Position numbers and translations under genes: made by a program | Notes under the pieces: generated by a model | Databases searched by the model: none | What the model saw: only the letters and a program-made list of their open reading frames with translations | Told to the model about the DNA's origin: nothing | Shown: positions 1 through 64,000 of the stretch, piece by piece | How positions within the stretch are numbered: the first letter of the stretch is position 1 | Layout of the letters: each line of letters starts with the position of its first letter | Assembly (NCBI GenBank): GCA_965224495.1 | Contig: CBDCZI010000025.1 | Location: 32,586-96,585 of the forward strand | DNA from: Cytophagales bacterium | GTDB lineage: Bacteria; Bacteroidota; Bacteroidia; Cytophagales; JAAEPT01 | Reading direction: 5' to 3' | DNA length: 64,000 bases

Positions 1-558
1 ATTCTATTTTCAAATGAATCCGTTCCTCGATTTTCCTTTAAAAGTGCCGCAACCTTTTCATTTTTTAATGAATCAGATTGGACCTCAAAATTTTTGATTA
101 AATCTTGCGAGGAAGCGCAAAGTATAAAAAGAGAAAATAGACAACTAAATAAATACTTCATGGAGAACTAAAAGCTTTTGAATACTAAAATTTGGGACAA
201 AAATATACAAAATTAAAAACAATTGGCACTGAATATTATTGAGTTACATCATAATGATTGGATCATAGTATCCGGTATACCTTTAAATACAACGAAAATT
301 AGTCTAAACATTAACCTATTTTAAAATCATTAGAAAGGGATTTGATGGGCAATCCATCACAATGTTAATCATTCAGAGAGAGGTGTTTTGTTTAAATCAA
401 CTTAAAATGAGATACTTGGCAAGTTTTTTAAATGAATTTATATGTGTTAAAAATTTTAATATGAACTAATCTAACTTTTCTAAATATCAAATATTATTCA
501 TATCATTGTGTATTAAAGTTTGCATAAATTTAGTATTCTATATCCTAAAAAAAAAGTA

Positions 559-1392
559 ATGAAAAATTTAATTATTGTTTTATTCGTACTACTTTCAACT
601 AGTTCTGTTAGCGCTCAAACGAATGTAGTCTTTTATACTAATATGGGTAATTTCATGGTTGAAATTCGTAATGATTTAGTACCTGCAACTGGAAATAATT
701 TTTTGAATTTAGTGACAGACGAATATTATGATGGTATCATTTTTCACCGAGTGATTGACAATTTTATGATTCAGAGTGGTGACCCAACAGGAACTGGATC
801 AGGTGGTCCTGGATATACAATAGATGATGAATTTCACCCCGATTTGACTAATGCCCAAATGACCATTTCAATGGCTAATTCTGGACCCAACTCTGGAGGA
901 AGCCAGTTTTTCATTAACCTGGTTAATAATTATTTTCTAGATCATGATATGGCACCGTTGACATCTGCGCATCCCGTATTCGGAATTGTTACCCAAGGAT
1001 TTGAAGTTGTACAGGATATTGGAGGTGTTTCAACAAATGCTTCTGACAGACCAATCAATAATGTTGTTATTGACAGTATACGTGTGACAAATGATTTTAC
1101 TCCAGCTGGAATTGAGGACAAAGATTTGACAAAAAGTGAAGTGAGTGTTTACCCGAATCCGATTGTTGCCAACTCTATTGTTAAAATTAATTCTATTGGA
1201 GCTGAGTTGAGTGAAATTAGTATTTACGACTGTTTTGGCCGGCTTGTTTCCAGCACAAGTTTGTATTTGCTGCAAGGGGTAAACGAATTTAGTTTAGCAC
1301 CATTGACTACAAATATAAGTGCGAGTGGAATTTATTATTTACGTATAACAACAGAAGGCAATACTCAAAATGTTAAGATTAGAGTAGACTAG
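559..1392 (+). CDS. secreted cyclophilin-type peptidyl-prolyl cis-trans isomerase with T9SS C-terminal sorting domain
   Basis: ORF 520-1392; likely ATG at 559 giving signal peptide MKNLIIVLFVLLSTSSVSAQ. Cyclophilin blocks FHRVIDNFMIQSGDPTGTGSGGPGY and MANSGPNSGGSQFFI. The last ~85 aa (VSVYPNP...GIYYLRITTEGNTQNVKIRVD) look like a Por/T9SS CTD ending 1-3 aa before the stop. Confidence 0.85.
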   Translation: MKNLIIVLFVLLSTSSVSAQTNVVFYTNMGNFMVEIRNDLVPATGNNFLNLVTDEYYDGIIFHRVIDNFMIQSGDPTGTGSGGPGYTIDDEFHPDLTNAQMTISMANSGPNSGGSQFFINLVNNYFLDHDMAPLTSAHPVFGIVTQGFEVVQDIGGVSTNASDRPINNVVIDSIRVTNDFTPAGIEDKDLTKSEVSVYPNPIVANSIVKINSIGAELSEISIYDCFGRLVSSTSLYLLQGVNEFSLAPLTTNISASGIYYLRITTEGNTQNVKIRVD

Positions 1393-1435
1393 ATAAAAAG
1401 CCAATTCTTAAGAAGGTAAACTTTAAAGAATAGCT

Positions 1436-3145
1436 TTAATTTAATATTGATGGTAAAATATACGTTTCCAATATTTTTTCAGGCTGTTGGAATTTTCCAT
1501 TTCTTAAATTAAAAGATGTAATAACTACAACAGATTTCAACTCCGGAAGAACAAAAATATATTGCCCTCCTGCGCCTCTAGCTTCAATAGATTTTATTGA
1601 TTGACCATTTACAGTATACGTTTTATGCCACCATAAATAACCATATCCATTTTTATCAATTGTATTTTCTAATATATGATAATTCTTAAAGGACTTTTCT
1701 ACCCATTTTTTTGAAACAACTCTTTCAGTTTTCCATTTTCCTTTATCTAAATATAACTGTCCAAACTTTAACATATCTCTTGGCGTTAAATACATGCCTC
1801 CTCCAAAGTATGGTGTGTCATGTCCATCAGATTGGATGATATAATTTGATATTTCTAATTTTTGAAATAAAGCTTTATCCATAAATAATTCTAAAGGTTC
1901 TGAAGTAACGGAATTTACAATAGCACCTAATAAATAAGGATTGGCTGAACCATAATTGGAATGTAGATTTGGTTTGTAAAGCATTGGCGCCTCTAAAATA
2001 TACTTTGTGATGTCCGGTTGCTGTTGATAATTAGATTCTGTTGCATGTGATTTTCGTTCTATCCCGAAATCAATTGCATCTAATCCTGAACTCATAGTGA
2101 GTAAACTGTGAATTGAGATTTGTTCTTTTAAAGGGTCAGTTGTGACCGTATATTTTTCAGGTAAAAAATCATAAAGTTTCTCATTTTCATCCTTAATCAT
2201 TTTCTTATCGATTGCAATACCTACAATTGCAGAAGAAATACTTTTAGAAGCAGAACGTGTATCGTGAGGAATTGATCGGTTGTATCCTGAAAAATAGCTT
2301 TCATAAATTAATTTTCCATTCCTTGCGATTAGCACACTATGGGTGTTTTCAAAAGCGTTAGTGTTTATAGAATCTTCCATTTTACCAATTAATTCCTTAT
2401 TTAAGTTTTTTGGTATTGAAATATCCCATCCATCATTTAAAAGTAAAGGCGTTTTATTAGCATTATCGGTTTTAATACCGCCTATTTTCCAGTCTTCTTT
2501 AGAGGGGGTTAATTCAATTTGAGTAACGGATTTACCTGCAAGGCTTACCTCTAATTTAATTTTTGATTTATTTAATAATCCTTTAAACCCTAAACCTGTT
2601 TTAAAATCAATAAATGATATTGTGTCTTTGTTTTTTTTGAAACCGGTACACCAAGTTCCCGTGAATCGGTCATCACCAAAAAATGGATAGGCTTCATAAT
2701 TTTCTTCTGAGCCATTTTCAATACTTAAATAGAAGGCATTAGATTTTAGTTCATCAACAATAAAAACATTCCATTTCCCTACATAAATTTTCTTATTATT
2801 TTTAGTCAATTTAATATGATACATTAAATAACCTGATTTTATAAAACCATTAATTTGGGATTTATCTTTATTAAATTCTCCTTTAAAAGAGAGGTTCTCA
2901 TTTATAAATACGTCAATTAAATGAGTGTTGAGTTTAGAAAACTTTTGATTAATAATAGAATGAGTATTAGATATTTTAAAAGCGTACGTTTCAGTATCAA
3001 AATGTTCAATTTCGACTGTAAAATTTAGTGTTTTTGAAGTCTTGAATTGACCTTCCCAATGCATTGTATAATCTTCCATATTTTGCGCTTTTAAGGAAGA
3101 AACTAATGGTAATAGAAAAAGGCTTAAAAAAATATGTAATCTCAT
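1436..3145 (-). CDS. serine hydrolase of the beta-lactamase/PBP-like fold with an extra ~250-aa N-terminal domain
   Basis: 569-aa ORF with signal peptide MRLHIFLSLFLLPLVSSLKAQ. S-x-x-K nucleophile motif in RSASKSISS. The C-terminal half looks like class-C-beta-lactamase-related esterases by eye. Confidence 0.65.
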   Translation of the reverse strand: MRLHIFLSLFLLPLVSSLKAQNMEDYTMHWEGQFKTSKTLNFTVEIEHFDTETYAFKISNTHSIINQKFSKLNTHLIDVFINENLSFKGEFNKDKSQINGFIKSGYLMYHIKLTKNNKKIYVGKWNVFIVDELKSNAFYLSIENGSEENYEAYPFFGDDRFTGTWCTGFKKNKDTISFIDFKTGLGFKGLLNKSKIKLEVSLAGKSVTQIELTPSKEDWKIGGIKTDNANKTPLLLNDGWDISIPKNLNKELIGKMEDSINTNAFENTHSVLIARNGKLIYESYFSGYNRSIPHDTRSASKSISSAIVGIAIDKKMIKDENEKLYDFLPEKYTVTTDPLKEQISIHSLLTMSSGLDAIDFGIERKSHATESNYQQQPDITKYILEAPMLYKPNLHSNYGSANPYLLGAIVNSVTSEPLELFMDKALFQKLEISNYIIQSDGHDTPYFGGGMYLTPRDMLKFGQLYLDKGKWKTERVVSKKWVEKSFKNYHILENTIDKNGYGYLWWHKTYTVNGQSIKSIEARGAGGQYIFVLPELKSVVVITSFNLRNGKFQQPEKILETYILPSILN

Positions 3146-3185
3146 AATGGCTTATTTATTTTATAGTGCAAAGATGAGGTTATCG

Positions 3186-4016
3186 TCACTTTAATAATTG
3201 TATATTTTTAACATTATTAATTTTTTTATTAAAGCCCGTAGGAGAAACTTTATAAATCTTTTTGAAGTTTGATATAAAATGGCTTTGGTCATAAAAGCCA
3301 CATTTATAACAAATTTCTGTCATTGAAAATTGATTAGATGAGATTAATGTGATGGCTTTATTTAGCTTTAACTGCCTTATATATTGACCTAATGTAGTTC
3401 CAAAATACTTATGAAATTCTCTTGAAAGATGAACTGAGTGAATATCTAGTGCTTTGCTTAGCTCGGTAAGTTTAAAGTTTGTTTCTGTGTCTTGAAGAAT
3501 TTCTTGCAATTTTTTTACCCATTCAGGTTTCTTTAAATACTTATCTGATTCTTGAGTTTTTATCTTGTTGAAAATATCAACCATCAATAATTCAATACTT
3601 AATTGACTTAGATTATCATTAACTTTAGTTTCAAGAAAAACTTTATTCATTAAGCTTTTAATGATCGGGTTTTTTAAATTAAGACTTCCTTCAAAATCCA
3701 TTATAGAAACATTATGCTTAGTAAACCAATCTAAATTAAATTCTATATGGAATCCTCTGGTAAAGTCTTTAGGTTTTATATTATGATGAGAATCTTGCCA
3801 ATTATGAAAGAGCAAACTACCAGGTTCTAAATAGTATTCTTCTTTTTTATTGGCTTCATATAGTTTGCCTTGTAAAAGGTATGTGAAATAAGGATTTTCG
3901 TGAAAATGCCAATCAACCTTGTCATGTGTGTATTCAGTATCTGTTATTGTGAACGCGTCAAAATTTAGTTTTTGGTAATGACTTCCAAAAAATTCTCCTC
4001 TTTTTAGTTCGTTCAT
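3186..4016 (-). CDS. AraC-family transcriptional regulator (cupin-like sensor plus HTH)
   Basis: C-terminal AraC-type double HTH (LTELSKALDIHSVHLSREFHKYFGTTLGQYIRQLKLNKA ... ICYKCGFYDQSHFISNFKKIYKVSPTGF). The N-terminal half is cupin-like (WHFHENPYFTYLLQG). Confidence 0.85.
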   Translation of the reverse strand: MNELKRGEFFGSHYQKLNFDAFTITDTEYTHDKVDWHFHENPYFTYLLQGKLYEANKKEEYYLEPGSLLFHNWQDSHHNIKPKDFTRGFHIEFNLDWFTKHNVSIMDFEGSLNLKNPIIKSLMNKVFLETKVNDNLSQLSIELLMVDIFNKIKTQESDKYLKKPEWVKKLQEILQDTETNFKLTELSKALDIHSVHLSREFHKYFGTTLGQYIRQLKLNKAITLISSNQFSMTEICYKCGFYDQSHFISNFKKIYKVSPTGFNKKINNVKNIQLLK

Positions 4017-4172
4017 TCTCTCCTTTTCTTTTTGTATCTTAGTTTGACTAAAGTAAGTAAATTTATTTTCGCATGAAGGAAAGTGTCCAAAATCTATGAT
4101 TTTAATTATGTCCGTTTTCGCTGGTGTATCAGAATATAGAGATTAGTGTATTCTTACTTTTTGGTTTAGTTC

Positions 4173-5639
4173 TTAAATAGATTTAATTATAGGAGAGGTG
4201 AATTTTTCAGTGAATTTCTCAAAATATTTTGCAATATCCAATAGTTTCTTATCTGTCCATTTTTTAGAATGGATTTGAATTCCAACTGGCATTCCATTTT
4301 CTTTTTTTCCAATTGGAATAACAACGATTGGATGTCCAGAAAATGCAGTTGTAAACACAAATGAGGCTATGGCTTTTGTATATGCTATTTTTTTGTTGTT
4401 TATAATGAATGGTTTTCCTGCTTTTTGATGTTTGTACGCTTCCATTGAACAAACAGGCGTGATCCAAATGTCATGCTTAGTTAAAAATAAATTATAAACA
4501 TCCGTAAATTCATCTTTAATATCTAGTGCCTTTGCGTATTCGGTATTGTTTAACCGTTGACCCTTTGCCATACCTTTTGCCCATAAATGATCTTTGTATT
4601 TTAAGCGAATAAATGAATACATAAAAGTGCTTAATAATGGTATTTTTGGATTGTTAACCCCAATTTCGAATCCTATAATTTTACTGCAAGTAACATAGGC
4701 CTTTTCTTCATTATAACTTGGGTTTTCTGTGTGAAATGAATGCTCCGTTTTCTTGATTTTATCTATGAATGTCCTAAATATTGTTCTGTATTCTATGTCG
4801 ATTTCGGTATTATTAATTGTTTCTGAAACCGCAATATTTAATTTTTCGCCATTCCATTCACTACTATTAAAACCAACATCAGGAATTTCAGCCAAAGGAT
4901 AGTTTATGTTATCTGCCAAAACACTCATCATTAAGGTTAAATCATCAATGTTTTTAGCGAATGGCCCAGGTACTACAATATGTCTTCTTCCTTGGGGCTT
5001 ATTAGGATATTTTAAGTGGCCTCTATTGGATAATAAATCTTCAGTTGGTCTTAATCCACATATCCCACAAAAATGAGCAGGAACTCGAATTGAGCCTCCA
5101 GCATCTGAACCAAGTGATAAAGGCGATAAATTAGATGCAACAGCTACAGAAGAACCTCCCGAACTGCCGCCAGCTACTCGAGATAAATCAAAAGGATTAT
5201 TGGTTTGGCCATTCCAAAAATTGGTGCTTTGCCAATCAATACAAAAAAAAGCAACATTGGTCATTCCTATGATGATTGCTCCGGCATTTTTTAATCGTTT
5301 TACTAATTCGGCATCCTCCTCTGCGATATTATTCCTAAGCATTGGGTCACCATTTGTTGTTTTTAAACCTTTAACTAAAAAGCTTTCCTTTATTGTTATT
5401 GGAACTCCAAACAAAATACCTAACGCTTTACCTTCTTCAATTTGCAAGTCTTTTTCTTTGGCCTCCCTAATTAGATCTTCTTTTTTTCGAAGGTCACTAA
5501 TTGCATTAACAATAGGGTTAATTAGTTCTATTTGCTTTAAAAAAGCATTAAGCGTTTGTGTAACTGTAATTTCTTTTTTATTTATTTTGATGGCTATTTC
5601 ATAAGCCGATAAGGATATAATTTCTTTGCTCATCTTCAA
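4173..5639 (-). CDS. amidase-signature family amidase
   Basis: 488 aa. Gly/Ser-rich amidase signature AGGSSGGSSVAVAS followed by GSDAGGSIRVPA. Confidence 0.85.
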   Translation of the reverse strand: MKMSKEIISLSAYEIAIKINKKEITVTQTLNAFLKQIELINPIVNAISDLRKKEDLIREAKEKDLQIEEGKALGILFGVPITIKESFLVKGLKTTNGDPMLRNNIAEEDAELVKRLKNAGAIIIGMTNVAFFCIDWQSTNFWNGQTNNPFDLSRVAGGSSGGSSVAVASNLSPLSLGSDAGGSIRVPAHFCGICGLRPTEDLLSNRGHLKYPNKPQGRRHIVVPGPFAKNIDDLTLMMSVLADNINYPLAEIPDVGFNSSEWNGEKLNIAVSETINNTEIDIEYRTIFRTFIDKIKKTEHSFHTENPSYNEEKAYVTCSKIIGFEIGVNNPKIPLLSTFMYSFIRLKYKDHLWAKGMAKGQRLNNTEYAKALDIKDEFTDVYNLFLTKHDIWITPVCSMEAYKHQKAGKPFIINNKKIAYTKAIASFVFTTAFSGHPIVVIPIGKKENGMPVGIQIHSKKWTDKKLLDIAKYFEKFTEKFTSPIIKSI

Positions 5640-5813
5640 TTATTTGATGCAAAGAACTGAACTATAAAATGAAATTTATTTGACAATTGTCAAATAATGA
5701 GAGTTATACTTATGCCATATAATATGAGCCTAACAAAGCATTTATATTAGAGTTACTTTTTCCAATGCATTGCGTATTATAATTAATGAATTATATTCTT
5801 TGAGTCGTGTAAC

Positions 5814-6626
5814 TTAAATCCGTTTTCCTATAACTTCAACCACTTTTTCAGACCAAAGCATTTTAAAATGTCCAGTCCCTTCTATTTCAATTAATTCAGA
5901 ATTTTCAATTAATGCACTTACAGATTTAGTGGTTTCAATTGGAATTACTTTATCTAATTTATCATGAATAAAGGTGATGTCTTTTAGTTCTATATTTTTA
6001 ATGACTGTACTGACCTTGAGTGTTAAAGGGTCATATTCAGTTGTTGTTTTTCTTATTTTATTAGTAAGTAATTTAGTGGTTTTATCTGTTAAGCCAAATT
6101 GAATTACAGCAAGATCAATAAATTCTGAAAATCTGTTAGGCGTGGTTAATGCAAACATTTTATTGACTCTATATTTTAGAGAGTTCATAGCTGTAAAGGC
6201 AAATACGGTACCCATAGAATGGGTAATAATTAAGTCATATTTATGTTTTTCTAAGAATAGTTTTACTAAATCAGCCATTTCGAAAAAACTTGTTTTTTTC
6301 TTTGTGCTTGCGCCATGACAAGGGCCATCAAAGCTAATAACTTCGTATTCTTTTTTTGTTAATTCAGGAATGATTGCACCAAAGTTAGAAGCTCTCCCTC
6401 CCCACCCATGTATAAGCAATGCTTTTTTATTTCCATTTCCCCATTTATACGTTTTAATGTTAAATTTTTTAAACCTAATTATATCCTCAGATGCGAGCTC
6501 TATTATTGATTTTTCGAATGTTCTTATTTTCTTTTTTTTTGGTTTTGAAATAAAATTAAATGCTATTTTCGCAGCTAACTTGGGTGATGCTTTTTGTAGG
6601 ATATTAAATATTGTTTTCAAATTCAT
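5814..6626 (-). CDS. alpha/beta-fold hydrolase
   Basis: Oxyanion-hole HG motif (LLIHGWGG), nucleophile elbow ITHSMGT, and C-terminal GTGHF providing the catalytic His. Confidence 0.7.
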   Translation of the reverse strand: MNLKTIFNILQKASPKLAAKIAFNFISKPKKKKIRTFEKSIIELASEDIIRFKKFNIKTYKWGNGNKKALLIHGWGGRASNFGAIIPELTKKEYEVISFDGPCHGASTKKKTSFFEMADLVKLFLEKHKYDLIITHSMGTVFAFTAMNSLKYRVNKMFALTTPNRFSEFIDLAVIQFGLTDKTTKLLTNKIRKTTTEYDPLTLKVSTVIKNIELKDITFIHDKLDKVIPIETTKSVSALIENSELIEIEGTGHFKMLWSEKVVEVIGKRI

Positions 6627-6844
6627 TAGATAGATTATTAGTAACCCAGCAAAGTTCTATCATTTTAATGATTTTAGCATGACACATAAGTGTCAGTATA
6701 GAGATAAACTTTTCTAATTCGAGTTAATGCTTGTTGCGCAAAGTCTAGAAAAGAAGAAAAGTGTATTTAAGCTAGGAGTTGAATAAACAAAAAAAGCATT
6801 TTACCAAATGATAAAATGCTTTTGAAATGGTTTTTCACTGTTGG

Positions 6845-7030
6845 TTAGCTACCGCAATATAAACAACCATCTTCGTCATAAGTGTCAAGTTCTGGTTGTG
6901 TTTCAATAGCAGGCTGTAATTGCTTTTTTAATTCGTAAATGGCTTGTTGTGTGTCTCCGTCTTCAAATAAATTTCCTGTTAATTTAGTTTTTAAAGCCTT
7001 TATTTCTTCGTGTATTGCCTCTTCGTTCAT
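6845..7030 (-). CDS. small acidic hypothetical protein ending in C-x-x-C-G-S
   Basis: 61-aa ORF starting at ATG. Predicted helical acidic N-terminal part; the C-terminus is DEDGCLYCGS. No family recognised. Confidence 0.4.
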   Translation of the reverse strand: MNEEAIHEEIKALKTKLTGNLFEDGDTQQAIYELKKQLQPAIETQPELDTYDEDGCLYCGS

Positions 7031-7421
7031 ATGGATTTTTTTTTATTTACTAATTCAAATGTACAATGTCCTTGTTAGAAAGCAAAATCAAATTTTAAAC
7101 ACAAATTTGTTAGTTTAGTTTTATAAAAGATAGAACTATTCGTTGAAAAAAATCTATCGACAAGTACCAACTAATTAATATTTTCATATCCTCTCAGTTA
7201 ACAACTTACTAAAGAACAATATTCTCAAAATAACATAGGCTATAATCAATAATGAGTAGACAGCAAATCGTTACAGTATTTAAATAAATTTTTTAGCATA
7301 AAAGAACTGAAAAATAATCTTATTGAGCAGAAACTATAAGCACGTCAGATATTCTTTTATTATTGTTAAGTATTTAAATAACAGATTGTTATAGTCTAAG
7401 TGTGAGGTTTTGAGATAGCCA

Positions 7422-8963
7422 CTATTTGTCCGGTTCAGCATCAATTTCGGTAATCATTTTCACAGCTTCAGGTTTTGGAGGGTAAATTTTTGAAACGATA
7501 TACCCAACAATCATTGCCAATGCAAAAGATGGTGCTAGAACATCTAATTCTTTTAAATAGTCTCCTATTCCTTCCATATTGGAAAATACAAATTTGAATA
7601 ATATGACTGAAGTAAACCCAGTAATCATAGAAGCAATCGCTCCTTTTTCTGAATATCCTTTCCAAAAAAGGGATAGAATAATTACAGGACAGAAAGTAGC
7701 GGCAATGCCAGACCATCCAAAAATCATAATCCAAAAAACTTGCCTCTCAGGATATAGATTATACAATAAAATAGCGATACCTAGTGCAGCTAGCGCCATC
7801 CCAACAGTAATTAGTCTCGAGAATTTTGTTAGGTCCTCATCCTTTAAATCAGGTCTAAATATTTTTTGATAAAAATCTCTTGTGATTGCACTAGAAGCAA
7901 GAATAAGAAGAGAGTCAATTGTTGACATAATAGCAGAAAGTACAATAGCAATGAATATTGCCACTAGAATTGTAGGTAAGAACTCATGAGTGATCATACT
8001 TAAAACGTTTTCACCTCCAGTTCCTAAAACGCCTTCAGGGTCCTGCCCTTCGGATGTGAAATAAATTCGAGCAAGAATACCAATTGTTACTGCTGCCGCA
8101 TCTGTAAAGAGCGTAAAAAGCAAAGCGACCCATTTTCCTTTATTAATTTCATTTTCACTTTTAATTGACATGAATCTAACATAAACTTGGGGGGAACCTA
8201 AGAAGCCTAATCCAATCATTGAAAATCCTAGAATTGTAAAAATATTCATCCAGCCATCAGTACTTCTTCCCATTACTTGAGTTAGGGTAGGGTCAATGGC
8301 ATTTAATCCCTCAGTTATTCCTGCACCATGATCCATTGAAAACCAAACCACGATAGGAAGCAGAACTAGACCGAAAAACATTAAAACGCCTTGGAACATA
8401 TCTGACCAAACAGCAGCTACAAATCCACCAATAAAAATATAAGCTAGAACAATAAAAAAACCAATTAATGCACCTATCCGATAGTCAACATTAAGCATTG
8501 ACTCGAAGGCAATTCCAGTCACATCCATTTGAGATGCAACATAAATCACAACAAAAATAACTAGCACAGAGGCGGCTATAATTCGAAGCGTATTTGTAGA
8601 TGATTTAAAATGACTCTGAAGGTAATCTGGAATGGTTATCGCACCATATTTATCGGATCGTTTTTTAAAGCGTTTAGCCATGAACTGCCAGGAGATAAAA
8701 ACCCCAAGTAATTCACCCGCAACAACCCAGTAGCTTGAGTAACCAGCCATAGCACCCATTCCGGTTAGTCCAATAAGTAGCCAACCAGATTCACCGGTTG
8801 CTCTTGCAGAAAATGCAACGGCCCAAAATCCCATATTTTTTCCGCCAACATAATAATCACTCATACTTTTGACGCGTCGAGAGGCGAGAATACCAATGAG
8901 AAATAGAATGCCAACATAAATAGCTAGAACAGTTATTTTTATTATTAAATTTTGATCTTGCAT
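7422..8963 (-). CDS. sodium:solute symporter family (SSF) transporter, PutP/PanF-like
   Basis: 513-aa polytopic membrane protein. SSF-like N-terminal block YYVGGKNMGFWAVAFSARATGESGWLLIGLTG and many TM segments. Confidence 0.8.
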   Translation of the reverse strand: MQDQNLIIKITVLAIYVGILFLIGILASRRVKSMSDYYVGGKNMGFWAVAFSARATGESGWLLIGLTGMGAMAGYSSYWVVAGELLGVFISWQFMAKRFKKRSDKYGAITIPDYLQSHFKSSTNTLRIIAASVLVIFVVIYVASQMDVTGIAFESMLNVDYRIGALIGFFIVLAYIFIGGFVAAVWSDMFQGVLMFFGLVLLPIVVWFSMDHGAGITEGLNAIDPTLTQVMGRSTDGWMNIFTILGFSMIGLGFLGSPQVYVRFMSIKSENEINKGKWVALLFTLFTDAAAVTIGILARIYFTSEGQDPEGVLGTGGENVLSMITHEFLPTILVAIFIAIVLSAIMSTIDSLLILASSAITRDFYQKIFRPDLKDEDLTKFSRLITVGMALAALGIAILLYNLYPERQVFWIMIFGWSGIAATFCPVIILSLFWKGYSEKGAIASMITGFTSVILFKFVFSNMEGIGDYLKELDVLAPSFALAMIVGYIVSKIYPPKPEAVKMITEIDAEPDK

Positions 8964-9132
8964 AGTGTTTGTGGTTAGTGATTTACCATTAAGTGATTTG
9001 AAAGTTTAAAACTTCAAAATAATCACTGAATAGTCGAGTTTTAAGATTGTGCAAATTGCTCATAAAAATTAGATAAATTGCAATTTTTTGATTAAAATCG
9101 TTTAAAAATAGCGGAAAAAGCATAAAAATCAC

Positions 9133-9140
9133 TATATTTG
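9133..9140 (+). promoter_or_regulatory. candidate Bacteroidetes -7 promoter box (TAnnTTTG) upstream of the CDO operon
   Basis: TATATTTG lies ~100 nt upstream of the 9244 start. This is a motif match only. Confidence 0.3.
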
Positions 9141-9243
9141 CACTATTAACGATTTGAAAAAGTCATATCGATATAATGAGTTGGATTTGGGGAATGACCT
9201 TGGATTTGTACATTAAATGAACAGAAAAAAGCGATAAATTGTT

Positions 9244-9777
9244 TTGAATTTTAACGAACACCCCCCCATATTATCTCAATCATTAAATGATTTAGCCACT
9301 GCTCTTTCTGAAGGGGAGAGGACGACCTACAATAACATAATACGCTCAATTAACTTACCAAGCACTGCTTTTGAAAGCTACTGCTCATGGTCTGATGAAT
9401 CGTATACCCGAAATTGTATTATTGATACCAAAGAATTTGAATTGATCCTATTATGCTGGGAGAAAGGACAGATGACCCCTATTCATGATCACGGTGGTGA
9501 AGAATGTTGGGTGAAAATTATCGAAGGTGAATTTAGGGAAACGATTTACAAAGAAGATGAAACCGGTGAACTCAATATTGTTAAATCGGCCATTTCAAAG
9601 TCTAACGACATTTCTTACATGATAGATTTTATGGGTTTTCATAGATTAGAAAACCTGTCTAATAAAAGAAGTATGTCTCTTCATTTATATGCGAAGCCAA
9701 TTCGAAATTGCAGGTTATTTGATGAGAATTCAAGAACATTTGTGAGTAAAAATTTAGCCTATGATACTGTATCATAG
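9244..9777 (+). CDS. cysteine dioxygenase type I (cupin), eukaryote-like active site
   Basis: 177 aa, TTG start in the ORF track. IHDHGGEECWVKIIEGEF (H-x-H with Cys 5 residues after the second His), GFHRLENLS (third His) and MSLHLYAKP (Tyr) line up with mammalian CDO1 His86/His88/Cys93/His140/Tyr157 as I recall them. Confidence 0.8.
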   Translation: MNFNEHPPILSQSLNDLATALSEGERTTYNNIIRSINLPSTAFESYCSWSDESYTRNCIIDTKEFELILLCWEKGQMTPIHDHGGEECWVKIIEGEFRETIYKEDETGELNIVKSAISKSNDISYMIDFMGFHRLENLSNKRSMSLHLYAKPIRNCRLFDENSRTFVSKNLAYDTVS

Positions 9778-9809
9778 TGAAATATTTAAATTAAAATAAT
9801 AAAAATTAC

Positions 9810-11216
9810 ATGTCTGATATTAGTAGCGATTTAGCTTTATTCAATGAATTAGCTGAAGCCTTAATAAGTGAAGAGGGGAAAAATCCAGTAGCCGATAGAA
9901 TAGATTCGAATAAACTTTACGAGTCTATTGATCTTTCGTTGAACGATTCTGGGATGATTGATAGTGAGTTTAAGACTGTACTTCGAGATATTTTAATATC
10001 CACACCAAAAACGGCAACGAATTTATTCTTTAACCAACTTTTTGGTGGAAGACAAAGTAAAGCTGTTTTAGGTGATTTACTTGCAGTTATGCTTAATAAC
10101 AGTATGTACACCTATAAGGTTGCTGGCCCACATGTTGGAATTGAGCAAGAAATTATCAGACAATCGTGTGACTTAATTGGTTACGGTTCGAAAAGTAATG
10201 GTACGTTTCCAACTGGTGGTTCAATGAGTAATTATATGGCTTTGGTAATGGGTCGTGATGCCAAAGATCCAAATTGTAGATTAGATGGAATGTCTAAACC
10301 ACTGGTTATTTATACCTCAGTTGAATCACATTATTCAACTGCAAAAAATGCCAGTTTTGCTGGAATTGGTAGAAATAATATACGATTTATTGAAGCCGAT
10401 TCAAAAGGACGAATGATTCCTGAGCAATTGGAAGCACAAATTATTGATGACTTGGAAAACGGATTCATTCCTGCCTATGTTAACGCAACTGCTGGAACAA
10501 CTGTTTTAGGCGCTTTTGATCCAATTGATAAAATTGCTGATATCACAGAAAAATACAAAATTTGGTTGCATATTGATGGTGCATATGCAGGTAGTGTTAT
10601 TTTCAGTGATGAATATAAACACCTTGTCAAAGGGGCGGATAGATCAGATTCGTTTAGTTATAATGCCCACAAAATGATTGGGACACCGCTAACATGTTCA
10701 ATCATTTTAGTCAACGATAAAAAATATTTACATAATTCATTTAGTAATGATGCTGATTATCTTTATCAAACAGATGGTGATGATTTTAACTTAGGTAAAA
10801 CATCATTTCAATGTGGAAGAAGAAATGATGCCTTGAAGTTTTGGACGCTTTGGAAATCTGTAGGGACTGTTGGTTTAAAACAAATTGTAGATCAGCAATT
10901 TGAATTAGCAGATGTTGCCCGTGAATACGTTCAATCTAACCCAGATTACAATCTATATAGTTTTGATGATTCAATTTCGATCTGTTTCAATTATAAAAAT
11001 ATTGATCCAATGGTACTTTGTACTGCGTTATATGAACATCAAGTTACGGTTGTAGGATTTGGGTCTTTTAATGCTGATACTTTTGTTCGGTTAGTAACTA
11101 TTAACGCTAATAATTCAGTGCAAGATATTTTGAATTTCTTTAAAGTTCTAGAAGAATTTGTTGAGAAAAATCCAAGCTTAGCAAAAGTAAAAGAAAAGGA
11201 ACAAGCGCAAATATAA
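9810..11216 (+). CDS. group II PLP-dependent decarboxylase, cysteine-sulfinate decarboxylase (CSAD)-like
   Basis: 468 aa. PLP-lysine motif SYNAHKM. FFNQLFGG and NNSMYTYK blocks resemble CSAD (FFNQLF / NTSQYTYE) rather than GAD (FNQLS / NTNMFTYE). Starts 32 nt after the CDO gene on the same strand. Confidence 0.8.
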   Translation: MSDISSDLALFNELAEALISEEGKNPVADRIDSNKLYESIDLSLNDSGMIDSEFKTVLRDILISTPKTATNLFFNQLFGGRQSKAVLGDLLAVMLNNSMYTYKVAGPHVGIEQEIIRQSCDLIGYGSKSNGTFPTGGSMSNYMALVMGRDAKDPNCRLDGMSKPLVIYTSVESHYSTAKNASFAGIGRNNIRFIEADSKGRMIPEQLEAQIIDDLENGFIPAYVNATAGTTVLGAFDPIDKIADITEKYKIWLHIDGAYAGSVIFSDEYKHLVKGADRSDSFSYNAHKMIGTPLTCSIILVNDKKYLHNSFSNDADYLYQTDGDDFNLGKTSFQCGRRNDALKFWTLWKSVGTVGLKQIVDQQFELADVAREYVQSNPDYNLYSFDDSISICFNYKNIDPMVLCTALYEHQVTVVGFGSFNADTFVRLVTINANNSVQDILNFFKVLEEFVEKNPSLAKVKEKEQAQI

Positions 11217-11944
11217 AACGGTATTAACGATTTTTAGTAAATTAATGTTGGACTAAAGTTCCCTTTGATTTCTTTTTTAAGTCAAGAATTACATGATAAG
11301 AAATGTTGGGGTTTTTATGTCTTCCTGTTAAAGGATTCTAAGCATAGACTGGAATGCTTATTAAGCGCTCCATAATTCCATTAAATAATGTAATGATCTC
11401 CATTTGTGAATAGACTTGTGTTAGCTATTTTTGATATCGCTTAAGTTCAAATATATGGTCTGATCAAAATAAACCATAGGTTGGCTTTTATGTTTTATTT
11501 CGTATTAAAAATCTTCATCTTGAGCAAAAATTAATTTTGTGGTCAAGATAAGAATGAATAAAACAGAATATTTGGGAAGTTTTTTTTCTTAATTAAGGTT
11601 GAGGCTGGAATATATAATTATTGTTTTAACTCAAAATTAATCAATCAATAGAACTTTTAAAATTTTTGAACGACTAGCCTATTTATATACTTTTTCAGTT
11701 CAATATAACTTTGCTTTACTAAGCAACAAGTTTAGTGCTTTATCAATTATTTTCCTTCAGTTACTACTTCGTATAAATCTTTTTAAGGTGAATTTTGGTA
11801 TCCTTTTTTGTTTAATTTCTGCAATTTTTTCTCGTGTCCCCCATATGTCTCCCTTCAAAATTCGTAGTGGGGTAGGTTAATTTGATAGGTTTGCTGAGGC
11901 ATATCTAAAGTGTTGAAATTAGGTTTGATAAAATATAATCAATT

Positions 11945-12226
11945 ATGAAAAAACAGTTATTTACATTATTCAATTTATTTTTATTATCAGTCTCTACATT
12001 AAATGCTCAAACCTCGGTTTGGACTCAAAAATCTAAAATTGTGGCACAAGATCGTGATTATAGCGATCAATTCGGTGGAGGGAATACAAATAACCAAGGG
12101 GCAGTTAGTATTTCTGGAATTATTGCAATAGTTGGTGCAGTGACGGATAACCATTCTGACTTAAATAATCCTGGGGCTGCTTATATTTATGAAAAAAGTG
12201 CGCTTAGGCATTTAGTTGTTTTTTAA
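11945..12226 (+). pseudogene. N-terminal fragment of a secreted FG-GAP-like repeat protein
   Basis: Signal peptide MKKQLFTLFNLFLLSVSTLNAQ then GAVSISG...GAAYIYEK. The frame stops after 93 aa, and no continuation appears in any frame when the nearby A6 run is shifted. Confidence 0.4.
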
Positions 12227-12355
12227 GCCGAAATAGTCCTTTTTATTGCTGTCTATCTATATAATAGTTGTTTAATCTCTTGTTGGCAATAGTTTAGATA
12301 AACACTTTTATTTGTGTCATTCGATCACATCTTATTTATCTCTTAATCACTTACT

Positions 12356-12658
12356 ATGTTTAAAAAAATTGAACGTTTAAAGTACATGGATTACCTTATT
12401 CGAATCGAAGGAACAGGTGATATGGAAGAGTTTGCAAGAAAAATGAGTATTTCACACAGTACATGTGGTGAGTATATAAAAATTTTAAGAGGGATGGGAG
12501 CTAAAATTGACTATTGTCGTTATAAAAACACATATAAATACTCTGAACCAGTGGAATTTTTTATTGGCTATAAAAACTTGCCAGAGAATTATATGATCAA
12601 AGTAACTGGAGGTAAAAGGGACGAACTATTATTTTGGAAAAATAAGATCATTTCGTGA
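12356..12658 (+). CDS. small HTH-domain protein (putative regulator)
   Basis: 100 aa. MEEFARKMSISHSTCGEYIKILRGMG looks like a winged-HTH recognition unit. No family assigned. Confidence 0.4.
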   Translation: MFKKIERLKYMDYLIRIEGTGDMEEFARKMSISHSTCGEYIKILRGMGAKIDYCRYKNTYKYSEPVEFFIGYKNLPENYMIKVTGGKRDELLFWKNKIIS

Positions 12659-12774
12659 AATATGATTTTCAAATTTTAAGTGAATTTGTCTAAGTTATTG
12701 AGAACGGTTCCATAGATAAATAATTTATATTGAAATTACATAGCATTGTAGTAAAGTTATGCGAAATAAAAACT

Positions 12775-12796
12775 GGCCAAAAAAAAGATTTTGGCC
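12775..12796 (-). terminator. hairpin terminator downstream of the GG-leader peptide gene
   Basis: GGCCAAAA / TTTTGGCC 8-bp stem 25 nt past the stop at 12821, with a T-rich tail on the minus strand. Confidence 0.5.
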
Positions 12797-12820
12797 GGTC
12801 TCTTTTAATAATACCTGGCT

Positions 12821-13024
12821 TTATCTTACTTGAGAGCCCAAAATATTCCACATCTCTCCGGTTTCGGTATCTTTTATATACATCCCCATAGACAATCCTG
12901 CATATTCTACATTACATTGATTACTACAATCGATTATTACTCTTATTAGTCCTCCTCCTTTAATGATTTGACTCTTTTGCTGAGTAATTTCATACTTTTT
13001 TAAATCTAACATTTTTGTTTTCAT
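12821..13024 (-). CDS. bacteriocin/RiPP-like precursor peptide with Bacteroidetes-type double-glycine leader
   Basis: 67 aa. Leader MKTKMLDLKKYEITQQKSQIIKGGG (K-rich, ...I-x-G-G) followed by a 42-aa core with two Cys (LIRVIIDCSNQCNVEY...). Confidence 0.5.
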   Translation of the reverse strand: MKTKMLDLKKYEITQQKSQIIKGGGLIRVIIDCSNQCNVEYAGLSMGMYIKDTETGEMWNILGSQVR

Positions 13025-13128
13025 AATACTATTTTTTATTATTATAGATCAAAATTAGATGAAGGCAGTCTGATAAAATCGGACCATAAGTTATCATTTC
13101 AATTAAAATACATTTATTGTCTCAATTT

Positions 13129-14821
13129 TTAAGCTACAATTTCTAATATTTTTAGGGCAGAAGTAGAGTCCAGACTCATTTTTTTAATGAGACGTTGTTT
13201 TGCTTTTTTTATCCCGGCTTCTGAAATATTTCTGATATTTGCAATTGATTTATTTGAATGATCTAATTGGATAAGTACCAATAATTGAATATCGTTCATA
13301 GTCAGGTTTTCATATTTCTGACTAATTTTTTTTGTGAAATTATCGTACAATAAATCAAAGTGAAATATAATTTCAGTCCAATGGTTATCGAATATATAAT
13401 TTTTATCCAAAGCACTTGTTATAAGCGCTAAGCTTTCAACATCACTCGGCTGTACTAAATCAATCTTTAATTGCTCAATAATATCATTTTTACTTTTTAG
13501 TTTTTCAATGGTATTATTTAACTTTGAATTTGAAATTTCTTTATCTTGTTTTTCAATTTCTAACTGTTGATTGAGTATTTTTCGTTTGATTTTGTTTTTA
13601 TAAATAATAAATAATGCAATCATTAAAAGGATGATAGAACAAATGATAATTCCAAATTTGGTGGATCGGTTAACCTGAATATCGTATTTAAGTTGAGCGA
13701 TTTCTACTTTCTTTTTTTCAGTTTCATATTGTACGAGTAATTGATGTTTATATTTATTGACGGCAGTATCATTCAATGAATCCCTAATGAGTTTATAAGT
13801 CTCTAAATTGTGAATAGATATTGAATCCTGTTTAATGCGTAAATCTGTATGTAATAACTTATAACTTGCTATTAAAAGCTTGTCAGAATCACCTATCGAG
13901 TCAGACAGGTTGTAGGCGGATTCAAAATGGTTTCTTGTTTTTTCAAGATGCCCCAATTTACTATTTAGATTTCCCAAAAATAACTGTATTACAACGATCA
14001 ACCTTTTTGGAATATGTGGGTTTGTTTGCTCAGTAATTAAATTCCCATAAAAAATGGCCTGCTCTAAATTCTCCTTCATTAAATGGGCATTTCCAAGCAG
14101 CAGGTGAGAATAAATTAGATCAGTATAATTTGCTAATCCTTTCTCTATTGAAGCTGAAATATAATAAATACAGCTATCAGGCTTTTCCATTTTTAAATGG
14201 ATAGCTCCTCTTTCTCTTAAAGATAACAGGTAGTAAAATTCGTCTGTAGGGTTAGTGTTTTTTTTTCAAATAACTTAATAAGTTATGGTTATATTTTAGA
14301 GCCATTTGATATTCCTCTAAATTTAAATAGTATTTACAGATATATTGGTTAATATCTTTGAGCAGAAAATCATTTTTAATTGCAGTGGCAAAGGAATCAG
14401 CTTTTAGATAGTAATTAAGTTCATCAATTTTATTGTCTCGTTGTCCTAAGTTACTGCCTTTAAATAAAAAGTAATGAATTAATGTTGTATCAGAAAAGGA
14501 GCTACGATTGTTTTGCAATAAACTATCTAACACGGAGATATATTTTAATGGAAGCATTGGGTCATTACTCATGTGGTTATAAGCCAATCCTATATTTGCA
14601 TACACCATTCCTTCAGCATAATTGATAGTCTTAGAAAGACTATCAATTCTAATAAGAATAGGAATATTCTTCTGTCTGTCATTCATTGAGAATTCATCAC
14701 CAGAATTAATTATACTGTCAATTTCTGCCCGACTAATATCTTGTGCGAAAATATGGTTAGTGCTAAAATTTGCATAAAGAAAAAACGAAACGATTAAAAT
14801 AAAATTACAAAGATTATTCAT
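13129..14821 (-). pseudogene. signal peptide-TPR-TM-LuxR-HTH regulator split by a frameshift in an A9 tract
   Basis: ORFs 14252-14821 (signal peptide plus TPR-like) and 13129-14190 (TPR-like, TM IIICSIILLMIALFIIY, LuxR-type HTH LTMNDIQLLVLIQLDHSNKSIANIRNISEAGIKKAKQRLIKKM). The downstream frame is open back to 14265. Removing one A from the T9/A9 run at 14258-14266 gives ...LSYLKKNTNPTDEFYYLL..., one 563-aa ORF. Confidence 0.7.
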
Positions 14822-14960
14822 TGAGTTATTGTTAAAAGGGACGTAATTTTTTTGTTCAAATATAGAAAATTATCTAAATTGAGTTGATTAATGCTGGGAA
14901 CTTATTGTCTTGAATTACATCATTAAGAATTCCTCATTTTTTTTCTTAAGAAGTAAAATA

Positions 14961-17900
14961 CTAGTTAATAATGAGTCTTTTAATCTGTCTGTTTTCTAGA
15001 GTAACCACTTCGATAAAATAGATTCCTTTAGATAGGTCATTTAATTCAATTAAACTATCATGAGTCATCATATGTTGCGTATTAATTGTTTGCGTTTTGA
15101 GTTTTTTACCATTCAAATCCAGAACGTTTATCTCAAGTTTATCAGATTGGATTCCTTGAATTGAGATATAGACATTCTCGTTAGTCGGGTTTGGAAATAG
15201 GCTTACTGACATTTTATTGAGTTCAACTTCTTTAATATTTAAGACGATTCCCTTACTAAATGAGTAATTTAAAATACTCCCAAAATCCCCATCAAAACTT
15301 TTAAGAATTGTTGGCGCGTCCTTAGATCTTAGTCTTAGAAAGCCATTCCCTTGGGGAGCGTTAGCCCAAAATGATAAACCATCATTTCCAGAATCAATTA
15401 ACTCTAATGTATAGCATCCGTTAGGTAGATCAAGGGTATCTTTATAAGTTGTGTTATTTGATAATCCTGATTTTGAGAATACTGTGTTTCCTTGATAATC
15501 TTTTATAATGTAGCTATTTTCGTTTCCTAAATTATTTGTTTTGAGTTCAACAACAAAATTTTCATTATATAAGTCGGGCAGTATATATGAAGAACTTAAA
15601 GCGTTATTATCAGCGTAATCGTCCGTCGTCCCATTTGTATTAACGATACCTACATTAAACTTGCCTGTTCCATCTCCAATCCAAAAACTCTCACTAGAAA
15701 TTGGTAAAGCAATTTCTTCTGTTTTAAGAAACTTAAATTACCAGTCCAATTATAAGTTTCTTGAGGCCCGCCTGCAACGTTGTAGTTGATTGTTAGGGCT
15801 GTCAAATTATTAGCCCCAGTGTTTTGAATGACTATGATAGGGTATGAGCATATTGGATTAAATCGTTCATTCTCTACTTTTAACGAAGGTCGTTTTATTT
15901 CTGTAATTGACGCATCATTTGAAAAATTTGGGTTGCCATATGATACTAGTTGAGAACTGATATAATAGTCACTTGTACCTGATCCATTCGTTACACCGTA
16001 ATCTATATTTACTGTGTTTCCTGTAATTGTAGCAGGATCTATTTCATAAATTTTAGTATCTGTGGGTGCTCCAGGGCACCAGCCTGCTCTGTCATAAACC
16101 CATGTTCCCCCTTGAGGATAAACAGGGTTATCTGCACATTCTTTCCAAACTTGCCAATCAAGTTCATTAATACCACCATTAACATTTAGATAGTGTTGCC
16201 TTGGAATGAATTCCCCTTCTTGTCCATGTCCGGTTATTGCTGATCTCAATTTAAACATTGAAGCCGACGGGCTTAATGAAACATCTCTTGGCTCGAAATA
16301 AGTGTTTGCGATTAGGTCAACATATCCTCTTCTGGCACCTGGTCGCCATATCTGCTGTAAATTTATGACATCTCTTGGCGGTGTCCCTTCAATAAATAAA
16401 AACCTAATATCAAGCTCTTCTTGATATGCACCAGCAAATTCGACAGAAAGGTATTTTTGATCCCGAAGGATTGTTGTAAAATCCGTCATGTCAAATTCCC
16501 ACATTTTACCTTCAATACCTAAGTTTAGGCCGAGCCCGTAAGGTGTAACAAAAGACATTAATTCAATTTTTGAAGGGTGCTTCGAGAAATAATTTAAGTT
16601 AAATATATTAAGACTGTTTTGACTTGGAACAGCTACGGTTCCAATTACAGCGCCAGTTTGCGCATTAATTATTGACATATTTCCTGATTCAAAATAAAAT
16701 TGGGATCCATTAGAAATTAGATTATTGTTCACAACTTGAAATTCTTCAACAAGATTTGGGGCATTTTCAATTGAATCTAATACTGTCAATGCAGTAACAT
16801 TTGAATTAAGGTATACGCCCTGTACAAAAGATAAATTTGGACGATTTGGAGTCTGTTCAAAATCTTTAAAGACTTCATTTCCTCTAAACATAATATGCTG
16901 TGGCCCATTTACCATTAATGCATTATTTCCTGTTGTTGATTGATCTGTGAATGATCCTGCACTGATTGAATTTAACGAATGGTCGACTTCTAGAAAAGTA
17001 AATTTTGGATGCTGATTGGTAATGAGACGAGATTTCCAATTATTAATTTCATTAGCACTTAAAAGTGTATTCCAAACTCTAATATTATCAACTTCACCCA
17101 GCCAATCAATGCCGTAAGTACCAGTGCCATCTTGACCAATTTTAATCGTATTACCTGAGTTAATATCACCAATAGGATCGGTAGCAAGATTAGCAGATGC
17201 AACTTCAATGCCATCTTGATATAACCTCATCAGCCCATCTCTATCAAAAGAAACGGCAATATGATGCCATTTACCATCAGAAAAAATATCTCCGCCTGTC
17301 ACATCTTCTCTATTAGTTCCATCGCCAATGTTTACACGCCATGTTGATCCATTTTGGAAAATTACAAATCCTTTATTTGATCCAGAGGCCCAGTTTTTAT
17401 CAGATAGAATTACAGGGTCATTCTGTGATTGTTCAGGTTTTACCCAAAGTTCTACCGTAAAATCTTGATTTGATCCAAAGTTCAAAGAGTTTTGTAATTC
17501 CAAATGACTTCCCCCGCCATTATATTTTATATAGTAATCATCTTCTTTTGATTTAATCCCAAAAGCGCTGCCTGTATTGGTTGAATTGATATTAGAATTA
17601 CTATAATTAACTGAATTTGTATAACTAAATTCAACAATTAAATTAGAAGTGCCGTCCCACGAAAATGGGCTGTAAAAAGCAAAGTCATTCAAGCCAGTAA
17701 GGGTTAAAGGTGTATTTTGGAAATATACCTCTGTGAAGCCATCAACATCAATATCAAGACTATCATTTAGTGCCGTTTTAGACGTTGATTTTAATTTGAT
17801 TCTTAAAAAATTAACGTCCCCACCAATGGTGGTTAAATCCAATTTCAAACTTGTAATATCAACATTTGATGTAAGCCCTGCTGTAGTTAATTCAGCAGCA

Positions 17901-18397
17901 GTTAACAAGTATTGTGATTTTTCTATCCGTTTTGATGTTGAAAAAGGATCACTTTCTTGAACGATTCCAGAACCAATAGAGCTAATATTTTCACTAACAA
18001 TGCCCGTATTAGTCATGCTCTGCTGGCCATAAGAGAAATAGGTATAAGTTTGTTGTGTGGTATAATTAAATAAAGTGCCATTAAATCCACTGACAATAAA
18101 GTTTGGATGAACGGCTTGCACAGAGTCAAATTTCGTTGAATCGGTTAAGAAAGTATTACAACTGTAATCCCATTCTCCACATCCTTGATTAGGATTACTG
18201 CTATTAGATATGAGATTGTTTTTGCACCGCATTCTATACTGCATGATGATTTTACGATACGTTTCAGAATCATCAGGAAAAATAAAGTTATAGGATCTTC
18301 CACTGCTGTCAAATGCAATGGTTTGAACCACAGTAGTGTCTTGCGCGTTGGTTTTAAGACATAAACTAATTAATATAGTTAAAAGTAAAAATTTCAT
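14961..18397 (-). pseudogene. T9SS-secreted LamG-domain / PNGase-F-C-terminal-like protein, frameshifted
   Basis: 915-aa ORF 15650-18397 with a signal peptide, a LamG-like block (FTVELWVKPEQ...GKWHHIAVSFDRDGLMRLYQDG) and GGTWVYDRAGWCPG (PNGase F C-terminal-like, from memory). Its last ~25 aa are out-of-frame nonsense. The frame of ORF 14961-15212 (T9SS CTD) stays open up to 15737. Adding one A to the A4 run (15722-15725) joins them into ~1145 aa. Confidence 0.7.
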
Positions 18398-18903
18398 AAT
18401 ATTGCTTAATTCATTTCAATCAAATGTACTCTTTATTTCTCTATAGAAGGTGAAAAATAATAACAAGTATTCGAAATTTCTGTCATTATTTCCTGCTCTT
18501 TTTGGATGATTAGAGCCTTTGCGACTTTGGTTTTATGTCGTGGTTTAAAATCTACATTCACAAATGGGCCAGGGCCACTTGACCTGTTTTTTTGCCTACT
18601 TTTTTACTGCCTTTAAACCTCCTGAAGTTTTCTTTGGGCAATTAATTATGAACTTTGTCTGTGAATCCCAGTGTGTAAGCCGCGAAATTTTAAACTAAGT
18701 GCTTGATAAATTACTATTACATTATTTTCATGTAAAGACTGGAAATGACTACATATTCTTTTAAAAAAAATCTTATCTGCTCCAAGAGGAATTAAGTTGT
18801 AATTGTCTTTTATCCAAATGCTGAGCAACTTCGGTGTCATATTCAAGTTTTTTTCAAATACATGATTTGAATCATAAACTTCAGGTTTTGTGTTAACGTA
18901 ATT

Positions 18904-19401
18904 TTGCGATCGAAAAATATTGTGAAATGGAAAGTATATATAAAAAATTCAGTTAATTATTTTATTTCAATAGCCTGTTTCATTTGCATCTATCTATGCC
19001 ATAAATTTCTAATTAGTGGCAATGACAACACACTAATTATTGCTGCTTTTGGGGCTTCAGCAGTTTTGTCTTTCTCTAATAATCAAATTGAGCATTCATT
19101 CGTTAAAATTTTTTCAGCTTCTATAATAGCTGCTGTCATAGGCGTGTTCTGGAATCAAATTGACATCACCTTAATTTTTAAAATTATACTGACAATCAGT
19201 TCTTGCATTTTAATAATGAACTTAACTAATATTAGTTATCCTCCTGCAGGAGCAATTGCCATTATTCCATTGATTTCGAATTCACATATACAAAATTTAG
19301 GGTACTCATATGTTCTCTATCCTACAATAACAGGTTTGACAATTATTTATTCATTTTCAAAAATAAAAGAAAAATTAAATACAATTTATTATGGCAAGTA
19401 A
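18904..19401 (+). CDS. HPP-family integral membrane protein (divergent)
   Basis: 165 aa with 4-5 TM. IIAAFGASAVLSF and YPPAGAIAIIPL resemble the HPP family. Overlaps the hmp start by 11 nt (ATGGCAAGTAA). Confidence 0.5.
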   Translation: MRSKNIVKWKVYIKNSVNYFISIACFICIYLCHKFLISGNDNTLIIAAFGASAVLSFSNNQIEHSFVKIFSASIIAAVIGVFWNQIDITLIFKIILTISSCILIMNLTNISYPPAGAIAIIPLISNSHIQNLGYSYVLYPTITGLTIIYSFSKIKEKLNTIYYGK

Positions 19402-20600
19402 AAAAACAATTGAAATCGTAAAATCTACAGCACCCGTACTAGAGGAGCATGGAGAGTCTATTACAAAAGTATTTTACGGGTTATTATTTAAAAATCATCC
19501 AGAACTAAAAGATGTTTTTAATATGGTAAACCAAAAGAAAGGGACCCAACAAAAAGCGTTAGCTAATGCTGTTTTTCAGTATGCAGTCCATATTGATAAG
19601 TTAGAAATGTTAGGAGATACTGTTGAGACTATTGCTCAAAAACATACTAGTTTATCTATCCCAAAAGAAGCATATCCTATCGTTGGCGAAAATCTTTTAG
19701 CAGCAATTAAATCCGTTTTAGGAGCTGCTGCAACTCCTGAAATTATGGCAGCTTGGAAAGAAGCTTATGGTGATTTAGCTGCTATTTTTGTGAAAAGGGA
19801 AGAAGAAATTTATGTCAGTAGAGAAAATTCCATGGGTGGCTTTAGAGGAACAAAGGAATTTATCGTCATTGATAAAAAAGAAGAAAATAATGTGATTACT
19901 TCTTTTTATTTGAAAAGAAAAGATGGGGTAGCAGTACCAAAATTTATTGCGGGTCAATATATAGCTTTAACAATTGAGATACCTAATACAAATCATAAGC
20001 ATACTAGAAATTATAGTTTGTCAAACGCTAATGGTAAAGATTATTTAAGAATTAGTGTTAAAAAAAGAAGAAGGAGATATAGATGGAATTGTTTCTAACT
20101 ATTTACATTCTAACATCAATGTTGGGGATGTTTTAACAATTGGGATGCCATCAGGAGAGTTTGTTTTAAAAGAGAAAAAAAAGCCTATCGTTTTTATAAG
20201 TGGGGGAATAGGTGTAACACCATTGATTAGCATGTTTAATGAAGTTGCGGGCAAAAATAAAAATCAAGAAATTATTTTTATTCAATGTGCTTTAAATAGT
20301 GAAAGCCATGCTTTTTTCAATGAAGTTGAGGATTTAATTAATAAGGATTCAAAATTAGTAGTAGTCTATAGTTCTCCTTTAAAAACTGATCATCTAGGCA
20401 CAAATTACGATTATCAAGGGTTTTTAACCCCTGAAATACTAAAGGATTTAAACATTTCTAATGAAAGTGAGTTTTATTTTTGTGGACCAACTCCTTTTAT
20501 GGCAAATGTTTTAAAAATATTAAACTTTTTAGATGTAGATGAAAACAATATAAATTATGAATTTTTCGGACCTGCTGAAGCGCTTATGCTAGTCCATTGA
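19391..20600 (+). pseudogene. hmp: flavohemoprotein (NO dioxygenase) interrupted by a +1 frameshift in an A7 run
   Basis: Globin N-terminus (TIEIVKSTAPVLEEHGESITKVFYGLLFKNHPELKDVFNM), FAD motif RNYSLS, NAD motif FISGGIGVTPLISM. ORFs 19391-20098 and 20055-20600 join as ...LRISVKKEEGDIDGIVSNYLH... (402 aa) if A7 at 20060-20066 is A6. Confidence 0.85.
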
Positions 20601-20615
20601 TTTTTTTATAAGTTA

Positions 20616-20654
20616 TTAATTGTCCTTCTGATAAAAATTTAGAGGGACAATTAA
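20616..20654 (+). terminator. hairpin terminator after hmp
   Basis: TTAATTGTCCTTC ... GAGGGACAATTAA, a 12/13 inverted repeat starting 16 nt after the stop. Confidence 0.45.
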
Positions 20655-20965
20655 CTTTATCAAGATAATTGACTTCAGAAATTATGTTTTGAAGTTAGTT
20701 TGGTATGCCAAACAATAATTTACCATTAGAATTCTTATTTCGGCTAAATCAATTTCACATTCCTAAGTGTTAATCCACATATTTTTTCTCTTTTGATGGT
20801 CAAAAACACGCTTGTTTTTACTTTACAAGATAAAATTGATCACGCATAGTTAATGATGTTCCATATAAAAAATACATATATTGACTCGGATTTTAAGTAT
20901 AACCTGTGCGAATTTTAAATTTTTATTTTCTTTTGCCGTTTTCTTCTAGTTTTGTTCTCAATAAT

Positions 20966-23828
20966 ATGAAATTAATTTGGTCAATATATGTTCTTGTAAT
21001 ATTGCTTACTCCTTTTCAGAGTTATGGCCAAACGACATCTCCAATTTTTAAAAACTATTCCATAAGTCTGCCAAAGTACAGAAGTAAATGATGTCCTTCA
21101 AGATTCGTTGGGCTATATGTGGTTTTGCAACAGACAGAGGCATCAGTAAATTTGATGGAAAGCAATTTACAACAATTGATATTGAATCATATTTGAGCTC
21201 CAATGTTATTTTTAAATTCTTCAAAATATCAAATTCGAAAATTTGGGTAAGTACAGATCAAAACAAACTGTATTGGTTCAACCCGTGTGTTTCCCCACAT
21301 ATTTTTCATCCTTATAAATACAATAATGTACTTTCAAAAAAATTGAATAAAGTAAAGAACCAATTTATTAGAACGCTTTCTGTCAGAGATAATGGTGAGA
21401 TTTTAGTCACTTTTAAATCTAGAGTTGGGTATTTATCTATTGATAAATATGGTCAGCCTAATCTAGTGAGAAATTATTTACCGACTGTAACACATTTAAA
21501 TCTTAGGCTATATCTTAAATATTAAGGACAACTTTATTTCAACTGCTTTTGAAAAGGATATTAAAAAGAGTGATGATAATTCTATTTACATTATTAAGCA
21601 CGAAGTAAAAGACACAATACCAATAAATAAGAGTATAAAATCATTGTCTTTTAATCATGGAATACAAAGTAAAATCAAACATAAAGCTGATACGCTTATA
21701 TTATTAAGTGACAACTTAATTCGATTAAGTAATGGAAGGGTATACCACTATAGCTTACCAGCCCCAGGTTTATGTTTATATGCAGATACAACTAGAATTT
21801 TAATAGGCACTCAGCAAGGCATTTTAGAATATGATCAAAACTATAATCTTAAATATCGTTATTTAAACGAGGAATTTATAACTGGAATTTGCAAAGACTT
21901 TGAAGGCGGTTTTTGGTTTTCAACCGTTCAAAGTGGTGTGTTTTATGCTGAAAATATTAACCTTATAAAAATAATGACACCTTCAAAATTGACAGCAAAT
22001 ACTTTGTATTCTAGTAAAAAAAGACTTGAGATATATGATAAAACCAGAAATGTGTTTTGGATATATTCTTTCGATAATCAAAAAATCGATTCTATTCAAA
22101 ATATTTCTAATAGTGATGGTATAATTCAAACCAATAATCCTAAAATATTAAACTATTTTGAATCTAAAAGTCGGGTTAATTTCAGTATCAGTGAAAGTTT
22201 AAATGAGTTTAATAACAGAATAATGATCGTCACTAAAAATAAAAATTATTTTAGCGTTTACGGGAATCTTTTAGAGAAAAAGGAATCGTTTTTATACAAT
22301 GTGTCATACCCTTATTCCGGAAAACTAAAATGCGTTTACGAATTGAATGATTCTACGCTTTTATTGGGAATGGACAATGGTTTATACGACTATAATTTGC
22401 GGACGAAAAAACTAAGAGATAAGATAATTATTGGGGATAAAGACAAGGTTGTTAAACAAATTTTCAAACTTAAAGAAAAGGTTTTAATCTTGTCAAAATC
22501 TGGTATTTTTCAGTTGTTAAATCAAAATATTTCTTTAGTTAATCATTATCCGAAAATTGACTTTAACACTGTAAATGGTGTGTATACTTATAAAGATTCT
22601 TTAGCTTGGCTGTTTGATAAAGGAAGTATTTATGAAATATCGATTAAGGCGGACACGCTTTATTTGAAGCGTATAAATAGTTTACCTGAAGTAGAAATTA
22701 TTTCTGCCAATTACAGAAAAAATAAATTATTTATTGGGACAAAGAATAGTATCATTCAACTTGATTATTATAATGAGACTATTGAAGACAAAATACCTAC
22801 AAGAAGGTTTACAATAGATTCTATTCACATTAACGAATCAAAGGTTTCAGAAGTGGAATATCTAGTTGCTAAGGCTGAGGAAGATTTGATTATCTTTTTT
22901 AAGATGATCTCATTTAAGTCGTCAAACAAAGATTTTGAATATCAGTTTGATTCCGAAAAGTGGCAAAACACAAACAAAAATAGCATTATCATTAACCGGT
23001 TACCCTCAGGTGAACATACCCTCAAAATTCGCTTAAAAAACTACCCAGAAACAATTCTTCACAAAAAAATAATTGTTGTGAAGAGACCATTAATAAAAAC
23101 ACCATGGTTTATCTTTTTATTAGTTTGCATTGGCATTTTAATCGTATTTCTTGCTTTTAAAACCTTTTATACTTTCAGGGATAAAAAAAAGCAACAGAAG
23201 CTTGAACATGTGAATTTAGAACTGAAGCTTTTTAACATCTCAAATGAACCCACATTTCATGTTCAATACGATTAATTCGATTCAATTTTATATTTTAGAG
23301 AATAATAAATCAGACGCCATTGCTTATTTATCAGATTTTGCATTGTTAATCCGAAAAAGTTTGGATTTTAGCATGACAGAACGCATTCTAATAGAAGAAG
23401 AGATTAAATTTTTAAATTTATACCTCTCACTCGAAAATAAAAGATTTGACACTGATTTTAAAATTGAATATAAGGTTACAAACCAGCTTATTAATACAAA
23501 GTATATTCCTTCTTTAATGATACAACCATTAATTGAAAATATAATTATTCATGCCGATTATGAAGATCGGATTGAGAAAAAAATCATTATCAATATTACA
23601 TACGATCACGATTACTTCACGATCAAAGTAATTGATTTTGGAAAACCAAGTCAAGATTCTAAACCATTGACAAATCATAAGTCTTATGGTCTAAGTATAT
23701 TGAGAAATAGATTAAAATTATATAATGGAAAGCATTATAATTTCGACGATCTAAAACTAACACCTACTTCTGCAAACTTCGGAAAAACAGTAACAATTAA
23801 ATTGAAAGAATGGAAACCATTATTATAG
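20966..23828 (+). pseudogene. propeller/Y_Y_Y sensor histidine kinase (LytS/His_kinase type) broken by at least four +1 homopolymer indels
   Basis: Pieces are 20906-21091, 21088-21525, 21644-23275 and 23244-23828. Restored text: ...NYSISLPSTEVNDVLQDSLGYMWFATDRGISKFDG (Reg_prop-like), Y_Y_Y-like FEYQFDSEKWQN...LPSGEHTLKIRLKN, TM WFIFLLVCIGILIVFLAF, ELKLLTSQMNPHFMFNTINSIQ (His_kinase PF06580-like), and HATPase SYGLSILRNRLKLYNG. Lesions sit at 21073-75 (A3), 21123-26 (T4), 21498-500 (A3) and 23229-33 (T5). Confidence 0.75.
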
Positions 23829-24503
23829 ATGACGAAATAAAGTCAATTAAGCTATTAGAGTACCATCTTGAGCATCATTTTTGATGATTTTAATATTGTA
23901 GGAAAGTATACAAATAGTGAAGAAGGACTGTGTGCTGTGCTAGAAATAAAACCAAAAGTACTTTTCCTTGATATAAACATGCCTAAGATGTCTGGCATTG
24001 ATCTATTAAGAAGAATTGAACATTTAGATATACTGGTTGTTTTTTTAACTGCACATTCTGAGTATGCAATTGACGCTATTAAATTAGATGCTTTTGATTA
24101 CCTTCTTAAACCAATTAATATTGAAGAACTCGTTCGTGTGAGAACAAAAATTAAACAAAACAGTTTTAAGAGGATTCATTTGGAGTCACCTACTAAAATT
24201 AAGTTTAAAGTCAATAATAGCATTTATATATACGAATTGGATGAAATTATTTATACACGCTCTGAGGGTAATTATACAACAGTCTATTCAACCAATAAAA
24301 AACCTTTGGTATTAACTCGAAATTTAAAGAAAATACAAGAAGAGTACCTAAGTAATCCGCCTTTCTTCAGGCCGCATCAGTCGTATATGATAAACCTGAA
24401 TCATGTTAAGTCTTATTCGAATTACGAGATTACTTTAATACATGATATTATAGTGCCATTATCCACACGGCGACATAAGTTATTTATTGAGATAATTAAT
24501 TAA
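23810..24503 (+). pseudogene. LytTR-family response regulator with +1 frameshift in a T5 run
   Basis: METIIIDDEIKSIKLLEYHLEHHF then a stop. ORF 23868-24503 continues DDFNIVGKY...FLDINMPKMSGIDLL (receiver) and FFRPHQSYMINLNHV (LytTR). T5 at 23878-23882 read as T4 gives one 230-aa ORF. The start overlaps the kinase 3' end. Confidence 0.75.
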
Positions 24504-24649
24504 AAAATAGCACTTATTAAAAAGTATGCCACGTATATTAAAATTTGACCTTCAAATTTTAAAACAGTCTTTTTTAAACGGTTTATTTTCCGGTAATTAG
24601 ATCAAAATAACACAGAAGCTTCTCGAAAGTTGATGGAAAAAATCTAATT

Positions 24650-27600
24650 ATGAAAATAAAATTTAAAAGCAAAAAATGGCAGTTATTACTGGCTGTTTTT
24701 ACCCTATTTCTCGGTTGGGGGAATGTAAATGCGCAAGATCTACTCTATGGCATTCAAAATAATGGTTCAAATTATGAATTAGTGACTTATAATACGGTTA
24801 GTGGGGTAGAAACAAGTTTACAAAATATACCTGGCTCGTTTGGTCTTGCTGGTGTTTTAACTTATAATCCTGTTGATCAGGTGTTTTATTGCTACTCAGA
24901 ATTTGGCGCTACAACCAATACGCATTTATTAGAAATTGATGCCTGTTCTTATGCGATAACTGATTTAGGCGCCGTAATGGTTGATGGTATGCCTGCATAT
25001 GTGTCTGAAGGTTTGGCGTACGATCCAGTTTCAAACCAACTGTATGGTACCTTAAACGACATGCTTCCTACGTTACCGCTAACTGTATTTAATTACCGTA
25101 GTGTAAAGTTAGTCCGATTTACTTTAGGCACTGCAAATTGCGTACAAATTGGGACTAATATTGCTCAAACTAATCCAACTGAAGAAAACGAACTTGATGC
25201 AATCACATTTACAGGTACAGGTGCTACTGCTAGTACATTATTTGGAATGGATGGTAATCCTCATCCTTCTGCAGATTTTAGTGCCTTTTATAATGTAGGT
25301 TATACAGCGTCTATTGGTAATGCTACAGGGTATTATGATCATGGTTCTAGTCTAGCACTTCGTGGGTTTACTTATTTAGAATCTACCGATTTGGTTTATT
25401 CAAGTTTAAATAATAATTCAATTGTAACGATTGATCCTGGTTATGCGTTTGGACCAAGTGTAAATCATTTAAACTCAATTGTTACATTAGCATTAAATCC
25501 AAGTAGGAGTATCACTGGTTTAGCTTGGGGCCCACAAACATGTTGTGCGGCTTCAAGTGATCCATTATTTACCACAATCTCAACAAATATCTCAAATGAT
25601 ACCTATTGGGATGGTAAAATATACATTCCAGATAATACAGTAATCACGGTTAATAATGCCACGCTTGATATTACAACTGCGGATGTTGTTTTTGGACAAT
25701 GCTCTGGTATTAATTTTGTGAATGGCGCTGAATTAAGAGCGAATAATACGGTGTTTAGACCCTGTGCAATTGATGGAACTTGGAGAGGACTTAATTTTGT
25801 AAGTAAATCAAATAATGACCACCAAATTAATGAATGTACCTTCAAAAATGCTGAAGTTGCATTATACCTAAACAGAGATGCAGAAGCATTTATTAATTCT
25901 AATACATTTTCAAATTGTAATGAAAGTATTTTAGTGAGCAATTCTATTTTTTCTCAATCTATAGTGGGTAATAATTTTATGACTAATAATGCTTATCCAA
26001 CGTTCACAAATTGTTATCAATCTACTGCCTCAAATGATGTGATTCATATCCATGTTAATAATTCAAATAACGGAATATCTACTGTTTCGCCAATGTTTGT
26101 TGCCCAAAATGCAATGGTCAGGTCAAATACTAGCCGAACACTTAATGTTACCGGTATGGATTTCCTAAATAATACAGCATCTATTTCTGATAATAGTTTT
26201 ATCAATATGACTGAAGCTATTGTAATTCAATCTCCTTCTAATAGAATTAATATTGAAAATAATGATTTCGAAATGAATGCCGTTTATCAAACTATAGGGA
26301 CTTCTACGTCTCAAGTTTCGATTTTTAATAGTAAGCCTTTTGTATTTATTAATAATAACAATTTGATTAATAGTGGAATTGTAAAGGGGTATACTCGGAT
26401 GGGTATTTTTGCGGGAAACTCAATGAATATTAGTGCTAAGAATAATTCAATTAATGGTTTTAATTGGGGAATATTTATGAATAATAGCACGGGAATTAAT
26501 ATTTCAGAAAATCACATTACCAATGCTTTACGAGCAGGTATTTTCTTTAAAGAGCAGAATGGGTCAAATAAGAATTTTATTACTTGTAATGACATCACTA
26601 TGGATATGAATAGAGGGGTAAGCATATGGACAAGAAGCGCTTCAAAGTTTACATCAATTACCTCAAATTGTGTTAAGGATGGCAATATTGGCATTAGAAC
26701 GCAAGGCAATGGATCAATTCCAATCTTGAGAAACAATTTTATCTACAATTATGCGGTTGGAATTGATAATTTTGGTCATACTGGAAATATTGGTTTTACT
26801 GGTGATCCTGGATTGAATACACTTTGGAGTAATAACAGTTCTGGGGTAGATATTAAGAGTACTGGCTCGTCTATTACTGTGGCATCAAATTATGGTTTAA
26901 TTAATGCAACATGGGCAACAGTATCATATCTTGGAACAAATGCTTCTGATAATGTACATTCCAATGCATCATGTGCAAACCAAATAGTTGACTACGATAA
27001 TCAGCAAAATTTGAATACTAGATACCATTGTGATCATTTTAATGAATTTATCTCTCCATTAACAGGCTTTAGTCCTGCAGGTTTTACCTTGCCATCAATA
27101 GGAGATATTAAATCATATATCTTGGACTATGAGTATGATTACTTAACAGTTAATAAAATAATTGGAATGGATCATTCCATGCCTCTTGCATCAATTGAGG
27201 ATATACTGATGGTATCAGATTTAACCGAATCTCAAAAGACCAAGTCATTATACAATTACTATAAAAAGAATGGTAATTTAACTATGGCAGAAATTACTTT
27301 AAATCAATTAAATGATGCCAATTCAGATCACATTATTTTTAAACAAATTGAAGGCATTGTTTTAAAAACTATGGCAGGTATCGATTTAACGGATAATGAC
27401 CTATCTGATTTAAATGGCCTTATGAGTGAAGATACGCCTAATTCATATTATAACTTAGCGGTATCGTTATCAAAAATGAAGGCAAACCATGGCACTTACC
27501 GTTATGAATTCCCTGTTTTTGAAAAAGCAAAATTGAGCTCAAATACTTCAATTCCGTTAGATAATAGTAGTGTAATAACTGCATTCCCAAATCCATTTAA

Positions 27601-27817
27601 TGATGTGGTAACCATTCAAATTATAAGTGGTAAAATAGCCGAACGTCAAGATCTTGTGGTATATGATTTATATGGAAAACAGATCATTCGACAAACACTT
27701 GATATTGTTTCAGGCCAAATCACAATTAATTTAGAAAAGGTTTCTAGAGGGACATATTTTGTGGTTTTAGAATCTGAATCAGAAATATCAGCAAAACAAA
27801 AAATTGTAAAACTTTAA
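24650..27817 (+). CDS. large secreted right-handed beta-helix repeat protein with T9SS CTD
   Basis: 1055 aa with a signal peptide (LLLAVFTLFLGWGNVNAQ). Central N/I/F-rich ~22-aa periodic repeats (NNSINGFNWGIFMNNSTGINISENHITNALRAGIFF) are typical of PbH1/NosD-like beta-helices. C-terminal AFPNPFNDVVTIQ...GTYFVVLESESEISAKQKIVKL is a T9SS CTD. Confidence 0.6.
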   Translation: MKIKFKSKKWQLLLAVFTLFLGWGNVNAQDLLYGIQNNGSNYELVTYNTVSGVETSLQNIPGSFGLAGVLTYNPVDQVFYCYSEFGATTNTHLLEIDACSYAITDLGAVMVDGMPAYVSEGLAYDPVSNQLYGTLNDMLPTLPLTVFNYRSVKLVRFTLGTANCVQIGTNIAQTNPTEENELDAITFTGTGATASTLFGMDGNPHPSADFSAFYNVGYTASIGNATGYYDHGSSLALRGFTYLESTDLVYSSLNNNSIVTIDPGYAFGPSVNHLNSIVTLALNPSRSITGLAWGPQTCCAASSDPLFTTISTNISNDTYWDGKIYIPDNTVITVNNATLDITTADVVFGQCSGINFVNGAELRANNTVFRPCAIDGTWRGLNFVSKSNNDHQINECTFKNAEVALYLNRDAEAFINSNTFSNCNESILVSNSIFSQSIVGNNFMTNNAYPTFTNCYQSTASNDVIHIHVNNSNNGISTVSPMFVAQNAMVRSNTSRTLNVTGMDFLNNTASISDNSFINMTEAIVIQSPSNRINIENNDFEMNAVYQTIGTSTSQVSIFNSKPFVFINNNNLINSGIVKGYTRMGIFAGNSMNISAKNNSINGFNWGIFMNNSTGINISENHITNALRAGIFFKEQNGSNKNFITCNDITMDMNRGVSIWTRSASKFTSITSNCVKDGNIGIRTQGNGSIPILRNNFIYNYAVGIDNFGHTGNIGFTGDPGLNTLWSNNSSGVDIKSTGSSITVASNYGLINATWATVSYLGTNASDNVHSNASCANQIVDYDNQQNLNTRYHCDHFNEFISPLTGFSPAGFTLPSIGDIKSYILDYEYDYLTVNKIIGMDHSMPLASIEDILMVSDLTESQKTKSLYNYYKKNGNLTMAEITLNQLNDANSDHIIFKQIEGIVLKTMAGIDLTDNDLSDLNGLMSEDTPNSYYNLAVSLSKMKANHGTYRYEFPVFEKAKLSSNTSIPLDNSSVITAFPNPFNDVVTIQIISGKIAERQDLVVYDLYGKQIIRQTLDIVSGQITINLEKVSRGTYFVVLESESEISAKQKIVKL

Positions 27818-27840
27818 TATTTAGTTAGATTAGTATTATA

Positions 27841-27874
27841 GCAGGTGTGGGAATTTCTCACACCTGCTTTTTTA
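27841..27874 (+). terminator. rho-independent terminator
   Basis: GCAGGTGTG ... CACACCTGC 9-bp stem followed by T6, 24 nt after the stop. Confidence 0.65.
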
Positions 27875-27963
27875 GGATTATACTAAAGTTTTTTGCGTAA
27901 ACGATTAAAAAGGAGTCTAAATGATAAAGGACTTAAAGTTAATTGTACCATTTTTATTTTTAA

Positions 27964-29118
27964 CTATTTACTCATGTTTTCAAGCTCTAATCGCAATTCT
28001 GCTTTTTCTGTTTCAGAATAAATTGTTGAGGTTGAAAGAGAATATTTAAACTGGCTGACAGTTTGAGTTGTATCTTGTTTTGATTGCTGTTGAGCATCCA
28101 TAATATACAAATAAGCTTCTGAAAAATTAGGGTAGAATTTCAATAGGATTTCCCATGCTTCAATGGCACTATCAAATTGATTTTCATTGTAAAGACTCCA
28201 GCCTTTTCCATTTAATATACCAAGAGAAAGTGGAATACTATTACCATAATTGGCGGTGATTTCTGCACCCAGTGCTTGATATATACTGAGGTCTTTTTGT
28301 GCATCAGAAATGTACTTGGATTGAATTTTAGACCATTCTTCAAAAATCTCGTATAAAGCTGTACCAATGGTTAAACCAGGTGTTACATTGTGGTCAGCTT
28401 CTTTAAATAAAAAACCTTTAGCGTCAATTGATATATTGTTAAATTGCTTGATTGCTAAATCCATTTTAACATAATCAGTTGGATAATCATTACCAATACC
28501 AAAGCGGTAATATTTGTTTGATTTTAAATTTTGACCATTCATTTGGCCGATAGAATCTATTAAATTCACATTCTTTTGGGTGAAAAATGGGCTGAGTGAA
28601 ATCACTGCATTCAGCTCATTGATTTTGGAATGAAATAATGCGCTTGTAAAGTAGCCATATCTTGAATGTCCAATTAATAATCTAAATGATGAGGCATTGT
28701 ATTCGTTTTCAGCAAGCGGTATTAACTCATTAAAAATAAACTTTTCGTTTTCCAAAGCAAGGCCATTCGGGTTAGAGGCTAGGTGCGACGTTTCAAGATA
28801 TCTATACTTTTGTTCAGATTGAACACTGATGATAACTGATGAGGGCATTTGTTCATTGCTGGTCAAGTAATCAATTGTATTTAAGATATATTGGTGACTC
28901 CTTTTATTTTGTTTATCAAAAACAATAATCAATGGGAATTCCTGATTCACACCATCTTGCCATTCAAATGGAACAGTAACTGTGATATTCTTATCAAAAC
29001 CAAGATGTTTTGAAGTAATCGTAGTATCTACTAATTTTTTATAGCGCTCGTATTCCTGCGCAAAACCATTATTTGAAATACATAAAGTTAAAAAGAGAAC
29101 GTAAATTATTTTAGACAT
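27964..29118 (-). CDS. secreted esterase-like alpha/beta hydrolase with C-terminal TPR-like region
   Basis: 384 aa with a signal peptide. LLIGHSRYGYF nucleophile-elbow-like segment resembling the 'putative esterase' family. C-terminal WEILLKFYPNFSEAYLYIMDAQ is TPR-like. Confidence 0.45.
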   Translation of the reverse strand: MSKIIYVLFLTLCISNNGFAQEYERYKKLVDTTITSKHLGFDKNITVTVPFEWQDGVNQEFPLIIVFDKQNKRSHQYILNTIDYLTSNEQMPSSVIISVQSEQKYRYLETSHLASNPNGLALENEKFIFNELIPLAENEYNASSFRLLIGHSRYGYFTSALFHSKINELNAVISLSPFFTQKNVNLIDSIGQMNGQNLKSNKYYRFGIGNDYPTDYVKMDLAIKQFNNISIDAKGFLFKEADHNVTPGLTIGTALYEIFEEWSKIQSKYISDAQKDLSIYQALGAEITANYGNSIPLSLGILNGKGWSLYNENQFDSAIEAWEILLKFYPNFSEAYLYIMDAQQQSKQDTTQTVSQFKYSLSTSTIYSETEKAELRLELENMSK

Positions 29119-29249
29119 TACTTTAATTGTTTTATTTCAAAGTTAATGAATCCAAAGAAGTTCTTCTGAATTTAACATGTAATTCTACAAATCATTTAAC
29201 AACGAATAATGATATTTTAAAGTGGGAATCGTGCTAATTAGTAATGTTC

Positions 29250-30479
29250 TTAAAAGTGGATATCGACTTGCGTTCTCCAGTATATATTGTCATTCTTTCC
29301 GCCGTTTCCACTCGTATTGTTGTGAACCATTTTTTGACGGTAAGTTAGGTCAGTTTGTATCTTTAATTTATGTCCTACAAAGTATTTTGAAACCGCTAAT
29401 GAATAATCTTTTTCAATGCTAGATACATTAATTTCTGGTGTAATATCAGTATAACGCATACCTACTTCCCAGTTATTACTGAACATCCATCCAGCCTGAA
29501 CATTTAATCCAGTTCCAGTAAAGTACGTTCCAATTATATTTGTGCCAGAATACACATTGGCATCACCATCAAGTGTTGTTTTATTGGCATATTCACCCAT
29601 TAATGAAAATTGCTTGTATTTAAACATTAAATCAACGAAAAGCGTATTTAATGTTTTGCCTACATAATTACCAACACTATCTTTAATGAAACTACCGTTT
29701 TGTCCTCTTTCACGTCCTGCATCAACATTCATGTCATAGGTTATTCCAATAGATAGTTTTGGTTTAGATTCTCGTTTTATAGCTGCACCAATATAATCTC
29801 CTTTTGATTGAAATTTACCAAATGGAAGTGCTTCTACTCTAAAAGTATAATCATATCCACCAATATTTCCTGCAGTTACATTTCTGCCTTCTCCTTGACT
29901 AAATGCAACAATTTCTTTAATTAAAAAATTATTAAAGATTGTAAAATGGTGTTTTAAATGTAATCCCATATCACGGTCAAGGTTATAGCGAGAATTTAAC
30001 CTTGAACGGTCAACAAATTGAAGATTTGCTGAAGAAATAACACGCTCTCTATTGCCTGGTAGCTTGGTTTGACCAGCAAGGATTGAGAAATTCTTATAAA
30101 AATTCCACTGAACGTATGCATCTAATATATATTTAGGTGAATTATTAAATTCAGGTGTATTTGAACCGCTGATGTCTCTATTTGACAGCCCTAATTCAAT
30201 TTTATAAGTAAGCTTAGGTGAATATGCAAAACCATTGAATTTTAACCTTGCTCTTCTAATCATGAAACTACTTTCATGTTTTCCGATATTTCCAAGGTCA
30301 TCATTAGTAACAGTCCATTCATTTGAAAAGAGACTTTGAGTTCTGATTCCAATTTTCATAAAATAGGTAGAATCTTTTCCCATAATCTGAAATCCTTTTC
30401 CAAATTTTTCACCTGTTACCTGCCCAAATAGATTGACTGCCCAAAATATTATTACAATAGCCACAAATACATTTTTCAT
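29250..30479 (-). CDS. outer-membrane beta-barrel porin, phosphate-selective porin O/P-like
   Basis: 409 aa with a signal peptide, alternating amphipathic strands and a C-terminal Phe (RTQVDIHF). Divergent from a Na/Pi cotransporter gene. Confidence 0.55.
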   Translation of the reverse strand: MKNVFVAIVIIFWAVNLFGQVTGEKFGKGFQIMGKDSTYFMKIGIRTQSLFSNEWTVTNDDLGNIGKHESSFMIRRARLKFNGFAYSPKLTYKIELGLSNRDISGSNTPEFNNSPKYILDAYVQWNFYKNFSILAGQTKLPGNRERVISSANLQFVDRSRLNSRYNLDRDMGLHLKHHFTIFNNFLIKEIVAFSQGEGRNVTAGNIGGYDYTFRVEALPFGKFQSKGDYIGAAIKRESKPKLSIGITYDMNVDAGRERGQNGSFIKDSVGNYVGKTLNTLFVDLMFKYKQFSLMGEYANKTTLDGDANVYSGTNIIGTYFTGTGLNVQAGWMFSNNWEVGMRYTDITPEINVSSIEKDYSLAVSKYFVGHKLKIQTDLTYRQKMVHNNTSGNGGKNDNIYWRTQVDIHF

Positions 30480-30532
30480 TTTCTGTCTAAATTTTTGTCA
30501 AATATTACATTTTTTTAATAAATACTTAATAT

Positions 30533-30565
30533 TAGCTAAGCAATGTTAACGATAGCTTAACATAA
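30533..30565. promoter_or_regulatory. TTAACAT repeat cluster 1 (candidate Pho-box-like operator)
   Basis: ATGTTAA (30543-30549) and TTAACAT (30557-30563) form a 7-bp inverted repeat, embedded in three 11-bp-phased units TAGCTAAGCAA/TGTTAACGATA/GCTTAACATAA. Confidence 0.3.
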
Positions 30566-30679
30566 TGATGTCAAGTTTTATAACTCAGAAAAACCGTTAA
30601 TACTTTATTTAAAGAAGTTTACAGACAGATTTATTGTTCGTTTTAGGAAGATTTGAAAAATAGTAAAAATTCTAATTTT

Positions 30680-30700
30680 CTTAACATAAGCTTAACATTG
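30680..30700. promoter_or_regulatory. TTAACAT repeat cluster 2 (tandem 11-bp direct repeat)
   Basis: CTTAACATAAG CTTAACATTG: two CTTAACAT copies exactly 11 bp apart, 57 nt upstream of the 30757 ATG. Confidence 0.35.
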
Positions 30701-30756
30701 AAATAAAGTCGCGATTAAATCAATCTTTTACTTTTGTTCCAAATTAAATTGAACAC

Positions 30757-33207
30757 ATGAAAACAATGTTTTTTTATTTATTGATGATAGGCACTTTGCT
30801 ATTCTCAACTGCGGTTTCGGCTAATCCTAATGATTCAACTGTAGCTACTGCTGCTGAAATGTCATTGGAAAGCATCCAAAAATCAGTAAATCTTTCTGGT
30901 TTTGATTATCTATTTACGAATGATGTAGATACTTTAACGTTAAAAGCATTTTCTATAGGTGAATTAGCATTCAAATGGGATGGCCTTGAATCAGGAGACT
31001 CTTTTATTGGTTTTAAGTTTAGAGCTGATGACAATGATAATTGGACGGAAGCTGTGATTGAATCTTCAGCAAAGGAAATTATTTTCAATAACATTGACGA
31101 AAATAAAATGTTTGAATTAATGATAGGATCAGGACATAATGCCGGTTCAATTATATACGACAGCATGGTCCATCATGTTAATTCATTCGGAGAAACCATG
31201 TTTAAAAGTAATCAAGCAGAAGGTAAAGAAGAGGCTGTTACTATTACATGGGGAATTGAAAATGATCTTTTACAATCTATTTTAACTGTTTACCCGAAAG
31301 CTTCTTTTACATTAAAATATAATACTAAGATTGGAAAAAAACAACATAAAGCGGATAAAAGAAAAGCACCTTGGACAGTTGTTGAGGACATTTCAATTAA
31401 TAAAGTTTCCCATAAAATTAAAGAGCTTTCTGGAGGCGAAAACTATGTTTATAAAATTGGGGTTGAAATTGGAGATAAAACAGTTTGGGGAAAAGGAAGT
31501 AAGTTTGAAACAGAACGTGTTTGGGGCGTGTTTAAGATGCTTGTTTTAATTGGTGCATTGGGTATGTTCATCTTTGGAATGAAAATCATGTCAGAAGGCC
31601 TTCAACAGGCTGCTGGATCAAGTTTGCGGAATATGCTTGGACGAATTACTTCAAATCGATTTAAAAGTGTGTTGTCTGGTGTAGGAATTACATCTGTCGT
31701 CCAGTCCTCCTCCGTCACAACAGTGATGGTAGTAAGTTTTGTTAATGCAGGGTTGATGACTTTGAAACAGTCAGTAGGTGTAATGATGGGCGCTAATATT
31801 GGGACTACAATGACTGCATGGTTAATTTTAGTGTTTGGATTTAAAGTGAGCATTAGCTCATATGCATTAATACTAATTGCCTTTGGGGCGCCAATGTTGT
31901 TTTTTACTAAAGGGAAAATTAAGATTTGGGCGAGTGTAATTATTGGATTTGCCTTATTATTTATGGGACTTGGTGAATTGAAAGATGCGGTGCCGAGTTT
32001 AGGTGTTGATTCTGGCTTAGTTCAGTTCTTTATTGAATACAAAGATTCTGGAATTTTAGGCACATTAATGTTTATTGGATTGGGAACAATAGTGACTGTT
32101 GTTATTCAGTCTTCCTCTGCTGCAATGGCTTTAACTATGACAATGGTTGCTGGTGGTGTACTTCCTTTTGAAGTTGCTGCGGCAATGATACTTGGTGAAA
32201 ATATAGGGACAACAATTACAGCTCAACTTGCTGCACTTATTGGTAACGTCCATGCAAAGAGAGCTGCAAGAATTCACGCTTTGTTTAATGTCATAGGTGT
32301 TGTTTGGATGGTGCTTGTGTTTCACTATTTCTTAAAAGGGATTGCCTATTTTATGGAAGGTGACCCATTTAATAATCCTGAAGCTGCGAATGTAGGAATT
32401 GCAATTTTCCATACAGCCTTTAATTTAGCTAATGTATTGTTATTGATTTGGTTTACGCCAAAATTAGTTTCTATGGCTGAGAAGAGTGTTCGTTCTAAAG
32501 GAGCTGCAGATGAAGAGTTCCACTTAGATTATATTGGAACAGGGATGATGGGAACACCTGATTTATCAATTTTAGAAGCTAAAAAAGAAGTCGCGAAATT
32601 TGGTGGTATTACGAGTAGAATGTCAGGTTTCACACAATCACTTTTAACGGAACAGAATTCTAAAGTCAAATCAAAACTATATACGAAAATTGCGAAGTAT
32701 GAAGAAATTACCGATAGAGTAGAGATCGAGGTCGCTAATTACCTAGCACAAGTATCTAAAGGTGAAATGACGGATGATACGGCCTATAAGGTTCGTGCAA
32801 TGAACAGTATTGTTAACGACCTAGAAAGAATTGGTGATATTTTTTACCAAATTTCGAAAAGTATAGAGCGTAAGGATGAAGAGAAGATTTGGTTTGTACC
32901 AGAACAAAGGGAAAGTTTATTAGAGATGTTTAAATTAGTAGATGATGCTTTTGATATAATGGTTGAAAATCTTGATTCTGATTGGGGTGGTGTATCTATT
33001 GAGCCAGCAAATGATGCTGAAACTATAATCAATAGAAAAAGAGATAAAATGAAACAAGAACATTTATCTAATTTGAATAAGAAAGACTTTAACTTGGAAA
33101 GTGGAATGATCTTTAGTAACATTTTTTCACTGTGTGAGAAAGCAGGTGATCATATTATAAATGTGTCCGAAGCAGTTGTAGGGCCGCCACACCCTGTGAG
33201 AAAGTAA
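30757..33207 (+). CDS. Na+/phosphate cotransporter (NptA/SLC34-like) with C-terminal PhoU-like domain and a ~250-aa N-terminal extracytoplasmic extension
   Basis: 816 aa. The duplicated QSSS motifs typical of Na/Pi-II transporters are present (VVQSSSVTTVM and VIQSSSAAMAL). The C-terminal helical region (ITDRVEIEVANYL...VNDLERIGDIFYQI...EKAGDHIINV) is PhoU-like. The N-terminus has a signal peptide plus ~250 soluble residues. Confidence 0.8.
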   Translation: MKTMFFYLLMIGTLLFSTAVSANPNDSTVATAAEMSLESIQKSVNLSGFDYLFTNDVDTLTLKAFSIGELAFKWDGLESGDSFIGFKFRADDNDNWTEAVIESSAKEIIFNNIDENKMFELMIGSGHNAGSIIYDSMVHHVNSFGETMFKSNQAEGKEEAVTITWGIENDLLQSILTVYPKASFTLKYNTKIGKKQHKADKRKAPWTVVEDISINKVSHKIKELSGGENYVYKIGVEIGDKTVWGKGSKFETERVWGVFKMLVLIGALGMFIFGMKIMSEGLQQAAGSSLRNMLGRITSNRFKSVLSGVGITSVVQSSSVTTVMVVSFVNAGLMTLKQSVGVMMGANIGTTMTAWLILVFGFKVSISSYALILIAFGAPMLFFTKGKIKIWASVIIGFALLFMGLGELKDAVPSLGVDSGLVQFFIEYKDSGILGTLMFIGLGTIVTVVIQSSSAAMALTMTMVAGGVLPFEVAAAMILGENIGTTITAQLAALIGNVHAKRAARIHALFNVIGVVWMVLVFHYFLKGIAYFMEGDPFNNPEAANVGIAIFHTAFNLANVLLLIWFTPKLVSMAEKSVRSKGAADEEFHLDYIGTGMMGTPDLSILEAKKEVAKFGGITSRMSGFTQSLLTEQNSKVKSKLYTKIAKYEEITDRVEIEVANYLAQVSKGEMTDDTAYKVRAMNSIVNDLERIGDIFYQISKSIERKDEEKIWFVPEQRESLLEMFKLVDDAFDIMVENLDSDWGGVSIEPANDAETIINRKRDKMKQEHLSNLNKKDFNLESGMIFSNIFSLCEKAGDHIINVSEAVVGPPHPVRK

Positions 33208-33224
33208 ACTAACCATTCCCATAT

Positions 33225-33248
33225 AAGGGAATATGTACATATTCCCTT
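33225..33248 (+). terminator. hairpin terminator after the Na/Pi transporter gene
   Basis: AAGGGAATATG TA CATATTCCCTT, an 11-bp perfect stem 18 nt after the stop, with a weak T tail. Confidence 0.5.
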
Positions 33249-33299
33249 TGTAGCTTTATTTCTAACCGAATTGTAGATTTAAAGTTGGTTTAAAAAATA

Positions 33300-34700
33300 T
33301 TCAATCATTATTTGTTGAAAAACTGAATTTATACTTAAGGTTTTCATTTATTTTACTCTTTTAGAGACAGTTTACACATTTATTTTCCTTATTGAACGCA
33401 ATTCTGCTAGTTCTAGCTTGTTTTAAGGCTTTAAATTGCATTTTTTTATCAATTTGAAGTCCTTTCCAAGACTCATCAGGTGTTAATCCTTTTAGCTCAC
33501 CGTGAGGCTTTTTGTAATTGTAATCATTCAAGAAGTATCTAAATGTTCTTTTCAAGTGTTTTAAGTCTCTAATTTCTTTTGGAAATAAATACCGATATTT
33601 TAAGGTCATATTCACTCTTTCAATCATTGAATTAGAATAATCAATATCTCTTAATGCGACTAGCTTTTGAATATTGATTTGAGATTGATTAATAAAATTA
33701 TCGACGTAAATATTATTGTTTTCAGGCCCACCATCAACAATCAATTTAACATTTAAGTTTTTAGTAAGTTTGGATGCTTTTTGATAGGCCTGTTCAATTA
33801 ATTTAGAAGTTATCCTTCCCATTACACGTTCTTGAATATCATAAGCTAGTATCTTTCTAGAAAAATTATCAATGAGTATGTAGACATAATATCGTTTACT
33901 GTCTAATGTTTTAACAACTGTAATATCTGTATGCCAAATTTGATTTGGAATACTCGCTCGAATCCCTTTTCTTCTTCTTTTCTTTCTCATCACTTTACCT
34001 TTATGTTTTCTGATTTCCAATAAGCGATTGACTTTGTAAAGTGTATCAATTGAAACAGACAAATATCCATTTCTAATGCCATGAAGTTGTACACTCTTCA
34101 TTGACCAGTGTAATGTTTTAGGATTCATTAAGGCAGATTTGATTTGTTTAATTTCAATAGGTGTTATTTGACTAGGGTATGATTTTAGACATTGTTTAAA
34201 AAAAGAACCATCACATTTAAATTTTGTATCAATTACCCACGAATGAAATGTACTTTTTGAAATATTAAAAACTTGTGTGGCTTTTTCAATAGAAATAATT
34301 CCTTTGACATTATTAATTGCATCAACCACTTGTTTTTTTGATTCACGCATGACTTTGCTATAATCTTTTGTTTTAGCAACAATCTTAACCATGCTTTTGA
34401 TTAATTTTCCATAGGCTTCAAACATTTTTGGAAACTGATTCAAAGTTTGAATCAGTTCTGTATGTTCATCTGCAATCTGATTAATTTTTGATCCAACATA
34501 TCGATCGTAATTATCATTTTTCCATCTATGTAAATTAGAAGTAGGTATTTCCTTGATATACTTTTCAGGTAGTAAATTATGAAATACTAATTCTTTAAGT
34601 GAAGTGTGATAAGATTGTCTGGTCATAATAATTACAAATATAGATGTTCCTTATAAGAGACAAATTAGGTCATAAAAATGAATCGGACTTAATTATTAGT
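33300..34700 (-). mobile_element. insertion sequence (boundaries approximate)
   Basis: Single transposase ORF with ~60-150 nt non-coding flanks. I could not identify convincing terminal inverted repeats by eye. Confidence 0.5.
33361..34626 (-). CDS. DDE (rve/integrase-core) transposase, IS3/IS481-like
   Basis: 421 aa. N-terminal HTH-like region, then IWHTDITVVK...YVYILIDNFSRKILAYDI, LIVDGGPENNN and SNSMIERVNMTLKYRYL...YNYKKPHGELKGLTPDE, which are typical rve-domain blocks. Confidence 0.8.
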   Translation of the reverse strand: MTRQSYHTSLKELVFHNLLPEKYIKEIPTSNLHRWKNDNYDRYVGSKINQIADEHTELIQTLNQFPKMFEAYGKLIKSMVKIVAKTKDYSKVMRESKKQVVDAINNVKGIISIEKATQVFNISKSTFHSWVIDTKFKCDGSFFKQCLKSYPSQITPIEIKQIKSALMNPKTLHWSMKSVQLHGIRNGYLSVSIDTLYKVNRLLEIRKHKGKVMRKKRRRKGIRASIPNQIWHTDITVVKTLDSKRYYVYILIDNFSRKILAYDIQERVMGRITSKLIEQAYQKASKLTKNLNVKLIVDGGPENNNIYVDNFINQSQINIQKLVALRDIDYSNSMIERVNMTLKYRYLFPKEIRDLKHLKRTFRYFLNDYNYKKPHGELKGLTPDESWKGLQIDKKMQFKALKQARTSRIAFNKENKCVNCL

Positions 34701-35015
34701 TGTAAATAGACTAGCTAAATAAGGTATTCCAAAAAACCCACTAAAGTAAAATATTAAAAAAGCAAAATATATAAATGCCATCCTATTTGACAGGGTGGCA
34801 TTTTGCTTTTATAATATTTTCCTGCCATCCCTTCTGTTTTTCTCATGCGTAACTACTCTGTCTTTTTCTTGCCAAACGCACTACAAAAAATGCTTAGAAA
34901 AGATAAGCATTTTGCCATCACCCAAAAAAGCCACCGTTACTCCGTGTTATGCTCGCCGCTTGGCTCCTCAAATTGTACACTTTCCCCTTGCTATATCCCG
35001 ACACTTTCCAACAGC

Positions 35016-35501
35016 CTAAGGCCCTGCCCAATACGGATGAAAGATATTAAGCTCTGTAATTGCAGAATCACTATTTATGTTTATTTCACCATATTGATTT
35101 GTTATTAGTGTGTTGGTACTTGTTTTGATTTCAATTCCTGGAATTGGAAATCCAGTCAGCATGTCTTTTATAACTAACAATGAATTTAATTCTTTATTAT
35201 CATTCCTTTCTTCTAGTTTGTATGTAGTAATATTTAAATATTGAGTCATTGTTTGTGTTATCTCCGAAGTATCAATATCATCAAAAATTAAAATTAATGA
35301 ATCATTTGTGTAATTATACCCCCCACTTCCATATGGAATTTCAAAATCATCACTCCATCTATAGTCATAGATTTCAAATCTTTGATTATTATGAATAATT
35401 AGAGATTGATTTCCCAATTTATATGTTCCTTGGATAAGCTGCTGACTATAACCTTTTATGCATAATAAGAATAATACGAAAAGAGACATTGATTTCATCA
35501 T
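35016..35501 (-). CDS. hypothetical secreted protein
   Basis: 161 aa with signal peptide MMKSMSLFVLFLLCIKGYSQ. The C-terminal part (VIKDMLTGFPIPGIEIKTSTNTLITNQYGEININ) resembles a carboxypeptidase-regulatory-like fold. Confidence 0.4.
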   Translation of the reverse strand: MMKSMSLFVLFLLCIKGYSQQLIQGTYKLGNQSLIIHNNQRFEIYDYRWSDDFEIPYGSGGYNYTNDSLILIFDDIDTSEITQTMTQYLNITTYKLEERNDNKELNSLLVIKDMLTGFPIPGIEIKTSTNTLITNQYGEININSDSAITELNIFHPYWAGP

Positions 35502-35821
35502 AGTAATATTTATATCGCAAAAATATAGAATATGTTACATGTCTTTTAGATTTCGAGAGGCGCGGGACCGCCGCTACGTCGCAAAATTTAGTCGCTTTTG
35601 CTTCTCTTAAAAAGGCTCTCAAAAAATAAAACGTTAGACTTGAGAAATGGAAATTACCGCCCTAAAAGGTGTCTAAAATTCGGTAGCTTTTACCAACTTC
35701 CTTGTTCAGTCAGTCCGAAAAAGCTACAAATAAAGATTCTATTAAAATATTCAACATCAAGTCAACAGTTCCATCTCGGTTGAACCGAGACCAAACTGTC
35801 ATTAACTTCTTTCTTCCACGT

Positions 35822-35865
35822 GCTACAAGGCCAGATCTTTGCCTGTTTGTAGCCTTATTTTTTTT
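35822..35865 (+). terminator. orphan rho-independent-terminator-like hairpin
   Basis: GCTACAAGGC ... GCCTGTTTGTAGC stem followed by CTTA and T8. No supported ORF lies upstream on this strand. Confidence 0.4.
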
Positions 35866-36051
35866 CGCAAGAGTAATGCGTTAATTTAAAATAGTCAAGG
35901 GTATATAAACTTCACTTCGTTACGCCCTTGTCTTATTTAAATCAACCCATTGAAGATAAAAGCAAAAAAAATATGGCTTCAATCATTCAAAAACAAAAAA
36001 ATAAAATTAAAAAAACATTAAAATGTTGTGCGGTTTGGTGTCCGTTTTACC

Positions 36052-36554
36052 CGGGCAATCAGTTAACAAGTTTAGATGTTTCTCAGAATACGTTTTTAGT
36101 TACCCTTTCTTGTAATGACAATCAGTTGACAACCCTGAATGTGAAAAACGGGAATAATACTCAAATAACTTGGTTTGTGGCTACAGATAATCCTAACCTA
36201 AGATGTATACTTGTTGATTCTCCTTCTTGGTCTTTATCTAATTGGTCTGCAATTGATAGTATGGCTTTTTTTACTGAAACTTGCGATTTATCTAATGACG
36301 AAACTCTAAGCTTGAAAAATAAATTATCGGCATATCCAAATCCCGCAAATGGTAAAGTAACAATTGACTTAAACAGGTTTTCGTCAATTGTAGAAATTAA
36401 ACTCTTTAATAGCTTAGGTCAATTAATCTTATCTCAGGATTTTAATAATACAAAGCAAGTCAGTTTTGAGATTGAAGGTCCAGAAGGGATATATTTTTTA
36501 AGATTGAATACCTATTCGGGGAAAAGTGGAATGATTAAGATCATTAAGGAATAA
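36052..36554 (+). pseudogene. 5'-truncated leucine-rich-repeat T9SS cargo gene
   Basis: ORF 35928-36554. Only from about aa 44 does it read as LRR (NQLTSLDVSQNTFLVTLSCNDNQLTTLNVKNG), then a T9SS CTD (LSAYPNPANGKVTIDL...GIYFLRLNTYSGKSGMIKIIKE). There is no signal peptide, and the first 43 aa are K-rich nonsense. Confidence 0.55.
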
Positions 36555-36709
36555 ATATCTGTTAATATTTAGATTTTCCAGCTGTCGTGCGTTTGTAACG
36601 CGTGCTCATTTTTTCTCACCACTACTCAAATAGTTTGTGAATGAATTACGTTTCTATTTTATTGTTTTCATATTGAGTTTATAATCAAAAAAACAAGTAA
36701 TTTGGAATC

Positions 36710-36814
36710 ATGTCAGAAAAATACAAAGTTGTGGATTCGAGCCGCCCAACCTTTATTACTTTAACCCCTCGCTGCCGCGCACTAGCGTGTGTAGTAATTG
36801 AAACATTGTATTGA
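36710..36814 (+). pseudogene. N-terminal remnant of a RayT/IS200-like Y1 transposase
   Basis: MSEKYKVVDSSRPTFITLT matches the usual RayT/PF01797 N-terminus (M-S-x-K-Y-K-x-x-D ... F-I-T-x-T, from memory). The text then degenerates (PRCRALACVVIETLY-stop). Confidence 0.4.
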
Positions 36815-36828
36815 ATCAAAATACGGGA

Positions 36829-37002
36829 CTTCGACTCCGCTCAGTCGCCTTTGTTTTGAGTAATAACGAACCCTGAGCGGAGTCGAGGGGTAAATTAAAT
36901 TACAAGCAAAATATTTTATAGGCTCTTCAATTTTTCTCTTGATCACTTTTTTTGTACTTGTTTTCTTATTATATGTTATAACGGACATTGAGCGGAGTCG
37001 AA
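36829..37002. repeat. REP-like GC-rich hairpin repeats (CGACTCCGCTCAG family)
   Basis: CTTCGACTCCGCTCAG (36829-36844) and CTGAGCGGAGTCGAGG (36873-36888) form a 15/16 inverted repeat with a 28-nt spacer. A third copy TGAGCGGAGTCGAA sits at 36989-37002. All are GC-rich islands in AT-rich DNA. Confidence 0.6.
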
Positions 37003-37597
37003 ATGTAAGAGGGTTTATTTTGAGAAATACAACATGTTTATGGCTGAAAGATTTCATATTCATTACAAATGCGTGCGAGTATAGAGTACAGTATGAATTA
37101 ATGATTAAAAAAAAATAGATTCAACTGGCGGACGTTTGCAACGTGTACTTATTTTCTAATAGTGATTACAAACAGTTGTTATTTGGATTATACAGATAGT
37201 GGAAACCGTTTCGATTGTAATAGAAACATTGTATCAAATCAGTAGAGCAGGCAATTCAATCCCACATCAGCTTAGTACTCTATGAAGTTATACTATTAAG
37301 ATTCTCAAATTCTCAAATGTCTACTTTTTGTCTACGCCATATTTTTTGAAAAAAACAAGAGTTCCTATAATTTTGCAGGTATCTATAACTGATCAATTAT
37401 TGTAATTGAGGATAACATGTTCGTGGTTTTAATCTAATTACAACGAAGAGTAGCGTGAAGAGTAGTTTAAATATTGAGTTAGGGTATGGTCTGATACTAA
37501 TACAGAGTATGTAAAAGATACTAGAGGTAAGAAGTACAGAATAATGGATCAGTATTTTGAAAGAGAATTTATTTAATAACAGAAATGTATATACAGT

Positions 37598-39958
37598 ATG
37601 AAAAAAGCAATTAGTATCTTGATAATTTTGATTAGTAACCTGAGTATTGCTCAACATTTGTTGCCATTAGAAGGGACACATTGGAAAGAAGTAAAGTGTA
37701 ACTATTCGACAAGTCTTTATACTGGTCAATATTTTGTTGATCATATTCGAATAGAAGGAGATACTATTATTAATGGGATGCAATATAAAAAGCTATTCGT
37801 TAGGGAAGAACTATATAAACATGCCTCTCTAACAACTCAATTTGTTGATTCATTAGTTTCATTTAATGATCAATTCTTTGGTGGTATACGAGAGGATTCT
37901 CAAAAAATTTATGTCTCATCAATATTCTATGACATTTCAATGAACGAAAAACTAATGTATGATTTTTCGGCACAAGTAGGAGATACGGTTGAGGTATGGC
38001 ATGATTTTTTTGACGGATCAGTAGTAATAGATAGTATTAATAGTATTATTGTCTCTGACGGGAGCTCTCGTAACAAATTCGTTTTAAAAAGCACCTTTGG
38101 AGATCCTTTACCAGTGTTTTGGATAGAAGGAATAGGTTCGAATTATGGGTTACTCGCTATGTACCTTCTTTATACAACTGATGAATCAAAGACACTTCGC
38201 TGTTTAACAAGAAATGATGTAATAATTTATGATTTCTTGCCTGTCCAATATGACCATTGCCTAATTTATCCAATACAAGATTGTGAATCATTCATTTTAG
38301 GGACTACCCAAGCTGAGAAACAATTAGAGGTAACAATTTATCCTAATCCAATGAGCGAGTATGCAATCTTAAAATTTAATAATTTTTTAGATGTGATGAC
38401 TAATATAGATATTTACGATATCCAAGGTGTAAGAATAAATACAACGCATAACATCACAAATAATGAAGTAATTATTAATAGAGAAAATTTATCATCAGGA
38501 CTATATTTTGTTCATTTATACTCGTGTTATGCTGACACGGTCGTAAAAGTGAGTTCTTCTGTTCAATTTACTACAACCACCTCAATCAGTCAAAGCAACC
38601 AAGCACGTATTGACGGTAATGGTCAGGTGCAAATCGCAGATGGTCAAGTTGGTTTGGTAGTTGATAATACCAGTTATTTTCCTAATGGTCCTCGTTACCA
38701 AAATGCTTTTCGCATCAACTACAACAATGATAGAATTACGGTATTAAGTGGTGGTTACTCAATAAATGGTACGGCAAAGAATAGTACCGAGGGTTATTTT
38801 GATTATTCTGATTTACAATGGACAAACTTCCAATCCGAATTCCCTACCGTAACAGATTTGGTTTCATCAGCACACAACTCGACAACTAATTTAAGTTATT
38901 ACGCAAGTTATGGCGATGGTTTATTGATGAGAAACGGAACAAGTTATACGTTGTTTAACAGCAGTAACGGTCCACTTAACCAAGCATCAAGTGGTAAAGT
39001 TTATGTTACCGATATCCAAATTGACGAAGCGGGAAATACGTGGCTGACAAATTACACCCCAAACCCTTCTGATTTTCAAAAATCTTTATTTAAGATTGAC
39101 ACAGACGGACAATGGACAGGCTATGAGATCTCACATTCGACAGGGCGTTCGGCATTATCATTTGTTATCGATAAAGATGACGTGAAGTGGATGGTTGTAA
39201 AACAAGGTTCGACAAATAGTATATTAGCATACAACCCCGAAACAGGGCATAGAAAACAGTTGACAAAATCACTATCGGCATTACCAGGTTCGGTCAACTG
39301 CCTTGATACCGACAAAAAAGGGAATATCTATATAGGGACAGACAACGGGTTGGCACAAATAAGTAACCCTTCAAGTGTCTTTACAGCCAACCCTTTTACG
39401 GTCTATGTGCCAATATTGGGTAATCAGCAGTTGCTAAAAGGGAAACATATCCACGCTATAAAAATTGATGGCGGAGGACGTTTGTGGGTAGGAACAAATA
39501 ATGGATTGTTTTTATTTAACGAAGAGTTGAGTGAGCAGATAGCATTATTTACCACCAAAAACAGTCCTTTATTAAGTAATAAAATAACAGCCATTGAAAT
39601 CGATGGAGAAACAGGTGAAGTATTTGTCTCGACGATAGAAGGTATCTTTTCTTATATGGGTTTTGCGACAGAGGCGACAGACAAAAATAAAGATGAAATT
39701 GTGATTTTTCCTAACCCTGTACGTCCCAACTACCACGGGTACGTTGCTATTCGTGGTTTAGTAAGCGATGCGAATGTGAAAATCACGGATATTAACACCA
39801 ACCTTGTACACGAAACAAATGCAGAAGGAGGGACGGCTACTTGGGATATGCGCTTGCTTTCTGGTGAAAGAGCAACAACAGGTGTTTATTTGGTTTTTAC
39901 TTCAGATGAAGAGGGAGAAGAAACTTTTGTTGGGAAAATTGCTGTAATTTCAGAATAG
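37598..39958 (+). CDS. chimeric/fused ORF: complete small T9SS cargo protein (aa 1-318) joined in frame to the C-terminal ~468 aa of a PorZ-like two-component-regulator-propeller T9SS protein
   Basis: aa 1-318 has a signal peptide (MKKAISILIILISNLSIAQ) and a full CTD (EVTIYPNPMSEYAILKF...SGLYFVHLYSCYADTVVKV) ending at 38551 with no stop. From 38552 the text is propeller-like (IYIGTDNGLAQI, RLWVGTNNGLFLF, VFVSTIEGIFSY) with its own CTD (IVIFPNPVRPNY...GVYLVFTSDEEGEETFVGKIAVISE). Confidence 0.6.
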   Translation: MKKAISILIILISNLSIAQHLLPLEGTHWKEVKCNYSTSLYTGQYFVDHIRIEGDTIINGMQYKKLFVREELYKHASLTTQFVDSLVSFNDQFFGGIREDSQKIYVSSIFYDISMNEKLMYDFSAQVGDTVEVWHDFFDGSVVIDSINSIIVSDGSSRNKFVLKSTFGDPLPVFWIEGIGSNYGLLAMYLLYTTDESKTLRCLTRNDVIIYDFLPVQYDHCLIYPIQDCESFILGTTQAEKQLEVTIYPNPMSEYAILKFNNFLDVMTNIDIYDIQGVRINTTHNITNNEVIINRENLSSGLYFVHLYSCYADTVVKVSSSVQFTTTTSISQSNQARIDGNGQVQIADGQVGLVVDNTSYFPNGPRYQNAFRINYNNDRITVLSGGYSINGTAKNSTEGYFDYSDLQWTNFQSEFPTVTDLVSSAHNSTTNLSYYASYGDGLLMRNGTSYTLFNSSNGPLNQASSGKVYVTDIQIDEAGNTWLTNYTPNPSDFQKSLFKIDTDGQWTGYEISHSTGRSALSFVIDKDDVKWMVVKQGSTNSILAYNPETGHRKQLTKSLSALPGSVNCLDTDKKGNIYIGTDNGLAQISNPSSVFTANPFTVYVPILGNQQLLKGKHIHAIKIDGGGRLWVGTNNGLFLFNEELSEQIALFTTKNSPLLSNKITAIEIDGETGEVFVSTIEGIFSYMGFATEATDKNKDEIVIFPNPVRPNYHGYVAIRGLVSDANVKITDINTNLVHETNAEGGTATWDMRLLSGERATTGVYLVFTSDEEGEETFVGKIAVISE

Positions 39959-40057
39959 AATAAGGTCCTCTTTCCTTTTATGTAAGCCTACACAAAAAGT
40001 AATCAAATTTTTACTCGTAATAGTGACAAAAAGCACCCTTTTTTATAGCAAGTTTGG

Positions 40058-40065
40058 TAACTTTG
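40058..40065 (+). promoter_or_regulatory. candidate TAnnTTTG -7 promoter box upstream of ccsBA
   Basis: TAACTTTG lies 48 nt upstream of the ATG at 40113. Motif match only. Confidence 0.3.
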
Positions 40066-40112
40066 CAAATAATAGGAGAGTCAGTGAAAATTGACCTAAT
40101 AAAGAGGTGGTT

Positions 40113-43100
40113 ATGAAAAAAACATTAAACGTATTATTCTCTACACGATTGACAGCAGTGTTGTTTGTTGTGTACTTTATCGCAATTGGTTCGGCTACTT
40201 TTATTGAAGAGGCATACGATACGGTAACTTCCAAAGTATTGGTTTATGATGCTTTTTGGTTAGAAATAGTAACGTTACTGATGGCTGTTAATTTCATTGG
40301 TAATATCGCTCGTTACCGTTTATTTCGTTTAGAAAAAATAGGTACATTGACTTTTCACTTGGCTTTTCTTATTATTATTCTCGGAGCAGGAATTACTCGT
40401 TACACAGGATACGAAGGAACTATGCCGATTCGTGAAGGAGAAACGTCAAACAAAATGTACAGTGCTGAACCTTTTTTACAGGTTGCGATTAGTGATTTGG
40501 AGGCTCGTCATACCTATGACAAGTTAATGTATCTTTCGGATGCCCCGATGGTGAATAATTCGTTTGAAATGAATGTTCAATTTAAAGAGAAAGAACCCCT
40601 AATTATTTCGTATAAAAACTTTATCAAAAATGCTGTGGAGACAGTAGAAGAAAATCAAACCGATGGTGTCGATATGATAGAAATTGTTATCGGAGGGGCT
40701 GAAGGACGTGAAGAATTATTGATTAAGAGTGGTGAAATTGTCAATATTGGAGAAATTAGCTTAGCCTACAACAATTTTGAAAATAAAAAAGCGATTGTCA
40801 TTGCCGGGAACAGTACCCAATTAACAATCACTTCGCCTCTTACGATTAACCGTTTTGCGATGCCAAGCTTTGATGCGGATACTGTTTTTGCGAATCAAAA
40901 TACAGCTTTCAAACCAATGCACTTACACCGTTTCAGTAATACACAATTTGTTTTCAAATCGGCAATAACGAAAGGTGTAAAAAGATTAAAACAAGGGACT
41001 GTTTCTCAAAATGGGACAGATGCTTTGGTTGTTAATCTTCATCAAGATGGCGTAGATAAAGAAATGATTTTATTTGGAGGAATGAATAACACACCAGCTT
41101 ACCGAGAATATGCCAATGACGGATTGCTTTACCGTATTGGTTACGGAATGAAGCAAATTACCCTACCTTTTTCGGTGAAGTGCAAAGATTTCATTTTCGA
41201 TACTTACCCTGGTTCGGCAATGCCTATGTCGTACAGAAGTGAAGTTACTGTGATTGATAAAAGAAATAACGTAACTGAAGACCACAGTATTTTTATGAAT
41301 AATGTATTGGATTATGAGGGGTATCGTTTTTTTCAATCCTCGTTTGACCCTGACAAAAAAGGAACACGTTTATCAGTCAATCACGATTTCTTAGGGACTT
41401 GGGTGACTTATATTGGTTACGCTTTATTGACTCTTGGATTTCTATTGGCTATGCTAATGAAAACTTCTCGTTTTGGAGAGTTAGGACAAAAAATAAAGGC
41501 GTTGAGGTTACAGCGTTTAGCGAGTAGTTTCGTTGTAGGGCTTATTTTGTTTACTTCACAGAATGGGTTTTCTCAGCACGAGGGACACAATCACACAGGA
41601 CATAATCACGCGGAAAGACCGACGAATACAAACCACGTGACTCAGGCACACGCCGATAAATTGGGTAAATTAATTGTCTTAGCTAAAAATGGTCGTTACG
41701 AGCCTGTGCATACATTAGCTTATGATTTTGCGCATAAACTTTCTCGTAAAGAGGAGTTTTTATTGCAGGACAGTAGTATAGCCGAGCCTATGCGTGTCTT
41801 TGCTGATATGTTGGCTAACCCACAATATTGGAGAACGCAAAAAATCATTTACATTAAAAAGAATTGTGGTGTTCAAAAAATATTGGGATTAAATACCAAT
41901 GATAAATACGCAAGTTTCACAGATTTCTTTAATAAGGGCGTAACGTACAAGTTGGGTGAACCTGCCAACAAAGCGTGGCAAAAAGCACAAGGAAAACGAA
42001 CGGTACTTGATAAAGAAATTATGAAGGTTGACGAACGTGTCAATTTGCTGTTTATGATGTTTGGCGGAGAGATGTTGAAGATTTTCCCTGCGCCAAAAGC
42101 ATCTTCTGGCGAATGGATACATTGGACAGATAGTTTAGCAAAAATCCCTTTGGCAGCAAATCCTGATAAGAGTGCAATCACTTACCAAGCAATTATGTGG
42201 AAATACATTACAGATGTAGTAAAAGCAACAAAAACGGGAGACTATACTTATGCTGATAAAATGTTAGCAGATATTTCAGCTATTCAACGAGCAGCAACAA
42301 AGGAGGGAGTGATTCCTACTGAGGAAATGGTGAAAGCAGAGATTGATTACAACAATTCAAAAATTTTTAATGGTCTAAGGAATAAATACGGAATGTTAAG
42401 TGTTCTATTACTTATCTTCACTTTACTTGAAGTGATTATTCGAAAGAAAGATTCCGTAATTTATGCTTTTCTAATAGAATTTCCTTTATGGCTTTTGATT
42501 GGTTTCTTGGCAATTTTCTTTTTACAACATACCTACGGAATGGGAATGCGTTGGTATTTGACAGGTCACGCACCTTGGAGTAATGGTTACGAAGCCTTAG
42601 TTACTATTGCTTGGGGAGGTTTATTTGCCGGTTTTATCTTTGCCCGTTATTCAAAAATAACCTTAGCGGCAACTGCACTATTGGCATTCTTTATCCTAAT
42701 GACTGCTGGGCATAGCCAATATGACCCGCAATTAACAAACCTACAACCTGTTTTAAAATCGTATTGGTTGATTATTCACGTTGCAGTGATTACGAACAGT
42801 TATGGCTTCTTTGGTTTAGGGTTTATTCTTTCGCTAATCAACTTAATTATTTCTGTTTTTAGAAATAAAAAGAACCACGAGCGTTTGACTTTATTGATTA
42901 GAGAGTTGACACATATCAACGAAATGACTTTGATTATTGGTATTGCCTTAGCTACTATCGGAACATTTTTAGGAGGTGTTTGGGCAAATGAGAGCTGGGG
43001 TCGTTATTGGGGATGGGACCAAAAAGAAACGTGGGCATTAGCGATTGTGATGTGTTACGGCTTTATTTTACATTTCCGTTTGATACCTGGGTTTAGAGGT

Positions 43101-43343
43101 GCTATTGCTTTTAATAACGGTAGTTTATGGGGCTTTGGTAGTGTGATTATGACTTTTGTTGGTGTAAACTACTACCTGTCTAAAGGCTTACATAGTTACG
43201 CAGCAGGAGACACACCTGCTTTCCCGAGTTGGATTTGGGGAATGTTAGCAGGGTTGTTTATTCTTTCTATCGTTGCCGCTTTGGTTGATAAAAGAATAAA
43301 AAAACTTGATGAAAACGAAGGATTGAATATCAAGCGAAATTGA
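40113..43343 (+). CDS. ccsBA: fused cytochrome c biogenesis protein (ResB/Ccs1-CcsA, system II CcsBA)
   Basis: ~1076 aa. N-terminal ResB-like half (TM plus large periplasmic region, FQSSFDP), then a C-terminal CcsA half with the WWD heme-handling motif WGRYWGWDQKETW and multiple TMs. Confidence 0.85.
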   Translation: MKKTLNVLFSTRLTAVLFVVYFIAIGSATFIEEAYDTVTSKVLVYDAFWLEIVTLLMAVNFIGNIARYRLFRLEKIGTLTFHLAFLIIILGAGITRYTGYEGTMPIREGETSNKMYSAEPFLQVAISDLEARHTYDKLMYLSDAPMVNNSFEMNVQFKEKEPLIISYKNFIKNAVETVEENQTDGVDMIEIVIGGAEGREELLIKSGEIVNIGEISLAYNNFENKKAIVIAGNSTQLTITSPLTINRFAMPSFDADTVFANQNTAFKPMHLHRFSNTQFVFKSAITKGVKRLKQGTVSQNGTDALVVNLHQDGVDKEMILFGGMNNTPAYREYANDGLLYRIGYGMKQITLPFSVKCKDFIFDTYPGSAMPMSYRSEVTVIDKRNNVTEDHSIFMNNVLDYEGYRFFQSSFDPDKKGTRLSVNHDFLGTWVTYIGYALLTLGFLLAMLMKTSRFGELGQKIKALRLQRLASSFVVGLILFTSQNGFSQHEGHNHTGHNHAERPTNTNHVTQAHADKLGKLIVLAKNGRYEPVHTLAYDFAHKLSRKEEFLLQDSSIAEPMRVFADMLANPQYWRTQKIIYIKKNCGVQKILGLNTNDKYASFTDFFNKGVTYKLGEPANKAWQKAQGKRTVLDKEIMKVDERVNLLFMMFGGEMLKIFPAPKASSGEWIHWTDSLAKIPLAANPDKSAITYQAIMWKYITDVVKATKTGDYTYADKMLADISAIQRAATKEGVIPTEEMVKAEIDYNNSKIFNGLRNKYGMLSVLLLIFTLLEVIIRKKDSVIYAFLIEFPLWLLIGFLAIFFLQHTYGMGMRWYLTGHAPWSNGYEALVTIAWGGLFAGFIFARYSKITLAATALLAFFILMTAGHSQYDPQLTNLQPVLKSYWLIIHVAVITNSYGFFGLGFILSLINLIISVFRNKKNHERLTLLIRELTHINEMTLIIGIALATIGTFLGGVWANESWGRYWGWDQKETWALAIVMCYGFILHFRLIPGFRGAIAFNNGSLWGFGSVIMTFVGVNYYLSKGLHSYAAGDTPAFPSWIWGMLAGLFILSIVAALVDKRIKKLDENEGLNIKRN

Positions 43344-43349
43344 TTGTCT

Positions 43350-44453
43350 ATGTTGACTCAAGAAGAATTAAAACGCTACAACAGACATATTATATTGTCC
43401 GAAGTGAAACTTGAAGGACAGGAAAAGCTACAATCAGCGAAAATATTGGTTATCGGTGCAGGAGGTTTAGGTTGTCCTGCTCTCCAATACTTGACCGCTG
43501 CGGGTGTTGGCACTCTTGGGGTGATAGATGATGACAAAATTGAATTATCGAACCTACAACGCCAAATATTATTCCGTACCGAAGATATTGGTAAATACAA
43601 AGCCGAAGTAGCCGCTGATACACTGAAAGCACTCAATCCGTTTACTGATTTTGTGGTTTACAAAGCACGTTTGACAAAAGAAAATGCACTTTCAATTTTT
43701 GAACAATATGATATTATTGTTGATGGTACAGATAATTTTGAAACAAGGTATTTGATTAATGATACTTGTGTTATTTTAAACAAGCCTTTTGTTTTTGGTT
43801 CTATTTTTAAATTTGACGGACAGGTTTCTGTTTTTAATTACCAAAACGGTCCAACTTACCGTTGTTTGTTTCCTGAACCACCCGAAGAAATGCCTAACTG
43901 TTCACAAGTTGGAGTGTTAGGCGTGTTACCAGGTATCATAGGAACTTACCAAGCCAACGAAGTGATTAAAATAGTGGTAGGTATTGGTGAAGTATTGAAA
44001 GGGAAACTATTAACAATAGATACCTTGAAAAACGAACATTATTTGATTTCTTTTACTAAAAATGAAGCGAACAATTGCACTGAGTTACTGGACGATTATT
44101 CGATTTATCAAAACAAGAACTGTGAATTAAACACTGTTTCAAGTGTGTCAGTCGATGAGTTGGCGGAAGAATTAGAAAAAGACGCCGTTTTTTTATTAGA
44201 TGTTAGAGAAGAATTTGAATATTCTATTTGCCACTTACCAGATGCTTTGTTAATTCCTTTAGGGAATATAAGTGAGGCTGTGGCACATATTCCTCGCAAC
44301 AAAAAAGTAGTTGTTTATTGTCATCACGGTATGCGAAGTCAAAGTGCTATTCAGTTTCTTTCTGCCGAATATGGGTTTAATAACCTCACCAATTTAGAAG
44401 GCGGAATTGACGAATGGGCAAGAGAGATTGATAATACAATGGAAATATATTAA
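43350..44453 (+). CDS. moeB: ThiF/MoeB-family adenylyltransferase fused to a rhodanese domain (MoeZ/MoeB-like)
   Basis: RYNRHIIL...ILVIGAGGLGCPALQYLTAAGVG (nucleotide-binding loop), C-x-x-C motif (YRCLFPEPPEEMPNCSQ), and a C-terminal rhodanese with active-site loop VVVYCHHGMRSQ. Confidence 0.85.
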   Translation: MLTQEELKRYNRHIILSEVKLEGQEKLQSAKILVIGAGGLGCPALQYLTAAGVGTLGVIDDDKIELSNLQRQILFRTEDIGKYKAEVAADTLKALNPFTDFVVYKARLTKENALSIFEQYDIIVDGTDNFETRYLINDTCVILNKPFVFGSIFKFDGQVSVFNYQNGPTYRCLFPEPPEEMPNCSQVGVLGVLPGIIGTYQANEVIKIVVGIGEVLKGKLLTIDTLKNEHYLISFTKNEANNCTELLDDYSIYQNKNCELNTVSSVSVDELAEELEKDAVFLLDVREEFEYSICHLPDALLIPLGNISEAVAHIPRNKKVVVYCHHGMRSQSAIQFLSAEYGFNNLTNLEGGIDEWAREIDNTMEIY

Positions 44454-44459
44454 TTCAGC

Positions 44460-44786
44460 TTATACAATCTTTTTTTCAGGTATTGTACCACCTGTTAGTA
44501 AAGTCAGTACTTCTTGACAAATATGTTGTATCATAAAGTGGTCAACTTCTCGAAAATGGCTTAAAAAAGCGATGTATTCCGTTTGTTTAAAATTCACCTT
44601 ATTTTGCTCTTGAGGGAACTTAAACTTAGCAAGATTTTTTTTATACCATTCAAAAAGCACCAATTTAGAAAGGCTTTCATCTAAAAAATCAAAATCGATT
44701 TCATATTTAGTCAAATAATCACTGATTACTAAATCTAAGGTAAACATTTCTTTTGCCGAAAATGTATAATTGAGTTTTTTTTGCAT
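44460..44786 (-). CDS. hypothetical protein
   Basis: 108-aa ORF starting at ATG. No recognised motifs. Confidence 0.35.
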   Translation of the reverse strand: MQKKLNYTFSAKEMFTLDLVISDYLTKYEIDFDFLDESLSKLVLFEWYKKNLAKFKFPQEQNKVNFKQTEYIAFLSHFREVDHFMIQHICQEVLTLLTGGTIPEKKIV

Positions 44787-44832
44787 ACGCTAAAATACTT
44801 TAAATCAAGCTAAAAATGAAAAAAGCAGTCTA

Positions 44833-45051
44833 TTAAGACTGCTTTTTTTGTGCTTTTGCATACGCTAAAATATTATCAATCGCTCGTTGAGGAGGTGTAA
44901 ATTCCAAACCATCGAGTGTTTCTTTCATTGTATGTAGCTCTTTACTGAGTAAATGAAGTTCTTTTGATTTTTCAATCTCAACTTCTGCTGTTTTATTGTT
45001 TTGTTGGTAGATATAATCCACCACATCATTTTGAGTAATTGTTCTAATCAT
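44833..45051 (-). CDS. small hypothetical protein translationally coupled to the ECF sigma factor gene
   Basis: 72 aa with no TM segment. Its ATG overlaps the sigma stop (TATGATTAG, 8-nt overlap). Confidence 0.4.
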   Translation of the reverse strand: MIRTITQNDVVDYIYQQNNKTAEVEIEKSKELHLLSKELHTMKETLDGLEFTPPQRAIDNILAYAKAQKKQS

Positions 45052-45625
45052 ACGCGAATTTTTCTTGTTTAATTTTCTTTCTAAGGTTAATTAAAGCGTA
45101 CCTCATTCTGCCCAAAGCAGTATTGATACTTACGCCTGTTTCTTCTGCGATTTCCTGAAAACTCAAGTCCGAATAATGTCGCATAATCAACACTTCCCGC
45201 TGTGTTTCTGGTAGCTCTTGAATAAGTTCTTTCAAACGGACATTTCTATCCTGTGTAATTTGAATACTTTCAATACTTTCGGCAGTAAACTCCATCGTGT
45301 TAAACACAGGGCTACCATCTTCCAGAATCACTGTTGGGTCACGTTTTTTCTTGCGAAAAGAATCAATAGCCATATTGTGAGCCATACGAGAAATCCAAGG
45401 GGCAAATTTCCCTTCCTCGTTATAAACTCCACGATTTATTCTATCAATTGCCTTCATAAAACATTCCTGCATCAGGTCTTCTGCTTTATAACGGTCTTTT
45501 ACAATAAGTAGTATAGTTGTGTAAACTTTTGTACTGTGGCGTTCCAATAATATTGAAAAAGCACCCTCGTTTCCATTTATATAAGACGTGATTAACTCTG
45601 CGTCTTTTTGCAACTTAGTTTGCAT
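45044..45625 (-). CDS. RNA polymerase sigma-70 family ECF sigma factor
   Basis: 193 aa. Region 2 (VKDRYKAEDLMQECFMKAIDRI...FAPWISRMAHNMAIDSFRK) and region 4 (LPETQREVLIMRHYSDLSFQEIAEETGVSINTALGRMRYALINLRK). Confidence 0.85.
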   Translation of the reverse strand: MQTKLQKDAELITSYINGNEGAFSILLERHSTKVYTTILLIVKDRYKAEDLMQECFMKAIDRINRGVYNEEGKFAPWISRMAHNMAIDSFRKKKRDPTVILEDGSPVFNTMEFTAESIESIQITQDRNVRLKELIQELPETQREVLIMRHYSDLSFQEIAEETGVSINTALGRMRYALINLRKKIKQEKFAYD

Positions 45626-45785
45626 AATATGTGCATTTTGGTAACGTAGAGTTCTATATCATTCAGTAGCCTTTAGGTTTCTATTAGGTGCGTTTTTAAA
45701 ACTAAAAAGACAAAAAATGGTCTTTCTATTTAAAACGATTATACATTATAGTGATAAAAAAGGAGAAAACCAAGAAAAGCATTAG

Positions 45786-45998
45786 CTATCCTTGTTTGTA
45801 AGGCTCTTTATCAATTTCAAAATCGGTTTCGTATATTCCCCAATTCATAAACTCATAATATATTGTCATTGCCTCATAATGGGAGGTAGCATAAAATGAA
45901 TGAATGATTTGAGCGTCTGTATTATTAGGGTTACTCGAGAAGCACAACGTGGTCAGTCCTTCCTTGTCTTTCCATATATCGTGCTTCGTCTCTTTCAT
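45786..45998 (-). CDS. small hypothetical protein
   Basis: 70-aa ORF with no recognised motif. Confidence 0.3.
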   Translation of the reverse strand: MKETKHDIWKDKEGLTTLCFSSNPNNTDAQIIHSFYATSHYEAMTIYYEFMNWGIYETDFEIDKEPYKQG

Positions 45999-46010
45999 TT
46001 ATGCTCAACT

Positions 46011-46045
46011 AAAAAACCCATTTCCAAACAAATGAAAATGGGTTT
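46011..46045 (-). terminator. rho-independent terminator downstream of serS
   Basis: AAACCCATTT ... AAATGGGTTT stem. The minus-strand transcript ends in a T6 run. Confidence 0.6.
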
Positions 46046-46068
46046 GGGTGTTTTTGTTTATAGCTAAA

Positions 46069-47346
46069 TTATTTTGTAATCATAGCCATTCCCATATAAG
46101 GAACTAACACTTTAGGAATACGAATACCTTCTTCTGTTTGGTTATTTTCTAAAATTGCCGCCAAAATACGAGGAAGAGCCAAAGCACTACCGTTTAGTGT
46201 ATGTAAAAAACGAGATTTTTTATTCTCATCTTTGTAACGCAATTTCAAACGGTTGGCTTGGTAGGTTTCAAAACTACTCACTGAACTCACTTCTAACCAT
46301 TGTTTTTGAGCTGCCGAATAAACCTCAAAATCATAAGTAATAGCCGAAGTAAAGCCGAGGTCACCACCACAAAGATTCAATACACGGTAGGGTAAATCCA
46401 ACGCTTTTAATAAGCCAGCGATATAACCTTTCATTTCTGCCAAACTCTCATCTGATTTATCAGGATGCTGAATTTGTACAATTTCTACCTTATCAAACTG
46501 ATGCAGTCTGTTTAATCCCCTGACGTGTGCACCCCAACTTCCTGCTTCACGACGAAAACAAGGAGAGTATGCCGTTACTTTTACAGGTAGTTCACTCTCT
46601 TTAAGTATCGTATCTCTAAAAATATTTGTTACAGGAATCTCTGCTGTAGGAACCAAATAAAGGTCATCTGCCGTAGCATGGTACATTTGTCCTTCTTTAT
46701 CAGGTAATTGACCTGTCGCTGTAGCCGAAGCTGCATTGACCAAAATTGGTGGTTGAATTTCTGAATAACCAGCGTCACTTGCTTGATCCAAAAAGAAATT
46801 AATTAAAGCACGTTGTATTTTTGCTCCCGCTTTTTTATAGATGGGAAATCCTGCCCCAGTGATTTTCACACCCAATTCAAAATCTATAATGTCATATTCT
46901 TTAATCAATTCCCAATGCGGTTTAGCATTGGCAGGTAGCGAGACCTCTACTTTGTGCTCAGCAACAATTTCATTATCTGTTTCTGCAACACCTGCGGGTA
47001 CAATGTCCTTTGCTACATTTGGAATAGAATAAAGTATTTCGTTCAATTCAACTTCAATTCCTTTCAGTTGTTCTTTGATTTGATTGCTTTTTTCACGTAA
47101 CTCTTTCGAGAGAGTTTTCGCTTCTTCTGCCTCCTCTTTCTTTCCCTCTTTCATCAACTGACCGATTTTTTTCGCTTGTTGATTTGCTGAAGACAAGGTT
47201 TCATCAAGTGAAAATTGTGCTTCCTTTCTTGCGTTATCTTTCAAAAGCACCTCGTCAATCGCTTCTTGTGCGTTGCTAAAGTTCTTCTTCAATAAACCCT
47301 TAATGACTTCTTCCTTATTTTCTCTAATTCGTGTAATCTCTAACAT
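46069..47346 (-). CDS. serS: seryl-tRNA synthetase
   Basis: Class II aaRS. N-terminal coiled coil, then motifs LVPTAEIPVTN, CFRREAGS and TLNGSALALPRILAAILENNQ. Likely start is MLEITRIRENK (8th codon of the ORF), giving 425 aa. Confidence 0.95.
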   Translation of the reverse strand: MLEITRIRENKEEVIKGLLKKNFSNAQEAIDEVLLKDNARKEAQFSLDETLSSANQQAKKIGQLMKEGKKEEAEEAKTLSKELREKSNQIKEQLKGIEVELNEILYSIPNVAKDIVPAGVAETDNEIVAEHKVEVSLPANAKPHWELIKEYDIIDFELGVKITGAGFPIYKKAGAKIQRALINFFLDQASDAGYSEIQPPILVNAASATATGQLPDKEGQMYHATADDLYLVPTAEIPVTNIFRDTILKESELPVKVTAYSPCFRREAGSWGAHVRGLNRLHQFDKVEIVQIQHPDKSDESLAEMKGYIAGLLKALDLPYRVLNLCGGDLGFTSAITYDFEVYSAAQKQWLEVSSVSSFETYQANRLKLRYKDENKKSRFLHTLNGSALALPRILAAILENNQTEEGIRIPKVLVPYMGMAMITK

Positions 47347-47472
47347 ATTATCGGCAGTTAATGACACAAAAATACTATTTTTTATGGCAAGGATAACTGT
47401 ATTTCCTTTTTAATCGAGAGAATATGAGTTTCCTCCTTCAAAAGGTCGCATTGCTCAAAAAAGTACAGACAC

Positions 47473-47503
47473 AAAAAAGCCCTATCAAATTGAAAGGGCT
47501 TTT
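47473..47503 (-). terminator. rho-independent terminator downstream of the giant adhesin gene
   Basis: AAGCCCT ... AGGGCTT stem followed by T6 on the minus strand, 15 nt past the stop. Confidence 0.6.
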
Positions 47504-47517
47504 CTGTGAACTAATCT

Positions 47518-50500
47518 CTACTTTCTCACAACTTTTATATTCTTGACTTTTTCATCAGCCTGTAGTTGAATAACATATACACCACTATTTAAACTACTTG
47601 TATTTATACGCAGTTGGTTAGTATGTAGGTTGTCTTCAGACAGAAGAACATTTCCTGTCACAGAAAATAATTTCCAAGAAATTGCTGACGATTGGTACAA
47701 GTCCAAGTCAATCACCAACTCATCGGTAAATGGGTTAGGGTAAACCGTCACCTCTTCGTCTTCCAATTGTATAGCGATACCGCTACACACATCAAATTTC
47801 ACTTCTATCGTATTTGCTCCTGTCGGACAGACATTGTTATTTGCCGTCAATTTCAAAGTAACTGTTCCTGCATTTAATTCGTCTTGTGTCGGTGTGTAAG
47901 TGGTCGCTAAAGCATTTTCATTAGCAAAAATCCCATCTCCACCTGACCATACAGTCGTTCCATTAGACGCTTGACCCGCTAACCACACCGTGTTGGTTTG
48001 CTCTTTACAAATCACTTGGTTTATTCCTGCATTCACCAAAGGAATACCAGTACCAGTAATCAAGAGTGTGTTTGAGGTAATAGGCGTTGGTACACCACAG
48101 TTATCATACACTACCGTTGCTGATATATTTGTCGCATTGTTTATCACTGTTGTAAAGGTAGCATTACCTACAACTACTGTTGCATTTTTTGTCCACGTAA
48201 TTGTCGGTGAGTTTAAGTTATGAGACAAAATCACCTCAACTGTTTCTCCGTTACAAACGATATTATCACCTGTCGCTATCGATACACTTGGTGTAATAGA
48301 ACTTTCTCTTGTAATCGTTATCTCATCTTCTTGAACAGCACAAGCGTTGTTTGTCGTTACTGACCATTTTAAAGTTAACACTTGTCCAGAAACTAATCCC
48401 GTAATATCAACCGAAGTTCCGTTTGAAGTGTTGATTGTTCCTGTTCCTGAAACTTTGCTCCAAGTCCCTGTTCCTCTCGTTGGTGTCAATGCCGTTACCG
48501 ATGCTGTTGCTTTACACGACTGAACGTCATTTCCAGCACTCACATTTTCAGCACCCAAATCAACTACAACAACTACCGAGGTAATGTCGCTACATCCATT
48601 TTGTCCTTTTTTGATATAGTAAGTTCCTGAGGCTATAATTGCATTTGGGTTACTTAGTGTAGTAGTTGCCGTTGCATCTGTCCAATACGTCAACGTCCCT
48701 GTTGTATTTGACGCATCAGTCGTTACTGAAGTAATGTCTACCGTACTTGGTGAACAAACTGCTGATGGACTCGTTGTCGATAAACTTGGTGTTGCATTAA
48801 TTGCTACAACTATTTCTTGTTCCAATGACGAACAAGCATCTTTTGTCGCTTTCACATAATACGTTCCTGATGAAGTGACGCTTTGCCCTATTGGTGTTGT
48901 TGCGTTACTTGTCGAATAATAAGCTAAAACCGAACCTGTTGTCGAATTAACTACCCCTGTACTCAAGTCAATCGTGTTAGGCGAACATACTGCCGATGGG
49001 TTTGTTGTTGCTACTGTTGGAATCGTTTTTATTGTTGCAACTACTGATTTTATTACTGATTTACAACCGTCTTTTGTTGCTTGTAAATAAGTAGTTCCTG
49101 TTGACGAAACCATTGATGGAGTAGTTGTCGTTGCTGTCGCATTTGAATAATAACCTAAAACCGCTCCTGAAGTTTCTCCACTTACTGTTGTCGTCAAATC
49201 TATTGTCCCACCACATTGTGCTGTTGGGTTAACAACTGTAAACGTTGGCAACGCTTTTAGTGTAACTGTTTTTGTTGCTGTGTTTGTACAATTGTTAGCA
49301 TCCGTTCCTGTTACAGTATATGTTTTTGTTGCTGTTGGTGTAAATGCCATTCCGTCTGTTACTGCATTATCCCAAGTATAAGAAGTAGCTCCATTTCCTG
49401 CTAAGGTTACTGCTTCTCCTGTACAAATTTCATCTTCTCCTGTTACACTCACTGTTGGCAATGGGTTTACAGTTAATAATGTGCTTCCTGCATTTACAGA
49501 ACAAAGTTGACCATTACTTGTTACATTAATCATATAAACGCCATTTGTATTCACGGTAAAGTTTTTTGTTACTTCTCCTGCTACATTTGGTGTTTCTGTT
49601 GTATTTTTTGTTTCTGCTCCCGTTACTGCAATAGAATAATCGCTCATTCCTGCCACATTATTACTTGCTACATTTACTGTTAAAGTTGTTGTTGAAGTTC
49701 CGTCATCGCAAATAGATGAAGAAGACAATAAACTTGTTGCCGTAATCGGACAAGAACACTGGGTTTGTAAACCTATAATATCAACTCCTCCATCACAATC
49801 GTTAGCATCTGTTATATGAACATCTACTGAGTTTATTTCGTCAATTGCTCCACTGTACCATTTATTTGTCGTTCCGTCTCTTGTAAACGTTACCCCTTGT
49901 GCTGTCACTGCTGTCGATACTAAATCTCCTTGTGTAACTGTTACTACTACTTGGTATTGTGTGGTTGATAAACTCACACCTCCTAATACTGATAAAGGTG
50001 TGCTATTACATACCGTACTTCCTGAAGCAATCACCTTCTCAAAGTTTGTAACCGTAGAAGTTCCGCTTACTGTTCCTACACAGTTATTATTGTCTTTTAC
50101 ACTTACTAAAGTATAATCCCCTACATTATTCACACTCACTGTTGCAGATGAACTTGTTGGGTATATTGTTTGGTTACCTGTTGTAGGGTCGTTATAAACA
50201 ACTTCCCAAGGTTGAGTTCCCGTTAAAGTAATAGCTAAATTTGTTGAACCACTACTACATATTGTTGCTGTTCCTGTCAATTCAGCTGCTGGTAAGGTAT
50301 TTACTGTTACCGTAGTTGTTGCTGTGTTGGTACAAATGTTAGCATCCGTTCCTGTTACTGTATATGTTTTTGTTGCTGTTGGTGTAATTGCTGTTCCGTC
50401 TGTTACTGCGTTATCCCAAGCATAAGTGGTTGCTCCACTTCCTGACAAGGTAACATTTTCACCTGCACAAACTTCAGCCAATGTAGTGTTCGCTACTACT

Positions 50501-53500
50501 GTTGGTAAAGCGTTTACTGTTACCGTAGTTGTTGCTGTGTTGGTACAAATGTTAGCATCCGTTCCTGTTACTGTATATGTTTTTGTTGCTGTTGGTGTAA
50601 TTGCTGTTCCGTCTGTTACTGCGTTATCCCAAGCATAAGTGGTTGCTCCACTTCCTGACAAGGTAACATTTTCACCTGCACAAACTTCAGCCAATGTAGT
50701 GTTCGCTACTACTGTTGGTAAAGCGTTTACTGTTACCGTAGTTGTTGCTGTGTTCGTACAATTGTTAGCATCTGTTCCTGTTACGGTATAGGTTTTTGTT
50801 GCTGTTGGTGTAATTGCTGTTCCGTCTGTTACTGCGTTATCCCAAGCATAAGTGGTTGCTCCACTTCCTGATAAGGTTACGTCTCCTCCTATACAAACTT
50901 CAGCCAATGTTGTATTTGCTGTTACTGTTGGTAAAGCGTTTACTGTTACCGTAGTTGTTGCTGTATTTACACAGTTGTTAGCACCCGTTCCTGTTACGGT
51001 ATAGGTTTTTGTTGCTGTTGGTGTAATTGCTGTCCCATCTGTTACTGCGTTATCCCAAGCATAAGTGTTTGCTCCACTTCCTGATAAGGTTACGTCTCCT
51101 CCTATACAAACTTCAGCCAATGTTGTATTTGCTGTTACTGTTGGTAAAGCGTTTACTGTTACCGTAGTTGTTGCTGTATTTACACAGTTGTTAGCACCCG
51201 TTCCTGTTACTGTATAGGTTTTTGTTGCTGTTGGTGTAATTGCTGTCCCATCTGTTACTGCGTTATCCCAAGCATAAGTGTTTGCTCCACTTCCTGACAA
51301 GGTAACATCTCCTCCTGCACAAACTTCAGCCAATGTAGTGTTCGCTGTTACCGTTGGTAATGCATTTACTGTTACCGTAGTTGTTGCTGTGTTAGTACAA
51401 TTGTTAGCATCTGTTCCTGTTACGGTATAGGTTTTTGTTCCTGTTGGTGTAATTGCTGTTCCGTCTGTTACTGCGTTATCCCAAGCATAAGTGGTTGCTC
51501 CACTTCCTGACAAGGTAACATTTTCACCTGCACAAACTTCAGCCAATGTAGTGTTCGCTGTTACTGTTGGTAAAGCATTTACTGTTACCGTAGTTGTTGC
51601 CGTATTTGCACAATTGTTAGCATCTGTTCCTGTTACAGTATAAGTAGTCGTTGCTATTGGGTTTGTTGCTGTTCCGTCTGTTACAGCATTGTCCCAAGCA
51701 TAAGTTGTCGCTCCACTTCCTGTCAAAGTCACATTACCTCCTAAACAAACCTCCGTCAATGTTGTGTTCGCTGTTACTGTTGGTAAAGCATTTACAGTTA
51801 CCATATTCGTGTAAGTTTTCACGATACCATCAACAGTTAAAGTAATTGTTTTTTGTCCTGCTGTTGTGAAAGTAACATTATGAGGACCTTGTCCTGTCAT
51901 TGCTTGACCTGCGAAATCCCAAGCATAAGTTGTACCCGTTGATGATGCGTCAGTAAATGTTACTGGGTTACCTAAACAAACAGCAGTTTCATTTACTGTA
52001 AAATCAACCGTTGATGAAGCGTCTGCTTGCACCAAAATATAGTTCATCGTACAAATATCAAAATATTGTGAGCTGACATAAAAACGAATAATTTGGTCAC
52101 CTGCATCTAAATGAAAGTTTGCTGTAGTAATCGTTTGCCAATTATCCCACCCTCCTGTCGAGTTAACTATTTTTTCTGTTGAGATATTCGCTCCTAAATT
52201 ATCTTGAATAATGAATTTACCCGTCGATTCATTTGAAGTTACACGAGCCTCCATTTTATATGTCCCTGCGGTTTGTACCGTAACCGAATACTCCAACCAA
52301 TCACCTGCATTGTTGTACCCAATCGCATAAGTTGAAGCGGCATCATTACAAAGTCCAACATCCACTTGGTCATTTCTAATGGTACTGTTTGACTGATTAG
52401 CTACTTCATTGTCATGGTAAGCTACTTCTGCTCCTCCTGTATCGTATTTCCAGTTTTCAATAATCCCTGGTATCGCATGACGAGTTCCTCCATAAGGGTC
52501 TTGAGGCGGAACAGTAACTGTTACTGCTACCGTTTGTGAAGTTTCTGTATTTGTTCCGTTTGCAACCACTACATAATAGTTACCCGCATCACTTGCTGTC
52601 ACACTACTTATTGTTAATGAATTTCCTGTATTTGTAATTACGTTTCCGTCTTTGTACCAAGTATAAGTCAATGTACCTTGACCAGAAACCACCAAACTTA
52701 AAGACAAAGCATCTCCTTCTAAAAGCGTTGCGTTTGTCGCCGTCAACTCGTTGTCAATACAAACCGTTGTACAAGGTTGTGAAGTTGTCGTGATATTTAC
52801 TGCTCCTTCGTGAGGGTAAATATTTGTACTTAATGTTGTTCCATCTAAAGTAAATGTTTTTGTTACACCTCCTTGTTTTACGATAATACCTGCCAATGTT
52901 CCCATTTGAGCGATATCAACGTTTAAAGTAATTGGAGATTTGAAATTTAAAGGAGCTAAATAAGCAGCAACATCAAAAGAAGGAGTATTCCAACTTACAT
53001 CAATTTTATTATCCGCTGACACATACGCTGCCGTAGGTGTGTATTTCAATTTTTGCATTTGGTAAGTCAATATTTCTGAAACTGTACCAACAAATAATTC
53101 TCCTGAAATCATTTTTGATTGCACAAAGTTCAAATGGCTTCGGTAATCAGCTACTCCAATTCGTCCCCAACCAGAAGTACCTACATTGTGTGTTTCTCTA
53201 TTTACCCAAACGCCATTATCTATCGCATATTGAGCCCATTGATCCAATTCAATCGCCACTACATCTGAACCTGTTTTTAGTGTCTTAACCATTACTGCCG
53301 TTCTGAAAAAACCATCCGCATCAGGAGCAATAGTCGCTTGATCATACGAATCGTAACCTTGTGTTGGGTAATACTCATTAATATGAGAAGTCCAACCCGT
53401 ACGAGAACCGATATATCCCAAAGCTTTTAAATGGTCATTGGCAGCATTTGTAAATCTATCGTAAGGAAAAATGTAAAATTGTGGTTTGTGTCCTGTAAGT

Positions 53501-53955
53501 TGTTCTAAAAATTTGGTACACGAATCTATTTGTAAAGCAAATTCTGCAGAAGTAGGTTGTTCTCCCCAGCCATCTCCAACAGCCATATCACAAGGGCTCC
53601 AACCTGCATTACCAACCGCACACAAATGAGAGTGGGAGTGAGCAATCAATTCATGCCCATGTAAAGGCATCATGACATTTTTGGCATATTCCATCGGCCC
53701 GTTATGTCCATTGACATTGACATAAGTCCTTTGTTGTCCAGGCCCTGATTCAGCACCTATCGTAAATTTAATTCCTCTATTACTTGCTATAGTATCCGCA
53801 TATTTCCAGATACCATCAACACCAACATCACCATAATCATCATGGATAATATTATAAGCACCCTGTGCATTATCCTTCCATGTCGCAATGGATGAAGTTT
53901 GTGCATAAAGGCTTGACGTCACAAATCCGATTAATACAAGTATAATTTTTTTCAT
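47518..53955 (-). CDS. 2145-aa multidomain T9SS surface protein (CE4/NodB-like, Ig, CBM6-like, PKD, 7+1 tandem Ig-like repeats, CTD)
   Basis: Signal peptide; NodB-like motifs IIHDDYGD and AHSHSH; Ig-like LTYTWYKDGNVI...SDAGNYYVVV; CBM6-like IENWKYDTGGAEVAYHDNE...GDWLEYSVTVQTAGTYKMEARV; PKD-like VCLGNPVTFTDAS...TYAWDFAGQ; tandem 71-aa repeats; and CTD VTVYPNPFTDELVIDL...GVYVIQLQADEKVKNIKVVRK. Confidence 0.8.
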   Translation of the reverse strand: MKKIILVLIGFVTSSLYAQTSSIATWKDNAQGAYNIIHDDYGDVGVDGIWKYADTIASNRGIKFTIGAESGPGQQRTYVNVNGHNGPMEYAKNVMMPLHGHELIAHSHSHLCAVGNAGWSPCDMAVGDGWGEQPTSAEFALQIDSCTKFLEQLTGHKPQFYIFPYDRFTNAANDHLKALGYIGSRTGWTSHINEYYPTQGYDSYDQATIAPDADGFFRTAVMVKTLKTGSDVVAIELDQWAQYAIDNGVWVNRETHNVGTSGWGRIGVADYRSHLNFVQSKMISGELFVGTVSEILTYQMQKLKYTPTAAYVSADNKIDVSWNTPSFDVAAYLAPLNFKSPITLNVDIAQMGTLAGIIVKQGGVTKTFTLDGTTLSTNIYPHEGAVNITTTSQPCTTVCIDNELTATNATLLEGDALSLSLVVSGQGTLTYTWYKDGNVITNTGNSLTISSVTASDAGNYYVVVANGTNTETSQTVAVTVTVPPQDPYGGTRHAIPGIIENWKYDTGGAEVAYHDNEVANQSNSTIRNDQVDVGLCNDAASTYAIGYNNAGDWLEYSVTVQTAGTYKMEARVTSNESTGKFIIQDNLGANISTEKIVNSTGGWDNWQTITTANFHLDAGDQIIRFYVSSQYFDICTMNYILVQADASSTVDFTVNETAVCLGNPVTFTDASSTGTTYAWDFAGQAMTGQGPHNVTFTTAGQKTITLTVDGIVKTYTNMVTVNALPTVTANTTLTEVCLGGNVTLTGSGATTYAWDNAVTDGTATNPIATTTYTVTGTDANNCANTATTTVTVNALPTVTANTTLAEVCAGENVTLSGSGATTYAWDNAVTDGTAITPTGTKTYTVTGTDANNCTNTATTTVTVNALPTVTANTTLAEVCAGGDVTLSGSGANTYAWDNAVTDGTAITPTATKTYTVTGTGANNCVNTATTTVTVNALPTVTANTTLAEVCIGGDVTLSGSGANTYAWDNAVTDGTAITPTATKTYTVTGTGANNCVNTATTTVTVNALPTVTANTTLAEVCIGGDVTLSGSGATTYAWDNAVTDGTAITPTATKTYTVTGTDANNCTNTATTTVTVNALPTVVANTTLAEVCAGENVTLSGSGATTYAWDNAVTDGTAITPTATKTYTVTGTDANICTNTATTTVTVNALPTVVANTTLAEVCAGENVTLSGSGATTYAWDNAVTDGTAITPTATKTYTVTGTDANICTNTATTTVTVNTLPAAELTGTATICSSGSTNLAITLTGTQPWEVVYNDPTTGNQTIYPTSSSATVSVNNVGDYTLVSVKDNNNCVGTVSGTSTVTNFEKVIASGSTVCNSTPLSVLGGVSLSTTQYQVVVTVTQGDLVSTAVTAQGVTFTRDGTTNKWYSGAIDEINSVDVHITDANDCDGGVDIIGLQTQCSCPITATSLLSSSSICDDGTSTTTLTVNVASNNVAGMSDYSIAVTGAETKNTTETPNVAGEVTKNFTVNTNGVYMINVTSNGQLCSVNAGSTLLTVNPLPTVSVTGEDEICTGEAVTLAGNGATSYTWDNAVTDGMAFTPTATKTYTVTGTDANNCTNTATKTVTLKALPTFTVVNPTAQCGGTIDLTTTVSGETSGAVLGYYSNATATTTTPSMVSSTGTTYLQATKDGCKSVIKSVVATIKTIPTVATTNPSAVCSPNTIDLSTGVVNSTTGSVLAYYSTSNATTPIGQSVTSSGTYYVKATKDACSSLEQEIVVAINATPSLSTTSPSAVCSPSTVDITSVTTDASNTTGTLTYWTDATATTTLSNPNAIIASGTYYIKKGQNGCSDITSVVVVVDLGAENVSAGNDVQSCKATASVTALTPTRGTGTWSKVSGTGTINTSNGTSVDITGLVSGQVLTLKWSVTTNNACAVQEDEITITRESSITPSVSIATGDNIVCNGETVEVILSHNLNSPTITWTKNATVVVGNATFTTVINNATNISATVVYDNCGVPTPITSNTLLITGTGIPLVNAGINQVICKEQTNTVWLAGQASNGTTVWSGGDGIFANENALATTYTPTQDELNAGTVTLKLTANNNVCPTGANTIEVKFDVCSGIAIQLEDEEVTVYPNPFTDELVIDLDLYQSSAISWKLFSVTGNVLLSEDNLHTNQLRINTSSLNSGVYVIQLQADEKVKNIKVVRK
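50302..51792 (-). repeat. seven in-frame tandem 213-bp (71-aa) near-identical repeats inside the adhesin gene
   Basis: Unit is NALPTV(T/V)ANTTLAEVC.G..VTLSGSGA.TYAWDNAVTDGTAITPTATKTYTVTGT.AN.C.NTATTTVTV. Copies 6 and 7 are identical at protein level, and copies 3 and 4 differ by one residue. A diverged eighth copy lies at about 49258-49467. Confidence 0.9.
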
Positions 53956-54076
53956 AAAACAACTAATTCAACTTACAATCCTAAAATACGAATTTTAAAC
54001 AAAACAACACGTGTTATAAGTCACCTAATACAAAAAACATTGTCTTTTTATGATAAAAATAAGTAAAAACACCTAC

Positions 54077-54113
54077 AAAAAAAGGGTCAGCGAAATAAAT
54101 TCACTGACCCTTT
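54077..54113 (-). terminator. rho-independent terminator downstream of rho
   Basis: AAAGGGTCAG ... CTGACCCTTT 10-bp stem with T7 on the minus-strand transcript. Confidence 0.65.
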
Positions 54114-54145
54114 GTTTTTATTATAAACAACTAGTAAAAAGAATG

Positions 54146-55861
54146 TTACCCATTCATTGCTGCTAAAAATTCATCATTGTCTTTTGTTCCTTTCATTCTT
54201 GAAAGCAAAAATTCCATTGCCTCTATAGAGTTCATATCTGATATGAATTTTCTCAATATCCAGATACGTTGCAACTCTTCTTTCCCCATCAACAAGTCTT
54301 CACGACGTGTTCCAGATGCAGGAATATCAATAGCAGGGAAAATACGTCTGTTTGCTAATTTTCTATCAAGAACAAGCTCCATGTTACCCGTACCTTTAAA
54401 TTCTTCAAAGATAACTTCGTCCATTTTAGAACCAGTTTCCACTAATGCAGTAGCAATCATAGTTAAAGAACCACCGTTCTCTACATTTCTTGCCGCTCCA
54501 AAGAAACGTTTTGGTTTATGTAATGCGTTTGCATCCACACCACCCGAAAGTATTTTTCCAGACGATGGAGCAACCGTATTGTAAGCACGAGCCAAACGAG
54601 TAATAGAATCTAAAAGAACCACTACATCATGACCACATTCTACCATTCTTTTTGCTTTTTCAAGTACCATGTTTGATACTTTCACGTGATGCTCAGCTGT
54701 CTCATCAAAAGTAGAAGCAATCACTTCTGCATTTACACTTCTTGCAACATCTGTTACCTCCTCAGGACGCTCATCAACCAAAAGGATGATTAAATAACAC
54801 TCAGGATGATTTTTCGCAATTGCATTTGCAACCTCTTTCAATAGCACAGTTTTACCTGTCTTTGGTTGAGCCACAATCATTCCACGTTGTCCTTTACCTA
54901 TTGGAGCAAACAAATCCATTACTCTTGTTGAGTACGAATCAGATTTTGCCGATAAGTTCAATTTATCTTTCGGGAAAATTGGTGTTAAATATTGAAAAGG
55001 AACTCTATCTCTAATTTGCTCCGTTGTCAACCCGTTTACACGGTCAACTTTCAATAAAGCAAAATATTTTTCTCCTTCTTTTGGTGGTCTAATCGCACCT
55101 TTTACAGTATCTCCTGTCTTCAAAGCAAACAATTTGATTTGCGAAGGTGACACATAAATATCATCAGGACTTGAAAGGTAATTGTAATCTGCAGAACGCA
55201 AAAAACCATACCCTTCTTGCATAATTTCCAACACACCCGTGTTTTCTATCATCCCTTCAAACTCTTTTACAGCCGAAGGTTGTTTTGTATATTCTCCTCT
55301 ATTCCCTTTTTCAGGTTTATCGTTACGACTTCTTGGATTACGTTCCGCTCTTTCAGGACGCTCAGGACGAGGTTTTCTTTCCACACGTTCTGTTTTTTCT
55401 ACAGTTTCCGTGTCATCCGAAGCCTCCGTTTTTTCCACTTTTTCAGGACGTTCTGTACGCTCTGTTCTTGCAGGACGTTCAGCACGAGGCTTTCTTTCCT
55501 CTCTTGGTCTTGGATTTGGTTTTCTACGAGGCTCTGCTTTTTCTACAGGCGTCGTTTCTTCTTTCTCCGAAGCCTTCACGTTTTCACGTGTGATTTTCAC
55601 CTTTCTGCGTGGTTTAACCACACGCTCTTCGATAGGCTCAACCACTGTTGGGTCAATCTCTACCTCTTTCTCTTCTGCTTTTTCTGCCTTAAAAGCTGGA
55701 ACGGTTTTTTTTACAATACTTGGATCAATTGCTTGTTCGTCAAGTATTTTGTAAACTAATTCCTGTTTTGGAAGTTTTTTAAACTTTTTAAGCGCTAGGC
55801 TATCTGCAATTTCTTTGAGCTCAGATAATAATTTAAGCTCTAATTCGTCTTTACTGTACAT
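54146..55861 (-). CDS. rho: transcription termination factor Rho with ~145-aa charged low-complexity insertion
   Basis: 571 aa. N-terminal Rho_N helix bundle ([19 protein letters not shown]), R/E/K/P-rich insert ([19 protein letters not shown]...), OB/CSD-like RNA-binding region ([14 protein letters not shown]), Walker A AQPKTGKT, and RecA-like core. Confidence 0.95.
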
Positions 55862-56492
55862 AAAAAATCAATGATTTTGATTTGATTTCGATTTCTGAAA
55901 TGTTTTTGATTATTCTCAAGTGGGCGACACTCAGGGCTGAGTGTGCGTTTTCTCCCTTCTTGCTACGCAAACATAACTTAAGATTTTGTTATTTACAACT
56001 TTATTGCAATAAAATGACTAAAAACAGCTTTTGAAGACTTAAAACCAATCATTTGGAGCATCCCCTTTGCCTTGAACTGTAAACTCTCCTTTTTATCAAA
56101 AATACCGATAGACAGTTTGTTCAGTGATAAAACACACAGCGGGGCGGGCTTTCACCTATATCTTTGTGGTCTCCGATACACAACTATTTATTTTTTCCGT
56201 ACTCGTCCCATGATAAAGGAAGTGTACTATAAGCAGGTTTTGACCACAAAGGATACCGGCTCTATCCCTATGCCGTTCATTCGCTTACTTCACTATATAA
56301 CTTACCCTTAGCACACCTATCGTCTGTGTATTTCTTCTATTAGATAGTATTTACCCAACCAAAATCCGAAGTAACAAGAGTAAATAAGCCACTTTCAATT
56401 ATAAATAGGACATTCAACTAAAAACAAACGTATTAAAATAGTTATCAATTTGAATACTTAGTAACTTTACAGTTCTTTAAATTTAATTTGTA

Positions 56493-57056
56493 GTGGATTA
56501 TCTTAATCAACACGTTGAAAGTTTAATCTTTTGTTCTTCTGAGCCCGTTTCTGTAAACGACATTATATCCTGTCTTTCAGAAATGTTTGGGGTAGATTTC
56601 TTAGAAAGAGATATACTCAATAAAATAGACGAATTAAAAGAAAAATACGCACAAGACGAGTACGCTTTCGAGATAAACTCAACAGGAGGAGGGTTTCAAT
56701 TCTTAACAAAACCTGCTTACCAAGTAAGTATTGGTATCTTATTGAAACAAAAATCGAAGAAAAGGTTATCTACTTCCGCTTTAGAAACGTTAGCTATTAT
56801 AGCTTACAAACAGCCCGTTACCAAAACTGATATCGAGCATATTAGAGGCGTAAGTTCTGATTATTCGGTACACAAATTATTAGAAAAAGGATTAATAGAA
56901 ATTAGAGGAAAAGCCGAGGCAATTGGAAAACCTATCTTGTATGGCACTTCTGACAAATTTATGGAATACTTTGGTATCAACTCATTAGGCGATTTGCCGA
57001 TGCCAAAAGATTTCTCGAAAAAAGAAAATGCGATAGGTGAAGAAACTGAAATGTGA
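56493..57056 (+). CDS. scpB: segregation and condensation protein B
   Basis: 187 aa. VESLIFCSSEPVSVNDI ... LSTSALETLAIIAYKQPVTKTDIEHIRGVSSDYSVHKLLEKGLI is typical of the ScpB winged helices. GTG start. Confidence 0.85.
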   Translation: MDYLNQHVESLIFCSSEPVSVNDIISCLSEMFGVDFLERDILNKIDELKEKYAQDEYAFEINSTGGGFQFLTKPAYQVSIGILLKQKSKKRLSTSALETLAIIAYKQPVTKTDIEHIRGVSSDYSVHKLLEKGLIEIRGKAEAIGKPILYGTSDKFMEYFGINSLGDLPMPKDFSKKENAIGEETEM

Positions 57057-57946
57057 TGAAAAATAAAAAATCTGAATTTTTTAAGCCAAGAGAAACAGCA
57101 CCAAAAAAGGTGAAAGATTACGATGAATTAGACAAACAGCGTAAGGTAAAATCAAAAAAAGTACGTTTGGATGATGACGGAGAGTTAGAAAACCTTGAGG
57201 ATTTGCCAAAAATCTCTGAACCGATGCGATTGAATAAATACATCGCTCATTCGGGTGTATGTTCTCGTCGTGAAGCAGATAAGTTGATAGAAAAAGGGTT
57301 TGTAACCATCAATGGCAAAGTGGTCAAAGAGATGGGGTACAAAGTTGGAGTAACGGACAAAGTAACCTGCAAAGGGAAAAACCTAAATCCCCAAACTTTT
57401 CAATACATCTTATTGAACAAACCAAAAGATTTTATCACAACAACAAAGGACGAAAACAACCGTCGTACCGTGATGAACTTGATTAGCACAGCTTGTGACG
57501 AACGTGTCAACCCTGTCGGACGTTTGGATAGAAACACAACAGGTTTGTTGTTGTTTACCAATGATGGCGAATTAGCAAACAAGTTGATGCACCCTTCAGG
57601 AATGGTCAAAAAGATTTACCAAGCAACTTTAGACAAACCTTTCGAACAAGAAGATTTTGATAAGTTAAAAGCAGGTATCAAATTAGAAGACGGTCCAGTT
57701 TGGGTGGACGATTTAGGAGTAAACGAAGGTGACAACCGTATTGTGGGATTAGAAATTCACATCGGAAGAACACGTATCGTTCGTCGTATTTTCGAACACT
57801 TGGGTTACGAAGTAATAAAATTGGACAGAACTATATTTGCAGGGTTAACGAAAAAAGATTTGCCAAGAGGGAAATTTAGACATCTAAAACCAACAGAAAT
57901 CAGTCATTTACAGATGCTACCTGTATCCAAAAAGAACAAGAAGTAA
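57056..57946 (+). CDS. rluB: pseudouridine synthase, RsuA/RluB family, with S4 domain
   Basis: S4 domain (MRLNKYIAHSGVCSRREADKLI) and catalytic motif VGRLDRNTTGLLLFTNDGE. The ATG overlaps the scpB stop (TGATG). Confidence 0.85.
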   Translation: MKNKKSEFFKPRETAPKKVKDYDELDKQRKVKSKKVRLDDDGELENLEDLPKISEPMRLNKYIAHSGVCSRREADKLIEKGFVTINGKVVKEMGYKVGVTDKVTCKGKNLNPQTFQYILLNKPKDFITTTKDENNRRTVMNLISTACDERVNPVGRLDRNTTGLLLFTNDGELANKLMHPSGMVKKIYQATLDKPFEQEDFDKLKAGIKLEDGPVWVDDLGVNEGDNRIVGLEIHIGRTRIVRRIFEHLGYEVIKLDRTIFAGLTKKDLPRGKFRHLKPTEISHLQMLPVSKKNKK

Positions 57947-58003
57947 AAAGAGTTGTTTTAATCCCCTCTATTTTTCAAAAGTAGAGGGGGAATTACCCCT
58001 ACT

Positions 58004-60175
58004 ATGTCCAATATTGAAGAAAATAAAGCTTCCAAATTAGCTGCGCAATACATCAATACGACAAATAGACATATTTTCTTGACAGGAAAAGCAGGGACGG
58101 GTAAAACCACCTTTTTACGTAATTTAATTCAACACACCTACAAAAAAACCATCATTGTCGCTCCCACAGGTATTGCCGCGATAAATGCAGGAGGTGTGAC
58201 GATACATTCACAGTTTCAATTACCTTTTGGGACATTTGTACCCTCAAACGATTTTGTTATTCCTCCACATCTTGAAGGAAATATTCAAACACCTCGTACG
58301 CTTATTCAAAACCAACAAATGGGTGCTGTTAAGCGAAAAGCATTACGAGAAGTAGAGCTTTTGGTTATTGATGAGGTGAGTATGTTACGTGCTGATATAC
58401 TTGATGCAATGGATACTGTTTTACGCCGTATCCGAAGAAAAAATATTCCCTTTGGAGGATTACAGGTTTTATTTATTGGCGACTTATTACAACTTCCTCC
58501 CGTAGTCAAACAGCAGGAAGAACAGCTGTTAAAACCATTTTACAATAGTATTTTCTTTTTTAATGCACTGGCTCTACACCAAGACCCACCTGTATATATA
58601 GAGTTAGATAAAATATACCGTCAATCTAACCCTGAGTTTATTGGCGTTTTGAATAACCTTCGCCAAAATATTTTAACACCTAAAGACCAACATATTTTAA
58701 ATAAATATGTGCGAGAAGATTACGAAAATATTACTGACGAACAATACATTTTTCTTACTACGCACAACCAAAAAGCAGCGACAATCAACAGTAGAGAACT
58801 TGACCGTTTAGAGGAGTATTCTTATGACTTTGGAGCAGAAATATCAGGTGATTTCCCCGAAAAAATGTTTCCCGTAGATACGGTATTGACATTGAAAAAA
58901 GATGCACAGGTCATGTTTATCAAGAATGATTACTCAGGTGAACAAAAATATTTTAACGGGAAAATTGGTAAAGTTCATTCGCTAAGTAAAAACAAGATAG
59001 TTGTTCGATTTGACGACAGCTCTAAAGACGTAGAAGTCGAGCCTTACGAATGGGAGAATAAAGAATTTAAGCTTAACGAAAAATCGGGAGAGATTGAGGA
59101 AAAAGTAAAAGGGAGATACAACCACTACCCTTTGCGGTTGGCTTGGGCTATCACCATTCATAAAAGTCAAGGATTAACTTTTACTAAAGCCATTATTGAC
59201 CTGCAACACACCTTTGCTCCAGGGCAAATTTATGTGGCTCTTTCTCGACTAACTTCTTTAGACGGGCTTGTGTTGACTAAACCATTACATAACCCCAACT
59301 TGAGAAATGACGCAAGTGTAACCCGGTACCTGGCTTCACGTGAAGGAAAAGAAACACTGAACCAACGACTTGATGAAGAAACGAAGCATTACGTTTTTGA
59401 AGAGAACAAAAAAGTATTTGATTTTGCTTTTTTGAGTTACGCTTTTAATAAGTTAGTAGAAACTTTTGGTAAAGAGAAGCAACGTTCAAAAAAAGAAAAG
59501 GATATTGAATGGGTTACAGAAACACAACAAGAGGTGATTGCACTACTTGAAGTAGGAAGTAAGTTTAGCAAACACATAGAGCGAATAGCCCATAAAGAAG
59601 ATTACAAAGAGCAATTAGTGAAACGAGTGAGTGATGCACAAATGTATTTTGAGCCTTTACTGACCGACCTCATCAAAAAAATAGCTAAAAAACAAACGCT
59701 TTTGAAAGGTGAGAAAGGAGTGAAAACCTATTTAACTGACTTGAAGGATTTACAAGCATTGGTACAATTGAAATTGCAAAAAGTAAGTCAAATTGCTGTC
59801 TTTTCTCAAGCGATAATCAATAACGAAGAGTATGTAAAGGAGGTTAAGAAGCCTGTAACTATCCCGAAAGCAAAGAAAGAAGGCTCATATATGATTACTT
59901 ACCAGCTTTTTAAAGATGGTCTGTTTATCAAAAATATTGCAGAAGAAAGAAGTTTGACTGTTGCGTCAGTAGAAAACCATATCGCAAGGTGCATAGACGA
60001 AGGATTGTTGGCTATAAATAATTTCATTTCAGAAAAAGACATTGAAATTATCGTTACTGAAGCATCCAAAATGGATGAAATAACATTAACAGAATTAAAA
60101 AGCAGGTTTGAGGAAGATAAATATTCGTATTTCAAATTGAAGTTGGCATTGAGTACCATGCAAATAGAAAGCTAA
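58004..60175 (+). CDS. PIF1/RecD-like SF1 helicase (AAA ATPase) with C-terminal helix-turn-helix module
   Basis: 723 aa. Walker A GKAGTGKTT, Walker B LVIDEVSM, GDLLQLPPV, and C-terminal SF1 motif ITIHKSQGLTF...YVALSR. The last ~80 aa are HTH-like (VASVENHIARCIDEGLL). Confidence 0.75.
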   Translation: MSNIEENKASKLAAQYINTTNRHIFLTGKAGTGKTTFLRNLIQHTYKKTIIVAPTGIAAINAGGVTIHSQFQLPFGTFVPSNDFVIPPHLEGNIQTPRTLIQNQQMGAVKRKALREVELLVIDEVSMLRADILDAMDTVLRRIRRKNIPFGGLQVLFIGDLLQLPPVVKQQEEQLLKPFYNSIFFFNALALHQDPPVYIELDKIYRQSNPEFIGVLNNLRQNILTPKDQHILNKYVREDYENITDEQYIFLTTHNQKAATINSRELDRLEEYSYDFGAEISGDFPEKMFPVDTVLTLKKDAQVMFIKNDYSGEQKYFNGKIGKVHSLSKNKIVVRFDDSSKDVEVEPYEWENKEFKLNEKSGEIEEKVKGRYNHYPLRLAWAITIHKSQGLTFTKAIIDLQHTFAPGQIYVALSRLTSLDGLVLTKPLHNPNLRNDASVTRYLASREGKETLNQRLDEETKHYVFEENKKVFDFAFLSYAFNKLVETFGKEKQRSKKEKDIEWVTETQQEVIALLEVGSKFSKHIERIAHKEDYKEQLVKRVSDAQMYFEPLLTDLIKKIAKKQTLLKGEKGVKTYLTDLKDLQALVQLKLQKVSQIAVFSQAIINNEEYVKEVKKPVTIPKAKKEGSYMITYQLFKDGLFIKNIAEERSLTVASVENHIARCIDEGLLAINNFISEKDIEIIVTEASKMDEITLTELKSRFEEDKYSYFKLKLALSTMQIES

Positions 60176-60330
60176 TGAGCGAATGCCCCAAATGTAAAAA
60201 AACCTTTGTTTGTTGTTCTAAAACGACTTGTTGGTGTACTGAGTTTACACTGACCAAGCAACAGTTAGAAGACTTGAAAAAGGAATATGAAAATTGTCTT
60301 TGTCCTGCTTGTTTGAAAAAAATAGCGTAA
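60175..60330 (+). CDS. cysteine-rich CWC-type small protein (51 aa; below the ORF-track cutoff)
   Basis: Hand translation: MSECPKCKKTFVCCSKTTCWCTEFTLTKQQLEDLKKEYENCLCPACLKKIA. It has 10 Cys including C-x-x-C pairs and the C-W-C motif. The ATG overlaps the helicase stop (TAATG). Confidence 0.55.
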   Translation: MSECPKCKKTFVCCSKTTCWCTEFTLTKQQLEDLKKEYENCLCPACLKKIA

Positions 60331-60457
60331 TGCCCCAGCAACCTTACACAGACCAAACACAAAGACGAATGACAGTAAGAAGAGAGAGTCTCTCAAATTA
60401 TTTGCCTTCGTTTTTGGTAATTTCTCCTTTCCATCTTGCATAAAATCTAAAAAACGT

Positions 60458-60465
60458 TATTTTTG
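60458..60465 (+). promoter_or_regulatory. candidate TAnnTTTG -7 promoter box upstream of sucD
   Basis: TATTTTTG lies 48 nt upstream of the ATG at 60513. Motif match only. Confidence 0.3.
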
Positions 60466-60512
60466 TAAATCTATATATGTTATAACAGACCAATGGTCTT
60501 AAATTAAATACG

Positions 60513-61403
60513 ATGAGTGTATTAGTTGATAATAATTCTAAAGTGATTGTTCAGGGATTCACGGGTACTGAAGGTAGTTTCCACGCTGAGCAAATGATTG
60601 AGTACGGAACAAATGTTGTTGGTGGTGTTACACCAGGAAAAGGTGGGCAAACTCATCTTGGGAAACCTGTTTTTAACACAGTGGTTGACGCTGTAGAGAA
60701 AGCAGGAGCAAATGTTTCTATTATTTTTGTACCACCAGCATTTGCTGCGGATGCAATTATGGAAGCTGCTCAAGCAGGTATCGCTGTTGTGATTTGTATT
60801 ACAGAAGGTATTCCTGTGAAAGATATGATTCCTGTGAAAGATTATATCAAAAAACTAGGAACGACTTTAATCGGTCCTAACTGTCCAGGTGTGATTACGC
60901 CAGGTGAAGCAAAAGTTGGTATCATGCCAGGGTTTGTTTTCAAAAAAGGTAGAATTGGTATTGTTTCAAAATCAGGAACGTTGACTTACGAAGCTGCTGA
61001 CCAAATTGTAAAAGCTGGTTTAGGTGTTTCTACGGCTATCGGAATTGGTGGTGACCCAATCATCGGGACCTCTACTAAAGAGGCTGTAAAGTTGTTAATG
61101 AACGACCCTGAGACTGATGCAATCGTAATGATTGGAGAAATAGGTGGACAATACGAAGCTGATGCTGCAAAATGGATTAGAGCTGACGGTAACAAAAAAC
61201 CCGTTGTTGGTTTTATTGCTGGTCAAACTGCTCCTAAAGGGAAAAGAATGGGACACGCTGGTGCAATTATCGGTGGTGAAGATGATACAGCTGAAGCTAA
61301 AATGAGAATTATGGCAGAAAACGGTATCTTCGTTTCGAAGTCTCCTGCAGAAATTGGTGATACAATGTTGAAAGCATTAAAAGAAACGAGCGTTACTGCT
61401 TAA
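60513..61403 (+). CDS. sucD: succinate--CoA ligase (ADP-forming) subunit alpha
   Basis: 296 aa. [45 protein letters not shown], and the phosphohistidine loop RMGHAGAII. Confidence 0.95.
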
Positions 61404-61420
61404 GTCTTTTAATTGAATAT

Positions 61421-61456
61421 AAAAAAAGGGAAGTCTTACGGCTTCCCTTTTTTTTA
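61421..61456 (+). terminator. rho-independent terminator after sucD
   Basis: GGGAAG TCTTACGG CTTCCC stem flanked by A7 and T9. Confidence 0.7.
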
Positions 61457-61727
61457 TGTCTATTTTTTAATTATTTGTGGAAATATAAAACTTTCTATTC
61501 TGAAATTGTATAGGAAGAATAAACCCCATAAGAATGGGTGAAAAACAAAAACAAGAAAGGGTAAGAGAAGTTATCCAGTTTAAAGGATTAGTAACTGAAG
61601 AGCAACATAATCAATAACAGAAAATACGCAAGCGTAAGAGAATGATAAAAGAAATTTTGTCTTGACCCCTCATAATACCAGAAAAAAACATAAAAAAAGC
61701 CCAATCAAATAAATGATTGAGCTCTTG

Positions 61728-61811
61728 TACTCGAGGCGGGACTTGAACCCGCACGGCGTTGCCGCCATTGGATTTTAAGTCCAACGTGTCTACCAATTCC
61801 ACCACTCGAGC
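61728..61811 (-). tRNA. tRNA-Leu (anticodon UAA), class II with long variable arm
   Basis: The reverse complement folds as GCTCGAG/CTCGAGT acceptor, GGTGGAATTGGTAGACAC D-region, anticodon stem TTGGA/TCCAA with loop CTTAAAA, long variable arm, and T-arm GCGGGTTCAAGTCCCGC. No encoded CCA. Confidence 0.9.
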
Positions 61812-61847
61812 ATCCACCGATAAATCGGTAATGTCTTTGTACTGTTG

Positions 61848-61920
61848 AGCGGAAGACGAGGCTCGAACTCGCGACCTCCACCTTGGCAAGGTGGCGCTCT
61901 ACCAGCTGAGCTACTTTCGC
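61848..61920 (-). tRNA. tRNA-Gly (anticodon GCC)
   Basis: Reverse complement is GCGAAAGTAGCTCAGCTGGTAGAGCGCCACCTTGCCAAGGTGGAGGTCGCGAGTTCGAGCCTCGTCTTCCGCT. It forms a cloverleaf with anticodon loop TTGCCAA and one A:C mismatch in the acceptor stem. Confidence 0.9.
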
Positions 61921-62005
61921 TTTAGTTTCATCACTCTTTCGTGATGGGAGTACAAAGGTACTATTTGCTTTTAATAAAACAATAAAATAGCACCTCTTTT
62001 TTATT

Positions 62006-62425
62006 TTATTTTACTCGTTTCCACGTTTGTGTACGGTAAAACCATCCGATATAACCTCTAACTTTCAGAACATCATTGCTTTCAAGCCAAATAGTACAAT
62101 CGTATGTTTTCCCGTTTTCAGGGTCTAATATCTCTCCATCAGACCACTCCTTACCGTCTTCTCCCAAACCTTTGATGATAAGCATTCCCTGTACTGGCTT
62201 GTTTTTTCTGTCGTCAGAACAAAGTTCACAGGTTTTATCTGCCTTCGCCTTGTCGTGAATGATTAAAACTTTACCATAAAGTTTAGTTCCCACTTTATAG
62301 ATTTCAATTACCGATTTGTTTTCTCCTGTATTGTCATCGTACGTATTCCATTTCCCTACGGGAGATTGCGCAAATAAAACAAACCCACTACAGGCTAAAA
62401 CTAAAGTTAAGATTACATTTTTCAT
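62006..62425 (-). CDS. DUF2147-like secreted protein
   Basis: Likely start MKNVILTLVLACSGFVLFAQ. GKWNTYDDNTGENKSVIEIYK...GKVL...CELC...KNKPVQGMLIIKGL...WSDGEILDPENGKTYDCTIWL...LKVRGY matches the DUF2147 pattern as I recall it. Confidence 0.6.
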   Translation of the reverse strand: MKNVILTLVLACSGFVLFAQSPVGKWNTYDDNTGENKSVIEIYKVGTKLYGKVLIIHDKAKADKTCELCSDDRKNKPVQGMLIIKGLGEDGKEWSDGEILDPENGKTYDCTIWLESNDVLKVRGYIGWFYRTQTWKRVK

Positions 62426-62426
62426 A

Positions 62427-62897
62427 TTATTTAATTGATTGGTTGTACAAATGAATAGCTTCAAACAAATGTTTGTCCGCTTTACTTATGATATAAAGTC
62501 CCGAAGCACTCGAAGCGACAATAGTTGCTATACCTCCTACCACAGAAACTGTACCAGTTAACACCGCTCCACCTGCTAAACCGCCGATGGTGATTACAGT
62601 TCCCCAAAGTCTTTTTCGTTTATACCTTTTTATTTGTTGCGTTGACACAGGGTTTTCTTTCAGTGCTTTGTGTAAATCTTTTGCTCTTTTTACTTTACGC
62701 CATTCAGTTTCTCCTTCAAAATGGAAGTATAAATCAAAATTATCATACGCATAATGATTTGTCGGAACATTGGTGTTGTAAAATGCAGAATCACTTTCGG
62801 TGTAATCCATAAAGGCGAGCTCTATCTTTTTATGCTCTTGAGCAAACGAAAGAAACGAAAACGTAATAAAGGTAATAAGAAGAATTATTTTTTTCAT
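62427..62897 (-). CDS. hypothetical secreted/membrane-anchored protein
   Basis: Likely start MKKIILLITFITFSFLSFAQ. One C-terminal Gly-rich TM segment (WGTVITIGGLAGGAVLTGTVSVVGGIATIVASSASGLYII). Confidence 0.4.
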   Translation of the reverse strand: MKKIILLITFITFSFLSFAQEHKKIELAFMDYTESDSAFYNTNVPTNHYAYDNFDLYFHFEGETEWRKVKRAKDLHKALKENPVSTQQIKRYKRKRLWGTVITIGGLAGGAVLTGTVSVVGGIATIVASSASGLYIISKADKHLFEAIHLYNQSIK

Positions 62898-62916
62898 AAG
62901 GTGGTTTTTAAATGAA

Positions 62917-64000
62917 TTAAGCGAATAATTCGGTGATGACATCAGTTATTTTGGATACAAAGACAAACTCCATATTGTATTTGTCTTTTTCTATTTTGTT
63001 GTATTTTGATAAAATAAATTTCTCAAAGCCTAATTTCTGAGCTTCAGCAATTCTGTTTTCAATTCGGTTAACCGCTCGCACCTCTCCACCAAGTCCTACT
63101 TCCCCTGCAAAACAAACTTTTGAAGGAATGCTTATCTCTTCTAAGGAAGAAATAATCGCACTACAAATTGCTAAATCAATGGCAGGGTCAATAATTTTTA
63201 TTCCTCCAGCAATATTAATAAAAACATCTTGCATTCCTAAACGAAAGCCTCCTCGTTTTTCTAATACCGCCAAAAGCATATTCAAACGCTTGGCATCATA
63301 ACCCGTACTACTTCTTTGTGGTGTCCCGTAAGCGGCGTTAGAGACCAAAGCCTGCATTTCTACCAACAACGGACGATTCCCTTCTAGCGAGGCTGTAATT
63401 GCCACGCCACTGGTGTAACTATCTCTTTGGTTAATTAGAATTTCTGAGGGGTTTTCTACCTGACGTAATCCTGCTCCTTGCATTTCATAAATTCCAATTT
63501 CCGAAGTCGAACCAAAACGGTTTTTTATCGTTCGTAAAATACGGTAGGTCATATGTCGGTCTCCCTCAAATTGCAACACCGTATCAACCATATGTTCCAA
63601 TACTTTAGGGCCAGCAAGATGACCATCTTTCGTGATATGACCGATTAAAAACACAGGAACACCTGATTCTTTAGCGTACTTCATAAATTCACCCGTACAT
63701 TCACGTATTTGACCTACACTACCTGCGGTAGATTCTAATTGGTTTGAGTGTAGGGTTTGAATCGAATCAATAACAACCAACTCAGGTTTTAACGATTTGA
63801 TTTGAGTGAATATATTTTGCGTTTCTGTTTCGGCTAAAATAAAGCAATCATCATTAGTGATACCGATACGCTCGGCTCTCATTTTGATTTGAGAATTACT
63901 CTCTTCTCCCGAGACGTAAAGTACTTTTTTGTTTTGAAGACTCAATGCCAACTGCAACATCAATGTCGATTTTCCAATCCCTGGCTCTCCACCGATAAGC
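62917..64000 (-). CDS. radA: DNA repair protein RadA/Sms (5' end beyond the window)
   Basis: The frame is open to the window edge (…GGEPGIGKSTLMLQLAL Walker A spans 63960-64000). KNRFG motif (IKNRFGSTSEIGIYEM) and a Lon-protease-like C-terminal domain (GGIKIIDPAIDLAICSAIISS...GEVGLGGEVRAV). Confidence 0.9.
   Translation of the reverse strand, partial: LIGGEPGIGKSTLMLQLALSLQNKKVLYVSGEESNSQIKMRAERIGITNDDCFILAETETQNIFTQIKSLKPELVVIDSIQTLHSNQLESTAGSVGQIRECTGEFMKYAKESGVPVFLIGHITKDGHLAGPKVLEHMVDTVLQFEGDRHMTYRILRTIKNRFGSTSEIGIYEMQGAGLRQVENPSEILINQRDSYTSGVAITASLEGNRPLLVEMQALVSNAAYGTPQRSSTGYDAKRLNMLLAVLEKRGGFRLGMQDVFINIAGGIKIIDPAIDLAICSAIISSLEEISIPSKVCFAGEVGLGGEVRAVNRIENRIAEAQKLGFEKFILSKYNKIEKDKYNMEFVFVSKITDVITELFA

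Follow-up and report, generated by a model that had tools for sequence, protein, structure and literature searches.

A cysteine dioxygenase gene followed closely by a decarboxylase gene raises the question of whether the two together turn cysteine into hypotaurine and, if they do, what the locus adds to what is already known of that route. In the window (by which we mean the whole 64,000-nucleotide stretch that was analysed), the cysteine dioxygenase (CDO) gene occupies 9244..9777 on the plus strand and encodes 177 aa from a TTG start, and a CSAD-type decarboxylase gene occupies 9810..11216 on the same strand and encodes 468 aa from an ATG start, both recognized as open reading frames with Pfam matches and alignments. 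The gap between them (9778-9809) is 32 nt long, and no terminator-like site was found between the two genes. On the other side, across a divergent intergenic region of 280 nt (8964..9243, not assigned to a strand), lies a Na+/solute symporter gene (7422..8963, minus strand, Pfam SSF) that is divergent from the CDO gene. An earlier note on this DNA had described the adjacent frames, their strand and their 32-nt spacing correctly, and every motif string it quoted is found in the two translations. The sequencing runs that contain the locus are thin contig sets only, with a depth of about 2.

The fold of the upstream gene product can be assigned unambiguously. The frame matches the Pfam family CDO_I (PF05995) at 7e-26 (91.2 bits; the curated cut-off is 23), and among solved relatives it scores 1e-22 with mammalian CDO1, 1e-10 with the Bacillus subtilis CDO and 2e-3 with a 3-mercaptopropionate dioxygenase (MDO). 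When the frame is aligned with human and rat CDO1 by HMMER, the iron ligands H81, H83 and H133 fall on rat H86, H88 and H140, Y54 and R56 (in YTRN) fall on Y58 and R60 (likewise YTRN), C88 falls on C93, and the triad S145/H147/Y149 falls on S153/H155/Y157. H81, H83 and C88 lie in the string IHDHGGEEC, with C88 five residues past the second His, H133 lies in GFHRLEN, and the triad lies in SLHLYAKP, so that the 3-His site and the Cys and Tyr of the mammalian crosslink are where they had been proposed to be. Conservation follows the same pattern: among the 120 closest homologues the three iron His are invariant, the Arg60 position is Arg and the Cys93 position is Cys in 120 of 120, and within the triad the His and Tyr are invariant and the Ser is either Ser or Thr. 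We conclude that 9244..9777, the only CDO gene in the genome, is predicted to encode an Arg-type cysteine dioxygenase, with C88 and Y149 as a candidate Cys-Tyr crosslink pair. The earlier note had named 3-mercaptopropionate as the substrate that would overturn its reading, and the Arg at the Arg60 position, which binds the carboxylate of the substrate and is Gln in MDO, together with the far better score for CDO1 than for MDO, argues against it.

One feature next to the putative crosslink departs from the mammalian enzyme, in that Ala150-Lys151 replaces Ser158-Pro159, as Ala-Lys does in 119 of the 120 homologues. The Ser158-Pro159 bond of mammalian CDO is reportedly a cis-peptide, and with Ala-Lys in its place the geometry around the Tyr157 position may differ; we regard Ser158-Pro159 as a trait of the mammalian enzyme that does not define the family. 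As for the Cys itself, most bacterial CDOs have Gly at this position according to the earlier note, and two papers agree (PMC13689094, PMC8050391). In CDO homologues without a decarboxylase alongside, position 93 is Ile or Val, and three distant CDOs (L098, L100, L101) also retain the Cys93 equivalent, two of them beside a decarboxylase. The mammalian-type Cys93/Tyr157 pair accompanies decarboxylase-coupled bacterial CDOs, so the usual view of bacterial CDOs as enzymes lacking the crosslink needs qualifying.

The downstream frame matches Pfam Pyridoxal_deC at 2e-72 (244.5 bits), and its PLP lysine, K288 in NAHK (N-x-H-K), is invariant among homologues. The CSA motif of CSAD is said to be X1-(19 aa)-X2-(1 aa)-X3 with Phe, Ser and Tyr at the three positions (F94, S114 and Y116 in the human enzyme), and the spacing of F78, S98 and Y100 in the window, which lie in FFNQLF (73-78) and NNSMYTY (96-102), fits it. 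In an ungapped alignment of CSAD, GADL1 and GAD67, this selectivity triplet is identical to that of human and mouse CSAD, whereas GADL1 (Y/S/Y) departs from it at the first residue and GAD67 (S/N/F) at all three; the description of the protein as a group II PLP decarboxylase with CSAD-type residues holds in that alignment. The triplet is invariant in the 120 closest decarboxylase homologues, yet just 45 of the 151 representatives of the family share it. Solved CSADs are the best matches (mouse 1.5e-81, human 9e-81), ahead of GADL1 (1.9e-78), GAD67 (2.3e-74) and GAD65 (9e-71), and the diaminobutyrate decarboxylases (4e-50) and the aromatic and histidine types score far below CSAD, which argues against the grouping with diaminobutyrate, tyrosine or glutamate decarboxylases that had been raised as a possible refutation. 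NCBIfam equivalog models all remain far under their cut-offs. A FastTree phylogeny places the window decarboxylase within a bacterial clade of 8 rows with support 100, apart from the clade of insect ADC/CSAD (P0372) and vertebrate GAD1-like (P0359) representatives, and did not recover it nested within the animal clade, as orthology with animal CSAD would have it. The pair had been called eukaryote-like, and the term suits its similarity to animal enzymes but not a derivation from them, because the bacterial clade lies outside animal CSAD, GAD and ADC. The window decarboxylase is thus best described as a bacterial sister lineage that is predicted to work like CSAD.

Taken together with the symporter, these genes form a three-gene module that probably makes hypotaurine from cysteine, a reading to which we give a probability of about 0.8. 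The CDO, an Arg-type iron cupin, would convert L-cysteine and O2 to cysteine sulfinate, and the co-transcribed CSAD-type PLP decarboxylase would then remove the alpha-carboxyl group to give hypotaurine, which could oxidise onward to taurine. The symporter would most likely import the product, re-capturing it much as compatible-solute systems do, or else a precursor. No sulfoacetaldehyde acetyltransferase (Xsc) was found in the genome above the family cut-off, so the cell probably does not catabolise the product but retains it as an osmolyte or antioxidant, or releases it. The route from cysteine through cysteine sulfinate to hypotaurine was the central prediction of the earlier note, and synteny, gene fusions, a separate PanD and the linkage to the symporter, each described below, support it well.

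The linkage was followed in a synteny set of 80 related loci. In 67 of them the CDO gene lies directly upstream of the decarboxylase gene on the same strand, with a gap of 20-47 nt. One protein (P0241) is a single-chain fusion of CDO_I and Pyridoxal_deC, and both hallmark residue sets are also retained in distant pairs of reversed order, with the decarboxylase before the CDO (about 45% and 30-37% identity). The symporter is present in 51 of the 80 loci, mostly divergent from the CDO gene and at 66-90% identity, and its median identity (83%) is the highest of the three, next to 81% for the decarboxylase and 63% for the CDO. This conserved synteny bears out the suspicion that the divergent Na+/solute symporter belongs with the pair and adds it to the module as a third conserved gene. 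The protein itself matches Pfam SSF at 5.8e-75 and is PutP-like, scoring 333.6 bits with the NCBIfam model Na_Pro_sym, below the PutP cut-off of 515.5, and its matches to solved transporters are at the superfamily level only. Oxidative-stress genes (MsrA, SelO, OsmC) were considered as a further part of the neighborhood, but apart from the fusion gene just two loci have them nearby, and we treat them as anecdotal.

The same module is common in marine Bacteroidota. A search of species-representative genomes gave at least 554 matched stretches, with orthologues 67-87% identical in Polaribacter, Tenacibaculum, Dokdonia, Crocinitomix and others, and further orthologues in Roseivirga, Saprospiraceae and marine metagenomes; many carry the label sulfinoalanine decarboxylase in JGI or NCBI. 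Between the window and Polaribacter irgensii 23-P, the identity of the genes is 60-81%. Within the window's own order, however, only 2 of 401 genomes have an orthologue, and we conclude from this distribution that the module was acquired horizontally from other marine Bacteroidota. That the pathway is rare in prokaryotes, as had been claimed, is accurate in general and for this order, but not for marine Bacteroidota.

The less ordinary extras of the module lie in front of the CDO gene, in an intergenic region that is about 241-291 nt long in 41 of 43 loci. The window sequence TAtaTTTG at 9133..9140 (plus strand, read directly) fits TAnnTTTG, which we take to be the Bacteroidetes -7 consensus, and a block cTAt.TTtg is conserved across an alignment of the 43 intergenic regions. 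Such a -7 box would put the transcription start so as to give the CDO operon a leader of some 95-100 nt. Alignments show within it a conserved block, GGATTTGGGGAATGACCTTGGATTTGTACATTAAATGAAC (9183..9222, plus strand), whose first part can fold into a hairpin of 10 bp (5' arm 9183-9192, loop 9193-9197, 3' arm 9198-9207) and is followed by a conserved tail. Relative to the TTG this element sits at -52 to -68 nt, without exception on the sense strand and in one copy per genome, and it was found in about 24 loci by strict and about 44 by loose matching. RNAalifold returns the 10-bp helix with 98% of cells paired, and this register is the best one (71-72% after a slide of one column); two-sided changes affect one pair only, and the stability of the window's own leader is not unusual (z = -0.56). 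No Rfam family matched over the intergenic and leader region, and one sub-threshold match lies downstream. A DNA operator would be the favoured reading if covariation were absent and the direct repeat TTGGATTTG-N11-TTGGATTTG were conserved. The TTG start of the CDO gene is conserved as well: about 50 of 65 loci have it, and in 35 it is the sole in-frame start.

Several other candidates in this region were set aside. An AGTGATT/AATCACT palindrome has four copies in the window and 0-2 in 42 equivalent intergenic regions, and is therefore a local feature and not a conserved operator. A sequence-variable hairpin upstream in the leader gives a moderate signal only (mean z -1.3, 15 of 32 below -1.5), and we make no claim for it. 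A pseudoknot between the hairpin loop AAUG and a downstream CAUU was judged by eye; the loop varies while the downstream partner is fixed, so there is no covariation. An upstream mini-ORF at a conserved ATGAAC has its ATG changed to TTG, TTA or ATA in several loci, and its frame is not kept. We can speculate that the hairpin and its tail UGUACAUUAAAUGAAC are a new cis-acting switch of the hypotaurine operon that gates CDO translation and, with the symporter, makes the module a mobile, self-regulated cassette. The leader might be a metabolite-sensing RNA, in which case it would respond to cysteine, hypotaurine or taurine, or it might be the target of an RNA- or DNA-binding regulator. The idea is an unlikely one in our estimate, but if it were true, abundant marine Bacteroidota would be producers of dissolved hypotaurine and taurine, beyond being consumers.

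Could the same genes serve another end? One possibility is that the pair exists mainly for cysteine disposal, with the decarboxylase draining the sulfinate and hypotaurine leaving as an excreted by-product. CDOs do protect bacteria from excess cysteine, as described for Bordetella pertussis (PMC13689094), and the missing Xsc would suit a by-product, as would the tightly gated expression that a conserved weak TTG and a private leader element suggest. Yet the introduction of that paper describes other bacterial CDO routes that reach pyruvate and sulfite with no decarboxylase, and a dedicated, very highly conserved Na+ symporter better fits the handling of a solute than detoxification. Since the chemistry would be the same, this explanation differs from hypotaurine synthesis in purpose only, and we think it improbable.

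A second possibility concerns the substrate of the decarboxylase, which could instead be aspartate, with beta-alanine as the product, or imported cysteate, converted directly to taurine, in either case brought in by the symporter. GADL1 and the insect aspartate 1-decarboxylases, for which both aspartate and cysteine sulfinate are substrates, are close relatives, and the insect aspartate decarboxylase representative P0372 also carries F/S/Y, so the triplet leaves room for aspartate or cysteate activity. Some orthologues bear the dual JGI label 'sulfinoalanine decarboxylase/aspartate 1-decarboxylase', and in 10 of the 80 loci the decarboxylase, in several cases with the symporter, has no adjacent CDO. 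Against this, the genome has a canonical pyruvoyl PanD, so a PLP decarboxylase is not needed for beta-alanine; the CDO gene is adjacent in most loci, and of 9 genomes where it is not, 6 encode a CDO elsewhere; and nature has fused the two enzymes. We hold this reading to be very unlikely. It is harder still to believe that the cupin has some other thiol as its substrate, be it 3-mercaptopropionate, cysteamine or a peptide N-terminal Cys, and stands beside the decarboxylase by coincidence. A weak secondary Pfam match to PCO_ADO (23.7 bits) points that way, but it lies under the cut-off of 27, and the invariant Arg, the poor MDO score, the conserved operon structure and the fusions all speak for cysteine. 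Hypotaurine synthesis from cysteine thus remains our preferred account of the module.

What, then, is gained? The cysteine-to-hypotaurine pathway is not new, having been published in 2013, it is common in marine Bacteroidota, and its orthologues are already annotated, so the gene pair alone is a routine find and matters little. What the analysis adds is a view of the module as a three-gene cassette of symporter, CDO and decarboxylase that moves between marine Bacteroidota orders, together with a conserved start codon other than ATG and a putative regulatory leader. Should marine Bacteroidota indeed make and release hypotaurine or taurine, this would bear on where these two abundant dissolved organosulfur compounds of the sea come from.

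Among known systems, the Gly93-type CDO of B. subtilis and the Gln-type MDO belong to the same cupin family (PF05995) but are much less similar to the window CDO than CDO1 is; they lack Cys93 (PMC8050391, PMC13689094), and MDO lacks Arg60 as well. Closer in one respect are BP2871 and BP3011 of B. pertussis, Gram-negative CDOs with Cys at the crosslink position (PMC13689094; Cys93-bearing Gram-negative CDOs are reportedly surveyed bioinformatically in Schultz et al. 2023). Those enzymes are associated with cysteine detoxification and a sulfite exporter, whereas the window CDO has a decarboxylase as its partner, and the crosslink is putative in both. GADL1, the third-best solved match, and the insect aspartate 1-decarboxylases share the group II subfamily of the window decarboxylase, but GADL1 has Y/S/Y in place of F/S/Y, and the window gene is coupled to a CDO in a genome with its own PanD. 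Mammalian CDO1 and CSAD catalyse the two reactions that are predicted here, and the window proteins keep the 3-His site, Arg60, the Ser-His-Tyr triad and Cys93/Tyr157 of the former and the F/S/Y triplet and PLP lysine of the latter. They differ in the Ala-Lys in place of Ser158-Pro159, in a shorter decarboxylase (468 as against about 493-520 aa) of a separate bacterial clade, and in forming an operon with a transporter. The nearest precedent is the operon in which marine bacteria carry CDO and CSAD together (Agnello et al. 2013, ACS Chem Biol 8:2264); the CSAD of Synechococcus sp. PCC 7335 was reportedly expressed and purified, and marine flavobacteria are listed in the literature among the organisms with the route. 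No cyanobacterial label was found among the 20 representative clusters that we looked up. With a CDO and a CSA-motif decarboxylase in one operon of a marine bacterium, the window differs from that precedent in nothing essential, and what it adds is an SSF symporter, a conserved TTG start and leader element, and a horizontal arrival in a lineage that is otherwise without the module.

The module sits in AT-rich surroundings (about 31% G+C) and consists of a 513-aa symporter gene on the opposite strand (7422-8963), a 177-aa cysteine dioxygenase (CDO) gene with a TTG start (9244-9777, + strand) and a 468-aa decarboxylase gene with an ATG start (9810-11216, + strand), which match Pfam SSF (6e-75), CDO_I (7e-26) and Pyridoxal_deC (2e-72), respectively. 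The ORF listing agrees with the earlier note that the two enzymes are encoded by neighbouring same-strand genes 32 nt apart, and all the peptide strings quoted there are found in the translations. That note had read the pair as a route from cysteine to cysteine sulfinate to hypotaurine, and residues, synteny and fusions support this as the predicted chemistry, to which we assign a probability of roughly 0.8. Upstream of the symporter, a 61-aa CxxC ORF (6845-7030) and an alpha/beta hydrolase (5814-6626) accompany the module in 0 of 80 related loci and so lie outside it. On the other side, small ORFs at 11945-12226 and 12356-12658 likewise adjoin the module in none of the other 80 loci, consistent with an insertion boundary. 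The stretch 3' of the decarboxylase stop (11217-12355) includes about 0.7 kb with no credible ORF, and no terminator-like site was found there; a sub-threshold Rfam match to DUF3800-V RNA lies at 11287-11377 (22.9 bits, where the gathering score is 37.4; E = 0.25).

Alignment with rat CDO1 places query residues Y54/R56 at Y58/R60, H81/H83 at H86/H88, C88 at C93, H133 at H140 and S145/H147/Y149 at S153/H155/Y157, bearing out the three-His iron site and the Cys and Tyr of the crosslink pair (Cys93 and Tyr157 in rat numbering) that the earlier note had picked out. By these equivalences, the product of 9244-9777 is predicted to be an Arg-type CDO carrying the two residues that form the Cys-Tyr cofactor in mammals. 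The possibility that the cupin is instead of the 3-mercaptopropionate type is disfavoured by the Arg at the R60 position and by matches to solved structures, which run from about 1e-22 for human, rat and mouse CDO1 through 1e-10 for B. subtilis CDO to 2e-3 for 3-mercaptopropionate dioxygenase. Where mammalian CDO1 has S158-P159, the query has A150-K151 (window 9691-9696), and this Ala-Lys is kept in 119 of 120 close homologues; Cys93 and the remaining checked residues are invariant in the 120 closest (the Ser145 column is Ser or Thr). This is the only CDO in the genome. The general view is that bacterial CDOs work with an unmodified Tyr (PMC8050391) and carry Gly at position 93, with exceptions bearing Cys93, for example in B. 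pertussis (PMC13689094), in agreement with the earlier statement that most bacterial enzymes have Gly there.

For the decarboxylase, mouse CSAD (1.5e-81) and human CSAD (9e-81) rank first among solved structures, followed by GADL1 (1.9e-78), GAD67 (2.3e-74), GAD65 (9e-71) and then diaminobutyrate-type enzymes at 4e-50 or weaker, an order that argues against grouping it with the diaminobutyrate or glutamate decarboxylases. No NCBIfam equivalog model reached its cut-off against this protein. Selectivity between CSAD and GAD is set by three active-site positions, according to PMC8153620, which cites Agnello et al. When the motif region is aligned without gaps, these are F78/S98/Y100 in the query, F/S/Y in human and mouse CSAD, Y/S/Y in GADL1 and S/N/F in GAD67, and the Phe/Ser/Tyr signature proposed to mark the query as a CSAD is thus identical to both mammalian CSADs at every position. 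The triplet and the PLP lysine are invariant in the 120 closest homologues; the human CSAD residues are reportedly F94/S114/Y116 in the numbering of Agnello et al.

The signature is informative, because just 45 of 151 representatives of the wider family (clustered at 50%) carry it, the others having WSY, YNH, FTA, YSA and more. It is also present in one insect aspartate decarboxylase/CSAD representative, so sequence alone leaves room for a side activity on aspartate or cysteate. A role in beta-alanine supply is unnecessary, as a canonical PanD, the pyruvoyl-type aspartate decarboxylase, is encoded in the genome (173.9 bits). Cysteine sulfinate is our preferred substrate, and the predicted hypotaurine is unlikely to enter the usual taurine catabolic route, since no sulfoacetaldehyde acetyltransferase scored above cut-off in the genome.

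The pairing of the two enzymes extends well beyond the window. A scan of species-representative genomes gave at least 554 matched stretches, and synteny was read from the best 80 loci (67-87% identity), in 67 of which a same-strand CDO gene directly precedes the decarboxylase, with 20-47 nt between the two. Ten of the 80 have sufficient upstream room and no adjoining CDO; a CDO is encoded elsewhere in 6 of 9 genomes in which none is adjacent to the decarboxylase. A deep representative search also found a 634-aa single-chain fusion (P0241) with an N-terminal CDO_I domain that scores 65 bits and retains H-x-H, Cys93 and Tyr157, and a C-terminal decarboxylase 57% identical to the query, keeping the FFNQLFGG and NNSMYTY blocks, as well as a more divergent cupin-decarboxylase fusion (P0248). 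Within the window's order, two loci in reversed order, decarboxylase then CDO (L098, G211:C214; L100, G125:C18), retain every CDO hallmark including Cys93 and the F/S/Y triplet although their decarboxylases are only about 45% and their CDOs 30-37% identical to the window genes, and position 93 is Ile or Val in CDO-family members with no neighbouring decarboxylase (L106, L114). Taken together, adjacency, fusions and these residues indicate that CDOs of the Cys93 type and decarboxylases with F/S/Y go together. The natural fusion gene at L096 (4561-6905) shares 4 nt with an OsmC gene upstream of it and has SelO and MsrA nearby, and MsrA or SelO flanks two CDO-less decarboxylase loci (L060, 2094-2624; L062, 3271-4890); these neighbours, in three loci only, hint at a possible antioxidant role for hypotaurine.

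The symporter is PutP-like, scoring below the NCBIfam PutP cut-off (333.6 vs 515.5 bits), and its solved relatives (vSGLT, SiaT, CHT1) match at superfamily level only. It is present in 51 of the best 80 loci, mostly transcribed away from the CDO with 241-291 nt between the two genes, and several loci with no adjacent CDO retain it beside the decarboxylase. In the 44 loci with all three genes it is the best conserved (median identity to the window 83%; decarboxylase 81%, CDO 63%). Re-capture of the product and import of a precursor are two natural options for its role.

TTG stands at the aligned CDO start (window 9244-9246) in about 50 of 65 loci (equivalents in L016-L091), 35 of which offer no other in-frame start, which suggests that translation initiation is deliberately weak or regulated. 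About 100 nt upstream is a conserved TAtaTTTG (9133-9140), which we take to be a Bacteroidetes-type -7 box, and between it and the TTG lies a 40-nt + strand leader block, GGATTTGGGGAATGACCTTGGATTTGTACATTAAATGAAC (9183-9222). Strict matching finds the block in about 24 loci and loose matching in about 44, in every case on the sense strand and -52 to -68 nt from the TTG; the pattern occurs once per genome, at this site only, and has no match in Rfam. In three loci with no detectable CDO (L037, 842-881; L038, 861-900; L064, 5147-5186) it is kept 230-310 nt upstream of the decarboxylase, a sign that these operons lost their CDO secondarily. A Polaribacter sub-clade carries a different leader. We regard the block as a real conserved cis-element, which may act as RNA or as DNA. 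RNAalifold gives a possible 10-bp hairpin with the tail UGUACAUUAAAUGAAC, in which 98% of cells pair in a clearly best register (71-72% when slid one column), and nearly all the variation consists of purine transitions facing U, as would suit a helix of sense-strand RNA; changes on both sides affect one pair only, in two sequences, and the stability of the window's own leader is unexceptional (z = -0.56). An equally good explanation is that the direct repeat TTGGATTTG-N11-TTGGATTTG acts as a DNA operator. Separately, AGTGATT/AATCACT has four copies in the divergent intergenic region (8977-8983, 8992-8998, 9021-9027 and 9127-9133, the last abutting the -7 box); we rejected this palindrome as a conserved operator, as the word is not conserved across 42 equivalent intergenic regions elsewhere and is thus specific to this genome.

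Close homologues occur in Polaribacter (including P. irgensii 23-P and P. filamentus), Tenacibaculum, Dokdonia, Lacinutrix, Crocinitomix, Roseivirga, Saprospiraceae, Cyclobacteriaceae, Owenweeksia and many marine metagenomes. Within the window's family (13 genomes, 11 genera) this genome alone has the module, and an even sample of 401 genomes of the order yielded one other true orthologue (86% identity). Genera of other orders share more than 80% of amino acids with it while close relatives nearly all lack it, which means that the lineage acquired the module horizontally. Acidimicrobiia-, Arenicella- and Porticoccaceae-labelled MAGs (L022, L024, L053, L092) have module genes 81-85% identical to Bacteroidota ones, reflecting contamination during binning or else a very recent transfer between phyla. 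In a FastTree phylogeny of 128 decarboxylase family members the query clusters with flavobacterial sequences at support 100; a clade of 8 rows, also with support 100, unites it with the fusion P0241 and is nested in a 31-row clade of shorter proteins, of which the few with names come from bacteria (Gemmatimonadales, Planctomycetota and Deltaproteobacteria MAGs). Animal sequences, marked by an insect ADC/CSAD and a shark GAD1-like protein, form a clade elsewhere in the tree. The label "eukaryote-like" consequently holds as a statement of similarity to animal enzymes, but not of recent transfer from animals.

Many homologues already bear the JGI and NCBI names sulfinoalanine decarboxylase and cysteine dioxygenase. 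Three publications, each citing Agnello et al. 2013, describe operons that join CSAD to CDO in a few marine microbes (bioRxiv 10.1101/2024.03.02.583032), the expression and purification of Synechococcus PCC 7335 CSAD (PMC8153620) and a cysteine to taurine route in "marine cyanobacteria and marine flavobacteria" (PMC12585060). The module is a further example of this published and already annotated kind, and is mildly novel only in its conserved leader and TTG start, its tight linkage to the symporter and the link between Cys93 and bacterial CDOs that are coupled to a decarboxylase.

Follow-up and report, generated by a model that had tools for sequence, protein, structure and literature searches.

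The window analysed here, a stretch of 64,000 nucleotides from a contig of 420,665 bp, contains an open reading frame (ORF) at 37598-39958 on the forward strand. The ORF encodes 786 amino acids and is an in-frame hybrid of two genes. The features of the window, with coordinates and strand, are as follows:

1..38523, no strand: left segment, chromosomal DNA of Flavobacteriales/Crocinitomicaceae type, GC 0.314, palindromes not avoided; it reaches at least to the window start.
33180..35024, minus strand: insertion sequence (IS) element, with an rve-family transposase at 33364-34626 (Pfam rve, rve_3).
37598..38523, plus strand: 5' fragment of the left gene, with a signal peptide, one 'LLYDF..VGDT / WIEGIGS' module and an incomplete T9SS CTD.
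38523..38524, plus strand: breakpoint, between TC and G of codon 309.
38524..39958, plus strand: 3' part of porZ, from the third base of codon 265 to the stop codon after codon 742.
40113..43343, plus strand: ccsBA (ResB/CcsA fusion; Pfam PF05140, PF01578), the native downstream neighbour of porZ.
38524..64000, no strand: right segment, Cytophagales-type core chromosome, GC 0.375, with strong avoidance of 4-bp palindromes.

The N-terminal part of the hybrid matched the T9SS type-A CTD (PF18962) at aa 247-311, covering profile positions 1-66 of 75, and a TIGR04183 match in the same part spanned profile positions 1-59 of 72. The domain was incomplete, and it was internal (approximately aa 247-309 of 786) rather than located at the extreme C-terminus. 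The missing end was read from an alignment (A1) with the homologues P0010-P0023, which run approximately 13 residues past 'GLYFVHLYS'; the CTD of the left gene is short of these last residues and of the stop codon. The native 3' end, or any continuation of the left gene, was not found in the databases searched. The GC content of 37598..38523 at the first, second and third codon positions was 0.40, 0.29 and 0.23, respectively, and six palindromic sites were present in its 926 bp. Of the CTD endings that the preliminary description had quoted from other genes in the window, IRVD, IVKL, IIKE, VVRK and VISE were found (5/6), but LIIN was absent among the ORFs listed.

The C-terminal part of the hybrid matched the PorZ model NF052228 with a score of 353 bits, over profile positions 259-756 of 757 only. 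It comprises the end of the first propeller or a linker, the second propeller and the CTD, and lacks the signal peptide and the N-terminal propeller. It was identical at 476 of 477 amino acids to residues 266-742 of P0002, an intact PorZ of 742 aa that matched profile positions 2-756 of 757 with 499 bits. The N-terminal propeller domain (PF21544, PorZ_N_b_propeller) was present in P0002 and absent from the fused ORF, which does not show the organization of a full-length PorZ, with two beta-propellers and a CTD behind its own signal peptide (PMC5121618).

Comparison with the intact porZ allele placed the breakpoint at 38523/38524, within codon 309 of the hybrid ORF; the first two bases of this codon (TC) come from the left parent, and the third (G) from porZ codon 265. 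Window positions 38524-42084 correspond to positions 865-4425 of the contig L001 (ENA ERZ25083849) at 99.92% identity, and L001 1-864 has no match in the window. The 5' part of porZ is thus not present in the 64-kb window. No microhomology with the porZ allele was seen to the left of the breakpoint, where the base at position -1 differs, and no repeat or microhomology able to explain a graph misjoin was visible on the porZ side of the junction. The preliminary description had reported an in-frame junction of two T9SS genes coinciding with a change in composition, and this is confirmed by the profile matches and the GC change point. Its placement of the end of a complete CTD at 38551 was incorrect, as the break lies at 38523/38524 and the apparent last strand, 'CYADTVVKV', represents PorZ residues 266-274. 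It had also recognized a PorZ-like C-terminal part without the first propeller; this was accurate except for the length, which is 477 aa plus one base and not approximately 468 aa.

A full-length porZ gene upstream of ccsBA, for which the preliminary description had proposed a check, was found in independent assemblies of the same organism. In both L001 and L002 (GCA_044240345.1), the intact gene lies immediately upstream of ccsBA, and the position of ccsBA downstream of porZ is identical. From position 38524 onward, these two contigs share 99.92-99.93% identity with the window; to the left of this position, they are unrelated to it. The independent contigs L001-L003 match the right segment at 99.6-99.9%. 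In a 61%-identical relative (L006), porZ is preceded by a thymidine kinase gene and not by a CTD cargo gene. A scan of genome contigs with the intact PorZ returned distant partial matches only (23-39%) and no native upstream context.

The GC content of the window showed a single change point at 38520 (maximum likelihood, LLR 125), with values of 0.314 to the left and 0.375 to the right. The change in composition is real and far beyond chance. The four counts of G+C per 60 nucleotides made by hand in the preliminary description (14, 18, 29 and 31) were exact, and the sliding composition and oligonucleotide profiles, which it had left to be computed, shift exactly at the junction. Within the fused ORF, GC3 was 0.23 in the N-terminal half and 0.33 in the C-terminal half. 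The codon-position GC by gene differed significantly between the sides; as this could partly reflect core versus accessory proteins, it was not relied on, and GC-normalised and palindrome statistics were used instead. The GC-normalised dinucleotide signature (δ*) was 23-39 within the left side and 48 within the right side, compared with 93-120 between left and right.

The two sides also differed in their short palindromes, the avoidance of which is usually put down to restriction pressure in bacteria. Such restriction-site avoidance in bacterial genomes was reportedly described by Gelfand and Koonin in 1997 and by Rocha et al. in 2001. On the right side, the observed and expected counts (Markov expectation) were 5 and 60 for GATC, 4 and 37 for CTAG, 15 and 60 for CATG, 4 and 28 for CCGG, and 3 and 19 for GGCC. 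Eleven of the 12 most depleted 4-mers there were palindromes (z of -10 for GATC, and -8 for both CATG and CTAG). On the left side, palindrome depletion was only mild, with 90 GATC sites observed against 101 expected. Seven palindromes reached a density of 8.6 sites per kb on the left, compared with 1.6 on the right, and the left DNA holds approximately 330 sites of the kind avoided on the right. The Poisson change point of the palindrome sites was 38102, the last left site (LLR 77). The native 5' part of porZ (L001 1-864), including 70 bp of upstream sequence, contained no palindromic sites, compared with approximately seven expected at the left-side density, and is of the right type. The count of short-palindrome sites placed the breakpoint to approximately 0.4 kb without the use of reads, while GC alone was ambiguous. 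The nearest available relative of the right side (L029) does not show extreme palindrome avoidance. The avoidance is therefore a trait at the species level, for which this region and the near-identical copies of it are the only known examples. No restriction-modification genes were identified within the window.

The genes of the right segment, assigned by Pfam, include the 3' part of porZ, ccsBA, a moeB/thiF-like gene, a sigma factor gene, serS, a gene for a giant CTD protein, rho, scpB, rluB, a PIF1-like helicase gene, sucD, two tRNA genes and radA. The lineages of named relatives were checked for both sides. The named relatives of Rho were all Cytophagales. The genes serS and rho and the giant CTD gene are also neighbours in L029, and serS and rho are adjacent in Roseivirga pacifica (L030). 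On the left side, the named relatives of the Na/Pi cotransporter were all Flavobacteriales and nearly all Crocinitomicaceae, and the pair formed by a porin gene (minus strand) and the Na/Pi cotransporter gene (plus strand) is syntenic with Putridiphycobacter roseus. Two Crocinitomicaceae loci (L027 and L028) gave δ* values of 29-49 to the left side and 107-110 to the right side. The assignment of genes on each side, which the preliminary description had asked for, therefore returned a difference at the class level, Crocinitomicaceae-type on the left versus Cytophagales on the right. The name-based taxonomy covered a single gene on each side, to which two or three syntenic genes can be added.

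Genes on the left side are split by homopolymer frameshifts (A7 near 20063, T5 near 23229). These frameshifts are suggestive of lower coverage there, and were not used as evidence.

No contig other than that of the window has a record of the fused protein, and the independent assemblies searched did not reproduce the junction, which is weak evidence. A 30-mer across the junction had no match in the JGI metagenome contigs, a type of collection in which the organism itself is rare. An exact-protein look-up of the left-side Na/Pi cotransporter, AraC and a 189-aa ORF found no match outside the window's contig; these misses were not read as absence, since an exact look-up can fail when a different start codon is chosen or when contigs are short and of low coverage. 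No mention of the assembly accessions was found in the literature. Contig names such as 'ctg72248_3x_l' presumably come from a long-read metagenome assembler that reports coverage.

The IS element, with ends at 33180 and 35024, sits 3.5 kb to the left of the junction, away from the breakpoint. The same element was present at another site in L004 (99.95% identical), with left-type flanks, and L005 corresponds to window positions 32076-35024 at 100%, ending exactly at 35024. The element is a repeat of the left-type genome. Left-type DNA was also present in GCA_044240345.1, the assembly with the intact porZ, and the IS was present in a second sample. The joint presence of left-type and right-type contigs in GCA_044240345.1 was regarded as uninformative; contig numbering above 12 million marks it as a very large assembly. 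No tRNA or other RNA gene was found within 23 kb of the junction, and no significant or att-like repeat flanks it. There was no recombinase in 35025-37597 and no IS end at the junction, and integrase, tra and phage genes were not found in the left part of the window. Left-type DNA spans at least 38.5 kb. Of the features looked for in a genomic island, compositional deviation was thus present in the left DNA; at its border, no integrase, no mobility genes and no defined terminus were found.

Taken together, the contig is very probably an inter-genome misassembly (chimera) joined at 38523/38524, and among the explanations put forward in the preliminary description, that of two joined contigs or organisms is supported by the composition, the class-level taxonomy and the intact porZ upstream of ccsBA. 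At least 38.5 kb of a Crocinitomicaceae (Flavobacteriia) chromosome would have been joined to at least 25.5 kb of a Cytophagales (Cytophagia) chromosome, cutting a small T9SS cargo gene approximately 13 codons before its stop codon and the Cytophagales porZ at codon 265. The shared strand and phase of the two genes may be due to chance (a probability of about 1 in 6 if two breaks fall at random inside genes), and because the cut genes share both, an ORF finder reads a single 786-aa hybrid. The resemblance of PorZ residues 266-274 to a last CTD strand may likewise be fortuitous. The two chromosomes would have been joined either in silico or during library preparation, through a chimeric long read or a weakly covered bridge, for instance. 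Since the junction shows no shared repeat, a graph error induced by repeats is less probable. The hybrid protein would be expected in no cell. Consistent with a chimera, the sides belong to different taxa, the break falls mid-domain in both genes, one parent (intact porZ with ccsBA) is known in its native, unjoined form, and DNA of both organisms occurs separately in assemblies that appear related (L004, L005). The length of the source contig, which suggests a well-covered assembly, was counted against a chimera, as was the fact that a graph-based misjoin route was not demonstrated, with no repeat common to both parents at the junction. Also counted against it were the failure to find the continuation of the left parent in the databases, the small number of genes behind the name-based taxonomy, and the lack of extreme palindrome avoidance in L029.

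A real and very recent transfer between classes was also considered, in which illegitimate (non-homologous) recombination would have brought 38.5 kb or more of Crocinitomicaceae chromosomal DNA into a Cytophagales cell. The incoming DNA would have broken at its right end within the cargo CTD, and its fusion to an internal site of porZ would have deleted or displaced the 5' part of that gene. One strain would then carry porZ as a pseudogene or hybrid, and the strains of L001 and L002 would keep the intact gene. The absence of microhomology and the truncation of both genes fit such an event as well as they fit an artefact, the intact allele could represent an 'empty site' in a different strain, donor-type DNA and the intact porZ share an assembly, the IS occurs in a second sample, and the source contig is long. 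However, the border carries no mobility genes or integration signatures, and the left DNA resembles an ordinary chromosome with conserved Crocinitomicaceae synteny rather than an element. The recipient shows extreme avoidance of GATC, CTAG, CATG, CCGG and GGCC, and the incoming DNA, with its approximately 330 such sites, shows no amelioration. The event would furthermore inactivate PorZ in a genome with T9SS cargo genes close by, and it was found in a single assembly. In one study (PMC9661791), inter-genome translocations were the most frequent kind of misassembly among the benchmark metagenomes. A natural inter-class graft of unameliorated DNA into porZ of a wild Cytophagales strain, by non-homologous end joining, is therefore considered unlikely; if true, it would have knocked out an essential T9SS component and given rise to a secreted hybrid in which a CTD-like segment lies internally.

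The site-specific insertion of a genomic island or integrative and conjugative element (ICE) into porZ, with the left 38.5 kb as its right arm, would account for a composition shift exactly at the border and for an IS 3.5 kb away. This end falls in a truncated cargo gene, 13 codons before the stop codon, and not at a defined terminus (att or inverted repeat), and the lack of integrase, tra and phage genes, of a tRNA gene and of direct repeats argues against it, as do the missing 5' part of porZ and the loss of 794 bp of target, which is not expected of a simple insertion. With every integration hallmark missing and both genes cut mid-domain, the foreign-island explanation of the preliminary description was not borne out and is highly improbable. 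Its remaining explanation, a deletion within a single genome that fused a neighbouring cargo gene to porZ, agrees with the in-frame product, the truncation of both genes and their common orientation, but leaves the class split and the differing palindrome regimes unexplained. It needs Crocinitomicaceae-type DNA already beside a Cytophagales porZ, which is the inter-class transfer with one more step, and it is at odds with the right-type, palindrome-free sequence upstream of the native porZ and with the thymidine kinase gene at this position in L006. No relative was found with a complete left gene a few kb upstream of an intact porZ, and a deletion is scarcely credible.

Taken at face value, the ORF could be described as a new PorZ fusion or read as a sign of a very large inter-class island, and the 420-kb contig would bring the genes of one class into the bin of the other. 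If the contig is chimeric, as appears very probable, it should be divided at 38523/38524 and the two parts binned anew, and the 786-aa protein (P0001) should be dropped from protein catalogues, with the intact 742-aa P0002 representing the organism's correct PorZ. The palindrome count may serve as a reference-free contig check where one member of a community strongly avoids palindromes.

As in restriction-site avoidance, the right side is strongly and specifically depleted in many 4-bp palindromes; unlike in studies of that phenomenon, the trait serves here as a lineage marker only, and is not shared by the nearest relative. Horizontally acquired islands are recognised by compositional change points, the signal used by Alien_hunter/IslandPath-type methods, and the window resembles such islands in its abrupt change of GC, dinucleotides and oligonucleotides at a single boundary, with an IS nearby. 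Unlike in genomic islands, no integrase, tRNA target or flanking direct repeat was found with the left segment, left-type DNA runs on to the window start, its content is ordinary chromosome syntenic with another class, and its boundary cuts two genes mid-domain.

PorZ (PG1604), the A-LPS delivery protein of the Porphyromonas gingivalis T9SS, is essential for T9SS cargo processing in that species (PMC5121618; PMC8545088). The intact allele P0002 fits the whole PorZ model (NF052228). The C-terminal 477 aa of the hybrid are likewise PorZ sequence, with the second propeller and the CTD; unlike PG1604, the hybrid lacks the signal peptide and the N-terminal propeller of PorZ (profile 1-258), and carries an unrelated cargo-protein fragment instead.

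The closest counterpart is the inter-genome translocation misassembly addressed by metaMIC, DeepMAsED and ResMiCo (PMC9661791; 10.1101/763813; PMC10174551). Such chimeras are defined by clipped reads, a coverage step and discordant pairs, whereas the probable chimera described here was recognised from sequence comparisons. The join also differs in having no shared repeat and in combining different classes rather than similar strains, which were linked to more inter-genome translocation misassemblies in the cited benchmark (PMC9661791). In common with metaMIC-type chimeras, two genomes lie in one contig with a sharp break, composition and taxonomy are discontinuous, an alternative native contig exists, and the consequence is contaminated bins and false gene models.

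The fused open reading frame (ORF) and the genes on the two sides of the junction, left (1-38523) and right (38524-64000), are listed below.

37598-39958, + strand: fused ORF, 786 aa
33180-35024, left side: IS, 1845 bp, with a 421-aa rve-family transposase
Left side genes: PPIase-CTD protein, beta-lactamase-like protein, AraC regulator, amidase, hydrolase, SSF symporter, cysteine dioxygenase and PLP decarboxylase, LamG/PNGase-like protein, HPP, frameshifted flavohaemoglobin, frameshifted LytS-type kinase and LytTR regulator, beta-helix CTD protein, esterase, porin O/P, Na/Pi cotransporter, IS with rve transposase, truncated LRR-CTD gene
Right side genes: ccsBA, ThiF/MoeB-rhodanese protein, sigma factor, serS, 2145-aa CTD protein, rho, scpB, rluB, PIF1-like helicase, sucD, two tRNAs, DUF2147 protein, radA

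The preliminary description had proposed an in-frame hybrid of a T9SS C-terminal sorting domain (CTD) and a PorZ-like part, and profile matches confirmed this. Residues 247-311 of the fused ORF match the type-A CTD (PF18962, profile 1-66/75; TIGR04183, profile 1-59/72), and the part from residue 315 to 784 scores 353 bits against the NCBIfam PorZ equivalog NF052228, over profile positions 259-756/757 only. A protein search retrieved an intact 742-aa PorZ (P0002), which is identical to the fused ORF at 476/477 residues from ORF residue 310 on, spans the entire model (profile 2-756/757, 499 bits) and contains the N-terminal propeller domain PF21544 that is missing from the fused ORF. An intact porZ upstream of ccsBA, which the preliminary description had proposed seeking elsewhere, was found in two independent contigs, L001 (ENA ERZ25083849, SPAdes, coverage of 4.2) and L002 (GCA_044240345.1), with the P0002 gene directly upstream of ccsBA in both.

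At the DNA level, L001 865-4425 corresponds to window 38524-42084 with 99.92% identity (3 mismatches), and L001 1-864 gave no match to the window, the base at -1 being already different. As L001 matches from 38524 and is unrelated before it, the breakpoint is 38523|38524, within codon 309 (TC|G), and not 38551. A complete CTD had been described as ending at 38551; however, CYADTVVKV represents PorZ residues 266-274, and not the last CTD strand. The CTDs of distant homologues of the fused ORF run ~13 residues past GLYFVHLYS in the alignment, and the other CTDs in the window end 20-21 residues beyond the conserved Gly. Given the longer CTDs of the homologues and the position of the breakpoint, both genes are truncated: porZ is cut at codon 265 and the left gene ~13 codons short of its stop.

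Over the whole 64-kb window, a likelihood scan for one change point put the G+C change at 38520 (LLR 125), with 0.314 on the left and 0.375 on the right. This bore out the composition change noticed earlier at the junction, and the four hand G+C counts were all exact; the junction observation is real, and stronger than a sequence-only reader could know. The GC-normalised Karlin dinucleotide distance (δ*) was 23-39 among 12.7-kb left chunks and 48 between two right chunks, versus 93-120 between left and right chunks. Two Crocinitomicaceae loci, L027 and L028, lie closer to the left side (δ* 29 and 49, respectively) than to the right (110 and 107).

The clearest composition signal beyond GC is short-palindrome usage.

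Palindromes observed/expected under a maximal-order Markov expectation; left-side counts exclude the IS
GATC: right 5/60; left 90/101
CTAG: right 4/37; left 50/70
CATG: right 15/60; left 78/105
CCGG: right 4/28; left 20/24
GGCC: right 3/19; left 31/39
GCGC: right 7/21
CGCG: right 4/19

Of the 12 4-mers most depleted on the right side, 11 were palindromes (lowest z, -10); no left-side 4-mer fell below z = -4. Palindromic sites, summed, number 8.6 per kb in left-side DNA against 1.6 per kb in right-side DNA, with a Poisson change point at 38102, the last left-side site (LLR 77). In the fused ORF, 6 sites fall in the 926 bp of the N-half and 2 in the 1435 bp of the porZ half. The native 5' part of porZ (L001 1-864) contains none, with ~7 expected at left-side density; thus, the native DNA preceding 38524 is right-type and the window DNA preceding 38524 is not. 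Palindrome avoidance, documented solely at the right-side locus and its near-identical copies, was absent from the nearest available right-side relative (L029, serS 80% aa identity) and suggests that restriction pressure acts at the species level in an uncultured lineage. The 64-kb window showed no R-M genes. The right-side avoidance, also present in L001 and L003, is exceptionally strong and broad and extends to TTAA, AGCT, TATA, AATT and GTAC. A local cluster of sites at 52400-56300, inside the depleted right side, spans rho together with the part of the 2145-aa CTD gene that encodes its N-terminus, and holds 10/15 CATG, 4/5 GATC and 2/3 GGCC of the right-side sites; its GC is typical of right-side DNA, and its genes show synteny with those of Cytophagales relatives.

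The preliminary description had raised the possibility of different taxa on the two sides, and these were identified as Crocinitomicaceae (left) and Cytophagales (right). Name-based taxonomy used one gene per side, with match lineages checked, and was backed by 2-3-gene synteny and composition. The top matches of rho (right) were 79-81% identical, and all named matches at 64-68% full-length identity were Cytophagales (Roseivirga, Marivirga, Fulvivirga, Echinicola, Botryobacter, Cyclobacteriaceae). The Na/Pi cotransporter (left) had a top match of 79% identity; its named matches were all Flavobacteriales and nearly all Crocinitomicaceae, including Putridiphycobacter roseus (70%; 77% over a partial match), Crocinitomix (72%), Paracrocinitomix, Lishizhenia and several Crocinitomicaceae MAGs. 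The divergent porin(-)/NaPi(+) pair has the same arrangement in P. roseus, whose porin is 59% identical (aa). In L029, serS (80%) lies together with rho (93% within the ATPase part) and a giant gene of deacetylase/Ig/CBM6/CTD type, and in Roseivirga pacifica serS adjoins rho. Named relatives, synteny and δ* together place the left and right sides in different Bacteroidota classes. The window order (46069-55861: serS, giant CTD gene, rho, one strand) differs from that of L029 (6224-14050: serS(-), rho(+), giant CTD gene(+)), apparently through local inversion or rearrangement between related Cytophagales.

In the Crocinitomicaceae-type left segment, a cysteine dioxygenase gene (PF05995) adjoins a PLP-dependent decarboxylase gene (PF00282) at 9244-11216, a pair that could provide a cysteine to hypotaurine/taurine route. 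The flavohaemoglobin (19391-20600) is split between its globin and NAD-binding parts by a frameshift (A7 run near 20063), and the LytS-type histidine kinase (21644-23828) is frameshifted at a T5 run (23229-23233) right before the NPHF motif. These homopolymer frameshifts could be real pseudogenes or indel errors of a low-coverage assembly.

A 36-kb contig from a second ENA sample (L004) carries the IS elsewhere with 99.95% identity, in left-type flanks (GC of 0.32, δ* and palindrome density); outside the IS, the DNA of the two IS loci is not alignable. The short-read contig L005 equals window 32076-35024 with 100% identity and stops exactly at the right end of the IS, and the right-side contigs L001-L003 match the window at 99.6-99.9%. 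Left-type and right-type DNA are therefore each present separately in neighbouring-accession assemblies, probably products of one study. For the joined form, the window's own 420,665-bp contig is the sole record, the junction 30-mer had 0 matches in the JGI metagenome collection, and the native 3' end of the left parent was not found. L003 has A5 versus A6 at 59408, splitting the PIF1-like helicase in L003 only, and differs by a 10-bp intergenic indel at 61682-61691, beside tRNA-Leu; these are strain or assembly differences.

The IS sits just past the Na/Pi cotransporter gene, within the 3' end of ORF 35016-35501(-), and ends 3.5 kb from the junction. Between it and the fused ORF lie 2.5 kb whose sole features are a truncated LRR-CTD gene, short REP-like repeats and small spurious ORFs. 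That LRR-CTD gene (35928-36554) has 45% aa identity to a 338-aa LRR-CTD gene of L004 (8201-9217), on the same side of the respective IS copy. The REP-like motif TGAGCGGAGTCGA has three copies within 170 bp (36831-37001; two direct, one inverted) in the 1 kb of non-coding DNA that precedes the fused ORF; L004 has a single copy (14861-14873) and the right side has none. The 34-aa ORF that lies at 36710 (MSEKYKVVDSSRPTFITLT...) might represent what is left of a Y1-type transposase.

Insertion of an element-type island into porZ is very improbable, since the integration-signature searches found no tRNA or Rfam match in the window other than at 61.7-61.9 kb, no repeats above chance flanking the junction, and no recombinase in the 2.5 kb that separates the fused ORF from the IS. 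A deletion fusing neighbouring genes appears marginally less probable still. The main competing explanation is that Crocinitomicaceae chromosome was genuinely, and very recently, grafted into the porZ of a Cytophagales genome by a non-homologous route; the bare junction would be equally compatible with this. However, such a graft requires 38.5 kb or more of DNA, unameliorated and without element features, to have crossed classes and entered a genome in which the avoidance of palindromes points to heavy restriction pressure; the junction is present in a single assembly; and the graft would inactivate PorZ, a protein that P. gingivalis cannot do without in T9SS cargo processing (PMC5121618, PMC8545088). 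We thus consider it unlikely.

The most economical account, and in our view a highly probable one, is an inter-genome chimeric contig. The joining of two organisms had been the first option of the preliminary description, and it is supported by composition, taxonomy and the intact porZ allele. A Crocinitomicaceae fragment would have been joined to a Cytophagales fragment at 38523|38524; the two cut genes would share strand and phase by chance (~1 in 6), and the likeness of CYADTVVKV to a CTD strand would be accidental. As no shared repeat is visible, we infer that the source is more probably a chimeric read or low-coverage bridge than a repeat-collapse error. The fused ORF is accordingly very likely an artefact; in practice, the contig should be split at 38523/38524 and the 786-aa hybrid protein discarded. 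Inter-genome translocations are reported to be the most frequent misassembly type in the CAMI benchmark metagenomes (PMC9661791).
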